From a virus (lineage: Duplodnaviria; Caudoviricetes): a stretch of DNA of 64,000 bases. The stretch lies in IMG/VR virus record IMGVR_UViG_2898615884_000001, positions 1 through 64,000 of that record. One strand, given 5' to 3'. The position numbers and the translations under genes were made by a program. Below the pieces are notes generated by a model, which did not search any database, had not been told where the DNA came from, and worked only from the letters and a program-made list of their open reading frames with translations. Below are positions 1-64,000 of the stretch, one piece after another (position 1 is the first letter of the stretch; the number at the start of each line of letters is the position of its first letter).

Positions 1-249
1 GTGACGACACCGGTCGACCTCAGCCCGCAGTTAGCAGGACTCCGCGCCGAGTTCCCCGACGTGATGATCTTCTACACCCAGCCCCCGGAAACCAGGCCCG
101 TCTGGTGGGCGACTCGCGGCGGCGTGACCGGTCACCGCATGGACGAAGGCGACGGGTTCACAGCCAGCTCGGCCGACGAACTGCGCGAGTTGCTCCGGGC
201 CGCGGCCAAGGGCCACGCCAACCGCGGGAGCAGCAGCGCGCGTCGATGA
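1..249 (+). CDS. Hypothetical protein (may be truncated at the window edge)
   Basis: 82-aa ORF with plausible composition, followed by an inverted repeat at 253-295. Confidence 0.5.
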   Translation: MTTPVDLSPQLAGLRAEFPDVMIFYTQPPETRPVWWATRGGVTGHRMDEGDGFTASSADELRELLRAAAKGHANRGSSSARR

Positions 250-459
250 CGTGGGTGCGGCGGTCGTTGATGCGCGGCAGCAGGCCGCCGCACCCGCCCG
301 CCGGGCGGTAAACCGGCTAGGGCTCGGGCGAGACGGGCGAGCGGGGCGAGAGGTGCGAGAACGTCCATGGGTGGGACGGTAGGCGTGTGCCTGGTCGGGC
401 GGGAGTAGAGCGGCGTTCTGGGGATAACTGCGCGATCTTGGCGGGATGCGGCCACCCGC

Positions 460-496
460 TTGAGATGTATCGATCGATACGCGTATCGTTCGATAC
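460..496 (+). promoter_or_regulatory. Probable leaderless promoter overlapped by two tandem 14-bp operators GTATCGNNCGATAC
   Basis: GTATCGATCGATAC at 467-480 (perfect palindrome) and GTATCGTTCGATAC at 483-496; TTGAGA at 460-465 and TATCGT at 484-489; GTG start at 497 with no RBS. Confidence 0.7.
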
Positions 497-1213
497 GTGA
501 GAAACGAAGAGACCATCGCCGCCATCTCCACCAAGATCGCCACCCACCTCAGCGAGATGACCGGCACCCACGTCCCCGTCGTTACCATCACCGACATCGA
601 GCACACCCTCGCCGGCGGCGACCCCGGCACCTTCAGCGAACTCATCCCCTTCATGCCCTACACCCGCGCGCTCCCCACCCTCGACCCCTTCGCCGGACCC
701 GGCTCCATCCAGGACATCATCAACCGCCTCGGCATGTACGCCGTCGCCTCCGCCTGCCCCCTGGAGCGCATCGAACCCGTATGGCCCAACGAACAGGGCC
801 TCACCCCCGAGGAGATCGCCGAACTCCGGGAGGAAGAGCACCTGGAGTACATCCCACGCGAGTTCTGGCCGACCGCACAGGACGGCACCCCCCGCACCCA
901 GGCCGCCATGCAGGCCGCCGACACCGAGCTGCAGGTCGCCTACGACTTCGAACCCGATGAGTGGGCGCCTGGGCGCACCTACCAACTCCAGCACCGGGCC
1001 GAGCTCGCCGCCCGCTACCTGCCCCCCGACTTCGTCCCCCAGGGGGAAGGCGCGGAAGCCGACGCCGAGCGGGAACTCGCGGCCTGGGGCGCGATGCGCG
1101 CCGCCCGCGACGAGATCGTCCGCCGCGCCCGCGCCGCCGGCGTCACCAAGACCCGCATCCACGAGATCACCGGCATCTCCCGGGCAACCCTGGACCGCAT
1201 CCCCGGCGTCTGA
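497..1213 (+). CDS. Hypothetical protein with C-terminal helix-turn-helix
   Basis: C-terminus RDEIVRRARAAGVTKTRIHEITGISRATLDRI is HTH-like. Confidence 0.8.
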   Translation: MRNEETIAAISTKIATHLSEMTGTHVPVVTITDIEHTLAGGDPGTFSELIPFMPYTRALPTLDPFAGPGSIQDIINRLGMYAVASACPLERIEPVWPNEQGLTPEEIAELREEEHLEYIPREFWPTAQDGTPRTQAAMQAADTELQVAYDFEPDEWAPGRTYQLQHRAELAARYLPPDFVPQGEGAEADAERELAAWGAMRAARDEIVRRARAAGVTKTRIHEITGISRATLDRIPGV

Positions 1214-1223
1214 CCCCGCGCCC

Positions 1224-1246
1224 TCATCGCCCCTGCGAGGGGTCTC
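1224..1246. repeat. Copy 1 of a 23-bp direct repeat TCATCGCCCCT-N3-AGGGGTCTC
   Basis: 20/23 identical to 2243-2265; lies just after a stop codon. Confidence 0.75.
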
Positions 1247-1293
1247 GTCCATCAGTCCCTATCAGTGGACGCCAACGGAGAGGATCGACCCCC

Positions 1294-1635
1294 ATGCAGT
1301 TGATCAACCTCACCCCCCACCCCCTCACCCTCATCGGGCAGGACGACACCGTCCTGCTCAACCAGGCACCGGACGGCCCCATGGCCCGCTGCATCGAGGA
1401 TCGCCGCGAGATCGGCGCCGTCACCCTGCCCGGTGGTGGGACGGTGCCGCTGCGCAGCGTCGGATTCGGCGCCGTCACCGGCCTCCCCGAGCCGCGCGAC
1501 GGCGTCCTGCTCGTCGTGTCCCGAGCCACAGCAGAGGCCGCCGCCGGACGGTCCGACATCGTCTATCCCGACGAGCAGGTCCGGGACCAGGACGGCCGCA
1601 TCATCGGCTGCCGCGCGCTCGCCCGCGCACACTGA
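1294..1635 (+). CDS. Conserved phage-type hypothetical protein (NLTPH...GLPEP...VRD..GRIIGC pattern)
   Basis: RBS GGAGAGGA before ATG 1294; recognisable motif pattern. Confidence 0.8.
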   Translation: MQLINLTPHPLTLIGQDDTVLLNQAPDGPMARCIEDRREIGAVTLPGGGTVPLRSVGFGAVTGLPEPRDGVLLVVSRATAEAAAGRSDIVYPDEQVRDQDGRIIGCRALARAH

Positions 1636-1642
1636 CCAGCAG

Positions 1643-1683
1643 CGGTCGGGTCCCGCTCATCCGAACTGAGCGGGCCCCGACCG
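1643..1683 (+). terminator. GC-rich hairpin, terminator or processing site
   Basis: 17-bp arms with one mismatch and a 7-nt loop, directly after the stop codon. Confidence 0.55.
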
Positions 1684-1719
1684 CCCCGCCATCACACCAC
1701 ACCGAAAGGAACCCCACCG

Positions 1720-1944
1720 ATGCACCACCACAAGCAGATCGACCTGGAAGACCACCCGACCCCAGCATGGGCGACCGCGGCGATCGTCGCCGCCCTGGTC
1801 GCCCCGATCATCCCCCTGATTCTCCTGATGGCGGCAGCGGTCCTGTGGATCGAGACCGGTTCGCCCTGGGCGGGCCCGACCACGATCAGCGTCATGGCCC
1901 TGGGGGTCGCCGCCGCATGGATCTACTGCATCAAGCGCTCATGA
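1720..1944 (+). CDS. Small membrane protein (about 2 TM helices)
   Basis: RBS GAAAGGA; two hydrophobic stretches. Confidence 0.7.
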   Translation: MHHHKQIDLEDHPTPAWATAAIVAALVAPIIPLILLMAAAVLWIETGSPWAGPTTISVMALGVAAAWIYCIKRS

Positions 1945-2222
1945 CCCGGGCGTTCGTGCCCGCCGGCACACAGCTCCAGCCCGGCGCCCCATGGGTCGCA
2001 GGGACCATGTACAAGCTTGAACTGGAGCAGGACGGGCGCGTGTCCTGGGTCCTCTGGGAAGACGGCCACGACTGCGGCGGGAACACCTACGAAGACCGCG
2101 GCCAAGAGGTACTCGACCGCGAAGCCCAGCGTTTCCTGGACCAGGGGTGGCTGGAGATCTGCTCCTGCGGCCGCGCACCGTCTGGGGAGCTCGTGCATCT
2201 CCGCCCCCGCGACTGCTCGTAG
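1941..2222 (+). CDS. Hypothetical protein
   Basis: ATGA overlap with the upstream gene; starts MTRAFVPAG. Confidence 0.65.
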   Translation: MTRAFVPAGTQLQPGAPWVAGTMYKLELEQDGRVSWVLWEDGHDCGGNTYEDRGQEVLDREAQRFLDQGWLEICSCGRAPSGELVHLRPRDCS

Positions 2223-2242
2223 CCCCTGCTACTGCCGCATCT

Positions 2243-2265
2243 TCATCGCCCCTCCAAGGGGTCTC
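2243..2265. repeat. Copy 2 of the 23-bp direct repeat TCATCGCCCCT-N3-AGGGGTCTC
   Basis: Matches 1224-1246. Confidence 0.75.
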
Positions 2266-2324
2266 CTGCTCACCCGGCGAGGACCACGCCAGGCGCTCCG
2301 AGGCACCGTGTCTACGATGATCAC

Positions 2325-2615
2325 GTGAGTGACCTCGACATACCTTCCGACCTCGTCCAAGCCAAGACCGATTTCCTTCGCGCCGAGACCCGCCTCGCCG
2401 ACCTCAGCCGCGAGCAGCCACCCTCCACCCAGATCGCCGCCGGCGCCGCCCAGGTCACCGACGAGCAGCAGGCGACGTGGGACGAGACCTGGGCGTGGCT
2501 CCAGGCGCTCACAGCCGAGATCCAAGGGCACCCGTGGTGGGCCGGAGTGGATGACGTCCCGGAGGCGCGGGCGGCGCTGATGGTGGCGGCGAAGGAGCGG
2601 GTCGCGCAGAGCTGA
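2325..2615 (+). CDS. Small helical hypothetical protein
   Basis: 96-aa ORF, acidic and helical, ending HPWW...ARAALMVAAK. Confidence 0.7.
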   Translation: MSDLDIPSDLVQAKTDFLRAETRLADLSREQPPSTQIAAGAAQVTDEQQATWDETWAWLQALTAEIQGHPWWAGVDDVPEARAALMVAAKERVAQS

Positions 2616-2697
2616 GCCTGGAGACGACGAGCCACCCTGTTCGCTCCGGCCTGACGACGGCTGCTGGCGCTCACGGTGACCCGATCGAGCCATTCTC

Positions 2698-2726
2698 TTG
2701 CAACTTCGTTATGCACGTTGCATAGT
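2698..2726 (+). promoter_or_regulatory. AT-rich putative promoter with inverted repeat TGCAAC-N12-GTTGCA
   Basis: TTGCAA at 2698-2703, CATAGT 17 nt downstream; IR arms at 2699-2704 and 2717-2722. Confidence 0.5.
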
Positions 2727-2781
2727 AATGGCGTCAGGCCAACAGAGGAGCCCCACCCTCACCCGAAAGGCGGATTGCGGC

Positions 2782-3141
2782 ATGATCGACCTGGACACCT
2801 CCTACACCTGGACCGAGGCCGACGGGCACCAGACCACCGTCACCCCCAAGGTCACCGACCGCACCGGCGCCAAAGGTCGCGTCGTGTCCGTCCGGGGCCT
2901 GGCGCCGCTGCTGGCCGACCGCATCGACGCCATCACCGACCCCGGTGAACGCGGCCACACCCTCACCGTCCTGTCCGGCGCCGTCATCGCCCTACGCGCG
3001 GAGCCCAAGGAGTTCCCCGGCGGCGTTCCGACCCACACCCGCATGGACGGCAAGGTCGCCACCACCTACGTCGGCACGCCCGCGCTGCCTGCCGACGTCG
3101 TCCTCGACCTCGCCGAGCAGCTCCACACCCAGCTCATCTGA
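2782..3141 (+). CDS. Hypothetical protein
   Basis: RBS GAAAGG before ATG 2782 (MIDLDTSY). Confidence 0.7.
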   Translation: MIDLDTSYTWTEADGHQTTVTPKVTDRTGAKGRVVSVRGLAPLLADRIDAITDPGERGHTLTVLSGAVIALRAEPKEFPGGVPTHTRMDGKVATTYVGTPALPADVVLDLAEQLHTQLI

Positions 3142-3170
3142 CCCTGCACATCCACCCGGGGAGCCCGCCA

Positions 3171-3611
3171 ATGACCACGCAGAGCACCGATGTTCAGACG
3201 CTGGCCGCCCGTGTCGCGGACGCCATCGACGGCTACACCGGCCCCGTCAGCACCACCGTGTACTGGCGCCCGTCCACCCTCAGCGACGACTACTCCGACG
3301 AGTGCGCCCCGCGCCGGACCGTCCCGGAAAGCGACGTCCGGGAGGCCATGGCCCGGATCGCGCAGGTGCTGCGTGACTACCCGGACCGCTGGGGCGCGTG
3401 GTATCCGACCTTCGCCGACGTGGAGGCGCTCCGCAACGCCGACCTGCTGGTCAGTCCCGACTGGTACGTGTACGCCACACCTGTCCCCGGGCAGCCGCTC
3501 GCGAAGGTCATCTGGTGGACCGGCGAGGCGATCGACCAGGAGCGGCGCGACCGTGACCCCTCGACCGCGATCGCGCAAGCGGTCGCCGCGCTGGCGGAGC
3601 TGGTCGCCTGA
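3171..3611 (+). CDS. Hypothetical protein
   Basis: 146-aa ORF; TGATG coupling to the next gene. Confidence 0.7.
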   Translation: MTTQSTDVQTLAARVADAIDGYTGPVSTTVYWRPSTLSDDYSDECAPRRTVPESDVREAMARIAQVLRDYPDRWGAWYPTFADVEALRNADLLVSPDWYVYATPVPGQPLAKVIWWTGEAIDQERRDRDPSTAIAQAVAALAELVA

Positions 3612-4228
3612 TGGCGAAGGTGACGATCGGGCTGCGCATCGGCCGCAACCGTGACGGTAAGGGGGTCGTCCCGCCCCGGGACACCGTCGAGCTGGACCGG
3701 CTCTCTCCTCGCGCCCGCGCTCTCGCGCAGGCGATCGCCGCGTCCCCGGGCGCCGGTGCCGGGGTGATCTGGCTGGAGTCCACCCGGCCCCGCGGCGAGA
3801 TGTACACCAGCGGGGAGGAACACGCCGTCTACGGCGACCCCGCACGCGACGGTCAGCCCGTCCGGCGCGAATGGGGCGCATGGGATCGCTTCTACGCCGA
3901 TTCACCCGAGGACGCCTACGGGTATCTGGAACGGCAGGCCGCGAAGATCCCTGCGGATTGGGAGATCATCGGCCCGGACCCGCATGAGCGGGTCACCGAG
4001 CACGAGCAGCCGGTAGAGGAGTGGCGTGCCTCGGACGTCGCTGAGCATATGGGGATCGCGCTGCCCTCGGTCCGGCCGACACTGCGGCGGCTGGGCGTGC
4101 GCCCATACCGGCACGAGCCCGCGCCCGGCGGCGGTGTGCGGGCGGTGTACTCAGCCGCGGCCGTCCGCGCCGCCCATGCCAACCGCCCCGGACGGGGCGC
4201 CCGTACCGACCTCAAGGGGCACAACTGA
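3611..4228 (+). CDS. Protein with C-terminal AlpA/Xis-like HTH ending RPGRGARTDL
   Basis: WRASDVAEHMGIALPSVR...RPGRGARTDL. Confidence 0.8.
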   Translation: MAKVTIGLRIGRNRDGKGVVPPRDTVELDRLSPRARALAQAIAASPGAGAGVIWLESTRPRGEMYTSGEEHAVYGDPARDGQPVRREWGAWDRFYADSPEDAYGYLERQAAKIPADWEIIGPDPHERVTEHEQPVEEWRASDVAEHMGIALPSVRPTLRRLGVRPYRHEPAPGGGVRAVYSAAAVRAAHANRPGRGARTDLKGHN

Positions 4229-4668
4229 TGACCGACCCGATCGAAGGGGAATTCGGCGCGCTCATCCTGTCCGGATGGATCGCTGACGCGCCGGACACCG
4301 GAAGAGACGCCGCCTTCCTGCTCGCTGCCGTCTCCGACGACCGTGCGGCAGTGACGATGCCGATCGTCGCTGAGGCGTTCGGGCTATCGTCGCAGGCCGG
4401 ATCCATGACGTCCCGCCCGTCCGGGGACGGACGTGTGGAGCTGACGAGCGATGGGTGGGCGTACCTGCGTGCCGGTGACGCCGTCTACCAGCGGCCTGTG
4501 TCGAGCGAGTGGGCGGATGTCGCCCGGGTGGATGGACGGGTCGTCCTGGTGGTGGCGTTCCGGCCGTTGCCCGCTGGCGCGCCGGTGGAGCCGTTCGTGG
4601 ATCGGATCACGGCTCAGGGCGTGTTCGCGCTAGGACTGCTGCCCGTCGCCTGCACCGACCTGCATTGA
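4228..4668 (+). CDS. Hypothetical protein
   Basis: TGATG coupling; 146 aa. Confidence 0.7.
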   Translation: MTDPIEGEFGALILSGWIADAPDTGRDAAFLLAAVSDDRAAVTMPIVAEAFGLSSQAGSMTSRPSGDGRVELTSDGWAYLRAGDAVYQRPVSSEWADVARVDGRVVLVVAFRPLPAGAPVEPFVDRITAQGVFALGLLPVACTDLH

Positions 4669-4724
4669 GCCGCCCGCGCGTGTGAAGCAGACGATCTAGA
4701 TCCTTTCGGCATGAGTCGCAGACT

Positions 4725-4743
4725 TTACAGTCTCAGACTGTAA
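4725..4743. promoter_or_regulatory. Operator-like perfect inverted repeat TTACAGTCT-C-AGACTGTAA
   Basis: 9-bp arms with 1-nt spacer in an AT-rich patch 31 bp upstream of an HTH gene. Confidence 0.65.
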
Positions 4744-4774
4744 GGTTGGAGGTGTCAGCGAGAGGGAGAACACC

Positions 4775-5602
4775 ATGAACACCACCGCCGCCGCCCAGCA
4801 GGCCGGAGTCACCACCGCGACCATCCGCGCCTGGTGCCGCCGCAACGTCATCGCCGCGCTCAAGGTCACCGGCCGGTGGGTCATCGACGCCGCCTCCCTC
4901 GCCCACCGCATCCAGATCGGAAGGACCCACGTGGCCGACCGCTACACCGTCCAGACCGTCGACAAGGAGCACCTCGGCCGAGTCGCCACGTTCCACCGAG
5001 TCGTCCGCACCGACGGCACCGAGCCCGGCTGGCGAGGCGACGCGCGCCTGATCGACCACATCTACGCAGACCGCGCCCGCGCCGAAGCCGTCGCCGAGTT
5101 CCTCAACCGCACCCCCGACTGCTACCGGCTCGAACTCCGCCAGGCCGGCCGGACCTTCTCCTCCTCCGGCGGCTGGCGGTGGGTGGTCACCGGCGGCCGC
5201 GACGGCGACCCCCACCGCGTCAGCGCGAGGATCGACGTGGGCTGGCAGCCGCCCGCCACCAGCTCGTCCACGACCGCGATCGGCCACGTCATCGGGCTCA
5301 CTCTCACCCACGACAAGGGCGCCGAGAAGCGGATCGCCGAGCACGCCGAGAAGCAGGCCATCGCCGCCGCCGAACAGGAGGTCCGCCAGGCCCGCGAGGC
5401 GCAGCTCGCCGAACTCCGCCGCCAGAAGGGGCAGCTCGCCACCCCGCGGCAGGTCGACTACATCCTCGACCTGCTGGAGCAGCGCCGGATCAGCGGCGAG
5501 GGCGGCGGGTTCTACCTCGGCCCGGCCGACCGTGCCGCGATCGAGGAGATGTCCAAGAACGAGGCCAGCGTGTACATCACCAGCCTCAAAGGCGAGTACT
5601 GA
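4775..5602 (+). CDS. Protein with N-terminal excisionase/MerR-like HTH
   Basis: MNTTAAAQQAGVTTATIRAWCRRNVIAALKVTGRWVID; RBS GAGGGAG. Confidence 0.8.
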   Translation: MNTTAAAQQAGVTTATIRAWCRRNVIAALKVTGRWVIDAASLAHRIQIGRTHVADRYTVQTVDKEHLGRVATFHRVVRTDGTEPGWRGDARLIDHIYADRARAEAVAEFLNRTPDCYRLELRQAGRTFSSSGGWRWVVTGGRDGDPHRVSARIDVGWQPPATSSSTTAIGHVIGLTLTHDKGAEKRIAEHAEKQAIAAAEQEVRQAREAQLAELRRQKGQLATPRQVDYILDLLEQRRISGEGGGFYLGPADRAAIEEMSKNEASVYITSLKGEY

Positions 5603-5617
5603 CCAGCCGCACACTGC

Positions 5618-5654
5618 GAGCGGCCCCGCTCAATCGTGGTGAGCGGGGCCGCTC
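5618..5654 (+). terminator. Perfect 15-bp-arm hairpin
   Basis: GAGCGGCCCCGCTCA-N7-TGAGCGGGGCCGCTC. Confidence 0.6.
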
Positions 5655-5678
5655 GCCCAGCCTACGAGAGAGCAAGCG

Positions 5679-6275
5679 ATGAGTGAGGAATGGACCGCGC
5701 AGCAGTGCGCGACCGAGTGGGGCGTCCAGCTCAAGACGTGGCACAGCTATGTCGCCCGTGGGCAGGCGCCCGGGTCGGCCCGGCACTCGGGTCGGACGCC
5801 GCTGTGGGAAGCCGAGACCGTGCGGGCCTGGCCGCGGCCTGGGCAGGGCGCCCGCAACGACCTGAACATGCCCGACGAGCTGCCGGTCCTGTACGAGACC
5901 ACCGTCGGAACCCGAGGCGACATGTCAGGGTCGACCTCGCCGCTGCCCCGCTACTGGCACGTCTCAGTCGCAGACCGGGCCGCGCGCGGCGACACCTACC
6001 TTGAGGTGATGCGACCCGACGGGCAAACGGTGGCGTGCGTCGCCTGGCATGAGCGGCTGAATGAGGGCAGCGACGAGCTCGCGGAGGCCGTCGCGTGGAT
6101 CACCGGTGCGGCGCGCAAGGTATGGGCTGCCGGAGCGAAGCTCGCCCAGGGGACTCCGCCGGCGGTGCTGTGGGCGGACGTCGCCGACGCGTGGGAGTTC
6201 GCGGGAAGGAATGCCTACTTCGCGTGGGCGAAGGAGATCGTGGCGTCCGGCGTCACGAGGACCGCCTACCTGTAG
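5679..6275 (+). CDS. AlpA/Xis-like HTH (RPGQGARNDL) fused to an unknown C-terminal domain
   Basis: WTAQQCATEWGVQLKTWHSYVARGQAP...TPLW...RPGQGARNDL, then about 135 further residues. Confidence 0.75.
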   Translation: MSEEWTAQQCATEWGVQLKTWHSYVARGQAPGSARHSGRTPLWEAETVRAWPRPGQGARNDLNMPDELPVLYETTVGTRGDMSGSTSPLPRYWHVSVADRAARGDTYLEVMRPDGQTVACVAWHERLNEGSDELAEAVAWITGAARKVWAAGAKLAQGTPPAVLWADVADAWEFAGRNAYFAWAKEIVASGVTRTAYL

Positions 6276-6317
6276 CGACAAGGGGCCGCGACGTCGCCCG
6301 CACTGGACGCGACGAAT

Positions 6318-6349
6318 GCCCGCCCTCCCGTCAGAGCGAGAGGGCGGGC
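6318..6349 (+). terminator. Hairpin after gene 5679-6275
   Basis: GCCCGCCCTC-N12-GAGGGCGGGC. Confidence 0.45.
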
Positions 6350-6372
6350 CACGTTCGCGCAGGTCATAACAT

Positions 6373-6597
6373 GTGCGCGTGAAATGGCGAGGGCCCGACG
6401 GGTGGGACATAGAGCTGATCAGCCTTGATCACGTACCGACCTTCCGGTGTCGACGCCATCGCATCCTCGTGGTCTACGCCCGCACCGTCACCGCCCTCGA
6501 AGCCGCGCTCGCGACCACGGGCCACACCACCGCCGACCTCGTACGAGAACTCCCCGCCCAGGCGAGAAGCGCAAGCAAGTCCATGTCTGGACGGTAG
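6373..6597 (+). CDS. Small hypothetical protein
   Basis: 74 aa (WRGPDGWDIELISLD...); TAACAT just upstream suggests a leaderless start at 6379. Confidence 0.5.
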   Translation: MRVKWRGPDGWDIELISLDHVPTFRCRRHRILVVYARTVTALEAALATTGHTTADLVRELPAQARSASKSMSGR

Positions 6598-6756
6598 GCG
6601 GGCGTCTAGTCGGGCGGGAGCAGAGCGACGTTGCTTGATGACCGGACAGTGCCCGAACAGCGAACGACGAGACATTAAGAGTTATTCGCAGCGATCGCGG
6701 CCTATTTGCTCGTTATCAGAGGCGGCGGTACGGCACACCCCGGCGAGCACGACGAA

Positions 6757-6790
6757 AGCGGCCCGCCCTCCCGAAGGAGGACGGGCCGCT
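6757..6790 (-). terminator. Intrinsic terminator ending the late (lysis) operon
   Basis: Minus strand: 15-bp stem with one G-U pair, cUUCGg tetraloop, followed by TTC; sits between convergent genes. Confidence 0.8.
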
Positions 6791-6812
6791 CGTGGCTGGA
6801 GAGGAACAGCCA

Positions 6813-7100
6813 CTACCCCCTGGGCGGCTCCACCCGCCCCGGGATCACCTTCACCGGATACACCGGCGCCTTCGAAACCCCGAGCGCAACCAGCACGCTC
6901 CCGAGCTGGGGGAACGCCTTCTCCACCGCGCGCGCCAACGCATACCAGGCGGCGATCATCAGCGCGGTCGCGACGAGCATCGCGCCCTTGCCGGTGTCCT
7001 CGTCGACCACGATGCCCGCCTTGGCGGCGAGCCAGGTCAGGACGGCGCCGACACCGACCGGGACCCACGTGCGGATCAGACTCACGATGTAGTCGGACAT
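6813..7100 (-). CDS. Holin (actinophage type)
   Basis: IRTWVPVGVGAVLTWLA...WYALARAVEKAFPQLG, 2 TM helices; RBS AGGAGG before ATG 7100; end of lysis region. Confidence 0.75.
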   Translation of the reverse strand: MSDYIVSLIRTWVPVGVGAVLTWLAAKAGIVVDEDTGKGAMLVATALMIAAWYALARAVEKAFPQLGSVLVALGVSKAPVYPVKVIPGRVEPPRG

Positions 7101-7352
7101 GCGACCTCCTTCGGGCCACCGGGTAGCCCCCGCCACCCACATCAGTTGGACTCAGCCCTACGCGGGTTGAGGTTGAGGCGCCCTAATCCAACGTCGGCAT
7201 GCTGATCGTTGGACTCCTCGCGCCCCTGAACAATTGCTTGATGGACGGCCGCGAGTTATGCCGAGTTATGAGGGAACTCGCAGGTCAGACATTTGATGGT
7301 TGGTTGATCGGTGGGTGATGTCCTCTGACGCCATGCGATCTCCTCCCGGCGC

Positions 7353-7580
7353 TCAGTCGGCCGACTGGGCGACGCCGGTGAAATGGCCGGACGCGGTGAT
7401 GACGTCGCCCTCCTTCAGCACCGTCTCGGCCTCGTCCAGGACGACCCTCAGCTCCATCGAGCGGACCTTGCCCTCGGTGTTCGCCGTGATGTCGGCGGTC
7501 TCGGCGGTCGCGCGGACCTCGGTCGTCGCCGGGTCCGGGTGGCTGATCTCGGCCACCTTGAACGTTGCGCTGTACGTCAT
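7353..7580 (-). CDS. Small acidic hypothetical protein
   Basis: RBS AGGAG before ATG 7580. Confidence 0.65.
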   Translation of the reverse strand: MTYSATFKVAEISHPDPATTEVRATAETADITANTEGKVRSMELRVVLDEAETVLKEGDVITASGHFTGVAQSAD

Positions 7581-7604
7581 GCTCACTCCTCGCTGGTTGT
7601 GTGG

Positions 7605-8633
7605 TCAGGGGCTGCAGGTGATGTTGGAATACGCGGCGCCGGTCACGGCCTGCCCGCACCGCACGACGTTGTAGGTGGTCGAGGCGTCATGCACCCAGAA
7701 CCCGTCCCGGGCGCCGGGCCCGATCACCGCGCTGTTGCCGGCCAGCTCGTTGCGCAACCCCCAGTCGCCCAGCCCGAGCTTGAGCAGCTTGTTGTGGTGG
7801 ACCTGGTAGCCGTCATGGCCGTCGCCGCCCGGCACCCCGGTGCAGGTGTTGCCCTGGACGAGACCGTCGTTGCCCTTGACGTCCACGCAGGAGTCGCCGC
7901 CGGAATCTGTCAGCGCTCCGCCATCGAGGGCGTTCCCGGTGACCTGCGTGCCGGTGGTGCCCTCCTTCACGTCGACCGGCTCGGCCGTCGTCGCGTAGAC
8001 CGTGTTGCCCTGCACGACGTTGCGGTCCGAGGCGTCCGGCGCGCCGCCGGTGTAGACCGACCAATTCCCGTTCGCCGACCCGACGTACACGCCCTCGCCG
8101 AACTTGTCACGCCGCAGGCCCGTGTGATGCAGCGCGTTACCCGCCACCAGCGAGTCGGTCGTGAACGCCCGCAGGTGGACGGCCTCGTCACCGACATCGT
8201 GGACAGTGTTGGACACGATCTCCACGTGCGCGGAGTGGTCGACAATGATGCCCTTGGCCGCCCAGGTCACCGTCAGCCCGCGCACCCGCCACCACGACGC
8301 GCCGTCCAGGTGCAGCCCGTACCCGCCGGTCGGGCCGTCGTTGGTCAGCGTCGCGTCCTGCCCGCACAGCCAGATCGGCGCCGCCTCGGTGCCGGGGGTG
8401 GTCGCGGTCCAGTTCCCGTCGTAGGTGCCGGCCGCGACCGCGATGGAGTCGCCCGGCTGCGCGTTCGCGAGCGCGGCGGCGAGCTGCGCTGGGGTCGCGG
8501 CGGTGACGGTCGCGTCCGGGCAGCCGCTGTCGCCGCGCGCCGACGGCACACCGAGCGGCCACGCGACCGTCACGGCGAGCGCCGCGGCAGCGAGCGCCAG
8601 CGCAGCCGCGCCCGCGCGGAAGCCTGTGACCAA
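7605..8633 (-). CDS. Secreted right-handed parallel beta-helix protein (polysaccharide lyase-like)
   Basis: N-terminal signal peptide; motifs GGYGLHLDGASWW, GEGVYVGSA, VDVKEGT, DSCVDVKGND. Confidence 0.85.
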   Translation of the reverse strand: MVTGFRAGAAALALAAAALAVTVAWPLGVPSARGDSGCPDATVTAATPAQLAAALANAQPGDSIAVAAGTYDGNWTATTPGTEAAPIWLCGQDATLTNDGPTGGYGLHLDGASWWRVRGLTVTWAAKGIIVDHSAHVEIVSNTVHDVGDEAVHLRAFTTDSLVAGNALHHTGLRRDKFGEGVYVGSANGNWSVYTGGAPDASDRNVVQGNTVYATTAEPVDVKEGTTGTQVTGNALDGGALTDSGGDSCVDVKGNDGLVQGNTCTGVPGGDGHDGYQVHHNKLLKLGLGDWGLRNELAGNSAVIGPGARDGFWVHDASTTYNVVRCGQAVTGAAYSNITCSP

Positions 8634-8758
8634 GGAGAACCTCCGGAAACGACGAAGCCCCAGCCAGTGCGCTGGGGCCGATGAGCTAACAGGGAAGGGA
8701 GGGCTCGGACGGGGACGGCGAGCGTCGCGCGCCCGGCCCGGACGCCGGAGACGGAGGG

Positions 8759-9691
8759 TCAGGACGCCAGACGCGCCTGAATCTCGTCCACGACCTTCGT
8801 GGCCATGCCCGCCGGGAACGCCTCCACCACCGCCCTGCCGATGCTCTCCGGCGTCAGGCCAGCCAGCACCAGACGAGCGACCTCCGCCTCATCCACATCC
8901 AGGGACTGCTGCGCCAACTGCGCCACCCCGGCCTTGATCTCCAACGCCCGCGAGTAGATCTCGCGCAGCAGGTTGTCCGGACGCCAGGTCGGGTTACCGG
9001 TCGGGTCGACCCCCGCCGGCGCCGCGACCTTGTCCTGCTGGAGGACGAGCTTGAACAGGTTGTCGGTCAGCCACTTCTTGTCGTCGCTGCTGAGTGCCAC
9101 GTCGGGGTCCTCTCCGACCATCCACTGGCCGTAGTCGTCTTTCACGGCGCGGTCGTAGTCGAGGCCGACGCCATTGATCCGTTCGTCGTTGGAGTACTGC
9201 TGGAGCTGCGCGCGCGAGTCCCACCGGCCGCCCGACCACGCGTACGTCTGCCACCCGAACGTGATCTTCTCCGCGTCGAACGCCCGCTTGATCGGCCCAT
9301 AGCCTGCGTACATGCCGACCCGCTCTCGCCCGATCACGGACGCGGCGCCGTCGAGGTAGGCGTTGATCGTCGCCTGCTGGCCCGTGCTCGCGTCCCAGTC
9401 GACGGCGAAGTAGATCGGCCGGCCGTCCGGCATCCCGCACGCGCGCGCCTGCGCTTCCGCCGCCCGCGCGTCCGCCGCGCCCCCGGCCCGCCCCGACAGC
9501 GCGCGGGACGCCGTGGTCTCCCACACCACCACCAGCCAGATCCCGGCCGCCGACAGCTCCTCGGCCTCCCCACGCGTCAAGTTCTTCCCGGCATCCCGCG
9601 ACAGGTAGCGGCAGGCGAACCGCACCCCCGCCTTCCGCAGCGCCGCGACGCCCGGGTGGCTCCAGGCGTAGTCCACGCCGAAGACGCTCAT
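8759..9691 (-). CDS. Endolysin, DUF1906/GH25-like glycoside hydrolase with C-terminal helical domain
   Basis: FGVDY...FACRYLS...KNLTRGEAEELSAAGIWLVVVWE...WQTYAWS...LQQYSN...LDYD; ATGA overlap at 9688-9691. Confidence 0.9.
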   Translation of the reverse strand: MSVFGVDYAWSHPGVAALRKAGVRFACRYLSRDAGKNLTRGEAEELSAAGIWLVVVWETTASRALSGRAGGAADARAAEAQARACGMPDGRPIYFAVDWDASTGQQATINAYLDGAASVIGRERVGMYAGYGPIKRAFDAEKITFGWQTYAWSGGRWDSRAQLQQYSNDERINGVGLDYDRAVKDDYGQWMVGEDPDVALSSDDKKWLTDNLFKLVLQQDKVAAPAGVDPTGNPTWRPDNLLREIYSRALEIKAGVAQLAQQSLDVDEAEVARLVLAGLTPESIGRAVVEAFPAGMATKVVDEIQARLAS

Positions 9692-10017
9692 CGGCTCTCC
9701 TCCCACGGAAACTTCACCAGGTCAGGCACCGGCGGCGGGTCCACCCCGTTCCGCCGCATCACCGTCATGCACAGCTGCAGGTAGTCCATCGCCCCCCGCA
9801 GGCGGAACCGCAACTCGTCGGTCTCCTTGCGGGCCTCACTGACCGCCTTCCGCAGATCCGCGACCTCCTCTTGCAGGTCATCGGTGAGCGCGGCACGATC
9901 GGCGTGCTTTTGCACCCGTGTCGCCTGCCGGAACGCGAACCAGCCCGCGACCAGCGCCGGGACACCCGCGATGCCCGCCGCGATCGCACCCTGCGCCAGA
10001 GTCCCCGACACGCTCAC
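9688..10017 (-). CDS. Lysis-cassette protein, single TM helix plus coiled coil
   Basis: One N-terminal TM, heptad region, PPPVP tail; GTGA overlap. Confidence 0.7.
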   Translation of the reverse strand: MSVSGTLAQGAIAAGIAGVPALVAGWFAFRQATRVQKHADRAALTDDLQEEVADLRKAVSEARKETDELRFRLRGAMDYLQLCMTVMRRNGVDPPPVPDLVKFPWEESR

Positions 10018-10430
10018 GGGCGATCCCACTCCTCAGTCCACGTGGAGATCACCGCGACGAACCCGGCGAACGTCAGCCAGATCAGGGCCGACAACCATCC
10101 CCGAGGGCTCGTGCCGGCTATCCAGCCGATCAGCGCCACCGTCCCCCACAGCACTTTCATCGCCACGGCCACGGTGAACGCCAGCCGGTCCCTCCGCGCG
10201 AACGCTTGGGCGGCGCACAGCAGCCCGGTCAGCAGCCACAGCACCGCCCACACCTGCCACGGCGCGACCACCTCGTATCCAGCGCGGGTCGCGGCGGGCT
10301 GCCCGGCCAGACCGATCGGGTAGAGCAGGTCCAGCAGGGCCAGGAACAACAGGGCGATGCCGCGCTTCCCGACCCGGTGCCACAACCGTTGCAGCATGCA
10401 GGTCACACGCCCTTCGCCCTGCCGGTTCAC
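10014..10430 (-). CDS. 4-TM membrane protein, holin-like
   Basis: Four hydrophobic segments, immediately upstream of the endolysin. Confidence 0.7.
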   Translation of the reverse strand: MNRQGEGRVTCMLQRLWHRVGKRGIALLFLALLDLLYPIGLAGQPAATRAGYEVVAPWQVWAVLWLLTGLLCAAQAFARRDRLAFTVAVAMKVLWGTVALIGWIAGTSPRGWLSALIWLTFAGFVAVISTWTEEWDRP

Positions 10431-13033
10431 AGCGGCACGCCCCAGCCGATCTGCCGCTTGATCCCGAACGAGAAATCGGCGCGCTGCGCCACCACCCCGC
10501 CAGAGATCCCCAGGTACCGCACGACGATCTGTGTGCCGTTGTCCAGGACGTCGAACCAGCCGTACTGCTGGCTTTTGGTCGCGGTCGTCGGCGGGTCCGG
10601 TACAACACCGCCGGTGAGGCCGCCGTTGCCGATGAAGGTGGTCTGGTCCAGCGGGCTCACGCTGACCAGCGGGAACCGGCCCTGCACATGCGACCCGTCG
10701 TCATAGCTCAGCGCGTGGACGTCACCGTGCACGTACAGCAGCGGAACCTGGTGCGCGGTGATGTAGTCGGCGAGCTCGGCGCGCTCGGTCGCGTACGCCG
10801 ACCACGTGTCGTCCCCGGTGAACGTGGAGGCGTTGTGCCAGGCGTCCTCGTGCAGCCACACCACCAGCCCCACCCCGGCCGTGACCACCTGGCTCTTCCA
10901 CCACGCCTTCTGCGTGGCGCCGAGCTTGGTCTTGGACGAGGTGTCCGGGTCGGTGATCGGGTCCATGTAGGACCGGCCGTCGGTCATCACGAACAGGACG
11001 CGGCCGATCTGCCAGGACTGGTAGATCCCCACCCCGTCGCCCGGCAGCGCATGCGAGGGGAACAGCCGTCGGTAGACCGCCTGCACCGCTGGTGCGGCAG
11101 GGCAGTCGGCGGCGACGTTCTGTCCGCCGAAATCGTGGTCGGACCAGGTGTAGGCGAGCGGGCTCGCGGCGTAGAGGGCCTGCTGGTTGGCCTGGCCGAG
11201 GGCGTTGAGCCACGCGCCCAGCGCCCACGCGTCATCGTCGACACCGATGTCCTGGTAGTGCATGTCGCCCAAGTGCACGAACATGCGGGCGGGCAGTCCG
11301 GTCGGGCCGGTCCGCGCGGCGGCGTCGCTGAAGCTCGCGGCGTTGGAGTTATTGTCCGCGCATGACGCCGCACCGAACGAGAACGACGACGCCGTGCCCA
11401 CCGTCGGCAGCGTCCGGAACGTCGAGACGTGTGCGGTGTCCAGCGTCCCGTCCAGCTCGACACCCCAGTAGTAGGTCGTGTCCGCAGACAGCCCGGTGAA
11501 CGTGCCGGTGATGATGCCGTCCCGGTCCGGCGCGGCCGCCGAGGTGTAGGTCGGGGAGGTCAGCGACGGGCTCGCCGACCGCGCGAACCGCACGCTCGAA
11601 CAGAACTTCGTCACCGCCGACACCTTCACGGCCGACGAGGTCACCCCGCCCGTCAGCCGCCCGAGCAGCTGCGGAGGCTGCGCGGTGCCATACGACGGCG
11701 GCGCGACCGCGACGAGCAGCCCCGCCGCCGAGCCCGCATCCGGCGACACCGCCGCCGTCTTCGTCCCCGACGACCCGGCCGAGGCGAGCTGCTGCGTGGC
11801 GACCTCCAGATACGCGGCCGCCGTCCCCGTCACGATCGGGACGCCCTTGACCTCGGTCATCCCCGACGGCGTGGACGCCACCGCCGGAGTCGTGGACGAC
11901 GACGTCGTCGCGAACGCACCGATCAGCAGCGCCGCCGGCCCCACCACCGTGGTCGCCGGAGCGACGATGCTCGACACCCCCGCCCCGGTCGCCGCGCCGT
12001 TGGAGTCGTAGGGGCCGTGCGCCGCGCTCGGCGGTGCCGCGCCCGTCACCCGGAACACCACCGCCGCGCCCCGCGCGCTGCCGTTCGGCGACCGCCAGGT
12101 GTAGAAGTCCGGCTCCGTTGCGGCCGAGGTCACATACCGCCAGTACACCGCCAGCAGGCAGCCGCTGGTGTAAGCGCCCGGGAAAACCGTCCACCCCGGC
12201 GGGACCGTCGCAAAGATGTTCCCGGCGTTGCGGTGGAACACCACCCCGACCAGCAGGTCACCGTCCGCGACCGCGACCGGCTTGGGCACCCTCAGCGTCG
12301 GCGCCGACGACACCGTCACGCTGGAGACGTCGTTCGTCGTGGTGTGCGCGACCGGTGAGCTGGGCGGCGGCGCCACCGACCCCGGCTTGAGCGTGAACAT
12401 GAACCCGGCGGCGTTCGCCCCCGCAGGCGATACCGTCGCGGTACGGGTGCCGGTCGAGCCCGATGCCGACAGGGTCTCGTAGGCGACCAGGTGGGTCGTG
12501 CTGTTGGTGCCGGTGGTGACGTTCCAGCCGCCGACGTTGGTCATGCTGCCGGGCTTGGTCACCGTGGTCGGCGTGCCGGACGCGATGTAGGAGGAGAAGA
12601 TCGCGATGAGCAGCGCCTCGGACGACACGGCCGTGACCGCGGGGTCCACGATCGTGGTGGTGCCCGTCCCCACCCCGCTCCCGGACGCGTCGATCGGGGT
12701 GGTGCCGTCCACCCCGGTGGCGCGGAAGATCAGCGCACCGATCCGGCCCGCGCCGCCCGCCAAGTGCCAGGAGTAGTTCGTCGCGGTCTCGGCCGCCGCG
12801 GAGGGGATGGGTTTGGTGAACACGCTGGTGGTGCGGGTCGCGTTGTACTGCGCGCCCAGCGTCCACCCCGCCGGGACCGTGTCCCAGGTGGACGCGACCG
12901 TGGAGTTGAGGATCGCGACGAGCACGTCCCCGTCCGCGACGTTCGCGGGCTTGGAGACGGTGATGTTGCCGTTGTTCGGGTCGGTCGCGGTGGTGACGTC
13001 ACCGGCAGCGGTGTGCGCGACGGGAGCGGCCAT
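10427..13033 (-). CDS. Tail fibre/minor tail protein with two repeated beta domains fused to a PhoD-type phosphoesterase
   Basis: Two related N-terminal domains (KP..VADGD.LV...VP.GWT); C-terminal motifs FGAASC, FVHLGDMHYQD, WSDHDFG, DGRSY, LGATQKAW, HGDVHA; TGATG coupling at 13033. Confidence 0.85.
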   Translation of the reverse strand: MAAPVAHTAAGDVTTATDPNNGNITVSKPANVADGDVLVAILNSTVASTWDTVPAGWTLGAQYNATRTTSVFTKPIPSAAAETATNYSWHLAGGAGRIGALIFRATGVDGTTPIDASGSGVGTGTTTIVDPAVTAVSSEALLIAIFSSYIASGTPTTVTKPGSMTNVGGWNVTTGTNSTTHLVAYETLSASGSTGTRTATVSPAGANAAGFMFTLKPGSVAPPPSSPVAHTTTNDVSSVTVSSAPTLRVPKPVAVADGDLLVGVVFHRNAGNIFATVPPGWTVFPGAYTSGCLLAVYWRYVTSAATEPDFYTWRSPNGSARGAAVVFRVTGAAPPSAAHGPYDSNGAATGAGVSSIVAPATTVVGPAALLIGAFATTSSSTTPAVASTPSGMTEVKGVPIVTGTAAAYLEVATQQLASAGSSGTKTAAVSPDAGSAAGLLVAVAPPSYGTAQPPQLLGRLTGGVTSSAVKVSAVTKFCSSVRFARSASPSLTSPTYTSAAAPDRDGIITGTFTGLSADTTYYWGVELDGTLDTAHVSTFRTLPTVGTASSFSFGAASCADNNSNAASFSDAAARTGPTGLPARMFVHLGDMHYQDIGVDDDAWALGAWLNALGQANQQALYAASPLAYTWSDHDFGGQNVAADCPAAPAVQAVYRRLFPSHALPGDGVGIYQSWQIGRVLFVMTDGRSYMDPITDPDTSSKTKLGATQKAWWKSQVVTAGVGLVVWLHEDAWHNASTFTGDDTWSAYATERAELADYITAHQVPLLYVHGDVHALSYDDGSHVQGRFPLVSVSPLDQTTFIGNGGLTGGVVPDPPTTATKSQQYGWFDVLDNGTQIVVRYLGISGGVVAQRADFSFGIKRQIGWGVPL

Positions 13034-13797
13034 CAGGTCGAGGGGATCGTCACGGTCAGATCGCTGCCGGGCGTGGTCGTCCCGACCTGGTCGATGTCGA
13101 CGGTCAGGTACTCGCCCGCCGCCCACGTCGCGACATCCGGGACGCCGCCCGTCCCGGTCACCTGCCCGGCCGCGATCGTCGGCCGGTTGGCCTGCGTGGT
13201 GTAGATCGTCGTCCCGCTCTTGTGGACGTCGATGATGAGTGACTGCCCGGCGGGGCCGGTGGCGGCCGAGGCGCGGACGGTCCCGATCGTCAGCGCGCGG
13301 CCGGTGTCGTTGTAGATCCGGCCGGTGCCGGTGCGGACCGACAGGATCCCGGTGTAGGAGAACGGCAAGATCGACGGGGCGCCGCCGGAGGCGTGCGCGA
13401 GCACATAGTCCTGCGACGCGGCCGGCGAGTCGTCAGACAGCCGCAGTTCCCCCTCCATTGACCCGCCGGCGAGGTCGAGCTTGCCGTCCAGTGTGTCGCC
13501 CAGGTCGGTGGCGGTCAGCTTGTACCGGGTGCCGACGCCCCCCTCCACCCACAGGGCTGTGATGCCGTCCGGGCCGGAGAACTCGGGGATCGTGCCCTCC
13601 GGGTAGGTGCCGCCGTCCCCGGAGGTGATGATGGTGATGGCGCCGCCGCCGGAATCCAGGAGGTCGGTGTACTGGGTGCCGCCGGTCACCGCCGACCACG
13701 CCGTCAGCTCCACGCCACTGGCCAGGACCGGGATGTCGCCGGGACCGACCTCGAACGTCCAGTCGGCCGAGGACTGCCCGAACTTATGCCGCGCCAT
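13033..13797 (-). CDS. Minor tail protein
   Basis: Position after the tail hub genes; IPEFSGPDG motif; Gly/Thr-rich. Confidence 0.7.
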   Translation of the reverse strand: MARHKFGQSSADWTFEVGPGDIPVLASGVELTAWSAVTGGTQYTDLLDSGGGAITIITSGDGGTYPEGTIPEFSGPDGITALWVEGGVGTRYKLTATDLGDTLDGKLDLAGGSMEGELRLSDDSPAASQDYVLAHASGGAPSILPFSYTGILSVRTGTGRIYNDTGRALTIGTVRASAATGPAGQSLIIDVHKSGTTIYTTQANRPTIAAGQVTGTGGVPDVATWAAGEYLTVDIDQVGTTTPGSDLTVTIPST

Positions 13798-13813
13798 CAG
13801 CCCACGCCCCCCA

Positions 13814-14716
13814 CTAGTTGATGAACCAGTCGCCGGATGCCTGGATGGTCCGGGTCGCAGGGATGTCTGCCGTGATCGCGATCACCCGCACCTCGCCGGA
13901 CGGATCGAGTTTCACCACCACCGGGGACCGGGAGTGATAGCCGAAGATCGTTTCGGTTTGGGTAGGTCGGAACCCGACCGGCAGGATCGATACGGCGGAC
14001 CCGTCATCGCTGGTCGGTAGGGAACCGGCGTCGCGGCGGATCGAACCACGCATGTGCACGATCCCGCCGGTGACGCGCCTCACACGGAGGTTGTTGTTCA
14101 GCGTCCAGGCGTGCCCGTCCGCGCCGTTGAGCGTCAGGTAGACCCAGCCCGTGTCCTCCAGCAGCGCGACCCAGATCGAGCCGGTGAATTTGATGTGCCG
14201 GTCGGTGTCGACCTCATAGGCGATCATCCCCATCGTCGGGTTCGCCGGGCGGACGGCTGAGGTGCACGGCACGACCGGCGACCCACGGAACGGCCGCAGG
14301 TCGATGAGGTTCACGATCGCGCCGGCTGGGGTCTTCTGCCAGGTCGCGAGCGGGACGTCCCAGGTGCCGGTGTCGTTCTGCGTGATCGCCGTCCCGGCCA
14401 GCACCCGGGAGTACACGCCGGGGGTGTGCGCGGAGTCAAAGGTCGCTACGGCGTAGTCGGTGCGGTTGGAGCCGCCTCCGTTCGCCGCGACGGTCAGGTT
14501 CAGCGGCCCGCCCGTCAGCTCATACAGCGCGCCCTGAAACACGCCTCGCCCGTTGGCGATGTTGATCGACGTCCCGCCGACCGCCGAGACCTGCAGCGAT
14601 GTCGACCCCCACGCCGCGTCGACATAGTCCGGGACCGGCCGGTTCCGTTTGCGGAACTCCAGCGACGAGCTGATCGCCGAGCCGTCGAACGGCTTGGCGG
14701 TCTCAACGGCAGCCAC
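13814..14716 (-). CDS. Minor tail protein
   Basis: Position; fibre-like C-terminus (LRVRRVTGGIVHMRG...LPVGFRP). Confidence 0.7.
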   Translation of the reverse strand: MAAVETAKPFDGSAISSSLEFRKRNRPVPDYVDAAWGSTSLQVSAVGGTSINIANGRGVFQGALYELTGGPLNLTVAANGGGSNRTDYAVATFDSAHTPGVYSRVLAGTAITQNDTGTWDVPLATWQKTPAGAIVNLIDLRPFRGSPVVPCTSAVRPANPTMGMIAYEVDTDRHIKFTGSIWVALLEDTGWVYLTLNGADGHAWTLNNNLRVRRVTGGIVHMRGSIRRDAGSLPTSDDGSAVSILPVGFRPTQTETIFGYHSRSPVVVKLDPSGEVRVIAITADIPATRTIQASGDWFIN

Positions 14717-14728
14717 GTCCGCCTCCCT

Positions 14729-15877
14729 TCACTGTTTGGCCTGCTGGGCGGTGACTTTCGCGGTGAGGTCGGCGAGTAGCTTGATAAGGCGGCGTGTCCC
14801 TGTCGCGGCGGCCGTCCCTACCGTCGACTTGCGGACCAGACCGTCGGGCACCGACCAGGTGACCGTCAGCCCGCGCAACACGTCGGTGACGCCCTCGACG
14901 GTGACGACGTCGCCGAGGAAGTAGTCCCGCCCGAACCGCAGCTCCCGGGTGTCGATCGCCTCGATCGTCAGGCTGCTCACCGGGCCGTCGTTGACGAGTT
15001 GCTGCGCGCCGGCCTGGTCCATCTCGTCCGTGCTCGCGGCGCTGGAGGAGTCCACGAACGTCTCGGTCCGCACGTGCCAGTCGGCGATCGCGTCGGTGTC
15101 GATGACCTGTCGGTACTGCCGCAGAGCGCCGTCGCCGGTGCCGCCGACGACCGCGACGGAGGTCTTGGGGGCCTCCTCAACGTGCTCGTAGGAGGTGAGG
15201 TTGCCCAGGTCGATCGCGAACCGCGCGGACGCCGACCGGTCTGCGGGGACGTAGGTCTGCAGTTCCAGGTTCCCCGCCGCGTTGAACAGCACCCTGAACC
15301 CCAGTCCTGCGGAGGTGGCGAGTGGGCCGATCAGGTCGGGCACCAGCGGGGTCATGCGGGCCGCGCCGATCACCGTCGACCCGAGCCCTGCGTCGGTTTC
15401 GATCACCAGGCCGGGGATCCGCCGGTCGACCAGCGCACCCGGCCCCGCGTTCAGGTTCACGTACTGCTTGATCACCGTCTCGCCGGCGCCGGTTCGGCGG
15501 TCGTAGTCGACGTTCTGCGAGCCCAGCGCGAGGCCGGGCGCGGGCCAGGCCAGCACCCTCAAGATCGTCTCGGCGGTCGACCCGTACGCGGTCAGCGTCC
15601 CGTCGAAGGTCTCGGAGTTGGAGCGGGTCTTCTTCAGCCCCAAAACCTGCCCGGCCAGGACCGGCTGGGTGCCGGTCATGATGTTGACCCAGCCGCCCTT
15701 CACCAACCTTGCGGCCTGCGCGGTACCGGCGGGCATGGTGAGCGTCCAGGCGCCGATGTCGTTGAACGCCGGCGTCAGCTCCAGCGCGGTGAGACGGTCG
15801 ATCTGCCCGGTCCGCGCCCGGTCCGCGTCGCGGACCTCGATCGTGTACGGCGACTCGCCGACCGGCAGGACCGGCAT
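14729..15877 (-). CDS. Siphovirus ReqiPepy6 Gp37-like tail hub protein
   Basis: FNDIGAWTLT, ELRFGRDYFLGDVVTV; follows Dit. Confidence 0.8.
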   Translation of the reverse strand: MPVLPVGESPYTIEVRDADRARTGQIDRLTALELTPAFNDIGAWTLTMPAGTAQAARLVKGGWVNIMTGTQPVLAGQVLGLKKTRSNSETFDGTLTAYGSTAETILRVLAWPAPGLALGSQNVDYDRRTGAGETVIKQYVNLNAGPGALVDRRIPGLVIETDAGLGSTVIGAARMTPLVPDLIGPLATSAGLGFRVLFNAAGNLELQTYVPADRSASARFAIDLGNLTSYEHVEEAPKTSVAVVGGTGDGALRQYRQVIDTDAIADWHVRTETFVDSSSAASTDEMDQAGAQQLVNDGPVSSLTIEAIDTRELRFGRDYFLGDVVTVEGVTDVLRGLTVTWSVPDGLVRKSTVGTAAATGTRRLIKLLADLTAKVTAQQAKQ

Positions 15878-16806
15878 CAGTCCGACTCGAAGCGAGGCCG
15901 GTAGGTCATCTGCGCGCGCGTCGCGGCCGTCGACCCGGTGACGTCCAACGTCAGGTCGTTCTCCAAGGGCGCGAGCGGCCACAGCTGGTAGCCCGCGCTG
16001 AGCTTGTCCCACCGGTTGACGCCGTTGCCGTCGACCACCGTGGTCGCTCCCGGGGTGGTGTCGATGGTGAGGGAGTCGGTGCCGGTCGCCGTCCAGGTGA
16101 TGGTGAGCGTCGCGCCGGTGGAGTCGTTGGTCAGCGTGATCGCATCGAACGGGCCGGTGAACTTCCAGATCGGATAGGCGTCCACGTCACCGGTATTGAT
16201 GACGGTGGAGGCGCCGAGGATGTGCGCCGCGCTGACGACCTCGTAGAAGGTGTCGGCGCCGGGGATCGGGATCTCGGTGCGGGTGACGGCGTCCGAGCCC
16301 CATTTCAGGGTCTGCTCGTCGCCGAACATGTACGGGTCATCGGCGGTGAACAGCAGCCCGTAGGTCATCGCGACCACGCCCCAGCCGCCCTTGCCCTCCT
16401 CGCCCTCCATCCCGCTGGCGTAGCGGGCGCGGATGGACCGGCGGGTCAGGTCCGGCTGGACCGTGGAGATCACGCACTCGCCCCGGCGCGGGGAGACCGC
16501 GCCGATCAGCGCCCGCCTGGTCGCGACCAGCTCCTCCCGCGAGCCGGCGCGGATCACGATGGGGATGAACAGGTCCCGCGCCGTGGCGCGGACACCCCGC
16601 CAGAACGAGCCGTCGACCGCCGGGGAGTCGTCCCGGTAGTGCTGATAGGTGGGCGCGTGGAACCCTTTGCGGCCGGCCTGCCGCCAGATCCCGCCAGTGC
16701 CGTCCAGCGGCCAGTCCCGCCCGGACGGGTCGGTGATCACCGTGACCGCAGGGCGGTAGGTCGGAGCCGGAGGTGTGACGACGGTGGGGCGGACGAGGAT
16801 CGGCAC
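15877..16806 (-). CDS. Distal tail protein (Dit)
   Basis: Directly after TMP; FTADDPY, NTGDVDAYPIWKFTGP, WPLAPLEN. Confidence 0.85.
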   Translation of the reverse strand: MPILVRPTVVTPPAPTYRPAVTVITDPSGRDWPLDGTGGIWRQAGRKGFHAPTYQHYRDDSPAVDGSFWRGVRATARDLFIPIVIRAGSREELVATRRALIGAVSPRRGECVISTVQPDLTRRSIRARYASGMEGEEGKGGWGVVAMTYGLLFTADDPYMFGDEQTLKWGSDAVTRTEIPIPGADTFYEVVSAAHILGASTVINTGDVDAYPIWKFTGPFDAITLTNDSTGATLTITWTATGTDSLTIDTTPGATTVVDGNGVNRWDKLSAGYQLWPLAPLENDLTLDVTGSTAATRAQMTYRPRFESD

Positions 16807-16818
16807 CGGCTACACCCC

Positions 16819-19800
16819 CTAAATGCCGTGCATGAACAGCACCCGGTCGAGCGCGCTGGTGATCGCCTGGTCCGGTGGGAGGTGCTGCAGCTCGTGCAGA
16901 TGCAGCTCGCCGACCGCCGGTCCGGTCCGCTCGGCGCCGCGCTGGGCGAGGGTGTGGATGTCCGACCACTGCCGCCCGGTGAGGACCGGCTCGGGTTTGC
17001 GGGTCTGGTTCACCGGCGGGAGCCACCCGCCCGAGTCGAACGACAGCGGCCGCAGCCGCGGCCCGTACCCGGCCACCACCCCGCCCGGGTCACCGGCGAT
17101 GCCGAGCCATTTCGCGACGTCCCAGCCGCGGCCGGTGCCCTTGATGAACTGCTCGCCCAGGCCCTTCACCAGCGCGCCACCGGCGGCCAGGCCGGGCGGG
17201 TAGCCCCACCACGGCGTGGAGCGCGTGAGGAGATGCTCGGACACGCGGGTGCCGGTGCGTGCGGCCTCCACGATCCACGTCCGGCCGCCCTGCACGCGGC
17301 TGGCCAGGTAGGTGTGTCCGCTGTGGGGCTGGCCGACCGCGCCCGGCTTCGGACCGGGGATGGTCTTCATGTAGTCGCGCTGGGTGTAGGTCGTTCTGGT
17401 GATATTGCGCTTGGCGCCGTCCAGCCAGGCGCGCATCGTCAGACCGGAGCAGTCGATCCCCGACAGGTCGGTGCCGCCCCACCGGTACCAGGTGCCGATG
17501 TATTTGCGGGCGGCTTCGACGACGGACTGCTGCCCCCCGCCCCCGAAGCCCTTCTTGAACGCGCCGACCAGCGACTCCATCGCCTCCCACGCCGACCCGA
17601 GGAGCTTCTTGGGGATCGCGGCGATCGCCGACCCCCACGGGCTGGTGGCCAGCCCCACGGCCGACGGCACCATCTTCGCCGCGAGATCATCGAACAGCTT
17701 TTTCGGGTCGTCCAGCAGCGCGAGCCCGAGTTTGCCCACGTCGGCGACCTTGGACGCGGTCTTCTTCACCCCGTTCCAGATGCCGCCGAGCAGGCCGCCG
17801 CCCTCCAGCATCTGCAGGCGCCGGCCCGCCGCGAGCCACAGCGACTGCGCGCGCTGCTTGTGCTTGGCGGCGGTGGGGATCACGAACTCGGGTGCCTGGG
17901 TGTCGCCCTCGCCGACGATGGCGGTGGCCTTGGTGTACACGCCGGGCCGTGCCGTGACGGGGTTGTCGAGCGTGCCACCCGATTCCAGCAGCCCGACCTT
18001 CCCCAGCTGCAGGTTCCCGCCCAGGTGCAGCCACCCGATCACTTTGTTCCACAGGTTCCGGATGCCGTTGTTGTACACGTGGTCGATCACGAAATTGACG
18101 GGGGCTTTCGTGGCGTTCCGCAGTTTCGCCCAGGTCGAGGAGATCGCCGACATCCCGCTGGAGAAGGAATTGCGGACTGCGGACATTCCGCGTGACACGC
18201 CGTTCTGGACTGCGTGGATGGCGTTCGTCGTGGTGTTCTTGATCGAGTTCCAGTGTCGGACCACCTGGATGATCGCGGCGGCGAGGGGCCCGCCGATGAT
18301 CGACACCAGCAGTTGCCAGTGGGACCGCACCCACCCGATCGTCCCGGAAACGGCGCTGGCCAGGGCGTTTCTGATCCGCGACCAGTATTTGATCACCAGG
18401 CCGACCAGCAGGCCGAGCGGCCCGAGCACGATCGCCAAGATCAGCTGCCAGTGCGACCGGACAAAATTGATCGCGAATGTGATCGCAGAAGTCACGGCAG
18501 TTTTGATCTGCGACCAATATTTGATCACGAGCCCGATCCAAATACCGAGCGGGCCGAGCACAATCGCGAGCAGCAACTGCCAGTGCTGCCGCACGAAATT
18601 CACGACGAACGAGATCGCGAACGTCACCGCGGTCTTGATCGCGTTGAACGTGCCGATCACGATGTTGCGGAACGTGCTGCTCTTGTTCCAAGCCAGCACC
18701 AGCGCGGCGACCAGCCCGACGATCGCCAGCACCACGATCCCGATCGGGTTGGCGGACATCGCCGCGTTCAGCAGCCACTGCACCGCCGTCCACGCCGCCG
18801 TCGCGGCCTTGACGACCCCGGCCGCGACCGCGGAGGCGATCGCGGCCGCGCGCTGCCGCAGGTTCGCCACCGCGCTCGCCGTGGCCGCACGCGCGTTCGC
18901 CAACTGCGCCGCAGCCGCAGCCCTCAACGCCGCAGCCTGCGCCGCGATCCAGTTCCCCGCAGCCGCCGCCCTCGCCCGGCCCTGCGCGACCGCGTTGGCG
19001 GTGGCGGCGCGGGCGTCGGCGAGCTTGGCCGCGGCCGCCGCGCGGAACGCGGTCGCCTGCGCCTTGATCCAGTTCCCGGCGGCCGCGGCCTTGGCCTTGA
19101 CGTTGGCCTTGGCGTCCGCCAGCGTCGCCGCCGCCGACGCGCGCGCCGCGGCGGCCTGCTGCCGCCACCGCTGCAGCTGCGACCGGATCGCCGCGCCGAG
19201 CGTGTTCGCCCTGGTCGCGCTGTCAGAAAAGGCGAGGTTGACGTTGCGGAACCCGGCGATGAACCCCCGCGTGGCGGTCACCCCGGTCCGCAGACCGCCC
19301 ACCACACCCGACACCGCCGGCGCGACGCCCTTCACGGCCGCGACGCCCAACATCGCCAACTTCAGGGACACCAGCGCGTAGGCGATCGCGCGGATCACCG
19401 CCGGGTCCATCGAGGCGATCCCGTCAGCGACCGCCTTGATCGCCCCCAGCGCCCCGAGCCCGCCGCCCCCCGCCGCCGGTGCCAACGCCAAGATCACATG
19501 ACCGATCGCCTTACCGATCGACTCGGCGGTCGCCACGACCTTGGGGCCCGCCTCCCGCACATAGGCCAGGAACCCCTGGAACTCCTTGCTGCCCCCGTTC
19601 GCGAAATTCGTGGTCGCCCACTCCTTGAACCTCGCGGCCAGCCGCTCGATGAACTGGACCGCGATCGGAGCGAACGGCAGGAACGCGCGGAACATGCGGC
19701 CGAACCCGACCGCCACATCGACCGCGGCGTTCCCCAGCCCCTTGATGCTGGGCCCGGTCAACGCCGCGAGCTGCTTCTTGAACGCGGTGAACTCGCTGCC

Positions 19801-21453
19801 CTTGGCGCCCTTGGCGACCCGGTCCAGTAGCCCATCGAACGCCGACGCGGCGCCCTTCACGAACGGCGTCAGCGAGGGGATCTGGCCCTTGAGGATCGCG
19901 ATGCCCTTGCTAAACAAGGGCAGGACCGTCGGCTCCATCGACTCGCGCCACTTGGTGAAGGCGTTGGTGAGGCCCTGCCAGTCGGTCTTCAGCTTCTCCT
20001 CGGCGGGCGTCAGCTTGGTCATCGCCCGCCCGAGCGTCGAGGTCGCCGCGGCTCCCGACAGGCTCGCCGCGGTCAGCGCCCGCCGGGCCGAGGCGACCGC
20101 GTCCGCGGACTGGGCGTCGGCGCGGGCGACGTTCTGCCGGGCGCGCGCCACCGCGAGCTCGGAGTTGCGCACCTGCCGGTTGGCGTCGGCGAGCCGCTGC
20201 CGCGCCTGCCGCACCTGATCCGACCCCTCGACCCCGGCCTTGGCCGCGGCGCGCTCATCGGCGACCAGCCGCTTCTGCGCCAGCTGCTGCTCGCGCAGCT
20301 GCTGGATGGCCTGGTCGTAGCGCAGCTGCGCCTCCTGGCGGGCGAGCTGGTCCTCCTTGCGTTTCTGCTTGGCCGCGGCGAGCTGCTGCTGCGCTGCCGT
20401 CACGGCGGCCTGCGCGGCGGCCTTGGCCGCATCCGAGGCCGCCGGATCCGCCGCGAGCTTGGCGGCGTTGGCCTGCGCCTGCGCCACCCCGGTCTGCGCC
20501 TGCTGCACCGCCAGGTCGTCCTGCCGCGCGGAGGTGAGCTTCTCCAGCGCGAGCCGGGCCTGCTGCACCGCGAGCTGGTCCTGCCGGATCGCCAGCGCCC
20601 CGTCGATGACCTGGTTGCGCATGTCGACCAGGCGGCGGGAGGCGTCCGCGCGCGCCTGGTTGAGGGCCTGCTGCGCCTGCTGCGCGTTGCGCTGCGCCGA
20701 GGCCAGCGACTGCTCGGCCTGCCGCACCCCATCCAGGGCCTGCTGGTGTGCGTACCCGGCGTTGCGGAGCGCGGAGGCCAGGGCCTGCTGCGCGCCGGCC
20801 AGCGCGAGCGCGCGCTGCTGCCCCTGCACGGCCGACCCGTTCGACTGGGCCTGCGCCGCGCCCTCCTCCGCGATCGCCTGCTTGATCTTGTTGAACGCCG
20901 GGACCGCGACCGCCTGCAACCCCAAGACCCCGACACCCGCCGCGGCCGCGGCGCCGGCCAGACCAGAGATCCCCACGATCGCGGTCGCGCCGACCGGGAT
21001 CGCCGCCAGCGACAGCAGCGCCATCCCCAGTTCCTGCACCGCCGCCAGCGCGGGTCCGGTGTCGATCGAAACCGACGGCTCCGAACTGGAGGCCGCGGCG
21101 TTGAAACCGGTGGAGAACTGCAGCCCGGACTCCTGGCCGCTGGCGGCCGACTCCGACACATACCGGCCTAGGGCGTTGCGCAGGCGGCCTTGGGCGTCGC
21201 GGGTGAACGTCTCCCCGAACCCCTGGCCGAACTGCTGGCCGGAGTCGCGGCCGCCGGCGTCGGCGTCCCCGTTGAACTGGCGGAAGACGTCGCGGAGCCG
21301 CCCGGGTGATTCGCTGCTGAACCCGTCCCCGAACGCCTGGCCGAACGAGCGGCCGCTGTCGCTGCCCGCCCGCCGGGCTTCCCGGTCGACGTCGCCGCGG
21401 AAACCGGAGGGGTCCGCGCGGACACGGACGAACGCTGTCGCCAGGGGCGCCAT
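16819..21453 (-). CDS. Tape measure protein with C-terminal NlpC/P60 peptidoglycan hydrolase domain
   Basis: 1544 aa, Ala-rich helical, Trp-periodic repeats; [20 protein letters not shown]...GH motif. Confidence 0.95.
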
Positions 21454-21456
21454 GCC

Positions 21457-21774
21457 TCACCCCCGTCCGCGGTTCACATCCCGGAGGAAGGCGGCCTCAG
21501 CCGCGCGGGCACGGGCGTCGAGCGGCTCCAGCAGCCGCGCGTCGAGCTTCTCGATCTCCTCGGGGTCGCCGCCGTCGGTGAGGAAGGCGTAGACGGTGTT
21601 GCACAGCTGCCGGGGGGTGAGCGCTACAGCGCCTCGGCCAGCCGCCCCACGGGCACCAGCGTGTCGTCCATGCCCGGCCGCGCCCGCGGCGCCGGAGGAG
21701 AGGAGGAGGTGGCCGTCGAGGGTGCTCCAGTTGTGGGCGGCCCACTGGAGGAGCCGGACGGCTGCCGGGTAGGG
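21457..21774 (-). CDS. Tail assembly chaperone, frameshifted (T) portion
   Basis: Open frame -1 relative to the upstream chaperone (RLLQWAAHNWSTLDG...LTPRQLCNTVYAFL), ending just before TMP. Confidence 0.65.
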   Translation of the reverse strand, partial: PYPAAVRLLQWAAHNWSTLDGHLLLSSGAAGAAGHGRHAGARGAAGRGAVALTPRQLCNTVYAFLTDGGDPEEIEKLDARLLEPLDARARAAEAAFLRDVNRGRG

Positions 21775-22184
21775 CGGGCGTTGATGACCTCGATCGCCTG
21801 CTGGACGACCGTCATCATCTCGTCGGCCTCGGCCTTCTTGACGGTCATGTCCCGCTCGAAGCGCTTCCAGTCGTCCTCGTGGAGGCAGTCGCGGAGCATG
21901 TCGTAGATCGCGACGAGGCCCTCCATGTCGTTGGCGTCGACGTCCATGGAGGCGGTGTGCGCGAACTTCAGCAGCGGCATGAGGCCGACCTTGTCGGCGA
22001 CGCGGTAGTGGCCGCCGAGGCATTCGACGGTGTCGCCGTGGACGACGCCCTCGCTCATGGCCTGGATCTGGTGGGCTTGGGCCTCGGCGTCCTCACCGGC
22101 GTTGAACATCACCGGCGGGACGGCGCCCTCCGTTTCGGGGACGGTCTCGACCTCGATCATCGGGACGGACTGCAGCTGGCTCAT
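21624..22184 (-). CDS. Tail assembly chaperone (G)
   Basis: Between tail tube and TMP; RPTRQPSGSSSG motif. Confidence 0.8.
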   Translation of the reverse strand: MSQLQSVPMIEVETVPETEGAVPPVMFNAGEDAEAQAHQIQAMSEGVVHGDTVECLGGHYRVADKVGLMPLLKFAHTASMDVDANDMEGLVAIYDMLRDCLHEDDWKRFERDMTVKKAEADEMMTVVQQAIEVINARPTRQPSGSSSGPPTTGAPSTATSSSPPAPRARPGMDDTLVPVGRLAEAL

Positions 22185-22186
22185 GG

Positions 22187-22771
22187 TCACGCCCTCGCCG
22201 CGCCGGTCGTCCAGTACTTGAACGGCAGGGACCCGTCGGCCGGCTTCTCGAACGTCCACTCGTTGGGCAGGGTCGCCTTGTCCGCGCCCTTCGCACGACT
22301 GATGTTGATCTTGCCGGTCTGGAAGCACTGGATCCCCACCAGCCGCTCGGTGGAGTCCTGCGCCTCCCACCCGATCATGCGCCGGACCTCCGAGCCCAGC
22401 TCCGGCGGGGCGAACTCGTTCAGCTGCGTCGCGCCGCTACCCGTGGTGGTGATCGTGCCGCCGTTGACCGCCAGCTTGAAGTTCGTGGCGTGGATCTGCG
22501 CCAGGTCGAACGTCATCGAGATCACGCGGCCGGTCGGCACCACCGCCACCGCGTCCAGGGTCTCGGCCACCTCCACGTTGTCGGTGGACAGCTCGTAGTT
22601 GAACTCCGAGCCCTTGTCGGTCGCGCCGAACAGGCTCCACGCGACGGGCCAGGTATCGGTGAACACACCTCCGGCGACGGTGTTGGCCGGGAACGCCGAG
22701 GCGAGCGGCGCCCAGTACAGGAATCCAGGGCCGAGGGCGATCGCGTTGATCGGAACAGCGACTGCGGGCAT
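22187..22771 (-). CDS. Major tail (tube) protein
   Basis: LGPGFLYWAP...FGATDKGSEFNYE; position. Confidence 0.85.
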   Translation of the reverse strand: MPAVAVPINAIALGPGFLYWAPLASAFPANTVAGGVFTDTWPVAWSLFGATDKGSEFNYELSTDNVEVAETLDAVAVVPTGRVISMTFDLAQIHATNFKLAVNGGTITTTGSGATQLNEFAPPELGSEVRRMIGWEAQDSTERLVGIQCFQTGKINISRAKGADKATLPNEWTFEKPADGSLPFKYWTTGAARA

Positions 22772-22846
22772 GGCGATGTCCCTTCCGGGCTGCTACAGCC
22801 CTCAGGTGGTGGGTGATGGAAGAGCGCCGCGCTACGCGGCACGGGG

Positions 22847-23284
22847 TCAGATGAGGGCGGGATCAGCCAGCAGGAAGTCGGCGTCGACCAGGTACCGGAA
22901 CTGCTCGTGGTTGGACTCGGAGTCGTCGATCAGGAGCGGACCGGAGATGTTGTCGACGGTCAGGCACACCGCCTCGCCCATCGGGGTGCGGGTGCCGCCG
23001 AGCGACAGGGTGTGCAGGAGGGATGCGTAGGCGGTCGCGGCGCGCGCGGCGATCAGCTTGGTCGGCGCGTAGATCGCGGCGGAGATCCGGGCTTGGTCGA
23101 CCGGTTGCTCGACGGTGAGGGTCGGGACGCCGCCGACGCGGGTGAGGTAGGCGTAGGCGCCTCGTCCGGGGCTGTGCTGCCGGTTCAGGAAAGCGCCGAG
23201 CTGGAGCGGATGCCCCACGCCGACGAGGTCGCCGGTGCGGGAGTTGATGAAGGCGCGGACGGCGGCCTCGGCGTCAACGACCAT
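22847..23284 (-). CDS. Tail terminator protein
   Basis: Position before the tail tube; DAEAAVRAFI...RYLVDADF. Confidence 0.7.
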   Translation of the reverse strand: MVVDAEAAVRAFINSRTGDLVGVGHPLQLGAFLNRQHSPGRGAYAYLTRVGGVPTLTVEQPVDQARISAAIYAPTKLIAARAATAYASLLHTLSLGGTRTPMGEAVCLTVDNISGPLLIDDSESNHEQFRYLVDADFLLADPALI

Positions 23285-23441
23285 CAGCGGTGTCCGCCCG
23301 GCGGCAGATCTCGTCGAGGAGGGCCCCGGGGATGAGGTGAATGTTGTGGTGCCAGCGTGCGCGCGTGGCCCGGCGGCCGAGCATGGTCGGGCAGTACAGG
23401 GCGTGCGCGATCGCATCCAGCCGCCGCCAGCGCCGCTTCAC
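23274..23441 (-). CDS. Possible small inserted basic protein (55 aa)
   Basis: GTGA overlap with the upstream stop; fills the gap exactly. Confidence 0.35.
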   Translation of the reverse strand: MKRRWRRLDAIAHALYCPTMLGRRATRARWHHNIHLIPGALLDEICRRADTADGR

Positions 23442-23875
23442 AGCTGCATCATCACGTCGAGCGCGGGCCGCAGATGCGGCTGAGCGCGGGTCCCCGGGTG
23501 GCGGACCTTCCGGCCGAACACCTGCCCGGTCTGGCGGTTCCGCAGCGGGTAGTCGCCGTGCGAGGCGATGTCGTGCGGCTCCGTGCCGACCTCGATGAAC
23601 AGCCCCAGCGGCTTCCCGTCGGGAGTGGTCGAGGGGTTCTTGACGTCCACGTACAGGCCCTCGCGGTCGCGGCCCAGCTCCCACCCGATCTGCGACCGCG
23701 AGTAGCCGGACGGCCGTCCGTGCGACCCGCGGGGACTCACCGGGCAGAGGGTCTTGGCGGCCTGCGCGCCGACCGTCCCGCGCCGCGACAGGTCCCGCCC
23801 GACCGGCCCCTCCTTCGAGTTCAGGAGCCTGTCGAGTTCCGCCTCGTCCCACACGAGCCAACCGCCTACCGCCAC
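23438..23875 (-). CDS. HK97 gp10-like tail completion protein
   Basis: LFIEVGTEPH...VRHPGTRAQPHLRPAL. Confidence 0.8.
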   Translation of the reverse strand: MAVGGWLVWDEAELDRLLNSKEGPVGRDLSRRGTVGAQAAKTLCPVSPRGSHGRPSGYSRSQIGWELGRDREGLYVDVKNPSTTPDGKPLGLFIEVGTEPHDIASHGDYPLRNRQTGQVFGRKVRHPGTRAQPHLRPALDVMMQL

Positions 23876-23878
23876 CGC

Positions 23879-24124
23879 TCAGCCCCCCTCGCTATCCGGT
23901 CCTGGGTCGGGTTCGGGCCGGGAATGCTCCAGCCGCCACAAGATCGCCTGGACCTGCCCGAGCGCATCGGCCGCCTTCTCCGGCATCGCCTCGTAGGCTG
24001 CCGGGGTCATGTGCGCGCAGAACCGCGACACCGCAGCGACGAGCCCGGCTACGGGTTCCAGGTCGGGCAGCCGGACCGTGACACTCCCTGGCGCCGCCGA
24101 CATGTCCTGCGGCCGGTGCGCCAT
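23879..24124 (-). CDS. Hypothetical protein
   Basis: TGATG coupling in the head-tail region. Confidence 0.5.
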   Translation of the reverse strand: MAHRPQDMSAAPGSVTVRLPDLEPVAGLVAAVSRFCAHMTPAAYEAMPEKAADALGQVQAILWRLEHSRPEPDPGPDSEGG

Positions 24125-24375
24125 CAGGACTTCGCGGCCGCCGTCTTGGCGGCCTTCGCCGGGCCCTGCTCAGCCGGGACGGCGTCGGCGGCGTTCTGCG
24201 TCGCCTGCTCGGCCGCCTGCGCCGCGGCCTTGGTGTCGACCTTGGCGACCTGCTCGGCCGAGTACCCGTGCGCCTCGACGTTCTCGGCGGGCACCGGGTC
24301 GCCCACGTGGTAGGCGCGGACACCGCCGTGCCAGATCTCCTGCAGCGCGACGTACTCGTACTCGGGTGCAGCCAT
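24124..24375 (-). CDS. Small hypothetical protein (head-tail region)
   Basis: RBS GAGAGGAG before ATG 24375 (MAAPEYEYVA). Confidence 0.65.
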   Translation of the reverse strand: MAAPEYEYVALQEIWHGGVRAYHVGDPVPAENVEAHGYSAEQVAKVDTKAAAQAAEQATQNAADAVPAEQGPAKAAKTAAAKS

Positions 24376-24389
24376 CGGCGTGGCTCCTC

Positions 24390-24824
24390 TCACAGATAGG
24401 TGTCGCCCCACGGGACGGGCTCGGGGAAGGCGTAGACGGGCCGGCCGCCGTCGGCGCCGGTACCGGCGTCGTCGCACGCGTCGATCAGCTGCTGCAGCGC
24501 GAGCTTCGCGCGGGCGTCCAGGGTGGTGTACAGGTCGGTGATCTGCGCGTTCCGTTCCGGCCACGCCAGTTCGATGTCGGCGGCGGCGCGCCACGCGGCG
24601 GCGTCGTTGGCCAGGCCGTACAGCGCTTCGGGGATGGACGCCACGGCCGCGCGAGTCTGCGCGACGGCGCCCTCCACGATCGGTTCGACCTCGTCGGCGG
24701 TAGGGACGGTGGTGTCGTTGAAGGTCCCGGCGGGGTTGTCGTTGCCGGGCTGGGTCTGGTCGCGGGTCTTGGTGGGGATCCGGGCGCCGACGTCGGTCAT
24801 GCTCGGCGCCCACGGCTCAGCCAT
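24390..24824 (-). CDS. Head-to-tail adaptor
   Basis: PSMTDVGARIPTKTRD...AAAWRAAADIELAWPE; position. Confidence 0.75.
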   Translation of the reverse strand: MAEPWAPSMTDVGARIPTKTRDQTQPGNDNPAGTFNDTTVPTADEVEPIVEGAVAQTRAAVASIPEALYGLANDAAAWRAAADIELAWPERNAQITDLYTTLDARAKLALQQLIDACDDAGTGADGGRPVYAFPEPVPWGDTYL

Positions 24825-25047
24825 CGCTCGCCGCGTCGATCATCCGCAGCACCTCTTGTGACTTTGCATCGACGGCTTGAGCCGCTTCGCCCAGGGCAGA
24901 GGAGAAGAGCCGCTGCGTCACCTCGGGTGTGCGCCCCCAAGCCCAGCCGCTACACAGGTCAGCCCATTCGCCATCGCCCACTCGCGCGCGGATGACGAAC
25001 TCGGCCCGCACCGGCGGCGGCACAGTGTGCGGTTCGGGGCGGGTCAT
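24817..25047 (-). CDS. Hypothetical protein
   Basis: TGATG coupling; overlaps the start of the adaptor gene. Confidence 0.45.
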   Translation of the reverse strand: MTRPEPHTVPPPVRAEFVIRARVGDGEWADLCSGWAWGRTPEVTQRLFSSALGEAAQAVDAKSQEVLRMIDAASDG

Positions 25048-25418
25048 CAGCCGGGGACGATCTTCGCGGCGATCGACACGCCCGTCACCGCCGAGCACAC
25101 GACCTTCGCATACCCCTTCGACCCGCCGCCCTGGTCGAACCGGCCGTCGTTGGCGATGTACACCTCCTGCTCATCCGTCGCGCCCATCGTCACCGTCAAG
25201 TCCTGATCAGCGCCGTAGCTCGACGTCACCACCGAATCGATCACCGCGTTGCACGCGGTCCCGGTCGTGCGGATCCGCAGAATCGTGCCGCGGCCCGACA
25301 GCGGGATCAGGTCACCGGTCGTCGCGGTCGCCGCCGCCCAGCCGGCGTCCTGCCCCGCGGCAGCACCGGTGGTCTTCGCACCGACCGGGGTCAGAGCTGT
25401 CCTGGCGAGTGTCGCCAT
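25047..25418 (-). CDS. Putative virion structural protein
   Basis: Thr/Gly-rich beta protein after the capsid gene; RBS AAGGGA. Confidence 0.65.
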   Translation of the reverse strand: MATLARTALTPVGAKTTGAAAGQDAGWAAATATTGDLIPLSGRGTILRIRTTGTACNAVIDSVVTSSYGADQDLTVTMGATDEQEVYIANDGRFDQGGGSKGYAKVVCSAVTGVSIAAKIVPG

Positions 25419-25482
25419 GGGGATGTCCCTTCTGTGGAGCGGCCCGGCAGCGTGACGGGGTCGCGCGCTGCCAGGCCGCGGC

Positions 25483-25854
25483 TCACTCGCCCTTCAGGGT
25501 CTTGACCAGCTCGGTCTTCGACAGGCCCTCGGCATCCGGGCGTTCCATCCGCCCCGAGCCCACGGCGTACTCGACCCAGGCGTCCTTGCCCGAGCCCGGC
25601 CCGTTCTCCGGCGGCATGCTCGGCCCGCCGCTCTCGGCCTGCAGCGACGCCTGCTCCTCACCCGAGTCCTTCGCCGGGGAGTCGCCGTCGTCGAGCGGCT
25701 CGATCATCTCGGCGTCGACCAGGAACTTCATCTTGTCGCTGGCAGGATCGCCGACGAACACCGTGTTCTGGTACAGCGTGCCCAGCTGGACACCGCGGTC
25801 GGTGTTCATCGGGATGTGCACCACACACGGCGCCAGCACCTTGTACCGCCTCAT
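25483..25854 (-). CDS. Capsid-adjacent protein with C-terminal HeH-like motif
   Basis: DAWVEYAV...DAEGLSKTELV. Confidence 0.7.
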   Translation of the reverse strand: MRRYKVLAPCVVHIPMNTDRGVQLGTLYQNTVFVGDPASDKMKFLVDAEMIEPLDDGDSPAKDSGEEQASLQAESGGPSMPPENGPGSGKDAWVEYAVGSGRMERPDAEGLSKTELVKTLKGE

Positions 25855-25867
25855 GTGTCCCAGCCCC

Positions 25868-26806
25868 TCAGGTGTTCGTGATCTTGATTCCGGCGCCGGG
25901 CTCCTGGATCACCGGGACCGTGAGCCGCCGGCCCCACAGCTCCCAAGCGTCCCGCTTGGCCTTGCGTTCGGACTGGACCTGGATCGCCATGTCCGACACG
26001 GCGTAGCCCGGGTCGACCTCCGCCTCGTCGGCCATCCCCCCGAGCTCCTCGTTGTCGATGATCCACACGTCGTCCGACGGCAGACTCGACAGCGGCGCGG
26101 GCACCACGATCAGATCCCCGATGATCTCGATACGGCCGTTGTAGACCGGGTTGTCGGTCGCCTCCCGCCGACGCAGCGACGCGATCGTGGGGTCGGACGC
26201 CATGTAGGCGTACTTGGTGTTGCTCATGACGATGATGTTCGGGTTGTAGCCCTGCTTGAGGTCCACGACCTGCGCCTTGGCCAGCTCGATGTCCCGCAGG
26301 ATCATCGCCGCCGTCGCGTTCGCCCACCGGTTCGAACCCGACCCGGTCGCGGCCTGCGTCGCGGTGATCGCCGACCCGACCGCCGACATGGTGATCCCGT
26401 CGACCTTGGTGATGATGGTGTTGACGGTCTTGCGGAGCGCGCGGTCCAGCGCGTCGCCGCCCTTCACCGTCCGCTTGATCGACTCATCAGTGAGGAACGT
26501 GCCCTGCCCCCACTTCTCGACCGCGGCCAGCGCGCCCGTCCCGGGAGAGGGGGTGTCCATCGGGTACTCGCTGCCGGGCGCGACCGACTCCACCGGGCGG
26601 GTGTTGACGATCGGCTCGGACACCTCGTAGGCGATCGCGCCGCCCGAGGTGCGGAACCGCTGGGTCAGCACCTGATCGGAGATGAACCGCAGGTCGACGA
26701 AGGTGCGAAGACGTCGGGTGATCTGCGCCGGGGACTGCAGGAGCCTGCTGATGGTCAGCAGGTCGCCGCTGAGACTGGGTGCCCCCGGCGGGTAAGCGTC
26801 AGGCAT
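25868..26806 (-). CDS. Major capsid protein (HK97 fold inferred)
   Basis: 312 aa after the cement gene; VAPGSEYP, EKWGQGTFLTDES; RBS GAAAGGAAG. Confidence 0.9.
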   Translation of the reverse strand: MPDAYPPGAPSLSGDLLTISRLLQSPAQITRRLRTFVDLRFISDQVLTQRFRTSGGAIAYEVSEPIVNTRPVESVAPGSEYPMDTPSPGTGALAAVEKWGQGTFLTDESIKRTVKGGDALDRALRKTVNTIITKVDGITMSAVGSAITATQAATGSGSNRWANATAAMILRDIELAKAQVVDLKQGYNPNIIVMSNTKYAYMASDPTIASLRRREATDNPVYNGRIEIIGDLIVVPAPLSSLPSDDVWIIDNEELGGMADEAEVDPGYAVSDMAIQVQSERKAKRDAWELWGRRLTVPVIQEPGAGIKITNT

Positions 26807-26886
26807 GGTCTTCCTTTCCCATGCGACAGCCCCCGACCCGGTGATGCTGGGCGGGGGCTGTACGGATGATCGTGACGGGGGCCGCC

Positions 26887-27273
26887 CTACAGGGCGACGT
26901 AGCGGACCTTGGCGGCGTCGGCGGCGGTGTTGAGCGCGATTCCGACGATGGAGCGGGCGTCGTTGATGTCGCCTGCCGTGGCACCGGACGCGGCCGCCTT
27001 GGACGCGACCTTCCCTCCGGCTGCGGCGACGAGCTGGTCGCCGGCGGTGACGGAGCCGGAGCCGACCACTTCGTGCTCTGGGCCGCGCAGGTGGATGGTG
27101 ACGCGGGCCCCGGACGCGGCGTCCGTGGCGAACACACCGATGACCTTCGCCGATCCGGCCGCGGCCGGGCCGACGGTGCTGTCCCCCGACACGGCGGCCA
27201 GGGTGCCGCCGGTGACCGCCGCGGACGTGGTGAAGGATCCCTTGCTCTCGTAAACCGGGATGTAGTCGCCCAC
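26887..27273 (-). CDS. Capsid cement/decoration protein (DUF2190-like)
   Basis: VIGVFATDAASG...SVTAGDQLVAAAGGKV...IVGIAL. Confidence 0.75.
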   Translation of the reverse strand: MGDYIPVYESKGSFTTSAAVTGGTLAAVSGDSTVGPAAAGSAKVIGVFATDAASGARVTIHLRGPEHEVVGSGSVTAGDQLVAAAGGKVASKAAASGATAGDINDARSIVGIALNTAADAAKVRYVAL

Positions 27274-27276
27274 GGG

Positions 27277-28959
27277 TCAGGCTCCCTTCGAGGTGGCGGG
27301 GACGGGGCGGGTGAACAGCGAGTCGAACTCGCTGGCGTCGGCCGCCGCGTCGGTTTCGCTACCCGGCGCGCCCGCGTCCTGGACGGGCACCAGGCCGGGC
27401 GCCAGCGACGCCAGCGCCTCCTTGGCGCCGGTCTCGTCCTTGTCCCAGTAGCTCTCCCAGTGGGGGCGGCGGACCGGCGGGAACTTCCCGGCCTTGATGG
27501 CGTCGTCGAGGGCGCGGTCGCGTGCCTCGCGGCGCTGCTGGGCGCGGGCGGCCACACCTTCCAGGGCCTGCTCGCGGAGTTCGGCGAGAGCGGCCTCGTC
27601 GATCGTGACGGTGCCGGGCGCGAGCGTCTCGGCGGGGTCGGTGGCGGGGGCGGCCGGGGCGTCGCCGCCTTCACCCTCGGGGTCGGCCGGGGCCTGGTCC
27701 TCGGGGTCGCCGGCGGGCGCCGGTGGGGTGGGCGTGATGCCCTGGGTGGTGAGGGCGGTCCTCACCTCGTCGTCGGTGGCCTCGGGAGAGAGCCCCAGGG
27801 CCTGACGGAGCAGAGCCGCATCCATGGGCTCTCCCTCCTGGTTGTGGTTACCCTCGACCGCGGTCGCGGCAGGGGGGTCTGTGTGCGCCTGCTCGGCGGG
27901 CGCGGGGTCCGGCTCGGCGCCGTCCGGGTCGGCTGCCTGCGGCTCGGTGGCCGTGTCCTCGGTCGTGTTCTCGGTCGCGTCCTGGCCTTCGGCTGCTGCG
28001 GCCGGGCGGTCACTGGGACGCGACTCGGCGCGCGAGGCATACCGCAGCACCGGCGGCCGCGACGACGCGGCAGCGACCGCCGCGACCCCGGCAGGGGCGT
28101 CCTCGTACCGCACCACGACCTTGACCGGATCGGCGAAGGTCACAGCATCCTCGCCGTCACCCTCACCGATGGTGACCGGCACCCGCGACAGGCCACCGGT
28201 GGAGTCGTCCATCACGATCAGCTGCAGGTCGGGGCCGAGCTGCATCTCACAAATCCAGACGTCCCAGCCCGAGCCGTACTCGGAGCTGTAGAACGCGCGG
28301 CGGACGTCATCGGTGGAGACGCCCGCCCGGACTGTGGCGGGGTTGGGGTTGGGCACGGCGTCCTCCCGGGCGGCGTGGGTAGTGGACGAGGCGGCGGCGC
28401 GGATCGTCACGGCGACCGGCACCCCGGCTCCGGCCGGATCAGTAGCGGCGGCGACGTCGTACAGCGCGGCGACGTCCTGGAGGGACTGCAGCGTCCCGAT
28501 CCCCGGAGGGACCACGCCGAGCAGCGCGACAGCGGTGATCACGAACGGGTGGGTGTGGCCGAGCTGGCACCGGTGGTCGTACCGGCCCTCAATGGACCGG
28601 TCGGGGTAGGCGGACGCCAGGAACTGCCCGTCCATCCAGGCGGGCATCCCGGCGTAGTCCCCGACCAATGTCTGGCCGCCCTCGACGGTGGCCATGTTCG
28701 CGATGTAGCCGACGGCGGGTTCGCCGTCCCAGCGCTGCCCGTTCTCGTCAGGGTCGGGCTCAGCGTGGCCGAGCTTGAGGACCGGGCGACGGACGGCCGG
28801 GCAGTCGAGGGCGGCGACAGCGGCGGCGAGGTCCCCGGCGGTGAAGTTGGCGATGCCGGTGGAGATCGGCCACTGCCCGACGTGCATGAGCTCCACGTTG
28901 GGGACCGTGACGAGCGCGGGCGGCACGGTCACCGTGACCTCGGGCGCCGGGTCGGTCAT
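27277..28959 (-). CDS. Capsid maturation protease plus scaffold (Mu I/Z-like)
   Basis: VELMHVGQW, PVLKLGH, YPDRSIEG, ITAVALLGVVPPGI; C-terminal LRQALGL scaffold region. Confidence 0.8.
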   Translation of the reverse strand: MTDPAPEVTVTVPPALVTVPNVELMHVGQWPISTGIANFTAGDLAAAVAALDCPAVRRPVLKLGHAEPDPDENGQRWDGEPAVGYIANMATVEGGQTLVGDYAGMPAWMDGQFLASAYPDRSIEGRYDHRCQLGHTHPFVITAVALLGVVPPGIGTLQSLQDVAALYDVAAATDPAGAGVPVAVTIRAAASSTTHAAREDAVPNPNPATVRAGVSTDDVRRAFYSSEYGSGWDVWICEMQLGPDLQLIVMDDSTGGLSRVPVTIGEGDGEDAVTFADPVKVVVRYEDAPAGVAAVAAASSRPPVLRYASRAESRPSDRPAAAAEGQDATENTTEDTATEPQAADPDGAEPDPAPAEQAHTDPPAATAVEGNHNQEGEPMDAALLRQALGLSPEATDDEVRTALTTQGITPTPPAPAGDPEDQAPADPEGEGGDAPAAPATDPAETLAPGTVTIDEAALAELREQALEGVAARAQQRREARDRALDDAIKAGKFPPVRRPHWESYWDKDETGAKEALASLAPGLVPVQDAGAPGSETDAAADASEFDSLFTRPVPATSKGA

Positions 28960-31334
28960 GAGTCCGGCCAGACCGCGACAAGCACGCCGCGGCACCGCAG
29001 GCGGCCGAGACATTCGATGTAGCCGCCCGCCGCGTAGGCGGCGCCTGCCGCCTCACGGGAGTCGAACTCTGTGCCATCGATCTCGACGCAGTTCTTGCAG
29101 GTGCCGGTGTCCAGGACTTCCGACGCGACGTAGGTGGCCTCACCGGCGTCCATGAGGGTGGCCCAGCGGCCGTGCGCCTGGGCGGCCCACAGCGCCCCGC
29201 CGAGCTGCTCACGCGGCCACGCATCCGTCAGCCCCTCCATATGGGAGCGGACCAGCCCGGCGACGTCCTCGCCCGACGCGCCGGGAGTCCAAACGCGTAG
29301 GGCTTCCCGCCCGGCCGCGTCCGCCGTGGCAGAACCCATCAGCGCGGCGATGGTGTCGGCCAGCGCACGGAGTGCGTCCTCGTCCAGTTCGGGCGTGGCC
29401 AGGTCGACACCTTGGGACGCGGCCTCGGCCACGACCTGCCCGGCGCCGGTCGAGGCCATCGCCAGCAGGGCGGGCGCCAGGACCTCGGCCGCGGCGGAGG
29501 TGTCGAGGGTGAGCGCAGCGAGCTGCGCCGTCTCCGCCGCCACGACGGCGGCAGCGACCTGTTCGACGAGCGCGTCGGTCTGCGCGGCCTGCACCGCCGC
29601 CCACGCGGCGAGGAGATCCTCCAGCGCGGCGTCGTGGTCGGAGGCGATCTGGTCGGGGTCCATCCCGGCGGCGGCCTCGACGGTGGTGAGCTGCCGATGC
29701 CCGGCTGCGCTGTCACCCGCCGCCCGAACATCGCCGCGCCGCGCCGTGCGCCTGCGGGGGCTGGCGCCGCGCGGCTGAGCGGCGGCTCGCGCGGGCGGCG
29801 CAGGCGGCGCGGCGCCGGCGTCGGGGAGCCTGGCGCCGGCGCCCTGCGGAAGGGCAGGCAGGCCGAGCCGCGCGCGGCGCTCATCGACGGTCAAAAACGC
29901 TTCGCCGCGCGCGGTCGCCGCCGCGCGTGCCTGCACCTGCGGCGCCGTCGGCGCGGTCTCGGTGTCGGGTGGCGGCGCGTACCGCAGGTTGCTCGGCGTC
30001 GGAAGCTGGGCCCCCGCACCGCCTGGCAGCGGCGGCAGATTGATCTGCGCGCGGCGCTCGTCCACCGTGAGGATGCCGTAATCCAGGTCGTAGGCGTACG
30101 ACCGCTCCGCCGTGGCGATGTCGTCCCGCTTGCGCTTGGGCAGCCGGTAGGTGCCGCGCAGGTACGCCTCCAGGTCGTCGTCGGGGTGGATGACCCCCGA
30201 GGACACCAGCCCCTGAAGGGCCTCGGCCGTGAGGTCGTGGCGGCGGCCCACGTCGGTGCACACGACCCTCGGCGCCGGCTCGTCCTCACCCCAATTCACG
30301 TCAACGAGGTCGGTGACGATCCCGGTCAGGCCGGGCTGCCCGGAGGTGGCGACGTCGGCGACCTCGTCCGCGACCGCCTGCAGCGACAGCAGGAACTGGT
30401 CGATGAACGATTCGCCCAGCGCGCGGCTTCCGGTCTGGGTCTGGCCGAGGTCGAGGAACCCCGCCAGGGCGAGGGTGGACATCTGCTGGTCGAGGTAGCG
30501 GACGAACTCGACGGTGTCCGGGACTGATCCGCTGAGGCCGGTGAGATTGACCTTGAAACCGTGCGGGACACCGACCCCGGCCTGGTCTCCGACTCGCATC
30601 GAGGACGCGAGCCGCTGCGCCTCCTGCACCTGCGCGGGCGTCGCGCCCGTGGGGGCCTCGACGTTCGGGACACCCATCCCGAACCGCCGGTTCGATGTGG
30701 CGTGCACACGCCACATCTCGTGTTTCAGCAGCCAAGGCCCGTAGGCGGCGCGGAGCAGAGACCGGCCGGTCCAGGTGGCGCCCTCCCGGTCATGCGCGTA
30801 CCACACCAGCCGGTTCGCGGTCATTGGTGTCGTCCACGCCAGGTCCTGGGTGACGCTTTGGATGGTGCCGTCGCGGTTCAGGTTGATCATCGCGAGCGTC
30901 CACGGCATCCGCTCGCCCAGGTTGATCAGCCGTGCGAGGCCGCCGCGGATCTCGTAGCGGCGCTCGAACACGGCGTGGCCGTAGACCAGGGACAGCAGGG
31001 CGAGGCGGAGATGCTCGGCCCAGGACACACCACGGCGGCGCGCCGGGCCAGGCACGGCGTCGGCGCCGAGGATCGGCACGCCGAGGTCGTCAGCCACGAC
31101 CTGGACGACCTCGTCGCGGCACCCGGCGGGATCGATGGCCCAGGTCGCGCGGCGGATCGGCAACGAGTAGGCCTTGAGAATCGCCGTGAGCTTGGGGTCG
31201 TGGCGCATCCGGGAGTACATCCGAACGCTGAGGGGCCAGGCCAGGTCGGGGACGAACTCGTTGACGTCGACCCACTGCGCGCCGACGACGTCGGCGAAGT
31301 CGATCGTTCCGAGGTCCTTCGTGGGTGGCGCCAT
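28956..31334 (-). CDS. Portal protein (DUF935/Mu gp29-like) fused to a MuF-like minor head domain
   Basis: YSRMRHDPKL, LLRAAYGPWLLK, GSRALG; C-terminal CKNC...CLGRLRCRG. Confidence 0.85.
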   Translation of the reverse strand: MAPPTKDLGTIDFADVVGAQWVDVNEFVPDLAWPLSVRMYSRMRHDPKLTAILKAYSLPIRRATWAIDPAGCRDEVVQVVADDLGVPILGADAVPGPARRRGVSWAEHLRLALLSLVYGHAVFERRYEIRGGLARLINLGERMPWTLAMINLNRDGTIQSVTQDLAWTTPMTANRLVWYAHDREGATWTGRSLLRAAYGPWLLKHEMWRVHATSNRRFGMGVPNVEAPTGATPAQVQEAQRLASSMRVGDQAGVGVPHGFKVNLTGLSGSVPDTVEFVRYLDQQMSTLALAGFLDLGQTQTGSRALGESFIDQFLLSLQAVADEVADVATSGQPGLTGIVTDLVDVNWGEDEPAPRVVCTDVGRRHDLTAEALQGLVSSGVIHPDDDLEAYLRGTYRLPKRKRDDIATAERSYAYDLDYGILTVDERRAQINLPPLPGGAGAQLPTPSNLRYAPPPDTETAPTAPQVQARAAATARGEAFLTVDERRARLGLPALPQGAGARLPDAGAAPPAPPARAAAQPRGASPRRRTARRGDVRAAGDSAAGHRQLTTVEAAAGMDPDQIASDHDAALEDLLAAWAAVQAAQTDALVEQVAAAVVAAETAQLAALTLDTSAAAEVLAPALLAMASTGAGQVVAEAASQGVDLATPELDEDALRALADTIAALMGSATADAAGREALRVWTPGASGEDVAGLVRSHMEGLTDAWPREQLGGALWAAQAHGRWATLMDAGEATYVASEVLDTGTCKNCVEIDGTEFDSREAAGAAYAAGGYIECLGRLRCRGVLVAVWPDS

Positions 31335-31443
31335 GCATTCACCCCCTGACCTGCGTGTTTAGTTTTGTTCTGCGGCGCAGTGACGGCGGGATGCCCCGAC
31401 CTCCCTTGCCCAGGGAGGTCAGGCGGTGATCGAGCTCAAGCGG

Positions 31444-33075
31444 TCACCAGTCCATCGACATGTAGTCGCCGGTGCGCGGCTCCGCCCCTGTGGAAGCCGT
31501 GTACGCCTGCCCGATCGCGCCGTCGTCCGCAGGTCCTGCTGTGCGGCGCTGGTCGACCTGGTCGGCGGTCTCCTGCGGCAGCCAGTGCGCCGCGACCACC
31601 CGCGCCGCATAGGAGAGGGTGTCGACCTGGTCGTCGTGTGCCGCAGATGGAAACGCAGCCAACTCGTCGCACCACTCGTCCAGCCAGTCCGCTTCAGCCG
31701 GGAACCACACCCGGCCCGCCTTCAACCGGGACGTCGCCGGGACCGCGCGGGTGACCTTGTCGGTGTCCGCCGCTACCGGCTCAACCGGCAGTCCGGCCTT
31801 CGTCGCGTCGATCACCATCGTGGAGCTGATGAACGACTTCTCCACGAATACCGTGGCCAGCGCCCACCGAGAGACCAGAGGCCGGGCCAGGTCCCAGTGG
31901 TCCTCCTCGACCACGCGCTTCCGGGCGCGGTCCAAAAGGATCAGGTCACCGTCCGGGCTGATCGCCCACGCCGACACAACCGTGTAGTCCGCCGACCGCT
32001 TCGTGGACGCGGCCAGATCGACCGTGGCCAATCGCCAGCAGTCATCCAGGAATACCGGCCGGCTGTCGAGGTCGACACGCCGACCATCGGCCGTGCCGTG
32101 CCTGCTCAGGTCGGCTGGCATCGGGTTCCAGTACCGGAAAGTCGAACGGCGGAACATGTTGCCTTCGGCGGCGACCGGGGTCTGCTGGTAGATGCTCCGC
32201 CACACGTACGGGGAGCGCACCTCTTGCAGCCCGTGGAAGTAGCCGGGCTTGCGGTCCTGGACGGAGACGAGTTCCTCGCCTGGGGCGCGGCCGAGCGGAT
32301 CAACGCCGTCGGCAACCCACACCGTCTTCGCTCGGCCGTCAGCGCCCTTGATCTGGACGCCCTTGCCCGCGACCGCCGGGATCGACACGACCCGCCACCG
32401 ACCCGGCTCGCGTGTCACCAGCCGCCCAGCAAGGTCGTCGCAGTGCCAGCGCGTCATCATCAAGCACACCTTGAAGCGCGACGATCCTCGGGTTGAGCCG
32501 TTGGACTCCCACCAGTCCCAGGCGGCATCGCGGTAGGTCGCGGACTCTGCTTCGGCTCGACCGCGGAACGGGTCGTCAATGATCAGCACATCGACTTTTT
32601 CGCCGGTGATCCCGCCCGCGATCCCGGCGCATATGACGCCGCCGCCATCTTCGGTCTCCCAGTACCCGGCCGCCCGGGTGTCTTTCCTCAGCCGGATCCC
32701 GAGCTGCGGGTTGTCAGCCGCGTCACGGCGGATGGCCTTGCCCCAGCGGAGCGCCTTGTTGTCGTTGTAGGAGACGATCCCGATGCGCAAGGTCTTGTCG
32801 TGCGCGAGAAGCCAGAGCGGAAACCTTCTGGATACTCTCTGTGATTTCCCCTCTTGAGGGGGGCAGTAGAGCTGGAGGCGGTCGGTGTCGCCGTCGGCGA
32901 GCTCGACCAGCTCGCGGTCGATGAGGTCGAGCGCGGCGGTCTGCCGGGTGGCGCGGTCGATCGCGCGGGCGAGCTGCCCGGGTGTCGACCACCGGCGGCC
33001 TCGGGGCGGGGGTGGCGGCTCGAAGTGCGCCAGGATCGCTGCGGCGACACCTTGGACGGGGTCGAGGACGGTCAT
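31444..33075 (-). CDS. terL: Terminase large subunit
   Basis: Walker A-like PPQEGKS, LIIDDP, LMMTRWH, nuclease motif FPSAAHDDQVD. Confidence 0.95.
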   Translation of the reverse strand: MTVLDPVQGVAAAILAHFEPPPPPRGRRWSTPGQLARAIDRATRQTAALDLIDRELVELADGDTDRLQLYCPPQEGKSQRVSRRFPLWLLAHDKTLRIGIVSYNDNKALRWGKAIRRDAADNPQLGIRLRKDTRAAGYWETEDGGGVICAGIAGGITGEKVDVLIIDDPFRGRAEAESATYRDAAWDWWESNGSTRGSSRFKVCLMMTRWHCDDLAGRLVTREPGRWRVVSIPAVAGKGVQIKGADGRAKTVWVADGVDPLGRAPGEELVSVQDRKPGYFHGLQEVRSPYVWRSIYQQTPVAAEGNMFRRSTFRYWNPMPADLSRHGTADGRRVDLDSRPVFLDDCWRLATVDLAASTKRSADYTVVSAWAISPDGDLILLDRARKRVVEEDHWDLARPLVSRWALATVFVEKSFISSTMVIDATKAGLPVEPVAADTDKVTRAVPATSRLKAGRVWFPAEADWLDEWCDELAAFPSAAHDDQVDTLSYAARVVAAHWLPQETADQVDQRRTAGPADDGAIGQAYTASTGAEPRTGDYMSMDW

Positions 33076-33401
33076 GTGTCCTGCACCCACAGGACGCCGT
33101 AGAGGGCGGTCTTGTGCTGGCCTGATCGCGTCGCGGTCAGCTTCCACCAGCGCGCGCCGGCCGTCGCGACCGCGGAGGCGGGGACGTCCGCCTCGCATTC
33201 CCCGGCGGCCGCGTCGGTGACGGCCGCGGTGAGGGTGACCACGGTGGCGTCTTCGTCGTCGGTGTCCTTCGACGGTTTGATCAGCATCCGCACCGCCGCG
33301 CCGGCCAGGTTCGCCGGGGCCTGGGCGTCGTCGTCGGTGACGGTGAACGCGAAGCTCTGGTCGTCGCCCTGGACCAGGGTCAGTTCGAGGTAGACCGCCA
33401 C
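33072..33401 (-). CDS. BppU N-terminal-like structural protein
   Basis: LVQGDDQSFAFTVTD...NLAGAAVRMLIK; ATGA coupling to terL. Confidence 0.65.
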   Translation of the reverse strand: MAVYLELTLVQGDDQSFAFTVTDDDAQAPANLAGAAVRMLIKPSKDTDDEDATVVTLTAAVTDAAAGECEADVPASAVATAGARWWKLTATRSGQHKTALYGVLWVQDT

Positions 33402-33411
33402 GCCGTCCTCC

Positions 33412-35088
33412 TCACCGCAGGTGTCCGGACAGGGCGCCGCGCACCGTCGCGGTCCCGCTGAGCTGGCCGGCGACGCGGGCGGTCCCGGCGAGGTCGGGCA
33501 GGGGCGGCACCCCGGGCAGGTGGGCGCTGACGGTGTCGGTCAGGGTGATCGTGTCGCTGGCCGGCCTGGTGAGGTGCCCTCCGGCGGACAGCAGGTCGGG
33601 CAGGGCTAGGAGGTCGGTGGCCGCTCGGGTGAGGTCGCTGGTCCGGGTCGGCGCGTCGGTGGTGGTGATGCTGTCGCCGGAGCCGCGGGCGGTGGCGGTG
33701 GAGCCGGCCACCGCGTCGAGGAGCGTCGCGGTGTCGGCCGCGGCGGCACCGCGCCCGGATGTGGGGGTGGCGGTGTCGCCGGCGGTGACCGTGTCGCTGC
33801 CGTCGCGTCCCTGGGCGCTGGCCGGGGAGGCGAGGTCGGTGGCGGTGAGGGTGTCGCCGGTCGGGCGCTGGTAGGTGACCTGGAGGTCGGTGGTGTCGGC
33901 TGCGGTGAGGGTGTCGGTCGCGGTCGCGCCCCGGCCGGTGCCGGCGGTGGCTTGGTCTGCCGTGGTTGTGGTGTCGCTGCTGGCGCGCGCCGCGGCGAGA
34001 GCACCGGCGGCGGTGTCGGCTGCGGCGGCGGAATCGGTGGCTGCACGTCCTGATGCGGTGGCCGCTGCGGCGGCGTCGGCGCCAGTGAGGTTGTCGCTGG
34101 CGATGAGGGTCGAGATCGTTGTCCGGGTAGCGGCGTCGGCGGTGGTCGCGGTGTCGGCCGCCGGGCGGGCGAGGACGACGGCCGCGGCGCAGCCGTCGGA
34201 AAGGTTGGCCGTGTCGCCGGTGGCGCGGGGGGCGGTGGCCTGCCGGGCGGAACTGTCGGCGACGGTCAAGGCGTCGGCGGCTGCCCTGGGCGCGGCGGCC
34301 GTGCGCGCGGCGGCGTCGGCGAGCGCCGCGGTATCGGTGGCCGCGCGGGCGGTTTGGACGGTGCGGGCAGGGCTGTCGGCCAGGGTGGCGGAGTCGGTGG
34401 CGGATCGGCTGGACGACCCGCCCCCTCCGGCGGCGAGGATGGCCAGGGACCAGGTGGTGACGCCGGACGAGGCGACGTTGCCGACCAGGTCTGGTGGGGT
34501 GACCGGGGTGCCGGAGGGGTTGGTGGCGGCGAGGCCGTCATCGGCGATGCCGGTGATGGTGCCGCCGGAGCCGAGCGCGAGGCTGTCGGAGTCGACGCGT
34601 TTGGTCCACCCGCTGGTGGTGATGGCGGTGGACCCGGTGGACTGCCGTTCGCCGATCATGGAGGCGATCGCGCATCCGGCGGCCGTCGGGGTGACGGCGG
34701 GGCACGGGTGGCTGGTGACGGCGGACGCGCCCTCGTTGCGGCTGGTGATGGCGTTGACCGGGGTGGTGTTGTCGACGCCCCGGTAGACCGTCACGGAGAA
34801 GGTCTGCCGGTTGGTGCCGTTCATGGTCCCGGAGATGTTGCCGGACTCGCTGCCGGTGCAGACGCGGTAGTAGACGCGGGTGCGTAGCGACCCTTGGGAG
34901 GAGACGACCGCTGCGGCGGCGGCCGTCCAGCCGGATGGGTCGCTGGTGACGGTGTTGCCCGACGACTGCGACCAGATGAGCAGGGCCACGTCCCCGGACG
35001 CGGGCGTCGCCGACAGCGACGACCAGGCGAGGTTCAGGGTGGCGACATTCCCGCCGGCACTGCCGCCCCCGACGTAGGAGATCGCCAC
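33412..35088 (-). CDS. Fibre-like structural protein: beta head domain plus about 15 repeats of 20 aa
   Basis: N-domain resembles those in 10427-13033; repeats such as RAATDTAALADAAARTAAAP with Asp at positions 5 and 11. Confidence 0.75.
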   Translation of the reverse strand: MAISYVGGGSAGGNVATLNLAWSSLSATPASGDVALLIWSQSSGNTVTSDPSGWTAAAAAVVSSQGSLRTRVYYRVCTGSESGNISGTMNGTNRQTFSVTVYRGVDNTTPVNAITSRNEGASAVTSHPCPAVTPTAAGCAIASMIGERQSTGSTAITTSGWTKRVDSDSLALGSGGTITGIADDGLAATNPSGTPVTPPDLVGNVASSGVTTWSLAILAAGGGGSSSRSATDSATLADSPARTVQTARAATDTAALADAAARTAAAPRAAADALTVADSSARQATAPRATGDTANLSDGCAAAVVLARPAADTATTADAATRTTISTLIASDNLTGADAAAAATASGRAATDSAAAADTAAGALAAARASSDTTTTADQATAGTGRGATATDTLTAADTTDLQVTYQRPTGDTLTATDLASPASAQGRDGSDTVTAGDTATPTSGRGAAAADTATLLDAVAGSTATARGSGDSITTTDAPTRTSDLTRAATDLLALPDLLSAGGHLTRPASDTITLTDTVSAHLPGVPPLPDLAGTARVAGQLSGTATVRGALSGHLR

Positions 35089-35104
35089 GGTCGCAGGTAG
35101 GGCG

Positions 35105-35497
35105 CTAGCTCGCGGTGATCGTCTCGGTGATCGTCAGCGCGTCGCCGGACGCCGAGAGCGTGGCGGTGGCCGACAGCAGCGTCTCGTACACCATGGTCCC
35201 GGAGCTGCTGGCGTTGAACACACCGATCTTCGCCACCGTCACCGGAAGTGAATCCGAGCCGTTCGCGGTGAACGTCTTGGTCAGCGTGGCGGTGGCCTGA
35301 CCGTTGGTGTGGGCGTAGGTCGCCTGCGCCCGGATCAGGCCGCCGCTCGCGGTGGTGATCTCCCCGGTGAGGGTGGTGTCGGAGGCGGAGGGGGCGGTGG
35401 AGTTCGCGGTCAGCGCGATGTAGTTCGCGGCGGCGGGTTGGGTGCTGGTGGTGAAGCAGGCCGCGAGGACGTGGTCGCGGCCGCCGTTGGTGAGCAC
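35105..35497 (-). CDS. Putative structural protein
   Basis: LTNGGRDHV...YIALTANSTAPSASDTTLTGEI...KIGVFNASSSGTM, a pattern seen in phage fibre-associated proteins. Confidence 0.65.
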   Translation of the reverse strand: MLTNGGRDHVLAACFTTSTQPAAANYIALTANSTAPSASDTTLTGEITTASGGLIRAQATYAHTNGQATATLTKTFTANGSDSLPVTVAKIGVFNASSSGTMVYETLLSATATLSASGDALTITETITAS

Positions 35498-35500
35498 CGG

Positions 35501-35836
35501 TCAGACCTCCTCAGCCTCGGCGCCGGCGTCGGCGGCGGCGGGCTGGTCGGGTTCGGGGTCGCGGACCTCGCAGCCGTAATGCGCGGCCAGCAGTTGCGCG
35601 AGCGCCGGGTCGGTGGACGCGACCCACGCGGGGGCGCTGTCGGAGTGGTAGGCCCACACGCCGCGGGGCGCGGTGATCGTGGCGAAGATCTCGGCCATCG
35701 AGGTTCCGGCGGGGGGCTGCACGGTGGTGCAGCGGTTCCCGGGCAGGGGGGTGCGGGTCTCGCGGCCGTGGTCGTCGTGGGTGACTTCGACGGCGTCGCG
35801 GTTGCCGAGGTAGACGGTGGTCTGCTCGTCGGGCAT
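35501..35836 (-). CDS. Hypothetical protein, first gene of the late operon
   Basis: RBS GAGGA before ATG 35836 (MPDEQTTV). Confidence 0.65.
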   Translation of the reverse strand: MPDEQTTVYLGNRDAVEVTHDDHGRETRTPLPGNRCTTVQPPAGTSMAEIFATITAPRGVWAYHSDSAPAWVASTDPALAQLLAAHYGCEVRDPEPDQPAAADAGAEAEEV

Positions 35837-35990
35837 GGGGTTCCTCGCAGGCGGTCGGTGGTGCTGGGCGGCCGACGGCAGCAGACCGGGGTGGCCGTGT
35901 CTCCGGGGGGAAGGAGAAAGGCCCGGGAGCCGGTGGCTCGACCTGGGCCTTGGGGGTGTGGCGACAGAGCACCACATTGAGGAGAGGGTC

Positions 35991-36251
35991 TCACAAATAG
36001 TGATCGGTGAACAAGCTGGCGGGGTGTGTCTTGCGAGGTCGTCCGCGTTTGGTGGCGTGGGTGTCGGCTTCGGTTTGCAGTGCGTCACCGAAGCGGATGA
36101 GGAGTTGGCCGCGGTCGTTGCGGCCGCGTGGGGTGATCTTGTTGCGGCGGACCCATTGGTCGATGGCGCCGTAGGAGACCTGGCCGTCGAAGAAGGTGAC
36201 GAGTTCGGGGATGGTGAGGAGCGCGTCGCGGTTGAGGTCGGTGCCGCTCAT
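35991..36251 (-). CDS. HTH DNA-binding protein (possible late regulator)
   Basis: LLTIPELVTFFDGQVSYGAIDQWVRRNKI; basic RGRPRK tail. Confidence 0.65.
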   Translation of the reverse strand: MSGTDLNRDALLTIPELVTFFDGQVSYGAIDQWVRRNKITPRGRNDRGQLLIRFGDALQTEADTHATKRGRPRKTHPASLFTDHYL

Positions 36252-36457
36252 GGGCTCAGGGTAGATCTTCGCCCCGGGTGTGACCGGCGGTGATGCCGCG
36301 TCGGGGTTTTCCCGGATGGGTGTCCGTGGTTCCACGGTGGCCGGATGGTGACAGCCGAGTAGTAGCCGTGAACGCGCTGTGAACGTGCCGCGTCCTACCC
36401 CTACCGTTTCGACCGCCCCCCGCCGAGGCTCGGATCACGACAGAAGGAAACCCTCAC

Positions 36458-36934
36458 ATGCGCCTCACGATCATCCTGCCCGTCGCCGCCGCTCTGGTGT
36501 TCGGTGCGACCGCGTGCGACCCGGCCGCGCAGGACCCGGTCGCCGTGCAGTCCACCGAGTCGGGCAAGGGCGCCACCGGGAAGGGCAAGCCGAAGAGCGC
36601 GGTGCCGATCAAGCTGGTCGCCAAGCGCGCGACCGCGACGAAGAGCGTGCTGTCGAGCGGTGGTGCGCTGACGTGCGTGAAGGTGACGGTGACGAACCAG
36701 GGGAAGAAGCAGCTGGAGGTCAACCCGCTGTACTTCTCGATCACCGACACCGGCGGCACCAAGCACTCGACCGATCAGGTGATGGGCGAGTACGAGAACG
36801 CGATCGACACCACGCAGTTGGCGCCGGGTGAGAAGGCGACGGGGATGGTGTGTGGGAAGGGCCGGTTCACGCCGAAGACGGTGGCGATGACGAACGCGTT
36901 GTTCTCCGAGGCCGCGCGGGCGCAGGTCGCCTGA
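36458..36934 (+). CDS. DUF4352-like lipoprotein
   Basis: Lipobox GATAC; VKVTVTNQG, NPLYFSITD, LAPGEKATG; RBS GAAGGA. Confidence 0.8.
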   Translation: MRLTIILPVAAALVFGATACDPAAQDPVAVQSTESGKGATGKGKPKSAVPIKLVAKRATATKSVLSSGGALTCVKVTVTNQGKKQLEVNPLYFSITDTGGTKHSTDQVMGEYENAIDTTQLAPGEKATGMVCGKGRFTPKTVAMTNALFSEAARAQVA

Positions 36935-36979
36935 CGCTGACGTTCGGATGGCGGGGTGTCTCCGCGCGGGCGCCCCGCC

Positions 36980-37189
36980 TCAGGTCTTCGCCGCCGTCTC
37001 GTTGGCCAGATCCGCGAGCCTCTGCGCGGCGGCTCCGATGTCGCGGACGACCCAGGCGGGCAGGGAGTCCAGCGCGAGCCGGGCGCGTTCCTCCAGCGGT
37101 AGGGCTTCCGGTGTGCCGCGCATCGCGTCGTTGAACACGGAGATCAGCCCGGTCACGCGCGGGATGTCGAGCCCGAGCCGCACGCTCAC
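36980..37189 (-). CDS. Hypothetical protein
   Basis: GTGA overlap with the upstream gene. Confidence 0.5.
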   Translation of the reverse strand: MSVRLGLDIPRVTGLISVFNDAMRGTPEALPLEERARLALDSLPAWVVRDIGAAAQRLADLANETAAKT

Positions 37190-37434
37190 GCGTTCGACCA
37201 CTCGGTGTGAACGGCGGCGACCTCGCTCACGTCGAGGTACTCGATCGCGGCGTTGGCGCGGGCGGTGGCCTGCCACTTGATGCCCACGAGGCCACCGAGA
37301 CGGTTGTGCTGGATCCGGTACTCGTCGACATCCGCGCGGATCTGAGCGCCGCTCTTCAGCGTGACGACCATGATGATCGGACCAGCGTCCGACCTGGTGT
37401 CGCTGGTCGTTTCGGTACGGGTCGTCTCTGCCAT
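37186..37434 (-). CDS. Hypothetical protein
   Basis: RBS GAAGGGA before ATG 37434. Confidence 0.6.
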   Translation of the reverse strand: MAETTRTETTSDTRSDAGPIIMVVTLKSGAQIRADVDEYRIQHNRLGGLVGIKWQATARANAAIEYLDVSEVAAVHTEWSNA

Positions 37435-37506
37435 GTCGATCCCTTCAGAACGGCCAGCCTTCGGCGCCTCGCACGCTCGCGGGAGGCGTCTGCTCATGGT
37501 GCTCCG

Positions 37507-38400
37507 CTAGGACGCGGCGCGCGCGGCGATCGTCTCGTCCACCACATCGAACCCGGCCACGCTGACGACGTCGTCCTGGTACTCGTCCTCGTTCATCAAC
37601 CGGCCGCAGTTGCGGCATTCGATGTGTCCGTCGTCGCGGGTCTGGAGGACGTTGACCCACGTGCAGCGCGGGCACCGTCCGGGACGGCGGCGGACGACTG
37701 GGTCGGACTTCGTCGCGCGGAGCAGCCGTGCCTGCCATGCCAGAATCCCGCGCCCGAACCGGGGTGAGCCGGGGTTGTCGAGGATCCTGTCGGCCTGCTC
37801 CAGGAGGTAGGCGAGGGTGCGCTGGCGGGCGTCGCCGCCGCGGGAGCGGCCGGGGCGGGGCGGGTGCCCGGCGTGCTCGCGCCATTGCCGTTCGACGTCG
37901 GCGAGCATTCCGTAGAGGGCGTCGAGCATGTCGGTGATGGGCGAGGGGGACGGCGCGGTGGTGCGGCGGGTGGGGATGTGCTCGCCGGATGCGGCGCCGC
38001 GGTGTCCGTCCGCCCACGCCTCCAGTGTCGCGGCGAGGTCCCCGATCTCGACGAGCGCGGCGCGGATCCGTCGGCGGCACCTGGGGCACCACACGTTCGC
38101 GCCGCTGGCGGTGACGGCCTCGCCCGCGGTGAACGGCACCTCGGGTTCGTCGGGCGGGTCGGGGAGGCGGCCGGGTTCCTCGGGGAGGACGATCGCGAAG
38201 AGCGCATCGTAGGCGTCGGGCGCTAGATCCTCGTCCTCGGGGACGTCGGCGAGGAGCTGCGCGGCGGTGCCGGACAGGGCGGCGCAGGTGCTCCGCCAGG
38301 CGGTGTGCGCGGTCGTGTACGCCGCCCACGCGTCACGGTAGCGGCGGTTGCAGGCGCCGGGGCAGGCGTCTTCGGACGGCCCGATCGTGTTCACCATCAT
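37507..38400 (-). CDS. Zn-ribbon protein, possible late transcription regulator
   Basis: CPGAC, WCPRC, RCPRC, ECRNC cysteine motifs. Confidence 0.7.
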   Translation of the reverse strand: MMVNTIGPSEDACPGACNRRYRDAWAAYTTAHTAWRSTCAALSGTAAQLLADVPEDEDLAPDAYDALFAIVLPEEPGRLPDPPDEPEVPFTAGEAVTASGANVWCPRCRRRIRAALVEIGDLAATLEAWADGHRGAASGEHIPTRRTTAPSPSPITDMLDALYGMLADVERQWREHAGHPPRPGRSRGGDARQRTLAYLLEQADRILDNPGSPRFGRGILAWQARLLRATKSDPVVRRRPGRCPRCTWVNVLQTRDDGHIECRNCGRLMNEDEYQDDVVSVAGFDVVDETIAARAAS

Positions 38401-38624
38401 CCGCCTTCCGTGAAAAGCCTCGCGAGCATGAGCTGGTGGAGCGTGATCGCCATCTGTTCGGCGGCGGCGGTGGACCAGCCGTCGCGCTGGAGCTGGTCGC
38501 GGTAGCCGCGGACGGTCTCGTCGAGGGGGCCGAGGGCTTCACGGATGTCTGCCAGACCCCCGGCGAGCATGTTCGCTGCGTCGTTGACGTCTGGTGGTTC
38601 GGGCTGCTTGCGGGTTGCTCTCAT
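38397..38624 (-). CDS. Hypothetical protein
   Basis: Coupled at both ends. Confidence 0.6.
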   Translation of the reverse strand: MRATRKQPEPPDVNDAANMLAGGLADIREALGPLDETVRGYRDQLQRDGWSTAAAEQMAITLHQLMLARLFTEGG

Positions 38625-38965
38625 CGGAGGCCCAGCTCCCGTTCGAGCTCGGCGATGCGCCGGTCGCGGTCGGTGACTTGTCGCCGGAGCTCGGTGGGCG
38701 AGAGCGGCGCTGTCTTGACCAGCGCGTTGATCGCGACGCGGTAGAGAAGGTATGCGGGCCAGAGCGGCGCGAGCCCGACGCCGGCGATGGCGGCAGTGCG
38801 ACGCCAAGACTCGATCTTGCCCGGCTCGTTCATGAGGGACGGCCACCTCTGGCAGCTCTGTTCGACCTCGCGGGCGATGAAGGGGTGGGCGGCGTAGCGC
38901 ACTCCCAGGGCGAGGTAGACGGCGGTTCCGACGACGGCGGCGAGGACGTGGAGGGCGGTGTTCAT
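38621..38965 (-). CDS. Membrane protein with C-terminal coiled coil
   Basis: Two TM segments; RRIAELERELG. Confidence 0.65.
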   Translation of the reverse strand: MNTALHVLAAVVGTAVYLALGVRYAAHPFIAREVEQSCQRWPSLMNEPGKIESWRRTAAIAGVGLAPLWPAYLLYRVAINALVKTAPLSPTELRRQVTDRDRRIAELERELGLR

Positions 38966-39084
38966 AGCGCCCATTTCCAGAGCCAGGCGATGCAGGGCAT
39001 CGCGGTGAGGACGCCGATGAGCGTGGCCCATTGGATGGCTTGGGCGGTGGCGCGGGTGAGGGCGTCCTTGGGGAGGTCAGCCAT
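38962..39084 (-). CDS. 40-aa membrane peptide (not in the ORF track)
   Basis: Manual translation MADLPKDALTRATAQAIQWATLIGVLTAMPCIAWLWKWAL; ATGA coupling. Confidence 0.55.
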   Translation of the reverse strand: MADLPKDALTRATAQAIQWATLIGVLTAMPCIAWLWKWAL

Positions 39085-39253
39085 GGGGTGGTTCTTTCTC
39101 GGGGCCGGTGGGTGTCTCGTCGGGGGTGAGGCCGTCGATGGTGACCGTGCCGAGGTGGACCGGTGGATGGTCAGGGATGCCGTTGTCGTCGCTGGTCCAC
39201 CACCACGCCTCGCCCTTGCCGAACGTCATGATGGGCCGGTCGTCGTCCGTCAC
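39077..39253 (-). CDS. 58-aa hypothetical protein (not in the ORF track)
   Basis: GTGA coupling; VTDDDRPIMTFGKGEAWWW... Confidence 0.5.
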   Translation of the reverse strand: MTDDDRPIMTFGKGEAWWWTSDDNGIPDHPPVHLGTVTIDGLTPDETPTGPEKEPPHG

Positions 39254-39570
39254 GCTGTCGCCTCGCGCCGGTGGTCGGCGATGATCGGTAGTTCGACGAT
39301 GACGCCACCGACGGTGCGCGCGTGTTTGTCTGCGCGGTCAGGGGCGTCAAGGTAGGCGCGGACGATGCCGGTGCCGTCCACGACTAGGTGCACCTCTGAT
39401 TCGGCCTCGTCGTCCTCGCTGAGGTCGAACCCGCTGTTGGTCGCGTAGTCGATGGCCAGTTCGGGGAGCGCGTTGCGGACGGCGTCCAGCATTCTGGCCA
39501 TGACCTGGTGTGCGTCGTCGTCGGTGATGGCCACAAGCGTCACGGCGACGCGGTGGGTGGTGTCAGGCAT
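39250..39570 (-). CDS. Hypothetical protein
   Basis: RBS AGGAGGA before ATG 39570. Confidence 0.65.
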   Translation of the reverse strand: MPDTTHRVAVTLVAITDDDAHQVMARMLDAVRNALPELAIDYATNSGFDLSEDDEAESEVHLVVDGTGIVRAYLDAPDRADKHARTVGGVIVELPIIADHRREATA

Positions 39571-39967
39571 GGGGCGTGTCCTCCTTCGGTCCGGGGTCGG
39601 GTATCCACCCGATGCCGTCGCACGCCCCGCAGGGTTCGAGTGCGAGGGCGGCGGCGCGGACACGCACCTCGTGCCAGGTGGCCCGCGCGTTCCCGCTCTC
39701 GGTGCACGTGGCGCCTGGAGGGGCGGCGCAGACCGGGCACGACACCTCCGCCGGGTCGGCAGGCGTCCGGACGGAGGGCGTCCATCCGGCGCATTCGGCG
39801 CAGTTCGGGCAGCGGCGGAGTCGGGTTGCGGCGGCGAGTGGCCGGAGCTTGTGCGCGAGTTCGCGGGGGAGGTCGCTGCTGGTGGCGGTGCAGGGGCGGC
39901 CGGGGTCGGCGAGGCAGGCCGGGCACCGCGCGGCGAGCGGATCGGCTCCAGCTTCAGGCATCAGCAC
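39563..39967 (-). CDS. Zinc-finger protein
   Basis: Repeated CPxC...G..C...H motifs. Confidence 0.65.
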   Translation of the reverse strand: MLMPEAGADPLAARCPACLADPGRPCTATSSDLPRELAHKLRPLAAATRLRRCPNCAECAGWTPSVRTPADPAEVSCPVCAAPPGATCTESGNARATWHEVRVRAAALALEPCGACDGIGWIPDPGPKEDTPHA

Positions 39968-40649
39968 GGCCTTCCTCGGCCGGGCGTGGCCCCTGGTCGG
40001 CGCCGTGGCCGACGTGGACCTTGGCGAGCAGCTCGCGGACGGGCGCCTTGGTCATCGCGTCGTACTGGGCGCGGACCCAACGGACGTCGCCCATAGCGGT
40101 GTGCCGGTCGAACGCGCCCGGGTCGACGCCGAGCGCCCCGGAGAGCAAGTCGGAGTTCCACGGCAGTGCGGTCACGAGGGTCGGCCCCTGGTCGACGACG
40201 TCGTGCGGCAGGCCCCGCGCGGCGAGTTGGTCGGCGCACTGCCGGAACACCCCGTGTGCCCAGCCGACCGCCATCGCCTCGACGTCGATCAGGTGGTAGT
40301 GCCAGCCGGGCTCCAGCCCGTGGCGGCGCAGCAGGATAGCGATCCGTTCGGTGTCGAAGTTCGGGACGGCGCCCACGATGTGCGGGTGGCCGGACAGGAT
40401 CTCGGCGATCTCGCGGGCTGCCTTCGCCTGTGGTTTCGCGGCCTCGCCGGGGGCGAATCGTGCCCTGTGGTCGCTCAGGAACGGCTCAGGCAGCGCTGAG
40501 CACTTCGCGTAGTCGTGCTGGATGAACATGTGGTGTTCGTGCTCGGTGCCGTCGGGCTCGCGGATGATGGCGGCGAACTCCCAGATGTCGTCGTCTAGGG
40601 ACAGGCCGGTGGTCTCGGTGTCCACGAAGGCGATGCGGGACTTGGTCAT
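39954..40649 (-). CDS. DEDDh 3'-5' exonuclease (DnaQ-like)
   Basis: FVDTETTGL, VPNFD, HTAMGD. Confidence 0.9.
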   Translation of the reverse strand: MTKSRIAFVDTETTGLSLDDDIWEFAAIIREPDGTEHEHHMFIQHDYAKCSALPEPFLSDHRARFAPGEAAKPQAKAAREIAEILSGHPHIVGAVPNFDTERIAILLRRHGLEPGWHYHLIDVEAMAVGWAHGVFRQCADQLAARGLPHDVVDQGPTLVTALPWNSDLLSGALGVDPGAFDRHTAMGDVRWVRAQYDAMTKAPVRELLAKVHVGHGADQGPRPAEEGRADA

Positions 40650-41161
40650 GTTCTCTCCGGTCGTGCGGGCGGGTCGGGGACCTGGTCGTATTCGCCGCGC
40701 GCGATGAGCTGGTGTGCGTTCTTGGCCCACGCGGCGAACCGCCGCCGGATGTAGGGGCGCCCGTTCAGGCCAGCCCACCAGCACGCCAGAAGGACCTCGG
40801 TGCGGGTGACGCCGTAGTCGAGGGCGACGTCCTCGGGTGCGTCGCCGGCGTGGACGCGGTCGGCGATGGCCGCGCAGGAGATGCCCCGGATCATGGGCTG
40901 GCCGGAGCGGACGGCGGGGTCCACGTGGATGACGGGCCTCGGCCAGTCGCAACCCCACGGGGTGGTGGGTGTCGAGGAGTCCCCTTCGAGCATCTCGGCC
41001 GCCGCTCGGAGCGCGGAGGCGAGGTGGGCCATCAGCGCGTCCTCGTCGTCCGTGACGGGTGCGACGCTGTCGAGCGCGCCGTCGTCGACGGTCTCGACGG
41101 TGAGGAGTTCCTTGATCTCGCCGGAGCCGGCGTCGAGCGTGACGCGGATCTTCGGGCTCAT
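40646..41161 (-). CDS. DUF433-domain protein
   Basis: IHVDPAVRSGQPMIRG...IADRVHAGDAPEDVALDYGVTRTEV. Confidence 0.75.
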   Translation of the reverse strand: MSPKIRVTLDAGSGEIKELLTVETVDDGALDSVAPVTDDEDALMAHLASALRAAAEMLEGDSSTPTTPWGCDWPRPVIHVDPAVRSGQPMIRGISCAAIADRVHAGDAPEDVALDYGVTRTEVLLACWWAGLNGRPYIRRRFAAWAKNAHQLIARGEYDQVPDPPARPERT

Positions 41162-41835
41162 GCTGCGGCCCCGCTGGTGAGGTTGTCCAGCTCGGTTTGG
41201 AACGCGGCTTGGGTGATCGTCGCTGCGCGCGCTGCGTCCTCGTCTGACAGCTCCAGGCCGACGATGACCTGCTCTACGACCCGCCCGACGAGCGTGACGT
41301 AGGTGGTGCCGACCTGGCGGAAGACGTCCACGATCGTGGCTGTGGCGCCGGCGTCCAAGGCGGCCTTGGAGACCTGCGCGAGGTGGCGGCGTTCCTGCTG
41401 GTAGAGGACGATCCACGCGTTCGGGGTGGCCTTCTTCTTCACCTCGCGGTCGGCGCCGATGGTCTCCTCGGTGACGCCCCAGACGATCTGGTCCTCCTCC
41501 AGTTCCTGGACGCGGAGCTGGAGGTAGGCGACGGTCGCGGCGGACCGTTGGACCTCTTGGAGGAGGGCGGTGGCGGGGTCGATGTCGAGCGAGCCGCCGA
41601 ACCGCTCGGCGGCGATGCGGGCTTTCGCGGTGCGCGCGGCGACGCGTGCGTTCCGGACGGATCCACCGTGGAGTTTGCAGTTCCCTACGCCGGGGCCTTC
41701 GTCGTTGGTGGCGTGGTCGGTTGCCCAGCCGGCCGGGAGGTGGCAGGCGGTCCCGGAGCCGTCCCTCTTGCGGGCGTGGCAGTGGTTCCGGGTGCAGCCT
41801 TCGAGGTCGGGGCCGTCCTCGTTTGGTCTGGCCAT
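41158..41835 (-). CDS. terS: Terminase small subunit (HGGxSTG-type), putative
   Basis: CHARKRDG...C...CKLHGG, DIDPATALL.EV.RSA...YL, NAWIVLYQQER. Confidence 0.7.
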   Translation of the reverse strand: MARPNEDGPDLEGCTRNHCHARKRDGSGTACHLPAGWATDHATNDEGPGVGNCKLHGGSVRNARVAARTAKARIAAERFGGSLDIDPATALLQEVQRSAATVAYLQLRVQELEEDQIVWGVTEETIGADREVKKKATPNAWIVLYQQERRHLAQVSKAALDAGATATIVDVFRQVGTTYVTLVGRVVEQVIVGLELSDEDAARAATITQAAFQTELDNLTSGAAA

Positions 41836-41914
41836 GGTCACCCCCTTGGCCCCCATTGTGCCCTGTACGGCGTACGGAGTGGGGGAGTCGGTGGCAGCGA
41901 CCTTTGCGCCTCGG

Positions 41915-42415
41915 CTAGGACTTGTTCAGCTTCTTGATCCGTCGCTGGATCGCGCCCTTCTGCGCGCTCATCTTGTCGAACTGCTCGATGGTCCTGATCT
42001 CCTCGCCACGCCACGTCGTGTCGATGTCGAGAGCCCAGATGCCATCGAGCGCCTTCTGCCTGATCGCCTCGGAGAAGCGGGTGTTGTTGATGATCTCGGA
42101 GAGCTCTTGCAGCCGGCGGTGCCGGTCCGTCTCCTCGACGAGGAGTTGAAGGGCTGGCTCTCGTTCATTCGGTGGGGCCTCGGCGACGCGTTCGGCGGCC
42201 TCGATCACCTGCTGCTCTTGTTCGGCGAGCTTCTGTTCCATGCTCATCTCGATGCCTCCCGGGAGGGTGAGGGAGGTCATGCGGGCGAAGACGCTGTCAA
42301 CGGCGTCCCGGTGTCGCTTGAGGATGAAGATCACGAGGGTGAGTACTGCGAGGGGCCAGGCGAAGGAGCCGATGAGTTTGGCGATGGCCTCGATGAGCTT
42401 GATCCAGTTGTCCAT
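41915..42415 (-). CDS. Membrane-anchored protein (moron-like)
   Basis: N-terminal TM with AWPLAVL; Ile/Lys-richer composition than its neighbours. Confidence 0.7.
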   Translation of the reverse strand: MDNWIKLIEAIAKLIGSFAWPLAVLTLVIFILKRHRDAVDSVFARMTSLTLPGGIEMSMEQKLAEQEQQVIEAAERVAEAPPNEREPALQLLVEETDRHRRLQELSEIINNTRFSEAIRQKALDGIWALDIDTTWRGEEIRTIEQFDKMSAQKGAIQRRIKKLNKS

Positions 42416-42539
42416 CGGGGGGCTGGTCCGTTCGGTTGCTGGTGGGGTTGGACGGGTTGGACGTTGTGGTTGCTGGCGTGGTTCACCGCTTGTTCGGGGG
42501 CGTGCCTACGTCGCGTGGGGTCGGCTCGATGGGGTGAGT

Positions 42540-42845
42540 TCAGCTCGACGGTGGGAGCCAGCGCGGGTCGTAGTCGGCGTGGTCGTCCCAGATCACTGCG
42601 AGGTTCTGGAGGACTAGGGCGTAGCCGAGGGCGATGCCGTCGGTGAACTGGGTGCGGGCTTCGAGGGCTTGGGCGTGTGCGGCTCGTGCTTCGCGGGCGA
42701 TGGCGCGTTTGGCGTTGATGTCGCGGAGGGCCTGGGCGGGGGCGGGGGTTGCGGTTTGGGTGAGGCGGTGTTCTTCGTCGTCCAGGCGCGCTTCGGTGAA
42801 GGTGGCGAGGTCCAGGAGGAACGGGGTGGGGTTGAACGTGGTCAT
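42540..42845 (-). CDS. DUF6221-like protein
   Basis: FTEARLDDEE...LRDINAKRAI...LAVIWDDHADYDPRW. Confidence 0.75.
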   Translation of the reverse strand: MTTFNPTPFLLDLATFTEARLDDEEHRLTQTATPAPAQALRDINAKRAIAREARAAHAQALEARTQFTDGIALGYALVLQNLAVIWDDHADYDPRWLPPSS

Positions 42846-42854
42846 GCTGTTGTC

Positions 42855-43037
42855 CTACTCGGCTTCGGTCCAGGGTCCGTGGAGTTGCCAGCCGTTCTGC
42901 TCGGTGGGTTTCTCGGGTTCGCGGTAGACGAGGACGCCGCCGTATTGTTCGGCGGCGGCGCGGGCGAGTTGTTCGGCGTTGGGGCCGGTGATTTGGAAGA
43001 GGATCTCACCGTCCACGCGCGCCGCCCAGGTCTTCAT
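42855..43037 (-). CDS. Hypothetical protein
   Basis: ATGA coupling. Confidence 0.6.
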   Translation of the reverse strand: MKTWAARVDGEILFQITGPNAEQLARAAAEQYGGVLVYREPEKPTEQNGWQLHGPWTEAE

Positions 43038-43252
43038 TGGTCGTCGTCTCCGGCTTCGTCTGCGCCTCGGTGGGGGTCGTCGGGGTGGCGTTCGGCGCGG
43101 AGCATGTACTTCAGGTGGGTCGCCTCGTAGCTGTTGACGATGCTGAGCATCTCGATGTCGGTGAGGTCGTGCTTCTCCTGGAAGTCGATGAGGAGGACGC
43201 GGAGGTCGGCGAGGGCGCCCCCGACACGCATGGTGCGTTCGTGGAGTTTCAT
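43034..43252 (-). CDS. Hypothetical protein
   Basis: ATGA coupling. Confidence 0.6.
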   Translation of the reverse strand: MKLHERTMRVGGALADLRVLLIDFQEKHDLTDIEMLSIVNSYEATHLKYMLRAERHPDDPHRGADEAGDDDQ

Positions 43253-43488
43253 GGCTGCCACGGTTCCCGTCGGGTTGAGGTGACGTGGGTGGTGGTGATG
43301 CGGGTGACGCGGTGCTGGTGTCGGGTGAGGCAGGGGTCGCATACGCGGAGTTCGAGTTCGCCGGTTTCGTCGTAGGTGGAGCTGTAGCCGGGGGCGCCAC
43401 GGAACGGTGTGGAGTCGCCGTCCGCGAGGTCGTCGCCGCAGGAGAAGCAGGCCGGGGTGGGCTGCTCCGGTTCGGGGTTGGGGGTCAT
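43249..43488 (-). CDS. Small Cys-containing protein
   Basis: CFSC and VCDPC motifs; RBS GGAAGG. Confidence 0.6.
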   Translation of the reverse strand: MTPNPEPEQPTPACFSCGDDLADGDSTPFRGAPGYSSTYDETGELELRVCDPCLTRHQHRVTRITTTHVTSTRREPWQP

Positions 43489-43531
43489 GGCCGCCAGCCT
43501 TCCTGCTGGAGCGCGTGCGTGGCGAGATCCA

Positions 43532-44233
43532 TTACACGCCAGCATCCCTCAGGATTCTCCCGACCGTTGCGATGCCGCGTCCGACCTCCCGCGCGATTGC
43601 AGGATGGGTGCGTCCTTCCCGACGGAGGGCGACGATCCGGGAACGCTCGTCGTCCGAGAGGCGCGTCTGCCGCAGTCCGCGTGAGCGCCGAGCTTCCTTC
43701 TGGCGCCGGTTGCTCCGTTCGTTCTCGCATGTCCGGCAGCGGTGCACCTCACGCCCCTGCTGGTGTACTACCACCAGGTTGTCGCCTTCCTTTGCATGGC
43801 CTCTAGGGCAGTGGGTCTTACGCGGAGGTCGGTAGGCGCGGCCGCGAGCGACCGCGTCTCGCACGTTCTCCACGACCGTTCCCGGATAGAGGTGGGCGGG
43901 ATTGACACAGGGCGGGGTGTCACAGTGATGGAGGATCCATATGCCGTCTGGGATTGGCCCGCGCTCGCGTCGCCATGCTTCTCGATGTGCGAGGTGCTTG
44001 CTCTTCCAGCGTCCGTAGCCCTTCGGGTCGGCTTTGCCTGTCCAGAGCCAACATCCGTAGTCGTGCGTCTTCTCGACCTGGCTCCAGAAGTCGTCGACGA
44101 ACCTGGGGGCGATCTCGCGTTCCTCGACCGGGGTGTGGTCGAGCCAGTAGCGATAGCACCGGCTGCACATCCCGCGCGTTAGCTTTCCGCCTGTGCCACA
44201 TCCTGGGGTTGAGCAAATACGGTCCTGGGTCAT
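43532..44233 (-). CDS. HNH homing-type endonuclease with C-terminal HTH
   Basis: AHREAW...ILHHCDTPPCVNPAHL.PGT..ENVRD; KTHCPRGH. Confidence 0.9.
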   Translation of the reverse strand: MTQDRICSTPGCGTGGKLTRGMCSRCYRYWLDHTPVEEREIAPRFVDDFWSQVEKTHDYGCWLWTGKADPKGYGRWKSKHLAHREAWRRERGPIPDGIWILHHCDTPPCVNPAHLYPGTVVENVRDAVARGRAYRPPRKTHCPRGHAKEGDNLVVVHQQGREVHRCRTCENERSNRRQKEARRSRGLRQTRLSDDERSRIVALRREGRTHPAIAREVGRGIATVGRILRDAGV

Positions 44234-45420
44234 GGTGCTCCGGTGATCGTCTGCTCGTGCATCCGCTCGCGCAGATGCTCGGGCGTGTGGTGGGTGTGCT
44301 GGTCGGCTGGTTCAGGTTCCCACCGGCCGGGGAGGGCGGGGGGTCGTTTGGCAAGGCGGGCGGCTTCGGACTCGGCGGCGATCTGGGCGAGGTGCTTCCT
44401 CGCGGCGGCGATGGTTTGGGCGACGGAGGGGCGGGGCCCGTCATGTTCGGGTTGCCGGTCGGGCGTGGCGGCGGCGAGCGCTTCGGCGACCGAGCGGCTG
44501 TCGGGCAGCGCGGGCCCGGTCGGGGTGCGGTCGTCGTACGGGTCGTCGTCGTCGTCCGGCGCGGTCGTGGTGGCGGTCGAGTGGAGCTGGACGGCCTCGA
44601 CGATGTCGAGCAGATCGGTTTTGGGTGACCCGTCGGGGTGGACGGTCATCGACTCCATGTACTTCACGAGGTCCACGACTCGCGTGCCCGCGCGCCCCCG
44701 CACGACCTCGATCACGGCGGCGGCTTCCTCGTCGGTCAGTCCGTAGCGCTCGTGAAGCCAGCGGGTGCCTTGCCGGTCTCGCGCGCGCGTCGACTGACTG
44801 ATCGGTGTATCTGGTCGGTGGACCTGATCGGTGGGCGGACATGCTGCATGTCCGGTTGAGGCGTCAGGATGTCCGGTTGAGGTTCGCGTTTTGTCCGGTT
44901 GAGAATCCTCATCCGGACACTCATAGGTGTCCGGATGAGGCGCGGTCTCAACCGGACGTTCTTGGGTGTCCGCTTGAGACGGTTCGGCGGGCAGCGCTTC
45001 GGCCGCCATCTCGGGAAGTTCGCAGTCTCCCCACGCGGGCGCCAGGATCTCGGCGAGCCGCGCGAACACTGCGGCCGGGAACGTGGCGATGTAGACGCTG
45101 GCGCGGGTCGTGCCGTCGCCGTTGCGGCCGCCGCGCTGCACGCACATCAGCCAACCGCCGGCGATCGCCTGGTCGAGATGCCTGCGCAGCGTCCGCTCCG
45201 TACCGCCCCGCGCGAGGACGAACCGGTGATACCCGGGGCGGCCCTGGGTGCCGTCGGGGTTCATGTACAGCGCGAGGACGCACAGGGTGTACCGGACCTT
45301 CTCGGGCAGGTCGAGGCCAGCGATGTGCAGTGCCTTCTGCCAGATGAAGACTCCCCGGGCGCCGAGCAGCGCGGCCGGTACGGGTTCCGGCGCCGGAGCG
45401 GCACGCGGACTTTCGGGCAT
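44230..45420 (-). CDS. Replication initiator (N-terminal winged HTH, lambda O-like organisation)
   Basis: VRYTLCVLALYMNPDG..RPG...RTLRRHLDQAIAGGWL; internal iteron cluster. Confidence 0.75.
   Translation of the reverse strand: MPESPRAAPAPEPVPAALLGARGVFIWQKALHIAGLDLPEKVRYTLCVLALYMNPDGTQGRPGYHRFVLARGGTERTLRRHLDQAIAGGWLMCVQRGGRNGDGTTRASVYIATFPAAVFARLAEILAPAWGDCELPEMAAEALPAEPSQADTQERPVETAPHPDTYECPDEDSQPDKTRTSTGHPDASTGHAACPPTDQVHRPDTPISQSTRARDRQGTRWLHERYGLTDEEAAAVIEVVRGRAGTRVVDLVKYMESMTVHPDGSPKTDLLDIVEAVQLHSTATTTAPDDDDDPYDDRTPTGPALPDSRSVAEALAAATPDRQPEHDGPRPSVAQTIAAARKHLAQIAAESEAARLAKRPPALPGRWEPEPADQHTHHTPEHLRERMHEQTITGAP
44849..44978. repeat. Iteron cluster, putative replication origin
   Basis: TGTCCGG(T/A)TGAG direct at 44849, 44870, 44892, 44928, 44967 and inverted at 44908, 44947; first three spaced 21-22 bp. 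Confidence 0.75.
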
Positions 45421-45545
45421 GCGAGGGACTCCCCAGGTCGAGGCAGGGGTGGGGGAAGCGACGACCCGGGGAGCGGGCGTCGGATGGGACGGGCCTACGG
45501 GGGCCGGAGGATCAGGCGGGAGCGCCGCCGTCGGGCAACGGCATG

Positions 45546-45950
45546 TCAGGCGTCGGAGTCGGTTTCCGCCGCGCGCTCTTCCTCAGCGATCTCGGCGCCG
45601 GCCTTGATGAGGCGGGGCCGGTGGATCATCGTGTTGGTCGGCCGCTTGGCCTTGCCGGCGAGGCAGGGACCGCTCTCCACTTTGCAGCTGGGGCACGGCA
45701 GGGTCAGCGCACGCGCGCGGATGCGGGCCTTGCGCTCTTCCCAGGCGGCGTCGGCGCGGTCGATGAGTTCCTGCGGCGGTCGTTCCGGGAGTTCCGCGCC
45801 GGGGCGGCGCATGAAGTAGGCCCAGAGCGCCTCGACGAGCTGGCTGCGGGTCGTGCCCATGGCCTCGGCGATGAGTTCGCCGGGCTCCCAGTTGTCGTCC
45901 GAGAGGGTGACGGACCGGTGTTGGCGACCGGGTTGGGGCTGTCTGGGCAC
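45546..45950 (-). CDS. Ribbon-helix-helix regulator fused to a Zn finger (Kor-like)
   Basis: HRSVTLSDDNW...GTTRSQLVEALWAYF; C-terminal CPSC...C...H; divergent from the tra operon. Confidence 0.7.
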   Translation of the reverse strand: MPRQPQPGRQHRSVTLSDDNWEPGELIAEAMGTTRSQLVEALWAYFMRRPGAELPERPPQELIDRADAAWEERKARIRARALTLPCPSCKVESGPCLAGKAKRPTNTMIHRPRLIKAGAEIAEEERAAETDSDA

Positions 45951-45965
45951 GAACCGGAGTTTCTC

Positions 45966-46051
45966 AGGTCCACGTGTGCTTATCAACGCGCTGCCTTTCC
46001 GTGCGGTGAGTTGAGGTCCACGTGGACCTAAGTTAAGGTCCACGTGGACCT
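45966..46051 (+). promoter_or_regulatory. tra-operon promoter with two perfect 16-bp palindromes AGGTCCACGTGGACCT and one partial site
   Basis: Palindromes at 46014-46029 and 46036-46051; partial AGGTCCACGTG at 45966-45976; TTGAGG(46011)-N17-TAAGGT(46034). Confidence 0.85.
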
Positions 46052-46083
46052 AATCGCAACCCCGACATGCCAAGGGAGATCAG

Positions 46084-46890
46084 ATGCCCCGCACCCTCGT
46101 TGCCGCCGCCCCCGGCCCGGCGCGTCTCGACATCACCGTCCCTTTCGGACACGTCAAGATCGCCGCCGCGCCCGGCTGCGCCACCGCCACCCTGACCCTG
46201 ACCGCGACCACCACCGACCCCGCGCTCGCCGACCTCATCGACCGCGCCACCCTCCACACCACCGACCACGGCCTCGTCGTCGCCGTCCCCAAACTCCCCG
46301 GCACCGCCACCATCCGCACCAACGGCAACTTCGGCATCCAGGTCCAGGCCAACCACGGCAGCGGCACCTTCATCGCGGGCGACTACCACGGCGCGAACGT
46401 CATCAACGGCCAGCACATCCAGCCCGGGGCCCCGCCCCGCGCGGTATCCGGGGACATCGAGGTCGTCGCGCTCGTACCGCCCGGCAGCGACATCGAGGTC
46501 GACGGGAACGCCGCCGACCTGAGCGCCAAGGGCCGCCTCGGCTCTGTCACCGCCCACGCCAGTTCGGGGGACGTGGACGTGGACACCGCCGACACCCTGA
46601 CCGTCCGCACGACGTCTGGTGACGTCCATGGCGCCGAGGTCACCGGCCGGACCGACATCACCACCACCGCCGGCGACATCAGCATCGCTAGGTTCGGCGG
46701 CACGGGCGACTTCGTCACATCCTCGGGAGACGTCACCGTCGCCGCGATTCAGCGGGGTAACGTCCGCGCCCGCACCTCAACCGGGGACATCCGCGTCACT
46801 GCCGCGCCTGGTATCGCCGAGGGGTTGACGGTCTGGGCCCGGAGCAGCGTGGGGTGTATCCGCGTTCCGGACGGGGCGGCTGCGGGCTGA
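46084..46890 (+). CDS. DUF4097-like beta-strand repeat protein
   Basis: Repeats such as VTAHASSGDVDV, VRTTSGDV, ITTTAGDI, ARTSTGDI. Confidence 0.85.
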   Translation: MPRTLVAAAPGPARLDITVPFGHVKIAAAPGCATATLTLTATTTDPALADLIDRATLHTTDHGLVVAVPKLPGTATIRTNGNFGIQVQANHGSGTFIAGDYHGANVINGQHIQPGAPPRAVSGDIEVVALVPPGSDIEVDGNAADLSAKGRLGSVTAHASSGDVDVDTADTLTVRTTSGDVHGAEVTGRTDITTTAGDISIARFGGTGDFVTSSGDVTVAAIQRGNVRARTSTGDIRVTAAPGIAEGLTVWARSSVGCIRVPDGAAAG

Positions 46891-46940
46891 CCTAGGCGTT
46901 CTGCGTTTTCTCACGTCGTTGCGGATTTCTTGGAGGACTT

Positions 46941-48314
46941 GTGCGGGATACCGCAGAGCAGGCTCCCGCCGGGGCCGAGGCCGACCCGCCACCCGCCCCA
47001 CCCCCCGAACACCACAACCCCGCGCCCGCGGAGGACATCGAGCGGACGCCACAGCCGGCCGAGGACGCGCCCCGTCCCGCGCAGGTGGTCGCCGGACCCT
47101 CGGCAGCGATGGCCGCCGAGGTCGCGACCGCCGTGCCCGCCGCGCTGTTCCACGCCGGGGGTTGGATCGGTCTGGCCGCCGGCGCGGCCGCCGTGGTCGG
47201 GACGGGCGCGGCCGGGGTCGCCGGGCGCCGCCGGGTGGGTACTTCAGGGCGGGCGTGGACGCGGACCCGGACGTGGTCGACGGGCGGCCGGTCGAGCGCG
47301 GCGAAGATGCGGATGCCCGGCACAGGCTCGACGCGAGCGAGTGGGAGCCGGACGCCGCAGTCGTTCGGACGCTCACCCGCCAAGGGCGGCGCCACGGGCG
47401 GCCGGGCCGCTGGCATGCGCGCGGGCGGGGTCGCGGGACGGGCAAGGGCCGGGCGGCTCGGATCCGCGGCACGCCGCGCCACGGCCAGCCCAGCGGTGAG
47501 CGGCCCCGCCCGAGCAGCCCGCCGCGCCACCGCCGCGACCGGCCGAGCCGCGCGCTCGGGATCCCGGAGCACCCGACGCGGCATGGACCACGCGACGACC
47601 GCCGCCATCCGGAACGCCCGCGCCGCCCGCGCCGCACACCGCGCCGTCGCCGGCGGCGGCACCGGACGCGACGCCGCACGCGCCGCACGCGCATCCCTGA
47701 AGGATTCCCACGCCCACCCCACCCGGATCCGGTGGCGGCGCCTCGCCGGGGCGGGCCTGTGGAGCGCGGCGGCCTGGACCTACGGGCGGAGCTACACCGC
47801 GAGCCGGACACTCGCCCGGCGGGCGATGGCACGCCTACGCGGCCAGGACCCGGCGGACACCGACGCCGAGCGCGACCAGCCGCGGATCGAAACAAAAGTG
47901 AACCGGCCGACCGACCCGGCGGCCAACACCAGCAGAGGAGAAGACATGACCCGACGTGAGAGCGGAGGTGGCGTGCCGTCGTTCGTCGCAACGGCGCAGG
48001 AGCATGCCGAGTCCCTCGCCCGGTACGAGCCGCCGCCCGGCGCGGGCGGGATGGTGCAGATGTACCACGACATCGAGATGCTGCCCGACGCGCTGGCGTG
48101 GATCGCCCAAGGGTTCGAGCGGATGGCCACACGGTGCCGTAAGGAACTGCCATTGCACCCCGCGATCAGTGAGCTGGTCGTTGAGCTAGCGAAGACCCAG
48201 ACCCGCATGGCGTCGGTCGCGGCGGAGATCAAGCCCGCGATCACCAAACTGCACGAGGAGGACCTGAAGCGCCACGAAGCGCCGCGTCCCAGCGAAGAGC
48301 GGTGGAACGTCTGA
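46941..48314 (+). CDS. TraA-like plasmid transfer protein (possible nested start at 47946)
   Basis: Low-complexity Arg/Ala-rich N-half; C-terminal HEEDLKRHEAPRPSEERW; coupled to traB. Confidence 0.6.
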   Translation: MRDTAEQAPAGAEADPPPAPPPEHHNPAPAEDIERTPQPAEDAPRPAQVVAGPSAAMAAEVATAVPAALFHAGGWIGLAAGAAAVVGTGAAGVAGRRRVGTSGRAWTRTRTWSTGGRSSAAKMRMPGTGSTRASGSRTPQSFGRSPAKGGATGGRAAGMRAGGVAGRARAGRLGSAARRATASPAVSGPARAARRATAATGRAARSGSRSTRRGMDHATTAAIRNARAARAAHRAVAGGGTGRDAARAARASLKDSHAHPTRIRWRRLAGAGLWSAAAWTYGRSYTASRTLARRAMARLRGQDPADTDAERDQPRIETKVNRPTDPAANTSRGEDMTRRESGGGVPSFVATAQEHAESLARYEPPPGAGGMVQMYHDIEMLPDALAWIAQGFERMATRCRKELPLHPAISELVVELAKTQTRMASVAAEIKPAITKLHEEDLKRHEAPRPSEERWNV

Positions 48315-50521
48315 TGGGCGGCGTGGATTGGCGGTGGCGGCACGGGACGGTGTCCGGGCCCTTGCACGCGACGATCGCGCTGGCGACCGCCTACGAAGTC
48401 GGGACGCTGCCCGTCCTGGACGTCTCCCCGGAATGGGTCCTGATCGGCGGCGCGACCGCGGCCGGGGTGACGAGCTGGCGCGCGGCCCACGACGGCCGCT
48501 CCTGGCTCGGCCTCGGCTACCGGATCGCAGGCATCAGCGGCAGCACCCTCTGGCTGGCGCAGGCCGTCACGACCGGGTGGACGGCCACGCTCGGGTGGAC
48601 GCTCGCGGCGGGCGCGGTCACCGCCGCCGGGCTTGCGCGCCCGATCCGCGCCCGCGACCGCGTCGTCGCCGAACGGCACGCCGCACAGGAAGCCGCGGCG
48701 TCCGTAGCCGCCGTGGACGCGGCCGAGCAGGAACGCTTGACGGGCATCGCCGGGGAGTGGGTCACCCGGATCGAGCGGGTGACCCAAATCGTGCTGCGCC
48801 CCCTCGACCCCCGCACCGGGAAGCGGCCACCAGTGCAGCAAGTCGTCGTCGCCGTCGAGCACTGGATGTTCCCCGGCCCCGGCGGTGTCGAGCGGTGCAC
48901 CGGCTACACCCTGGAACTGGTCCTCCCGACCACGGGCGTGACGTGGCAGACGCTCTCCAATTACCAGGACAACCTCGCCGCGGCCGCCGACCTGCCCCAG
49001 GGGTGCGGGGTCGAGATCGGGCCGGGCAGGTCACGGCGCCGCGCGCTCATCGAGGTGTCCATCGTCGATGCGCTCCGCGACGACATCGCCCTCCCACTGC
49101 CCACCGAACCCCGCACGATCAACAACCCGATCCCCGTCGGAGTGGTCCGCAACGGCGCGCAGGCGGACGTGCCGCTGCGCTACAGCTGCGCCGTCCTGGT
49201 CGGCGCGACCGGGTCGGGGAAGAGCAACGAGCTGCAGACGATCGTGGCCGGGCTGCTGTCCTGCCATGACGTGCTGGTCCTGGTGATCGACTACAACGGC
49301 GGCGGCGTCGCGTTGCCGTGGCTGTCGCCCTGGGTCGACGGGACGATCGCCCGGTCCCCGATCCTGTGGGTGGCCGACAACGAACACGAGGCCATCATGA
49401 TGTGCGACTGGCTGATCGCCGCGATCGAGCACCGCAAACGGGCCTACCACGCCGCGAACCAGGCCCGTGACGACGACAAGCTCGCCGCAACCCCCGCCAC
49501 CCCGCAGCTGGTGCTGGTCACCGACGAAGCGGGCGCGACTGGCCGCGAGGTCACCAAACGGATCGCGCAGATCTCCGACCGCGGACGCGCGGCGGCGGTG
49601 CGGACGGTGACGTGCGCGCTGCGGGCGCTGTCGGAGTACATCCCGACCGAGGTCCTCGCCCAGGCGCAGGTCCGCATCGGCATGAAGGTCAACGACCGCA
49701 AGGAGCTGGGCTACCTCTACGACTGGGCGGGGGGCCGGGGCGGGCCGTCGCCGGAGGACGCGCCGCACACCGGCTACGGGCATGTGCGGTCGGGGCAGGA
49801 GCCGCCGCGGGTGTTCAAGGGGTATCGGACGTCGCCGTCGATGATCCGTGCGGTGGCGGTGGCGCAGGATGCGTGGCGGCCGGAGCTGGATGAGGTGACG
49901 TTGCGGATGTCGGCGGAGTGGCAGCGGGTGTTCGAGGAGCGGTGGCAGCGCTCGGCGCATCTGCTCGCGGCCGCCGGTGGACGAATGCCCGTCCCGTCGG
50001 CGGGTGGTGGAAGCCCTGAGCGGCGGGAGCGGCAGGCCCCGACGGGGCGGGGTGCGCTCCCGCCGACGCCCCCGGACGGACCGGACGCGGGGTCGAAGTT
50101 CGCCGGGCTGAACGACGCGCTCGCCGACCTGGACGCCGCCGCCGAACGGCTCCGCAACGCCACCCCGGACACGCCCGCCGGGCCGCGCGACGACGCCGCC
50201 GACGCCGCCGCGTTCGAGGCGATCGTCGCCTACGAGGTCGTCGTCCCCGAACTCGTCGTGCGCGTCCTCGCTGCGATGGGCTCCGCCGAGCGGATGCACA
50301 CCCGGCAGATCGCCGAGAAGATCGGCAGCCGCGCCGAGTCGCTCGGGGGGCTGCTGTCCCAGCTCGACATCCGGCCGCTCAAGTCGGACTTCACGGTGGA
50401 CGGGCGCCGCGGCCGCGGGTACGAGCGCGCGGAGGTCGAGGCGGCCGCCGAGCGGATCCGGTCGGGTGAGCTGGTGCCGCCGGAGGAGGTCGCGCGGTGG
50501 CGCCCGGACGCGCCGGCCTGA
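48314..50521 (+). CDS. traB: FtsK/SpoIIIE-family conjugative DNA translocase (Streptomyces TraB type)
   Basis: N-terminal TM helices, Walker A GATGSGKS, Walker B LVLVTDE, C-terminal winged-helix region. Confidence 0.85.
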   Translation: MGGVDWRWRHGTVSGPLHATIALATAYEVGTLPVLDVSPEWVLIGGATAAGVTSWRAAHDGRSWLGLGYRIAGISGSTLWLAQAVTTGWTATLGWTLAAGAVTAAGLARPIRARDRVVAERHAAQEAAASVAAVDAAEQERLTGIAGEWVTRIERVTQIVLRPLDPRTGKRPPVQQVVVAVEHWMFPGPGGVERCTGYTLELVLPTTGVTWQTLSNYQDNLAAAADLPQGCGVEIGPGRSRRRALIEVSIVDALRDDIALPLPTEPRTINNPIPVGVVRNGAQADVPLRYSCAVLVGATGSGKSNELQTIVAGLLSCHDVLVLVIDYNGGGVALPWLSPWVDGTIARSPILWVADNEHEAIMMCDWLIAAIEHRKRAYHAANQARDDDKLAATPATPQLVLVTDEAGATGREVTKRIAQISDRGRAAAVRTVTCALRALSEYIPTEVLAQAQVRIGMKVNDRKELGYLYDWAGGRGGPSPEDAPHTGYGHVRSGQEPPRVFKGYRTSPSMIRAVAVAQDAWRPELDEVTLRMSAEWQRVFEERWQRSAHLLAAAGGRMPVPSAGGGSPERRERQAPTGRGALPPTPPDGPDAGSKFAGLNDALADLDAAAERLRNATPDTPAGPRDDAADAAAFEAIVAYEVVVPELVVRVLAAMGSAERMHTRQIAEKIGSRAESLGGLLSQLDIRPLKSDFTVDGRRGRGYERAEVEAAAERIRSGELVPPEEVARWRPDAPA

Positions 50522-50523
50522 CC

Positions 50524-50726
50524 CCCACACCCCCTCCCACACCCGGGGTGTGGGAGGGGGTGTGTCAGGGGTGTGGGACCCACACCCACCCCCACACCCC
50601 CCACAGCCCGCTGACCTGCGTAAACCACACCCCCACACCCCCCACACCCCTCCGTGCGAGGGGCCCCTTCCCCGGGCCAGGGGACCGCGCACACCCCCCG
50701 GCCGGGAGGGGTGTGGGGGGTGTGGG
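50524..50726. repeat. clt-like tract of CCCACACCCC repeats including a perfect 40-bp palindrome
   Basis: About 11-12 copies by manual count (4 inverted); palindrome at 50526-50565; starts 3 bp after the traB stop. Confidence 0.8.
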
Positions 50727-50746
50727 AGACCGAGAGGACACACACG

Positions 50747-51628
50747 ATGAGCACGCAGAAACGCCCCGGCCTGATCTGGGCGTGCGCGGTCCTGACCATC
50801 GCAGCCGCCAACCAGCTCCTCTGGAACCTGTGGCACGCCTTCGACACCGGCATGCCGCACCCGCTGGCCGTCGCGACCGGCGCAGTGCCCGTGCTGCTCG
50901 CGCTCGGCACCTCCGCGCTCGCGGCCAGGGTCCGGTGCGGCAACGTGCAGCGGACCCTGACGTACGGCGTGATGCTCGCGGCGATCGGGATCTCGATCCT
51001 GGCGCAGTACGACCTGCTGATGCACTGGATGGGGAGCAAGGCGGTCGCGGTGTTGTTCCCGACCGTGGGCGACCTGGCGACGCTGATCGCTCTGCACGTG
51101 TTGATCGCCGACCCGGTCCCGGTGCGGGTGGCGGCACCGGTCCGTACGAAGGAGAAGACCCGTACGACGACGGTCCGTACGGCGCAGCCGGTGATCTGTG
51201 AGAGGTCGATCGGGACGCCGTACGTACGGGCGCCGCAGGGCGTTCTGCGGGCCGTACGGAACGAGCAGTACGTGCCGGAGCGTACGGGCGAAGAGACCCG
51301 TACGCCGGAGCCGCGTACGCCTTCCGGCGAGCCCCGTACGGCCGAACACGCGGCCCGTACGCGCGCCGTGGTGTCCGCCCGTACGACCCGTACGGACCAG
51401 GTCAGCGCACCCGTACGGGGCGTACGGGAAGGCCGCGCGCACTGGGTCGAGGTGCTGGCCGACGAGATCCGTACGGCCCGTACGGAAGGCCGTACGTGGG
51501 AACCGGCGTACGTCGAGCTGGAGGCCCGTACGGGGTGGGGCCGGTCGTGGTGCGAGAAGACCGTACGGGCCGCGCGCGAGGCGGCCGAGGAACGTACGGG
51601 CACCCGTACGGGCACCGACGACGCCTAG
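50747..51628 (+). CDS. SpdB-like/DUF2637 membrane protein with repetitive linker and C-terminal HTH
   Basis: Four N-terminal TM helices; RT/VR-rich linker; ELEARTGWGRSWCEKTV; RBS GAGAGGA. Confidence 0.7.
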   Translation: MSTQKRPGLIWACAVLTIAAANQLLWNLWHAFDTGMPHPLAVATGAVPVLLALGTSALAARVRCGNVQRTLTYGVMLAAIGISILAQYDLLMHWMGSKAVAVLFPTVGDLATLIALHVLIADPVPVRVAAPVRTKEKTRTTTVRTAQPVICERSIGTPYVRAPQGVLRAVRNEQYVPERTGEETRTPEPRTPSGEPRTAEHAARTRAVVSARTTRTDQVSAPVRGVREGRAHWVEVLADEIRTARTEGRTWEPAYVELEARTGWGRSWCEKTVRAAREAAEERTGTRTGTDDA

Positions 51629-51645
51629 CCAAACGGGGCCGTACG
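51143..51645. repeat. Dense array of CGTACG palindromes (mostly CCGTACGG-like) inside the coding sequence
   Basis: About 24 copies in about 500 bp by manual count. Confidence 0.85.
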
Positions 51646-51681
51646 AGGCGGCCCCGTACACACCAAGCGAAGGAGAAGGCA

Positions 51682-52047
51682 GTGCCGACGATCATCACCT
51701 TGCCGGTCGAGATCTCAGAGGACGTCGTCCGCGCGGCGGCGCAGGGCCGAGTCCGGCAGTGGGTCGGGCCGGAGATCGCCGAGGACGTCGTACGCGCCGT
51801 CTTGGCCGACGTCCTGGGAGAGGAGAGCGACGGCCAGCTGCCCGAGCAGTCGAGGCCGGACGCGGACGAGGACGCCGTGGCGGTGTTGATGCGCAAGTAC
51901 CTCGGAGTGGACCCGGCGACCGTGAGCGTGCGGAAGGTCCGGGCGGACCTGGGCGGCGCTCGGCACGACCGAGCGGTGCGCGTGAAGGACCTGTGGACGG
52001 CGAGGTACGCGGCGGCGTTCGGCGGCCGCGCGACCGTACCGGCCTGA
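51682..52047 (+). CDS. Hypothetical protein with HTH-like C-terminus
   Basis: RBS AAGGAG before GTG 51682; VSVRKVRADLGGARHDRAVRV. Confidence 0.65.
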   Translation: MPTIITLPVEISEDVVRAAAQGRVRQWVGPEIAEDVVRAVLADVLGEESDGQLPEQSRPDADEDAVAVLMRKYLGVDPATVSVRKVRADLGGARHDRAVRVKDLWTARYAAAFGGRATVPA

Positions 52048-52105
52048 ATCTCTGAACGGACCGGCCGTCGAGCCGGTGGAACCGATCATCGAAAGGACAG
52101 GAACC

Positions 52106-52378
52106 ATGCCCCCCACAACCCAGCAGCCGGCCGCTTGGCCGGAGGGCGTCATCGCCCGGTACCTCACCGTCGGCGGCGCGACGGTCGATCTGATGCGCAG
52201 CCGGGCCGGGATCACGGCGGTCTGCCGCGGCTGCCCCGTCGCGCACGCCACGCGGGCGTTCGAGAGGGCGGGGTCGGTCCGGCAGGACGGCGGCAAGCGG
52301 GCGACGGAGCAGGCGCAGGAGTGGGCGCAGACGCATGCGGAGCGGTGCCGCGCCATGCCCCGCCCGGACAGCGAGTGA
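52106..52378 (+). CDS. Small protein typical of actinomycete transfer regions
   Basis: WPEGVIARYLTVGGATVDL...C.GC...AQEWAQTHAERCRAMPRP. Confidence 0.7.
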   Translation: MPPTTQQPAAWPEGVIARYLTVGGATVDLMRSRAGITAVCRGCPVAHATRAFERAGSVRQDGGKRATEQAQEWAQTHAERCRAMPRPDSE

Positions 52379-52382
52379 CGTC

Positions 52383-52814
52383 GTGCCCGCGAAGACGCTC
52401 GACATCCGCGCCTACACACCCGCCACCGCGCCACCCTGGGCCGCCGAGATCGTCACCGCGATCCGGGGAGGCGACCTCGCCAAGGGCAGCCGCCTGTTCC
52501 GCGAGGCAGCCTCGACGTCCGGTATCGAGCGCGCGGTCTACGCGGTCGCGGCGGTGGTCGAACCCGGCGCCGGTCAGCTCACGGTCGGCCCGGGGCCGCT
52601 CGTGTACGGCAACCCGCTGCGGACCGGCTACTGCTGGCGCTGCGGGACGTGCCTGGCCACCTTCCGCCGGGGCGGCCCGGCGCCTACCGCGGGCGTGAAC
52701 TACAAGACCGCCCAGAGCGCGCGCGGCGCCGCAGTGAAGCACGACCGCGAGGCGCACGGGGGTCGCTCGACGGTGCACGAGCTGAGCCCGAGGGGGCGTG
52801 ACCTGCGGTGCTAG
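52383..52814 (+). CDS. Hypothetical protein with CxxC
   Basis: YCWRCGTC; overlaps the start of the next gene. Confidence 0.55.
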   Translation: MPAKTLDIRAYTPATAPPWAAEIVTAIRGGDLAKGSRLFREAASTSGIERAVYAVAAVVEPGAGQLTVGPGPLVYGNPLRTGYCWRCGTCLATFRRGGPAPTAGVNYKTAQSARGAAVKHDREAHGGRSTVHELSPRGRDLRC

Positions 52815-53710
52815 GGAAGACGCACGCGCTGAGCGGCGCGATGATGTTCGGGGTGCTGGCGGTCCCGGCCGCGCCGGTCGCGCACCTGTCCCTCCCCGAG
52901 CTCGCCCTCGGCACCGTCGTGTGTGCGGGTGCGGCGATGCTCCCGGACATCGATCACCGCGAGTCGCATGTGGCGCGGACGCTCGGGCCGCTGTCCCGGG
53001 GGCTCGCGTGCGCGGTCGCGTGGGTCGCCGGCGGGCACCGCAGGGGTGTGCACTCGCTCGTCGGGGTGGCGGTGGTCGCGCTGCTGGCGTTCCTCGGCGC
53101 CGCGCTCCGCTCGGGGAGCACGAGCTGGGCGGTGGCCGGGATCGCCCTGGCCGCCGTCCTCGCGGGCTCCGGGCTGCTGGCCGGGATGGCGTGGCCGGGT
53201 GACCGGCGGCGCGGCCGACGCGTCTACCCCGAACGCTGGCACGGACCCGCGGCCGCCGGGGTGTTCGGCGTCGTCGCCCTGGCGCTCGCCGTCGGCGCGG
53301 CCGTGGACCCGCACGCGACCGGGACCGGCGTCCTCGCGGTCCTGCTCGTCCTCACCCTTGCGTCGGCGGCGAGGGTCTTCCACATCCGCCGGTGGACGCG
53401 CCTGCGGACCGAGGTGGACGACCTGCTGCCGATCCCGGTCACGTTCGTCCTACTCGTCGGCGACACGAACCTCCGCGTGGTGCCCTTCGCGGTCGTCCTC
53501 GGCGTCATCGTCCACATCGCCGGAGACATGGCCACCGTCGGCGGCTGCCCGCTCGGATGGCCGTGGTCGCTGACCGCGCGGGGGCCTCGCGCGTTCAGGA
53601 CGAACTCGCCCATCGAGCGGGGGCCGGTGACGTGGGCGTGCATGGTGATCTTTGCGGTGACCGTGTTCTGGAACAGCGGGATCGCGAACGCCATCACCAG
53701 GCACGGGTAG
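52808..53710 (+). CDS. Membrane metal-dependent hydrolase (YdjM-like)
   Basis: MLGKTHALSG, LPDIDH, HRRGVHSL, HIAGDMAT..GCPL.WP. Confidence 0.9.
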   Translation: MLGKTHALSGAMMFGVLAVPAAPVAHLSLPELALGTVVCAGAAMLPDIDHRESHVARTLGPLSRGLACAVAWVAGGHRRGVHSLVGVAVVALLAFLGAALRSGSTSWAVAGIALAAVLAGSGLLAGMAWPGDRRRGRRVYPERWHGPAAAGVFGVVALALAVGAAVDPHATGTGVLAVLLVLTLASAARVFHIRRWTRLRTEVDDLLPIPVTFVLLVGDTNLRVVPFAVVLGVIVHIAGDMATVGGCPLGWPWSLTARGPRAFRTNSPIERGPVTWACMVIFAVTVFWNSGIANAITRHG

Positions 53711-53723
53711 CGGCGCGGCGGCG

Positions 53724-53754
53724 ACGGCCCCGAACCACACCGGTTCGGGGCCGT
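53724..53754. terminator. Bidirectional terminator
   Basis: Perfect 13-bp arms ACGGCCCCGAACC/GGTTCGGGGCCGT between convergent genes. Confidence 0.8.
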
Positions 53755-53775
53755 TCGCATGCTCGGCGTCAGCGC

Positions 53776-54285
53776 CTACGGAAGGATGGCGAGCGACGTC
53801 GCCTGCGCCTGCGCCCAGCTCTGCTCACGAATCTCTTCCGCCCTTCTACTGACACAGACCTCCGACGACTCACCCGGCAGGCGCTCGGTCAAGCAGTACG
53901 TGCGAGCCTCGGCGTGCGCTGCCCTGTCCACATCCCTGGACGCCTCTCTGGCGGCGACGAGGGAGACGGCCACGGGGACCGCCGCAGCTACGAACACGAG
54001 TCGCCTCCTGTGCCGGACCGCGATGACGCCCAGGCAGGCCGCGGTGAGCACGACCGCGACGACGAACTTGAGCGGGTCGCCGGGGATGTTGTCGATCAGC
54101 CCCGTCCATCTCCGTCGTTCGGCGGCTCGCGTGTCCGCGTATCGGCGCCGGGCCGACCAGCCGGCGAGCCGATACGCCGCCCATCCCAGGATCGCGGATA
54201 CCTGACCGGCGATGACACCGGCCGTGGCCCCGATCGCGATCGCGGTGGCCGTGACGCTGGACAGGTCTAACAATTTCCTGATCAT
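53776..54285 (-). CDS. Membrane protein
   Basis: Three hydrophobic segments; RBS GGGAG. Confidence 0.65.
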   Translation of the reverse strand: MIRKLLDLSSVTATAIAIGATAGVIAGQVSAILGWAAYRLAGWSARRRYADTRAAERRRWTGLIDNIPGDPLKFVVAVVLTAACLGVIAVRHRRRLVFVAAAVPVAVSLVAAREASRDVDRAAHAEARTYCLTERLPGESSEVCVSRRAEEIREQSWAQAQATSLAILP

Positions 54286-54677
54286 GGACTGCTCCCAGGG
54301 GTATGCCGGATGCGGGGCCGCTGGACGTGGAGGTGCTCGACCGTGACCAGGCGGCCGGACTCCCGTAGCCGCGCCGCGAGGAGCTCCGCTACAGCGACCG
54401 ACCGGTCATGCCCCTGCGAGCAGCCCAACCCGATCGACGCGGTGCCCGGCGCGCACGCTCGGGCGTAGAGCCGGTCCAGCAGTTCGGCAGCGGCGGAGTC
54501 GGCGAGCACGACCTCTCGGACCGCCTGGTCCCGCCCATCCACCGGGCTGACCTCTAACAGCGCGAGGATGCGGTGGTAGCCGGCCGGGTCGGCGAGCTGG
54601 TGGCGGAGGTCCTCGACATGGTCGGCGGGCGGGGGCGGGCCGTGAAGGTAGCCGAACGAGACCAGGTGGACGGTCAT
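54282..54677 (-). CDS. RapZ C-terminal-domain-like protein
   Basis: VHLVSFGYLHG, IGLGCSQGHDRSVAVAELL...VEHLHV; ATGA coupling. Confidence 0.8.
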   Translation of the reverse strand: MTVHLVSFGYLHGPPPPADHVEDLRHQLADPAGYHRILALLEVSPVDGRDQAVREVVLADSAAAELLDRLYARACAPGTASIGLGCSQGHDRSVAVAELLAARLRESGRLVTVEHLHVQRPRIRHTPGSSP

Positions 54678-54898
54678 GTCTTGGTGTCCTCCTGGAGGTC
54701 GGTGCGGGCCCCCTGGCCAGGTCGTTGATGGGCGAGGATCGTGGCCGGCCTCCAGACCGGTGAACGGCCGAACTGCTTGTCCTCGGGTGGGAGTTCGCCG
54801 CGGGCTCGGTAGCGGCGCGCGGAGGCGTACTTGATTCCGTAGTGGTCGGCGACGTCTTGGAGTGTCCAGTAGTCGGCGTCGGGGTCGGGCTTGGTCAC
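54674..54898 (-). CDS. AlpA/Xis-like HTH ending RPGQGARTDL
   Basis: WTLQDVADHYGIKYASARRYRARGELP...SPVW...RPGQGARTDL. Confidence 0.8.
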   Translation of the reverse strand: MTKPDPDADYWTLQDVADHYGIKYASARRYRARGELPPEDKQFGRSPVWRPATILAHQRPGQGARTDLQEDTKT

Positions 54899-54981
54899 GG
54901 GTGCGGGCTCCCATCGTCTACTTGATGGGGACAAAGTCTAGGCCGTGGGTTGTGGCGGTCCCTCAAAGCTACTTCGTCTCT

Positions 54982-55028
54982 CTGATGTTGACAAGGTTGC
55001 TCGCCTCTCCTAACCTTGTCTACATCAG
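54982..55028 (+). promoter_or_regulatory. Near-consensus promoter flanked by a 17-bp inverted repeat
   Basis: TTGACA(54988)-N17-TAACCT(55011); arms CTGATGTTGACAAGGTT / AACCTTGTCTACATCAG with one mismatch. Confidence 0.85.
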
Positions 55029-55051
55029 GACGACAAAGACTGGAGGGTGAC

Positions 55052-55504
55052 ATGGCGAAGCGGACCACCACCAAGACGGCCCACTGCCGCCGCTGCCGCG
55101 CCCTCCTCACCAACCCCCGCTCCGTCGCCGAAGGCATCACCCGCCCCTGCCTCCGCAAGGAGCGCGCAGAGGCCGCCGCGCTCGCAGAAGCCCGCGCCTC
55201 CGTCGTCGAGGTCGCCGTCAACGCCATCGACACCACCGCCTTCAAAAACCCGCAGGCCGTCAAGGACAAGGCCGTCCAGCTCATCCTCGACGGCGCGATC
55301 GTCCCCACCCGCTTCGACGGCGTGTACCTCGCCACCGGCTCCGACGGCGTGTCGACCTACCTCACCGACACCGTCGAGCGGTCGTGCACCTGCAAAGCGG
55401 GCCAGCGCCTCGGCCGCTGCAACCACCTGATCGCGGGCGACGCGCTCGACCTGCTCGACAACGGCGCCTTCGCCAGCACCACCGCCATCCTGCTCGCCGC
55501 CTGA
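55052..55504 (+). CDS. DUF6011-like N-terminus plus SWIM-type Zn finger
   Basis: CRRCRALLTNPRSVAEGITRPC; CTCKAG...RCNH; RBS GGAGG. Confidence 0.75.
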   Translation: MAKRTTTKTAHCRRCRALLTNPRSVAEGITRPCLRKERAEAAALAEARASVVEVAVNAIDTTAFKNPQAVKDKAVQLILDGAIVPTRFDGVYLATGSDGVSTYLTDTVERSCTCKAGQRLGRCNHLIAGDALDLLDNGAFASTTAILLAA

Positions 55505-55528
55505 ACTGCTTTCCCGAAGGAGACCAAG

Positions 55529-55813
55529 ATGAGCGCACGCTGGGACCGGCTCGCGGCCACCCTCGCCGAGGCTGGCATCGCCACCGAGGTCGACCGCCGC
55601 ACATGGCACGGCGAAACCGTCTGCCGCATCACCATGCGCGTAGACGGCGGCCTGATCACCATCGGCGACACGTGGCGCCGCGGCCGCTGGACCGGATGGC
55701 AGGTCACTGCTGAGGACACCGACGACATCGTCGTCCGCGAGTTCCCCAAGACGAAGAAGCGCGCCGAGGTCCGGCAGCACGTTGAGGAAGCCCGCGCCGT
55801 CCTCGCAAGCTGA
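55529..55813 (+). CDS. Hypothetical protein
   Basis: RBS AAGGAG. Confidence 0.75.
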   Translation: MSARWDRLAATLAEAGIATEVDRRTWHGETVCRITMRVDGGLITIGDTWRRGRWTGWQVTAEDTDDIVVREFPKTKKRAEVRQHVEEARAVLAS

Positions 55814-55819
55814 CGCCCC

Positions 55820-55845
55820 GTCTCGGGCCGGTACCGGCCCGAGAC
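55820..55845. terminator. Perfect 26-bp palindrome after a stop codon
   Basis: GTCTCGGGCCGGTACCGGCCCGAGAC. Confidence 0.55.
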
Positions 55846-55885
55846 AGGACGCCGGCTCACCCCCCTGATCAGGAAGGACCCCGAT

Positions 55886-56038
55886 ATGTACACGCTCCGC
55901 GCTGTCGCGGCGCTCGCGTCGCTGATCTGTTTCGCGGTCACCGTCACCACCCAGGGGTTCGGTGTCCTGGCCCTGATCGGCGGGATCGCGGTCACGTGCT
56001 GGGTCCTGGTTCTCGCGCTTACTCCTCGGAGGCGCTGA
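55886..56038 (+). CDS. 50-aa two-TM membrane peptide (not in the ORF track)
   Basis: RBS AGGAAGGA; MYTLRAVAALASLICFAVTVTTQGFGVLALIGGIAVTCWVLVLALTPRRR. Confidence 0.65.
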   Translation: MYTLRAVAALASLICFAVTVTTQGFGVLALIGGIAVTCWVLVLALTPRRR

Positions 56039-56123
56039 CGGTGTGCTGGGCGCTCCCCACCCCGCCGGGGGAGCGCCCAGCATCCACCAGCACCCCACCC
56101 CACCCCACCGGAGGGAGATCCCG

Positions 56124-56264
56124 ATGCAGCGCTGCACCGAGTGCGCCGTGACCAAGCCCGACGTGCGCGAACGCCCTGACCCTTGCGAGGAGGACGTCAA
56201 CGGCCGCGAGGTCCGCCGGGACCTGTGCGACGACTGCGAGGCCGCGATCTCGAACGAGGTCTGA
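56124..56264 (+). CDS. 46-aa Zn-ribbon peptide
   Basis: RBS GGAGGGAG; CTEC...CDDC. Confidence 0.65.
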   Translation: MQRCTECAVTKPDVRERPDPCEEDVNGREVRRDLCDDCEAAISNEV

Positions 56265-56303
56265 CCAGCCCCATCTACCCCACCGCGAACCCGAAGGAGA
56301 CCC

Positions 56304-56756
56304 ATGGACCTCCAAGACCTCAAGCAGCTGCCGGAAGGCACGCAACTCCGCACCACCAAGAAGGAGATCGTCACCCTCGCCGGCTTCGTCCGGTCCGTCG
56401 TGATCGTCCGGCACGCGGACGGCGGAACCCGCGAGTACAGGTCGGTCAGCCTCCACCACGTCACGGACGTCCACCCGCTCATCACCCGCGAGCGCGCCGG
56501 TCTGACCGGTCACACGGTCACGGTGGAGCGCGTGGGCCGGGACGCGGCCCGCCAGTTCGCTGGCACCGTCCCGAACTGGGAGGGGCTGATCGGCCGACTC
56601 GCCGTGGTGGAGCGGACCGACGGGCGCCTCGGCAAGGTCTGTGACGTCGCCGGGGTGAACGGCCTCGGCGACGGTGAGGACGATGTCGTGTTCGCGGCGT
56701 CGAGCGTGGCGTGCGCGTACGGCGCCCGGTACGTCCCCACCGGAACCCTGACCTGA
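56304..56756 (+). CDS. Hypothetical protein
   Basis: RBS GAAGGAG. Confidence 0.75.
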   Translation: MDLQDLKQLPEGTQLRTTKKEIVTLAGFVRSVVIVRHADGGTREYRSVSLHHVTDVHPLITRERAGLTGHTVTVERVGRDAARQFAGTVPNWEGLIGRLAVVERTDGRLGKVCDVAGVNGLGDGEDDVVFAASSVACAYGARYVPTGTLT

Positions 56757-56762
56757 CGCCCC

Positions 56763-56801
56763 GCCCCGGTCTCGTCCGCGGGTGGCGGACGAGACCGGGG
56801 C
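56763..56801 (+). terminator. Perfect 17-bp-arm hairpin after a stop codon
   Basis: GCCCCGGTCTCGTCCGC-N5-GCGGACGAGACCGGGGC. Confidence 0.6.
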
Positions 56802-56845
56802 AGGCCGCCAGACCAGGCCCAACCCACCACCAAAGGAAGGCGCGC

Positions 56846-57346
56846 ATGGGCTACGACACCGACTTCACCGGCAAGATCCAGATCGAGCCGCCCCTCAACC
56901 CCAGCGAAATCAGCTACCTGCGCCGGTTCTCCGACTCCCGCCGGATGCACCGCGACACCGGCCCCTACTACCTGGGGAACCGCCGCCCCGAGGAGAACGA
57001 CACCGGCGTCGTCGACCCCAACTCCCCGCCCCCGGAACAGCCGGGCCTGTGGTGCGACTGGGTCCCGACACCCGACGGCACGGCGATCGAGTGGAACCGG
57101 ATGGAGAAGTTCTACTACGCCACCGAGTGGATGGAGTACCTGATCAACGCGTTCCTGTCGGAAGGCGCGGACGTCCAGGCCGAGCTGAAGGCGCCGATCG
57201 TCGGCCGGTTCTACCCGCCGGAGTTCGCGGAGTTCACGTTCGACCACGTCCTCAGCGGGACGGTCGAGGCGCAGGGCGACGACCCGGACGACCGGTGGGA
57301 CCTGGTCGTCTCCGACAACGAGGTCCAGAGGGTGGAGAAGGGCTGA
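56846..57346 (+). CDS. Conserved hypothetical protein
   Basis: MGYDTDFTG...PPL...PGLWCDW.P..DG..IEWN.MEKFY; RBS AAAGGAAGG. Confidence 0.8.
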   Translation: MGYDTDFTGKIQIEPPLNPSEISYLRRFSDSRRMHRDTGPYYLGNRRPEENDTGVVDPNSPPPEQPGLWCDWVPTPDGTAIEWNRMEKFYYATEWMEYLINAFLSEGADVQAELKAPIVGRFYPPEFAEFTFDHVLSGTVEAQGDDPDDRWDLVVSDNEVQRVEKG

Positions 57347-57374
57347 CCAGCCACCCCAATGAGACCGTGAACGC

Positions 57375-57407
57375 GAAGGGCCCGTACCCCACCGGTACGG
57401 GCCCTTC
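57375..57407. terminator. Bidirectional terminator
   Basis: Perfect 14-bp arms GAAGGGCCCGTACC/GGTACGGGCCCTTC between convergent genes. Confidence 0.8.
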
Positions 57408-57416
57408 ATCGCGTGG

Positions 57417-57659
57417 TCAGGCCGGGCCGGCGCCGATCCGCATCGCCCAGCCCGACGGCAACGGCACCGCCTCCGCCTGAAGCCGGTCCCTGCCCGCCTG
57501 AGTCCTGGCATGGACCGAGAACCACCCCTCACTGACCTTCCACGTGCCGCCCGCGCCCCCGAGGTCCTCGGCGGCCGCGGTCAACCGCTTGTGGCGCTCG
57601 ACGGCCTCGTCCACATCGGCCGGCGGGAAGGAGATCGTCAGGAGGTTTTCGTCAGCCAT
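57417..57659 (-). CDS. Hypothetical protein
   Basis: RBS GAAAGGAAGG before ATG 57659. Confidence 0.65.
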   Translation of the reverse strand: MADENLLTISFPPADVDEAVERHKRLTAAAEDLGGAGGTWKVSEGWFSVHARTQAGRDRLQAEAVPLPSGWAMRIGAGPA

Positions 57660-57716
57660 GAGGGCCTTCCTTTCTGGGAGGCTCCCAGGATCCGGGACGC
57701 CCGGCGTGGGCGGGAG

Positions 57717-57749
57717 GGGTTTCCAGTTGACTGCTGAAACTGGAAACCC
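57717..57749. promoter_or_regulatory. Operator-like inverted repeat GGGTTTCCAGTT-N9-AACTGGAAACCC
   Basis: Perfect 12-bp arms between the methyltransferase stop and the next gene. Confidence 0.55.
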
Positions 57750-57760
57750 GGGCGCTCGCG

Positions 57761-58900
57761 TCAGGGGCTGATGATGTTGGACGGGGCGTCGCGCCAAACC
57801 ACCTGACGGTCGGGGCCCACGGTCAGCCCGAACTCCTCCCGGCCGGGACGCCCCCACCCTGTCCACCGCTCGTACGCGGAGGCGACCTCGTCCCACAGCC
57901 GCCGCGGCCCCGCCTGCCACACCCGATGCTCGCCGTCGCCCTGCCGGACCCGCGCCCACGAGGTCCCGGCCGTGTCCGCCAACTCCACCTCGACCACGCC
58001 GTCCCGCTCGCGGGGCGCGCCCATGACATCCGGGAGCGCGCCGGTGATCGCGACGTCCGCGCCGAGACTGCCGGTCACCTCACCGGGATCGAGGTCCGTG
58101 GTGGTCTCATCCGCGCCCGCCATGTCCGCAGGCACGGTCAAGGTGCTGCGCTGCGCGCGGAGGATCATGTAGTTCGTGGTCCCGATGAGCCGGCCGACCG
58201 CGTGCCCGTCGCCGGTGACGGTCAGGACCGCCTTGTGGCCTTCCCCGTACTCCGGCATCCACGGGACCACGATCCGGCCGCCCGGCCGGGTCTGCTCCAC
58301 CCACGCATACGGGACATCACCGACACCGCAGGTGACGTGGACACCATCGAACGGCGCACGATCGGGGACGCCGAGCGCACCGTCGCCGGTGACTATGAGC
58401 GGGTCGAACCCGGCCAGGTCCAGGGTCTCGCAGGCAGTAGCGGCGAGGCCCGGGTCGACCTCCACCGTGGTCACGTCCGCGCCGAGCGCGGTCAACAGCG
58501 CCGCCGTCCACCCGGTGCCGGTGCCGATCTCCAGGACCCGGTCACCGGGCTGGACGTCGAGCGCCTCCAGGAACGCCACGACCGCGCCCGGGGCCGACAG
58601 CGAAGACGTGGCCTCGGCGACGCCCTGGGCCGGGTCAGCGGCTCCGTCGGCGGCCTGGACGACGATGGACCCGTCGCTGTACACCGCGTCCCACCAGACG
58701 TCCGGGTCGGCGTCGCGGTCGATGCGGTGGCGGGGGCCGGGGCCGTTCGTCGCGAACCAGCCGCGGGCCGGCGCGAACAGGTGCCGGGGGGCGGCGTGCA
58801 AGGCGTCCCGGGTGCGGGTGCTGATGAGGAAGCCGCGGGCGGTCAGGGTGTCGGTGAGCGCGTCGGTGCGTGCGCTGGTGTCGGTGGTGTGGACGGTCAT
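57761..58900 (-). CDS. PIMT-homologous peptide aspartyl O-methyltransferase (PAMT type) with C-terminal WxxxGxP domain
   Basis: SSLSAP, VLEIGTGTGWTAALL, GDGALG, FDGVHVTCGV, WVEQTRPGGRIVVP; 379 aa; WTGWGRP near the C-terminus. Confidence 0.9.
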   Translation of the reverse strand: MTVHTTDTSARTDALTDTLTARGFLISTRTRDALHAAPRHLFAPARGWFATNGPGPRHRIDRDADPDVWWDAVYSDGSIVVQAADGAADPAQGVAEATSSLSAPGAVVAFLEALDVQPGDRVLEIGTGTGWTAALLTALGADVTTVEVDPGLAATACETLDLAGFDPLIVTGDGALGVPDRAPFDGVHVTCGVGDVPYAWVEQTRPGGRIVVPWMPEYGEGHKAVLTVTGDGHAVGRLIGTTNYMILRAQRSTLTVPADMAGADETTTDLDPGEVTGSLGADVAITGALPDVMGAPRERDGVVEVELADTAGTSWARVRQGDGEHRVWQAGPRRLWDEVASAYERWTGWGRPGREEFGLTVGPDRQVVWRDAPSNIISP

Positions 58901-59007
58901 TTGCCTTTGCCCTTGTCGGGCTTGCCCTTCTCGTCCTTCTCGGCGGGAGGGACGGGACGGTCGGGCTCGTAGGAGTCCTCGTCGGATCGGTCGCCGTGCT
59001 TGCCCAT
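58897..59007 (-). CDS. Putative RiPP (imiditide/pamtide) precursor peptide, 36 aa (not in the ORF track)
   Basis: RBS GGAGGAG; MGKHGDRSDEDSYEPDRPVPPAEKDEKGKPDKGKGK; stop overlaps the methyltransferase ATG (ATGA). Confidence 0.75.
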   Translation of the reverse strand: MGKHGDRSDEDSYEPDRPVPPAEKDEKGKPDKGKGK

Positions 59008-59112
59008 GGTTCTCCTCCGGGGTCGAGCGGACGTGCCCACAGTGCGGTGACCGACGGTACTAGCGCCCTGACCAACGGTGGTCTAGCCCGGCGGTCAGAC
59101 AACCGTGCCGAC

Positions 59113-59847
59113 CTACACCAGCGCCCGGCGCACGACGAGCAGCTCGGGCCCGTCGGCGGGCTCGGGCACGTCAGCCATGGCCGCGGCCGCACCGGCCAGC
59201 TCGCGCCGCGCGGCCATCGACCACAACCGCGAGGCTCGGCCACCGCCTCGGTAGACGTCGACGGCGAGTTGCTTGAGCGCGCGGTGCGCGGCTCCCGTGC
59301 ACCCGACAGCGACGCCGAGCGCTCTGGGGAGCTCAGCGAGGTCGGGCTGGTAGGTCCACCGCTCGACCTCGAAGTGGATGTGGGCGCCCATGTGGGCGTG
59401 CCGGTCGATGACGGCCCGCGCGCACACCGACCCGCAGGCGGACAGGCTCCAGGTCCGCTGGACGGTGTTGCCGACCTGCACGTATCCGTGTTCGTCGCGG
59501 GGGCTGGGGTCGGCGTCGTCGGGGCGCGCGTAGTTCGGTCGGACCGACCAGGCGCTCACCCGGTAGCGGGTGGGGCGTCCGCAGCCTGCGACACCTTGGC
59601 ACGTGGCCATGCGCTGCACGGCGAGCAGGTTGCAGTTGGCGCAGGTACAGGCGTCGCCGCAGTTGCAGCGGGGGGTTCCGTCGTCGTACTCGCCGGCGCA
59701 GTCGCACTCGTCGGGGTCGTCGACGGGACCGGTGGGGGTGGGGGTCCAGGCGCCGTCCCATGCGCTCTGGAGGGTGCGAATGGCGGTGGCGAGCTGCTCG
59801 GGCGTGGGCTGCTCGTTGTCGGGTCGGGGGTTGGTGTTGGTCGGCAT
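59113..59847 (-). CDS. Cys-rich hypothetical protein
   Basis: CDC, CNC..CTCANC, ACGSVC; RBS AAGGA. Confidence 0.7.
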   Translation of the reverse strand: MPTNTNPRPDNEQPTPEQLATAIRTLQSAWDGAWTPTPTGPVDDPDECDCAGEYDDGTPRCNCGDACTCANCNLLAVQRMATCQGVAGCGRPTRYRVSAWSVRPNYARPDDADPSPRDEHGYVQVGNTVQRTWSLSACGSVCARAVIDRHAHMGAHIHFEVERWTYQPDLAELPRALGVAVGCTGAAHRALKQLAVDVYRGGGRASRLWSMAARRELAGAAAAMADVPEPADGPELLVVRRALV

Positions 59848-59889
59848 GTGGGTTCCTTACCGTCTTGGTCGGACGTTTCGGGGTGAGTG

Positions 59890-60315
59890 CTAGGCGGGGT
59901 GGGGAGGCTGGTCGAGGGCGGCGTGCAGAAGCCCGGCCCCGATCGCGTGATGCAGAACGCCGTGGACGCTCGTGGACACCTCCACATCCTGGTCGAACGG
60001 GTGGACCCACCGCAGTGCCCGGCCGGGCTGGACGGCGGCTGGCTCGCCGGTGAGTTCGACCCGGTACAGCTCGGTGAGGACGAGCGCCCCGTCGATCCCG
60101 GACACCGCCTCGAACCGGTCGACGTACGTGAGGCCCGCCAGGCCGGTACCGAGTTCGGCGGCCAGTTCCCGGTCCAACGTCGCCTCGTGGCTCTCACCCT
60201 CGACCGCGGGGCCGCCCGGCATGCAGTAAATGTCAGGGTGCCGGGACGCGGTGATGGTGAGGACGCAGCCGTCCCGGACGACGAGCGCCGAGACCTTCCG
60301 GTAGACGTCGGTCAC
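59890..60315 (-). CDS. Nudix hydrolase
   Basis: MPGGPAVEGESHEATLDRELAAELG (Nudix box with one Glu replaced by Ala). Confidence 0.8.
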   Translation of the reverse strand: MTDVYRKVSALVVRDGCVLTITASRHPDIYCMPGGPAVEGESHEATLDRELAAELGTGLAGLTYVDRFEAVSGIDGALVLTELYRVELTGEPAAVQPGRALRWVHPFDQDVEVSTSVHGVLHHAIGAGLLHAALDQPPHPA

Positions 60316-60740
60316 GGGGTAACTCCTGGCTGGTCGAGGACGGCGTGGAACAGGCTGATGAGTCGGCGGAGTTGCTCGTTGCCCTCCGCCTCGGGAACGT
60401 TCTGGTCGAGGAGGTCGACCAACTCTTGGGCGCGCTGGAGTGCGGCCTCGGCCTGCTCGGCGCGTTTGGCGCTCGCGATCGCGCGGCGCTCAAATGCCAC
60501 CGCCGCCTGATGCGCCCGGTCACGGGACGCCCGGACGGTCGCGAGCGCGGCCTCGAAGACGGGCAACACGGCCAGCGCCGCGACATCGGCCTCACCACCA
60601 GAGATCGGGATGGACCGCCCAGCCGCGAGGTCAGCAACCGCGCGGGGGCCGGGCTTGATGCGGACAGTCGCGCGGATGGCTTCGGCGAGCTGGTCGCGGA
60701 GCGCGGGCTCAGGCGGCGTCGGGTCCGTAGGCATGGTCAC
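60312..60740 (-). CDS. Hypothetical protein (coiled coil)
   Basis: GTGA coupling at both ends. Confidence 0.6.
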   Translation of the reverse strand: MTMPTDPTPPEPALRDQLAEAIRATVRIKPGPRAVADLAAGRSIPISGGEADVAALAVLPVFEAALATVRASRDRAHQAAVAFERRAIASAKRAEQAEAALQRAQELVDLLDQNVPEAEGNEQLRRLISLFHAVLDQPGVTP

Positions 60741-61387
60741 CGATCCTCCTCGGGCGGGTTGCAGAACACGGCGCCACCGTTGGCGATGGCATCCGCGATC
60801 TCCTGCGGCGTCGGTGCGGGCACGATGTGCCGGGCGGCGGCTTCCATGCCACGGCGGAACGACGCGCGGGGACCGGTCAGGGCGTCGCGGTACGGCTCGG
60901 CCTTGGCCAGGATCTCGGCGGCCACCTGCTCGCGGACCTGCCGTTCGTGTTCGCCGGGCCGTGCCATCTCGCACAGCCGCACCGTGTCGTCCGCGGTGCG
61001 CGGCTCGGACCGCCGGGCGACGACCTCCTGCCGTGAGCCGAACAGCTCCGTCATGACCTGCCCGCGGGTCTTCCGCTTGATGTGTGGCGCGCCAGCCTCG
61101 ATCACCCTGCGGGCCTGCCCGGCGAAGTCCTGCCATCGCAGGTGGTCCGCGTTGAACTCGGCGTCGTAGTCGCGGAGCAGGAGTTCGGCGACGGCCGTGA
61201 CCGCTTCCTCGGGTACGTCCGGCGCGTCAGCCATGGGTGTGGTCTCGGGTTCGGGCAGCGGCAGCAGGCCGGCCTCTTCGCGGCAGGCGGCGCAGCCCCC
61301 GAGGCCGTTGCACTTCGCGACCAGCCGCGGGCCGGGCTTAGCCGGCTCGCCAGGGCCGTACCAGTGGCCGTGGGTGGTGTAGGGCAT
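60737..61387 (-). CDS. Hypothetical protein
   Basis: RBS AGGA; N-terminal YTTHGH...C..GGC..C. Confidence 0.7.
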   Translation of the reverse strand: MPYTTHGHWYGPGEPAKPGPRLVAKCNGLGGCAACREEAGLLPLPEPETTPMADAPDVPEEAVTAVAELLLRDYDAEFNADHLRWQDFAGQARRVIEAGAPHIKRKTRGQVMTELFGSRQEVVARRSEPRTADDTVRLCEMARPGEHERQVREQVAAEILAKAEPYRDALTGPRASFRRGMEAAARHIVPAPTPQEIADAIANGGAVFCNPPEEDR

Positions 61388-61403
61388 GGTGTCGAGTCCT
61401 GTC

Positions 61404-61679
61404 CTAGAAGTTGGTTCGTTCGGTGCGGCGGTTGCCGTGGTGCAGCCTCACTAGCTCGGCGAACACGGTCCGGAGACCACGGACATCGCCGTCGTTCTGC
61501 GCGAGCATCCGGACGGTCTGGTTCATCACGACCGCCCAAGGGACCCCTTCGGTGAGCGCCCCGGCGATCGCGCCTTCGAGGTCGCGGATGTTGATGTCCT
61601 CGCGGGTCTTGGCGGCGAGGGCGAGGAGTTCGGCCGTAGCCGGCTGCGCAACCGGCTGCCCGGCTGACTTACCGGTCAC
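61404..61679 (-). CDS. Hypothetical protein
   Basis: GTGA coupling. Confidence 0.6.
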   Translation of the reverse strand: MTGKSAGQPVAQPATAELLALAAKTREDINIRDLEGAIAGALTEGVPWAVVMNQTVRMLAQNDGDVRGLRTVFAELVRLHHGNRRTERTNF

Positions 61680-61918
61680 GTCCCACCTCGCGCGACCCGG
61701 GCGGCCTCCCGAAGCTCATCAGCGCTCGCATGCCAGCCGGTCGTGTCCAGCTTGGTCGCGCGCCCCTCGATCTCGCTGGCGATCTGTTCGCGGACCTGCG
61801 ACGCGAGCGTCTCGGCGAGGCTCCCGTAGTCGATGGCCCGCGCGTGTTGGCACACGATGTTGTGGTCGGTGTGCCAGTTGCGGACCGCGCTGGCGATGAG
61901 GGTTTCGAGGGGGCTCAA
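61676..61918 (-). CDS. Hypothetical protein
   Basis: TTGA overlap with the upstream stop. Confidence 0.55.
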   Translation of the reverse strand: MSPLETLIASAVRNWHTDHNIVCQHARAIDYGSLAETLASQVREQIASEIEGRATKLDTTGWHASADELREAARVARGGT

Positions 61919-62439
61919 AGCAGCTCCAGTTGTCCGGTGGGGTGCGCGGTGGCGCGCTTGGGCTTCTTGGGCTCGGCCGCGCGGCGGAGGGACGGTCGGG
62001 GGGCGGGTCGTGCGGCGGGTGCGGGGATCCCGGCGTCCCGCCGCGCGACCTGGACGGCGATCCGCTCCGCACGCCGCTCGGCATACGGCTGCGCGCGAAC
62101 CTGGCGGAGGATCATCTCGGCAGCGCGCCACGGGTCGGCCTCACGGCGACAATCCGCACACCGGCCGACGACGTTCTCGTGATGGCAGAGCTGCACACCG
62201 TCCGGCTCCGTCATCGCGCGGGCGTTGTGGTTGTTGACCCTGGCCTGGATAGACGCGGGCCGCTCCTCCGGGATCCGGAACGGGTTGTCAGCCTCCTGCG
62301 CACGGGCCATCGCGTCACGAAGCTGAGCCGTGGTCATCCCCTTGCGGCACTCGGGCCCAATCCGGAACGCACGGGATGCCGGGTCGGTGAGCGGCTTTCC
62401 GCATTCGGTGCAGGTGGGGTCGACCACGCGGATGCTCAT
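61915..62439 (-). CDS. DUF6011-domain protein
   Basis: CTECGKPLTDPASRAFRIGPECRK. Confidence 0.8.
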   Translation of the reverse strand: MSIRVVDPTCTECGKPLTDPASRAFRIGPECRKGMTTAQLRDAMARAQEADNPFRIPEERPASIQARVNNHNARAMTEPDGVQLCHHENVVGRCADCRREADPWRAAEMILRQVRAQPYAERRAERIAVQVARRDAGIPAPAARPAPRPSLRRAAEPKKPKRATAHPTGQLELL

Positions 62440-62669
62440 GCCGGGCCCGCGCCGTTCTTGAGCGCCAGGCCGTGCTGGATGAGGGCGGTGTGCACGTCAT
62501 CCAGCGACTTGGTCCCGAAGTTGCGGATGTCGAGCAGATCGAACGCATCGCACGCCGCGAGGTCGCCGATGGTGCGGATCCCCTCACGCATCAGCGCGTT
62601 GTAGGCGCGGGGCGACAGGTTCAGCAACGCGATCGGGTCGCCCGGCTGGAGGGTGCGGGTGGTGGCCAT
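62436..62669 (-). CDS. Stand-alone RNA polymerase alpha C-terminal domain homolog
   Basis: IALLNLSPRAYNALMREGIRTIGDL...LLDIRNFGTKSLDDV..AL...GL. Confidence 0.85.
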   Translation of the reverse strand: MATTRTLQPGDPIALLNLSPRAYNALMREGIRTIGDLAACDAFDLLDIRNFGTKSLDDVHTALIQHGLALKNGAGPA

Positions 62670-62673
62670 GGGG

Positions 62674-62868
62674 TCACTTCCTGGTGGTGGGGTGGTGAGC
62701 AGCGGTGATGCGGTGCCGGTCGGCGCGGACCTGCATGAGGCGGACCGCCCACACCGCGGTGACGGTCCGGCCGTAGTGGCGGACCTCGGAGGCGCCGCAG
62801 CAGCAGGACCAGGACACGGCCCGCACCTCCGGGAGATGGCCCGTGCTGACCAGGTGGCTGACGCTCAT
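62674..62868 (-). CDS. Hypothetical protein
   Basis: ATGA coupling. Confidence 0.5.
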   Translation of the reverse strand: MSVSHLVSTGHLPEVRAVSWSCCCGASEVRHYGRTVTAVWAVRLMQVRADRHRITAAHHPTTRK

Positions 62869-63203
62869 GACATCGAGAGCTCCTCGTCCCAGGCAGCGAA
62901 GAAGTCGAGCTGGACGGCCTCGGACGGCACGACGCGGCAGTCGCAGGCGCACCGCCAAGCGCACGGCCGGCCGACCCGCCACACCCGCGCGTCGCTCGAC
63001 GGCGCAGGCGAGACCACCGAGCCCTTGCTGTTGGTGACCCACCCCGCCGGGAACACGGCGGGCTCGCCGGCGCGGCACCGGTCGTGGTCGCCGTGCACGC
63101 AGTTCGAGCACGGCCCCCACTCGCAGGGGCAGGTCGCGATGGGCGCGCGGAGGGCGGGAGGGAGGACGTTGGCGCGGATCCACGCGGCGGCTTCCGGTGT
63201 CAT
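62865..63203 (-). CDS. DUF6248-like Cys-rich protein
   Basis: MTPEAAAWIRANVL...CPCEWGPC..C..G.HDRC...WRCACDC. Confidence 0.7.
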   Translation of the reverse strand: MTPEAAAWIRANVLPPALRAPIATCPCEWGPCSNCVHGDHDRCRAGEPAVFPAGWVTNSKGSVVSPAPSSDARVWRVGRPCAWRCACDCRVVPSEAVQLDFFAAWDEELSMS

Positions 63204-63427
63204 CAGGCCCCCCAGTCCGGGCAGTCCACCGCGCCGCATGGCGAGCCCAGCTGCTCGATGGCGCCGCACCAGGGGCAGTCCTCGTCGGAGGGGTCGGCGT
63301 CGCCGAGGTCCTTGCGGTCGGCGACGTCCAGGCCGCATACCGCCCGGTCGGGGTCGCAGCAGTAGACGTGGACGAAGTCGTGGTCGAGTCCGGGGCCGGT
63401 GGGGCGCGGCAGGGTCGCGGTGATCAC
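63203..63427 (-). CDS. Small Cys-rich protein
   Basis: HVYCCDPDRAVCGLD...CPWC; coupled at both ends. Confidence 0.65.
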   Translation of the reverse strand: MITATLPRPTGPGLDHDFVHVYCCDPDRAVCGLDVADRKDLGDADPSDEDCPWCGAIEQLGSPCGAVDCPDWGA

Positions 63428-63978
63428 GACGCCTCCTGGGTGGTCGTGGTGGTGCAGGTCCAGCAGGTGCCGTCGGGGTCAAGCGCGGTGCCGCAGGTCC
63501 CGCAGGTCGGTGCGTCGGCGGGGTGTCCGTCGTTGTCCGCGCGTGTCCGCCGGTGTCCGTGGTTGTCCGCGCGGGGTGGTGCGACGGGGTGGGCGGCGGC
63601 GTGCAGGACGAGGTCGGTGTACGGGGCGGTCGGGCCGAGCTGGGCGCGCGCGGCTTCGATGGAGGCGGCGCCGCAGTCGGGTAGGCGCTGAAGCCGGGTG
63701 ACCGCAGCGTCGTATGCCGGGGACGTCTCAGCGGGCGCGAGACGGCCGCGCGTGCGCCGTGTGCGGAACTGGTCCGGGTTCAACCACTTCGCCCGCCTAC
63801 GGGGACCTGAGGGACGCACGGGGCCAATGGGGCGCGTGGGCTCAGGCCGATCCCGAAGCCACGCGAGATACGCGACGGGATCCTCCGGCAGATCCACCGG
63901 CGGCGGCTGCGTCGCCTCGGCCACCTCGCGGGCACTGCGCTCGACCGCCTCCGCCACCCACGGATCCGGCCGGTTCAT
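63424..63978 (-). CDS. Hypothetical protein with C-terminal Zn ribbon
   Basis: CGTCGTALDPDGTCWTC; ATGA overlap with a gene that runs off the window. Confidence 0.6.
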   Translation of the reverse strand: MNRPDPWVAEAVERSAREVAEATQPPPVDLPEDPVAYLAWLRDRPEPTRPIGPVRPSGPRRRAKWLNPDQFRTRRTRGRLAPAETSPAYDAAVTRLQRLPDCGAASIEAARAQLGPTAPYTDLVLHAAAHPVAPPRADNHGHRRTRADNDGHPADAPTCGTCGTALDPDGTCWTCTTTTTQEAS

Positions 63979-64000
63979 GCCAACTCCAGCGGCGCCTGCG

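Follow-up and report, generated by a model that had tools for sequence, protein, structure and literature searches.

A plus-strand operon (46084-53710) sits among the minus-strand early genes of an apparently intact tailed prophage of about 89 kb, whose host is an Actinomadura-like bacterium, and the operon encodes a DNA pump of a family that also occurs on plasmids. The operon is probably a TraB/clt-type dsDNA translocation module belonging to the phage itself, which would have two routes of spread, virions and capsid-free transfer. Since the phage carries a plasmid-type DNA pump together with putative docking repeats, it may also spread without virus particles. Two plasmid-phages of Streptomyces have been shown to do so, which is not known of any integrating phage, and the idea of a conjugative phage-plasmid is itself not new, being preceded by pZL12 and pFP4 (PMC3583192, PMC4170104). 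A sequence-only reading of the window (the whole 64-kb stretch of DNA analysed, to which all coordinates refer) had proposed spread by both virions and conjugation; a TraB-type unit in an apparently intact siphovirus was indeed found, while conjugation proved to be one of two readings of its role.

The prophage and its virion genes

The island comprises 88.7 kb, has a single tyrosine integrase and a single att repeat pair, and its siphovirus morphogenesis genes are intact. Genes for a glycosyltransferase and an acyl-CoA dehydrogenase flank its integration site. The att repeats, matching at 16 of 21 positions, bracket the whole island, and no internal copy was detected within it at up to 5 mismatches. 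The integrase (Int-Tyr, PF00589, 1e-22) lies at the right end of the island and is the only one found. Neither an attP contig nor a second copy of the element was present in the assembly, and no Par genes were seen among the proteins scanned, which represent part of the genes. The phage genes relevant here, the virion genes being assigned by PHROG, are:

7605-33401, minus strand: siphovirus morphogenesis and lysis block (E-values 1e-26 to 1e-145)
31444-33075, minus strand: TerL
28956-31334, minus strand: portal
27277-28959, minus strand: protease
25868-26806, minus strand: major capsid
16819-21453, minus strand: tape measure
15877-16806, minus strand: Dit
10427-13033, minus strand: hydrolase fibre
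8759-9691, minus strand: endolysin
44230-45420, minus strand: replication-initiator candidate with internal iterons

The block also holds tail protein genes, and every reading frame in it is open, from terminase, portal, protease and capsid to tape measure, Dit, tail and endolysin, in agreement with the earlier impression that the morphogenesis genes have no breaks. The iteron-bearing rep gene described as adjoining the operon is likewise present, although its match is weak (phrog_391, 'replication initiation O-like', 2.7e-5); four iterons ATGTCCGGTTGAGG lie within it at 44848-44940, with inverted copies up to 44962.

Layout and control region of the operon

Each element previously listed for a plus-strand operon that splits the minus-strand early genes was found in its place. 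The parts of the locus are:

45546-45950, minus strand: divergent regulator candidate, 134 aa, with a ribbon-helix-helix-like N-terminus and a Cys-rich zinc-binding segment
46014-46051, no strand: two perfect 16-bp palindromes AGGTCCACGTGGACCT, putative operator, with starts at 46014 and 46036, 22 bp apart
46084-46890, plus strand: DUF4097 (toastrack, LiaG-like) gene, first in the operon
46941-48314, plus strand: protein X, a 457-aa membrane protein, whose stop overlaps the start of the pump gene
48302-50521, plus strand: the pump, a TraB-like FtsK/SpoIIIE dsDNA translocase of 739 aa (Pfam, PHROG, AlphaFold2)
50522-50746, no strand: clt-like tract of 225 bp with 11 CCACACCC octamers, 7 forward and 4 reverse
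50747-51628, plus strand: 4-TM membrane protein with a conserved NLWHAF motif and a variable soluble C-terminal half
51143-51645, no strand: second array, 24 CGTACG palindromes in 503 bp, within the 4-TM gene
51682-52047, 52106-52378 and 52383-52814, plus strand: three small genes (121, 90 and 143 aa), two with CxxC motifs
52808-53710, plus strand: YdjM-family membrane metal-hydrolase-like protein, last in the operon
53726-53752, plus strand: perfect 11-bp-stem hairpin GGCCCCGAACC-ACACC-GGTTCGGGGCC without T-run (RNAfold)

Protein X, the pump, the octamer tract and the 4-TM protein form a conserved core of four parts. The DUF4097 (Pfam 7.8e-12) and YdjM (PF04307, 6.2e-20) assignments and the small genes were corroborated, but they do not belong to a conserved module: no homologues of these genes were found beside the module in the related loci examined, and they therefore look like local cargo.

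A candidate for the proposed divergent regulator was found in the 134-aa gene. It matches the zinc-finger family Phage_zn_bind_8 weakly, just below the cut-off (4.5e-5; 23.5 bits versus 24), and is not of the GntR type, unlike the regulators of plasmid kil-kor systems. A homologue with 47% identity sits divergently upstream of the A. meridiana module. The 14-bp core of the AGGTCCACGTGGACCT palindromes occurs in just these two copies in the 9.2-Mb genome, and a third, degenerate copy lies at 45967-45980. Relatives carry other palindromes of 14-16 bp at the same spot (GGTACACGTGTACC, two copies of GGTGGGTACCCACC, and GGTGCATATGCACC). The palindromes of the suggested operator-bearing promoter were thus recovered, while a simple sigma-70 scan found no promoter hexamers. 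At the other end of the operon, the hairpin folds with -37.9 kcal/mol (RNAfold, 50 nt, 53716-53765) and is likely the operon terminator; it has no T-run and goes unreported in a scan for T-run terminators.

The pump belongs to a plasmid- and phage-borne translocase family

The pump matches FtsK/SpoIIIE (PF01580) at 2.7e-7, a score similarly low to that of pIJ101 Tra (9.3e-10), and phrog_31069 over its full length (1.9e-111). Walker A (GATGSGKS, residue 301) and Walker B (LVLVTDE, residue 403) are intact. An AlphaFold2 model predicts four N-terminal helices (16-30, 39-60, 64-87 and 91 onward) and a coiled-coil helix ahead of the motor, then a disordered linker leading to a C-terminal winged helix; its best structural matches are FtsK-dsDNA complexes (Foldseek; 6t8b, E 1e-14), and by this model the pump is a divergent FtsK motor. 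The C-terminal domain was modelled with a pLDDT of 90.8 in the winged-helix topology H-beta-H-H-beta-beta. Its Foldseek matches listed are mostly winged-helix DNA binders of the MarR/ArsR type (E 0.016 or worse), the best among those listed being an HpaR-DNA complex (probability 0.99). The model shows the terminal winged helix of TraB-type translocases, with putative DNA binding. The N-terminal helices contain few charges but are only moderately hydrophobic (Kyte-Doolittle about 1.1-1.2), and their positions resemble the TM segments of pWTY27 TraA (68-90 and 102-124; PMC3583192). Of the FtsK ATPase with TM helices and terminal winged helix that had been read from the sequence, motor and winged helix were thus recovered and the N-terminal helices less clearly so.

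The best NCBIfam match, plasmid_TraB (NF041214), reaches 42.2 bits and misses the equivalog cut-off of 800 by far; the pump belongs to a subfamily separate from the curated plasmid_TraB. This family is compact, with 229 of 1.84 billion representative clusters matching the pump at E<=1e-30, and is common to small actinomycete plasmids, the phage-plasmid pZL12 and isolated phages such as Hiyaa and P1312. The pump is 30-38% identical to genes on small actinomycete plasmids (38.5% for pSQ10), 35% to Hiyaa gp102 and, in the motor domain, 29% to pZL12.71c. Among the family members, the 16-kb plasmid pAGRA3207_2 carries the pump gene with a GntR regulator and a NUDIX gene, and an AICE-like Streptomyces locus has GntR, WhiB, DUF2637 and NUDIX genes. 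The Streptomyces phages Hiyaa, Spocter, Galactica and Keanu and the Thermobifida phage P1312 encode pumps with 32-35% identity. In the phylogeny the pump falls with the tra genes of plasmids and pZL12 and apart from chromosomal FtsK and EccC, as a conjugation-type ATPase was expected to; the family HMM finds neither chromosomal FtsK nor pIJ101 Tra at E 1e-3.

A clt-like repeat tract co-varies with the putative recognition helix

In known clt loci, the TraB winged helix binds direct repeats of 8 bp (PMC4447253), and the repeats of pJV1 (CCGCACA[C/G][C/G]) and pWTY27 (TGACACC) are similar in kind to the octamers found here (PMC3583192). The repeat tract noticed earlier behind the pump gene stands out clearly: at the genome-wide density of CCACACCC (0.07 per kb) about 0.016 copies are expected in the 225 bp, and 11 were observed. 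The tract further contains a central conserved GCTGACCTGCG box and a GC hairpin, and ends at the ribosome-binding site of the 4-TM gene. Its repeated motif of about 8 bp makes it a clt-like sequence and a candidate docking site of the pump.

Architecture and motif are the same in loci L035, L036 and L037, and behind the pump gene of L039 there is an enrichment of the same heptamer; the pumps of these four loci share 47-65% identity with the one studied here. Within the family, 27 of 50 loci have the 300 bp that follow the pump gene among the top 5% of windows by heptamer repetition, and no clear array was found directly behind the gene in the Streptomyces clade, Hiyaa or pZL12. Across about 50 loci, the repeat motif changes between clades in step with the putative recognition helix of the pump's winged helix. 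This co-variation, which is partly due to shared descent, would fit the expectation for TraB and clt.

Partner genes of the pump

Protein X is Pro-rich at its N-terminus and has a single TM helix; it further comprises a long basic region rich in Arg, Gly and Ala and a conserved C-terminal domain of about 115 aa that ends in PRPSEERWNV. It matches no family, yet relatives keep the full-length reading frame. Of 55 loci, 47 have a homologue immediately upstream of the pump gene, as do small plasmids and the phages Hiyaa, Keanu, Galactica and P1312, and the C-terminal domain aligns to residues 459-601 of pZL12.72c (hhalign 93%, E 3.4e-7).

For the 4-TM protein, a hydropathy scan scored three segments, and inspection of the sequence supplied the fourth, LIWACAVLTIAAANQLLW; relatives retain the membrane domain. 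The four TM segments and the position downstream of the pump gene in the same operon match an Spd protein, as proposed, but homology to SpdB did not materialize: hhalign gave a probability of 0.5% against pIJ101 SpdB and 1.2% against a DUF2637 protein, and no Pfam match was obtained at E<=1, including PF10935. A DUF2637 lead comes from language-model and structure (Atlas) comparison only (0.86, TM 0.59). The CGTACG array occupies all three reading frames of the gene (16, 6 and 2 copies) and extends 12 bp beyond its stop, and the remainder of the window holds just 13 more copies. Relatives have an array at the same place, of CGTACG in L037 and L039, CGGACCG in L035 and CGCCAGC in L036.

Comparison with known transfer systems

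The plasmid-phage pZL12/phiZL12 (GQ919031) was reportedly described by Zhong et al. 2010, J Bacteriol 192:3747, and pFP4 reportedly by Chen et al. 2012, Plasmid 68:170. Both Streptomyces plasmid-phages were described as conjugating and forming particles (PMC3583192, PMC4170104), and conjugal transfer of pZL12 was reported to need its tra gene together with two neighbouring genes (PMC3583192). Like the present element, they are large tailed-phage genomes (about 90 kb) with an FtsK-like tra gene, and virion genes are combined here with a tra locus homologous to pZL12.71c and pZL12.72c, the latter containing the X domain. They differ in being extrachromosomal plasmids with ParAB in Streptomyces hosts and in having a GntR regulator near the tra region, whereas the element studied here entered an Actinomadura-like genome by way of a tyrosine integrase, and its divergent regulator is of another type. 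It integrates like an AICE, unlike pZL12 and pFP4. The dense octamer array directly behind the pump gene has no counterpart at that place in pZL12.

The TraB/clt/Spd systems of pSVH1, pIJ101, pJV1, pSN22, pWTY27 and AICEs (PMC4447253, PMC3583192, PMC3218068) share several traits with the operon: an FtsK-like pump with C-terminal winged helix, here putatively hexameric and membrane-anchored; short repeats beside the gene, here a candidate cis site; genes for membrane proteins further downstream in the operon; a divergently encoded repressor, here a candidate, and palindromic operators (kil-kor logic); and, in AICEs, integrase-mediated integration. In contrast, the pump is a distant relative of the curated TraB, its family HMM misses pIJ101 Tra, partner X is specific to the pump subfamily, the regulator is not GntR, the 4-TM protein has no SpdB match, and no NUDIX/Pif-type family was matched among the proteins scanned with Pfam. 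Carriers of these systems measure 9-24 kb, compared with the 89-kb siphovirus here. Ghinet et al. 2011 define AICEs by Int, Tra (PF01580) and Rep in one integrated element (PMC3218068). Int-Tyr and Tra are present; the replication candidate is weakly phage-O-like, with iterons, and not of the AICE Rep types (RepSA/RepAM/Prim-Pol). The element measures 88.7 kb and carries virion genes.

The FtsK-like genes of actinophages (phrog_31069) belong to the same pump family and have an X-domain gene directly upstream, but are annotated merely as 'FtsK-like DNA translocase' with no assigned role. Hiyaa differs in having only a 122-aa X domain, no clear downstream array and no annotated integrase. The CGTACG array has a precedent in pIJ101 spdA2, where a palindromic motif inside the spd coding sequence, sps, is bound by a plasmid protein and affects plasmid stability (Thoma et al. 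2014, PMC4170104); there, 2-3 copies of a 12-bp palindrome are present, compared with 24 copies of a 6-bp palindrome here, and no SpdA homologue was identified.

Possible roles of the module

A working model of the translocation module would begin with excision or onset of replication of the prophage and release of the operator-bound repressor, upon which the operon for X, pump and 4-TM protein would be expressed. Pump hexamers, held in the membrane by their N-terminal helices, may then dock with the C-terminal winged helix on the CCACACCC array of the circular phage DNA and drive unprocessed dsDNA into an adjacent compartment of the hypha or into a recipient hypha in contact with it, with X and the 4-TM protein as putative envelope partners. 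The tyrosine integrase would re-establish the element afterwards. A circle of 89 kb is far larger than a typical AICE, which counts against transfer.

The same machine could instead move replicating phage DNA across the septal cross-walls of one mycelium, with no donor-recipient conjugation, so that one infection or induction event would reach many compartments. We consider this use less likely, with roughly one chance in a few. The Hiyaa record encodes a polymerase, a primase and helicases of its own as well as the pump and the X-domain gene, and has no annotated integrase, repressor or partition genes; as Hiyaa has the same gene pair, the family must serve some purpose besides conjugation from lysogens, which points to a part played during infection too. 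In several papers on Streptomyces phages, FtsK-like genes recur among the listed features and go unexplained, and plasmid TraB takes part in spreading too. On the other hand, pZL12, the closest tested case, reportedly transfers conjugally via its tra locus (PMC3583192), and sister clades reside on small plasmids, where transfer is the only plausible use of the gene. Nothing in the sequence tells the two uses apart.

Another phage function, be it DNA segregation to spores or compartments, manipulation of host chromosome segregation or development, or exclusion of superinfecting phages or plasmids, appears unlikely. PHROGs places the family under 'moron, auxiliary metabolic gene and host takeover', phage papers connect FtsK-like genes with host development, and the 24 CGTACG copies in the 4-TM gene recall the sps palindromes and plasmid stability (PMC4170104). 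However, an integrated prophage needs no partition system, the nearest relatives of the pump are plasmid transfer genes and not chromosomal FtsK, SffA-type or HerA-type defence ATPases, and the phage DNA itself carries a dedicated, putative recognition array, which fits self-translocation.

The module is native to the phage lineage

That the module belongs to the phage itself was supported by its distribution. In A. opuntiae the same core lies between homologous early genes, 18-25 kb from TerL and capsid genes with 56% and 64% identity. It is further found in A. meridiana, in loci L039 and L106, and on a 55-kb contig about 5-8 kb from terminase and portal genes. Since related Actinomadura (pro)phages have the core in the same position, it is an inherent part of this phage lineage, as opposed to a nested AICE.

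A passenger gained from a plasmid or AICE by recombination, doing nothing for the phage, is very improbable. Phage- and plasmid-borne pumps do interleave in the tree, so exchange has occurred, and the phage clade is present in only 4 of 104 species genomes of the genus. Yet the core proteins remain 47-65% identical, Walker motifs are intact, winged-helix residues are invariant and no frameshifts were seen, and the octamer array and co-evolving operator are retained across phages with different structural modules. An independent AICE inserted with its own att sites into a defective prophage, as orientation opposite to the neighbours and an own regulator and terminator might suggest, is largely refuted and was rejected: no integrase or att-like repeat flanks the module, the single att pair spans the whole island, the morphogenesis genes are unbroken, and relatives keep the core in the same place between homologous phage early genes.

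Organisation and regulation of the operon

All elements of the plus-strand operon (46084-53710) that had been named in the sequence-only reading were recovered in the window.

Features of the operon and its surroundings (window coordinates)
44848-44962: four direct 14-bp iterons with 21-22 bp spacing, plus inverted copies, in a neighbouring, weakly rep-O-like minus-strand gene
divergent to the operon: 134-aa gene with a weak zinc-finger match
46014-46051: two perfect 16-bp palindromes, found nowhere else in the genome
operon member, plus: DUF4097 gene
operon member, plus: gene of X, a 457-aa membrane protein; its stop is overlapped by the start of the pump gene
48302-50521, plus: pump gene, 739 aa, FtsK/SpoIIIE
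50522-50746: repeat tract of 225 bp behind the pump gene
50747-51628, plus: 4-TM protein gene
after the 4-TM gene, plus: three small genes and a YdjM gene
operon end: strong hairpin without a T-run

Of the operator-bearing promoter and the terminator proposed earlier, the palindromes and the hairpin are present, but a simple sigma-70 scan yielded no promoter and a T-run scan no plus-strand terminator. Each relative carries its own perfect 14-16 bp palindrome upstream of X (GGTnnnnnnnnACC-type), which differs in every relative (L037:8615 in A. meridiana; L035:8449 and 8493 in A. opuntiae; L036:8592 in a 55-kb contig), and the divergent regulator gene is common to the window and A. meridiana. 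Such lineage-specific palindromes fit a co-evolving repressor-operator pair, analogous to the kil-kor pairs of plasmids, although the regulator does not belong to the GntR type. L036 and L037 have, in their 5' leaders, GC-rich hairpins after the operator palindrome. The position of the iterons inside the rep-O-like gene recalls lambda, with its origin within the initiator gene.

The module lies in an apparently intact prophage

The window corresponds to G000:C6:154403-218402 of a 9.16 Mb actinomycete genome (71% GC); gene calls relied on third-position GC bias. The host is most likely an Actinomadura. Species of this genus supply the closest homologues, and one genus-mate gives a hit where the tra gene of Actinomadura graeca plasmid pAGRA3207_2 lies. 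Att repeats escaped simple exact and short-word searches, and the ends of the element were set by synteny with genus-mates. Synteny with three of these (G014, G009 and G006) is lost at -4475 and regained at 84227 (negative coordinates and those beyond 64,000 lie outside the window), which delimits an 88.7-kb island with a glycosyltransferase gene on one side and, on the other, the start codon of an acyl-CoA dehydrogenase gene. At both junctions an imperfect 21-bp direct repeat was found, identical at 16 of 21 positions (TATTGGAGGAAGGGACCGATA and TATCGGTGGAAGGGTCGAATA; coordinates -4481 and 84217, G000:C6 ~149922 and 238619). No third copy was detected within the island with up to 5 mismatches allowed. 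The repeats are located in the promoter and ribosome-binding region of the acyl-CoA dehydrogenase gene, not in a tRNA, and the native upstream sequence of this gene has been replaced by the insertion.

The only integrase noted, a tyrosine integrase (82696-84096; PF00589, 1e-22), lies at the right end of the island. Genes for terminase, portal, protease, capsid, tape measure, Dit, tail and endolysin are unbroken and give strong PHROG matches, and a long run of early genes typical of actinophages is present (DUF5131, PD-(D/E)XK nuclease, DUF6197, DUF433, HNH endonuclease). As neither an attP junction nor a second copy of the element occurs in the genome assembly, the island is taken to be a single integrated and apparently intact siphovirus prophage. 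Two alternatives, a nested AICE and two elements in tandem at a single att site, were considered and rejected. Two genomes marked as unpublished (G019, G024) underlie none of the conclusions.

Beyond the island, past the acyl-CoA dehydrogenase gene, a gene of 425 aa has a weak match of integrase type (2.5e-4; 85600-86877, L012:5600-6877, minus) and may be the remnant of another element. Small FtsK-domain genes elsewhere in the genome (C4:144284-144538, locus L032; C33:370619-371098; C22:2670-3263; C15:39570-40121) probably belong to other AICEs or plasmids; the L032 gene is distantly paralogous to the pump family (E 1e-24). A phage gene at 54282-54677 (minus) encodes the C-terminal domain of RapZ alone (PapZ_C, 8e-18).

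The core of the module is conserved in related phages

The module had no megablast match in the phage and plasmid collections. At the protein level, A. opuntiae, A. meridiana, Actinomadura sp. 21ATH and contigs assembled from sequencing runs encode close homologues of the pump (47-65% identity). In each of these close relatives the plus-strand core, consisting of X, the pump gene, a gap of ~215 bp and the 4-TM gene, splits minus-strand small early genes, of which DUF6221, DUF6011 and an RNA-polymerase alpha-CTD-like gene are common to the window and some of the relatives. As to structural genes, the distance between the pump gene and homologues of the terminase (56%) and capsid (64%) in A. opuntiae is 18-25 kb, as in the window; in the 55-kb contig Terminase_3 and portal genes lie ~5-8 kb or less from the pump gene; and the terminase and capsid proteins of the window phage had no match in A. 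meridiana or 21ATH. This indicates that the module moves together with the early region in a mosaic group of phages. The DUF4097 gene, the three small genes and the YdjM gene have no counterpart in any related locus and are thus local additions to the operon. Within the genus at least 6 of 104 species genomes carry a family member (E<=1e-30), a floor because the first look was stricter, and four of these six fall in the phage clade.

Structure and phylogeny of the pump

An AlphaFold2 model of the pump, built on 17 homologues (mean pLDDT 79), begins with four helices at the N-terminus and a long coiled helix. These precede the FtsK alpha/beta motor, from which a disordered linker runs to a small domain at the C-terminus. 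Compared with the PDB, it matched FtsK motors on dsDNA best (E 1e-14), followed by the conjugation coupling protein TcpA and then by EccC and EssC. The C-terminal 120 residues, modelled separately on 34 homologues (pLDDT 90.8), adopt a winged-helix topology, and the matches listed are mostly winged helices of the MarR/ArsR type with weak E-values. TetR repressors, retrieved with the C-terminal profile from PDB sequences, were set aside as helix-composition matches and give at most a hint of an HTH. Tra of the Streptomyces plasmid pIJ101 follows this pattern in Pfam, with a weak FtsK_SpoIIIE match together with a weak MarR match.

An HMM of the motor domain strongly matched ~55 loci in Streptosporangiales and Streptomyces. 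Strong matches included the plasmids pSQ10, pAGRA3207_2 and pADI95-16c, the phages Hiyaa and P1312 and the Streptomyces plasmid-phage pZL12. The EccC genes of the host genome matched marginally, and at E 1e-3 neither chromosomal FtsK nor pIJ101 Tra was detected. Of the 763 hits returned by an exhaustive phmmer search of 1.84 billion representatives, 229 reached E<=1e-30. A quick maximum-likelihood tree puts the pump into an Actinomadura phage clade that has good support and whose sister is a Nocardiopsis clade including plasmid pSQ10; elsewhere plasmid and phage members interleave, deep placements being unsure owing to long branches to pZL12 and the outgroups. The phylogeny suggested in the sequence-only reading, combined with the HMM, thus places the pump apart from chromosomal FtsK and EccC, and its identity with either was rejected. 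Two family members, L061 and L080, come from MAG contigs assigned to Pseudomonadota and Terriglobales, probably through mis-binning of actinomycete or phage contigs; L080 is nearly identical to L081 from a Streptomycetaceae MAG contig.

A candidate clt behind the pump gene

The tract behind the pump gene contains 11 CCACACCC octamers, ~600 times their density in the genome. Direct octamer pairs are followed by inverted octamers, a central GCTGACCTGCG box, three more octamers, a hairpin and two inverted octamers by the ribosome-binding site, and this layout is kept in three relatives. For repeated heptamers, the 300 bp behind the pump gene rank among the top 5% of windows in 27 of 50 family loci and first in 10. 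No clear array stands right behind the pump gene in the Streptomyces clade, Hiyaa or pZL12. The repeat motif changes by clade along with the sequence of the putative recognition helix, two traits that related loci also have in common by descent.

Recognition helix type and repeated motif
LGQLLSQ-type: CACACCC
VRELLR-type: CGGAAC
VRARM-type: CGTAAC
LAALLRPLGVTTLPRAF-type: CCCGGAC
LAALLGA-type: CCCCCAC

The same pattern has been described for TraB and its 8-bp repeats (PMC4447253), and the published repeats of pJV1 and pWTY27 (PMC3583192) are similar in kind.

A second array within the 4-TM gene

The 4-TM gene harbors a second array of 24 CGTACG palindromes in 503 bp (51143-51645), which occupy all three reading frames and extend just beyond the stop; the remaining window contains 13 copies.

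Arrays at the equivalent place in relatives
A. opuntiae, L035:12374-13657: CGGACCG
55-kb contig, L036:12366-13382: CGCCAGC
A. meridiana, L037:12352-13308: CGTACG
21ATH, L039, ~1.2 kb downstream of the pump gene: CGTACG

The motifs are often palindromic, and several resemble type II restriction sites. Since they do not track the recognition helix of the pump, the reader of this array is probably another protein. The nearest precedent is the sps palindrome within the pIJ101 gene spdA2, a binding site of SpdA2 with an effect on stability (PMC4170104).

Protein X and the 4-TM protein

In 47 of 55 loci, the C-terminal domain of X (~115 aa) is encoded immediately before the pump gene, including small plasmids of 7-29 kb and the phages Hiyaa (as a 122-aa gene), Keanu, Galactica and P1312. 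It aligns to residues 459-601 of pZL12.72c (hhalign 93%), which we infer to be one of the genes beside tra needed for pZL12 transfer, going by the genetics that PMC3583192 cites.

The 4-TM gene had been called SpdB-like, a label that sequence comparison did not bear out: hhalign of its family with pIJ101 SpdB and with a DUF2637 protein gave no measurable homology. For the 4-TM proteins, pIJ101 SpdB, the C-terminal piece of the pump and the X homologues, Pfam scans at lenient thresholds yielded nothing useful. A language-model and structure lead alone points from the 4-TM protein to DUF2637. SpdB2 homologues of actinophages have been proposed to aid the spread of phage DNA (PMC4447253).

Possible function of the module

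Taken together, these data support the module being a TraB/clt-type unit for dsDNA translocation, native to this phage lineage. The idea of a phage with a conjugation module therefore holds as regards such a unit in an apparently intact prophage, but not as regards SpdB. Judged by its plasmid and pZL12 kin, its likeliest task would be to move the circular DNA of the phage itself without capsids, with another mycelium (conjugation) and the next compartment (spreading) as alternative destinations. The record of Hiyaa has the same pair of X domain and pump and no annotated integrase, repressor or partition genes, which argues that the family also serves infection itself.

Plasmid-phages that conjugate and form particles have been described (PMC4170104, citing Chen 2012), and transfer genetics of pZL12 are cited in PMC3583192. 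Given this experimental precedent in pZL12 and the plasmid-phage pFP4, the gain here is one of breadth and mechanism, not of principle; new are an integrating element, its occurrence in Actinomadura and a well-defined clt candidate. Phages and conjugative elements are usually seen as separate routes of gene flow, and an integrating siphovirus lineage that keeps a plasmid-type pump and docking site would blur this line in mycelial bacteria. FtsK-like genes are noted in the literature for many Streptomyces phages without explanation, and the module would account for many such genes of actinophages. The winged helix of the pump and the CCACACCC array form a testable pair, and the system is relevant for the spread of prophages and neighbouring biosynthetic genes among antibiotic producers.

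More tentatively, and with the odds rather against it, TraB/clt modules could be a general capsid-free genome mover, between compartments as well as between hyphae, of lytic (Hiyaa) and temperate phages of mycelial actinomycetes, in which an integrated prophage with an active clt beside its pump could drive Hfr-like mobilisation of the adjoining chromosome and the second, lineage-specific palindrome array would be a further, undescribed cis site.

In Hiyaa, PurA-like and PurB-like genes lie beside its own polymerase (49800-56661, L109) and may be related to the synthesis of modified nucleotides.

What the first reader, a model, noticed from the sequence alone, without database searches (positions are those of the whole stretch)
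57761..59007. Phage-borne two-gene RiPP cluster: hidden 36-aa precursor coupled to a PAMT-type methyltransferase (imiditide/pamtide-like)
Seen: the ORF track misses 58897-59007(-), MGKHGDRSDEDSYEPDRPVPPAEKDEKGKPDKGKGK. It has a strong RBS (GGAGGAG), six Asp residues and a Lys-rich tail, and its stop overlaps the ATG of a 379-aa PIMT homolog. That enzyme has a C-terminal extension containing WTGWGRP (WxxxGxP). Known: PIMT homologs with this extra domain install aspartimide/isoaspartate in RiPPs, and imiditide/pamtide clusters consist of just a short charged precursor plus the methyltransferase. Inference: the phage encodes a backbone-modified peptide among its early genes, perhaps an effector in host takeover, lysis-lysogeny signalling or anti-defence. 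The peptide has no Asp-Gly dipeptide, so the modified site may be atypical.
Basis: partly seen in the sequence, partly recalled or inferred. Interest (0 to 1): 0.86.

Follow-up and report, generated by a model that had tools for sequence, protein, structure and literature searches.

The report
Modified-peptide gene pair carried by prophage
A prophage in an Actinomadura-like soil bacterium carries a two-gene unit of a known kind (imiditide/pamtide) that makes a small peptide with a chemically altered backbone; the kind is known but its job is not, and unrelated actinomycete phages, including a laboratory phage, have picked up such units repeatedly, which makes the job testable.

Summary
Observation confirmed. 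The 36-aa ORF is a real gene under purifying selection, coupled by a 4-nt overlap to a 379-aa PAMT. The pair meets every sequence criterion for an imiditide/type I pamtide cluster that could be tested; the enzyme is 43% identical to the founder NmaM and the peptide shares NmaA's M-G-[KR]-H start and Lys-rich end. It lies inside a tailed prophage of an Actinomadura-like genome. 'Atypical site' is wrong: NmaA is modified at Asp-His, and Asp25 here aligns within one column of NmaA Asp28. A phage-specific effector role is unsupported: such enzymes occur in 84 of 104 genomes of the genus, the pairs are mostly chromosomal, the prophage copy nests among chromosomal copies, and related prophages lack it. 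What seems new is recurrence: pairs occur in about ten phage lineages (at least 5 tree changes forced), including isolated Streptomyces phages such as Alderaan. I found no paper noting this; the scan noted it on other DNA (e1-5844971, e1-5795242). Best reading: host-derived, self-promoted accessory cargo making an intracellular aspartimide/isoAsp peptide; the biological role is inferred only.

The parts
59054..59059 (-). Putative -10 element TACCGT, 52 nt before the precursor start (inferred own promoter)
   Evidence: TAC[CG]GT lies 41-70 nt upstream in 7 of the 10 closest pairs, phage and chromosomal; background 0.4% of random 60-mers and 4 of 340 gene upstreams; kin are not independent; no transcript data
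59012..59018 (-). Ribosome-binding site GGAGGAG
   Evidence: Sequence
58897..59007 (-). Imiditide / type I pamtide precursor, 36 aa, M-G-K-H start, Pro-rich middle, Lys-rich end, net charge -1
58933..58935 (-). Asp25 codon, best candidate for the modified residue (n+1 = Glu); about 60%
   Evidence: Within one alignment column of NmaA Asp28; 40 of 41 Pro-containing homologues have an Asp within 7 residues after the Pro stretch; invariant in the closest clade
58975..58977 (-). Asp11 codon, second candidate (n+1 = Ser); about 25%
   Evidence: Invariant in the closest clade but Asp in only 23 of 45 homologues, Asn in 9
57761..58900 (-). PAMT (peptide L-aspartyl O-methyltransferase), 379 aa, PIMT core plus acidic C-terminal domain
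   Evidence: PCMT 2.5e-27; TIGR04188 4.5e-82, full length but under cut-off; 43% to NmaM over 353 aa, 8e-68; model pLDDT 96.8, best fold match T. maritima PIMT 1DL5 over 373 columns; residues 251-379 pI 4.5, net -9
58511..58525 (-). SAM-binding GxGxG motif (residues 126-130)
   Evidence: G126, G128, G130 invariant in 115 homologues
57845..57865 (-). WxxxGxP motif (residues 346-352)
   Evidence: W346 and P352 invariant, G350 in at least 90%
57417..57659 (-). 80-aa phage gene downstream; not part of the mobile cassette
   Evidence: 99% identical in the A. litoris prophage but outside the DNA shared with chromosomal copies; no family found
6813..64000 (.). Host prophage (continues beyond the window to an integrase at G000:C6:237098-238498; left end uncertain)
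   Evidence: Terminase 31444-33075, portal 28956-31334, major head 25868-26806, integrase; tape measure and endolysin; gene map; att repeats not found

Best explanation
A genuine imiditide / type I pamtide cassette that the prophage's lineage captured from the Actinomadura chromosomal pool and keeps as accessory cargo. Shown by sequence: two coupled genes, family membership, selection, and a two-gene unit that moves as a block. Inferred from NmaA/NmaM and SpaA/SpaM chemistry: the PAMT binds the linear charged peptide through its acidic C-terminal domain, methylates one Asp with SAM (most likely Asp25), and the ester closes spontaneously to an aspartimide that hydrolyses mainly to isoAsp. With no protease, exporter or signal peptide, the product probably stays full length inside the cell, partly bound to its enzyme. 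Inferred weakly (about 40% within this reading): it is expressed from its own promoter in the lysogen and serves the same role as the chromosomal copies, an intracellular conflict or stress module that benefits the lysogen, for example against other phages or elements.
For: Family criteria met. DNA homology with chromosomal copies spans only about 57758-59009. Tree: the window and A. litoris prophage copies sit in three nested strongly supported sets otherwise made of non-phage loci. 84 of 104 genus genomes have such enzymes; 24 of 44 pairs lie within 4 kb of XRE-DUF5753/DUF397 cassettes. Related prophages lack it: G079 (terminase 75% identical) has no match in its genome, and G089's only match is on another contig. 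dN/dS of the PAMT is 0.44 between the two prophages and 0.38-0.41 against chromosomal copies, so it is maintained in the phage. Phage label needs 9 changes, at least 5 forced. Precedent by analogy: lanthiphage clusters, which carry a PCMT enzyme, are anti-phage and enriched on prophages (10.1101/2024.06.26.600839).
Against: No biochemical, expression or phenotype data. Neighbours are not known defence systems (only generic methyltransferase and NUDIX hits in PADLOC). The NmaM acidic loop DEDGD aligns to a less acidic stretch here. Precursors are often broken beside intact enzymes on chromosomes, so some copies are clearly dispensable. Alderaan, which lacks an integrase (PMC7650747), still carries a pair, which does not fit a purely lysogenic role.
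Confidence: 0.72

Rival explanations
1. Phage-cycle effector: the modified peptide acts during lytic growth (host takeover, anti-defence) and was recruited for that purpose.
For: About ten phage lineages carry pairs; it sits at the end of the long leftward array that starts at the cro-like gene; integrase-less Alderaan keeps it.
Against: Overwhelmingly chromosomal family; no extra constraint in the phage lineage; only 8 near-full-length records (5 isolates) among 50,697 phage records; positions in phage genomes vary (lysis end, before terminase, among small genes).
Confidence: 0.12
2. Toxin-antitoxin-like pair: the PAMT is a toxic Asp methylase of cell or phage proteins and the peptide is a tight-binding decoy substrate.
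For: Small gene first with a 4-nt overlap; NmaA holds NmaM even in 8 M urea and turnover is low; no export or cleavage machinery; mobile-element and XRE-DUF397 neighbourhoods.
Against: Intact PAMT ORFs with broken or absent precursors are common, including this genome's C3 copy and a clade of about 14 enzymes with no adjacent peptide found; NmaM modifies one Asp of its peptide specifically.
Confidence: 0.07
3. Intracellular signal: the modified peptide is a ligand for an XRE-family regulator with a long helical C-terminal part and tunes lysis-lysogeny or cassette expression.
For: Such 330-410-aa XRE regulators lie within about 3 kb of the pair in PapayaSalad, the G031 prophage and L060.
Against: None lies near the pair in this window (the nearest is about 60 kb away); only 3 of 44 genus pairs have one within 4 kb; no signal peptide.
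Confidence: 0.06
4. Generic isoAsp repair PIMT with a chance upstream ORF.
For: PIMT core fold and motif.
Against: TIGR00080 score 81.8 is far below its 159 cut-off; extra C-terminal domain; the peptide is conserved, under selection and co-varies with enzyme clades.
Confidence: 0.03

Closest known systems
Imiditide mNmaA(M), NmaA/NmaM of Nonomuraea maritima (Cao et al., 10.1101/2023.04.07.536058)
   Same: Two genes, precursor first with a 4-nt overlap; enzyme 43% identical with acidic C-terminal domain (net -9 against -8.5); peptide starts M-G-[KR]-H, ends Lys-rich, net charge near zero, non-Gly n+1 residue.
   Different: Peptide 36 against 46 aa, shorter follower, a P-V-P-P stretch before the candidate Asp, n+1 Glu rather than His; weaker acidic loop; located in a prophage.
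Type I pamtides, SpaA/SpaM (Lee et al., PMC10787088; 1414 clusters counted in PMC13001092)
   Same: Gly/Pro/Asp/Lys-rich linear precursor plus PAMT, conserved Asp near prolines, no other enzyme.
   Different: No mention of phage location in the main text of the 2026 review or in the held part of the supplement (the supplement table is cut, so this exact cluster may be in their list).
Cysimiditides / type II pamtides
   Same: Same enzyme type, frequent XRE-DUF397 neighbours; this genome has one on contig C14.
   Different: No Cys, no zinc ribbon.
Graspimiditides (group 13 graspetides, TIGR04188 methyltransferase)
   Same: Closest NCBIfam model; many of their precursors contain M-G-K-H-G at the core start.
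   Different: No ATP-grasp gene, no leader, score under the cut-off (276 against 380).
Phage-borne RiPP clusters: sublancin in SPbeta (10.1101/2020.10.01.322628); lanthiphages (10.1101/2024.06.26.600839)
   Same: RiPP cargo on temperate phages.
   Different: Sublancin is exported and has immunity and transporter genes; lanthiphages are cyclised lanthipeptides. This pair has a single enzyme and no exporter.

Membership tests
Imiditide / type I pamtide | PIMT homologue of 300-450 aa with GxGxG | tested here: met
   379 aa; GTGTG at 126-130; criteria
Imiditide / type I pamtide | Extra C-terminal domain with WxxxGxP | tested here: met
   Residues 346-352; aligns with the NmaM C-terminus; fold like 1DL5
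Imiditide / type I pamtide | The published 41-aa C-terminal MEME motif | tested here: inconclusive
   The logo is a figure and is not held; the region aligns with NmaM
Imiditide / type I pamtide | 30-75-aa Asp-containing ORF on the same strand within 500 bp upstream | tested here: met
   36 aa, 6 Asp, 4-nt overlap
Imiditide / type I pamtide | Precursor rich in Gly, Pro, Asp, Lys with a conserved Asp | tested here: met
   K 19%, D 17%, G 14%, P 14%; D11 and D25 invariant in the closest clade
Imiditide / type I pamtide | No other RiPP-class enzyme in the cluster | tested here: met
   Neighbours are NUDIX, YdjM and unknown phage genes; shared DNA covers the two genes only
Imiditide / type I pamtide | Acidic C-terminal domain for charge-based recognition | tested here: met
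   pI 4.5, net -9; NmaM -8.5
Imiditide / type I pamtide | SAM-dependent Asp methylation and aspartimide / isoAsp formation | not testable with these tools
   Needs LC-MS
Cysimiditide / type II pamtide | Two CxxCxGxG motifs | tested here: not met
   No Cys in the peptide
Graspimiditide | Adjacent ATP-grasp ligase; TIGR04188 above cut-off | tested here: not met
   276 bits against 380; no ATP-grasp neighbour
Canonical repair PIMT (Pcm) | About 220-aa single domain; TIGR00080 above cut-off | tested here: not met
   81.8 bits against 159; 379 aa
Prophage cargo | Lies between phage structural genes and the integrase | tested here: met
   same gene order in the A. litoris prophage
Prophage cargo | attL / attR repeats; inducible phage | tested here: inconclusive
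   No convincing repeat found; induction not testable

The most novel reading that the evidence does not exclude
Imiditides are phage-conflict molecules: actinophages have captured these two-gene cassettes many times because the aspartimide/isoAsp peptide (or its enzyme complex) acts inside the cell in superinfection defence, anti-defence or lysogeny control. This would be the first biological function for the class and the smallest phage-borne RiPP system.
Probability: 0.3. Interest if true: 0.82.

Novelty: new member of a known kind. Interest (0 to 1): 0.5.

Why it matters
The chemistry is known and more than 1400 clusters are catalogued, but the 2026 review (PMC13001092) names biological function as the main open problem and does not mention phages. 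Repeated independent capture by actinophages is a clue to function. Isolated phages of Streptomyces venezuelae (Alderaan, PapayaSalad, Austintatious, Bioscum, Ididsumtinwong) carry a pair, so a deletion and expression test is possible in a laboratory strain. This particular locus is one ordinary member of that pattern.

Tried and rejected
The sigma-70 promoter/terminator scan found nothing. DNA alignment A2 mixed strands for several loci and was replaced. A single-protein scan of viral contigs found nothing; the alignment scan did. The peptide was too short for the search for related loci. The 80-aa downstream protein has no informative family or Atlas hit and was rejected as a cassette member. 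PADLOC hits are generic. The tree is the quick version with several long phage branches, so deep placements are unsure. Context calls for genus loci used only +/-10 kb and a small hallmark set, so some 'chromosomal' loci may lie in undetected elements. dN/dS values are probably inflated by GC-rich codon bias. No paper was found linking imiditides or pamtides to phages, but most subscription papers are not held. The NmaA query was decoded from the paper's primers and matched a genome at 100%.

Full report
Observation. The peptide ORF at 58897-59007(-), its GGAGGAG site, the ATGA overlap and the 379-aa methyltransferase at 57761-58900(-) are as described. The small ORF is a real gene: it scores +20.6 under a codon model trained on this genome, homologues precede the enzyme in 44 other loci, and among the ten closest peptides synonymous differences (pS 0.60) far exceed replacements (pN 0.16), with the EKDEKGK block changed only at silent sites.

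The enzyme. It has a PCMT core, matches the RiPP-type model TIGR04188 along its whole length but under cut-off, and falls well below the cut-off for repair PIMT. The model is confident (pLDDT 96.8) and best matches T. maritima PIMT, the one solved structure with the extra C-terminal domain. GxGxG and WxxxGxP are present and the C-terminal domain is acidic. I recovered the founding imiditide locus by decoding NmaA from the published primers and finding it at 100% identity in a genome. NmaM is 43% identical to this enzyme over 353 residues, and NmaA shares the M-G-[KR]-H start, the Lys-rich end and the 4-nt overlap. All published mining criteria that can be tested are met.

The modified residue. 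Lack of Asp-Gly is not unusual for this class: NmaA is modified at Asp28-His29. Asp11 and Asp25 are both invariant in the closest clade, but Asp11 is Asn or absent in half of the wider family, while 40 of 41 proline-containing homologues keep an Asp just after the proline stretch, and Asp25 aligns within one column of NmaA Asp28, where two NmaA homologues have Glu next. I put Asp25 at about 60% and Asp11 at about 25%. This is inference; no complex model could be run.

The setting. The window is most of a tailed prophage in a 9.2-Mb genome whose nearest protein matches are Actinomadura. The pair lies near the end of the long leftward gene array. An A. litoris prophage has the same order of genes and an 84% identical enzyme. 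The next relatives, however, are chromosomal: A. terrae, this genome's own contig C3, and others beside XRE-DUF5753/DUF397 cassettes or metabolic genes. 84 of 104 genus genomes have such enzymes, up to 16 matches each, and 24 of 44 pairs lie within 4 kb of XRE-DUF5753/DUF397 genes. DNA homology between the prophage and chromosomal copies covers just the two genes, and a TAC[CG]GT element 41-70 nt upstream is shared by 7 of the 10 closest pairs against a background near 1%. In the tree the two prophage copies nest inside chromosomal ones in three strongly supported sets. Prophages with 75% identical terminases lack the pair. The pair is therefore accessory cargo taken from the host pool, and it is maintained in the phage about as strongly as on chromosomes.

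Recurrence in phages. Five isolated Streptomyces cluster BC phages carry a 47-48-aa M-S-G-K-H peptide and a 40% identical enzyme between lysis and regulatory genes. Fifteen IMG/VR contigs carry such enzymes; seven have a peptide pair among clear phage genes (L059, L060, L061, L063, L071, L072, L073), one at a likely edge, four are graspetide clusters and one is a radical-SAM pair. A second Actinomadura prophage (G031) has an unrelated pair at its lysis end. The phage label needs nine changes on the tree, at least five forced by strong branches (this count includes the graspetide and radical-SAM rows). So capture has happened repeatedly, although it is rare among all phages. The 2026 review, the cysimiditide and graspetide papers, the imiditide supplement and a survey of phage-related RiPPs do not link this class to phages. 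The scan's own notes flagged similar pairs elsewhere; one appears to be my locus L073.

Mechanism. By analogy with NmaM and SpaM the enzyme binds the linear peptide through charge contacts, methylates one Asp with SAM, and the ester closes to an aspartimide that hydrolyses mostly to isoAsp. No protease, exporter or signal peptide is present, so the product likely stays inside the cell. For its role I favour a self-promoted conflict or stress module useful to the lysogen, because the family sits in variable islands and mobile elements, turns over quickly (broken precursors beside intact enzymes) and has an anti-phage analogue in the PCMT-containing lanthiphages. This step is weak. A lytic effector, a toxin-antitoxin-like pair and an intracellular signal remain possible; generic repair is very unlikely.

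Verdict. A real, intact new member of a known RiPP class. The repeated presence on phages, including a laboratory model phage, appears unreported and offers a direct route to the open question of function. Interest 0.5.

Noticed in passing
G000:C3:112571-113710 (L004): The host's chromosomal copy (78% identical enzyme, intact ORF) has lost the first 21 codons of its precursor and the upstream element; the prophage supplies a nearly matching peptide in trans.
   Followed up: partly
G000 contigs C7:160586-163144, C1:311918-312996, C14:102233-103164: Further PAMT loci in the same genome: one precursor followed by two tandem PAMTs (C7), a frameshifted PAMT behind an XRE-DUF5753 gene (C1), and a cysimiditide precursor with a short 269-aa enzyme (C14).
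   Followed up: partly
window 47583-53710 (+): A plasmid/AICE-like transfer block (FtsK/SpoIIIE TraB-like protein, membrane proteins, YdjM hydrolase) is embedded in the prophage, on the opposite strand, and is shared with the A. litoris and G067 prophages.
   Followed up: partly
L003:18851-19184 (just left of the window): An FxSxx-COOH-like 61-aa RiPP precursor (TIGR04268, E 5e-4, under cut-off) and a 40-aa peptide with 8 Cys follow a 399-aa XRE regulator at the prophage's left flank; no radical-SAM gene was called next to them.
   Followed up: partly
PMC10787088 supplement; L070:8836-9057: Many graspimiditide precursors carry M-G-K-H-G at the start of the core, the same motif that starts imiditide precursors; imiditides may be graspimiditides that lost the leader and ATP-grasp gene.
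   Followed up: no
L111, L112, L115, L118, L120, L121, L125, L126, L130, L132, L144, L153, L161, L169: A well-supported clade of intact PAMTs with no adjacent precursor found; substrate unknown.
   Followed up: partly
L066, L068, L069, L070, L062: IMG/VR contigs carry complete graspimiditide clusters (precursor, ATP-grasp, PAMT) and a radical-SAM plus PAMT pair, so other PAMT systems also ride on actinophages.
   Followed up: no
window 62436-62669 (-): Stand-alone RNA polymerase alpha-CTD-like protein (77 aa, PF03118) among the prophage's leftward genes, conserved in the A. litoris prophage; a possible transcription decoy.
   Followed up: no
L012:4345-6210 (Saccharomonospora phage PIS 136): A PAMT in pieces behind an XRE-DUF397 pair, with a DnaJ zinc-finger-like small gene nearby.
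   Followed up: no
window 497-6275 (+): A block of short rightward genes with DNA-binding proteins left of the lysis genes; it may be the prophage's left arm or a second element.
   Followed up: no
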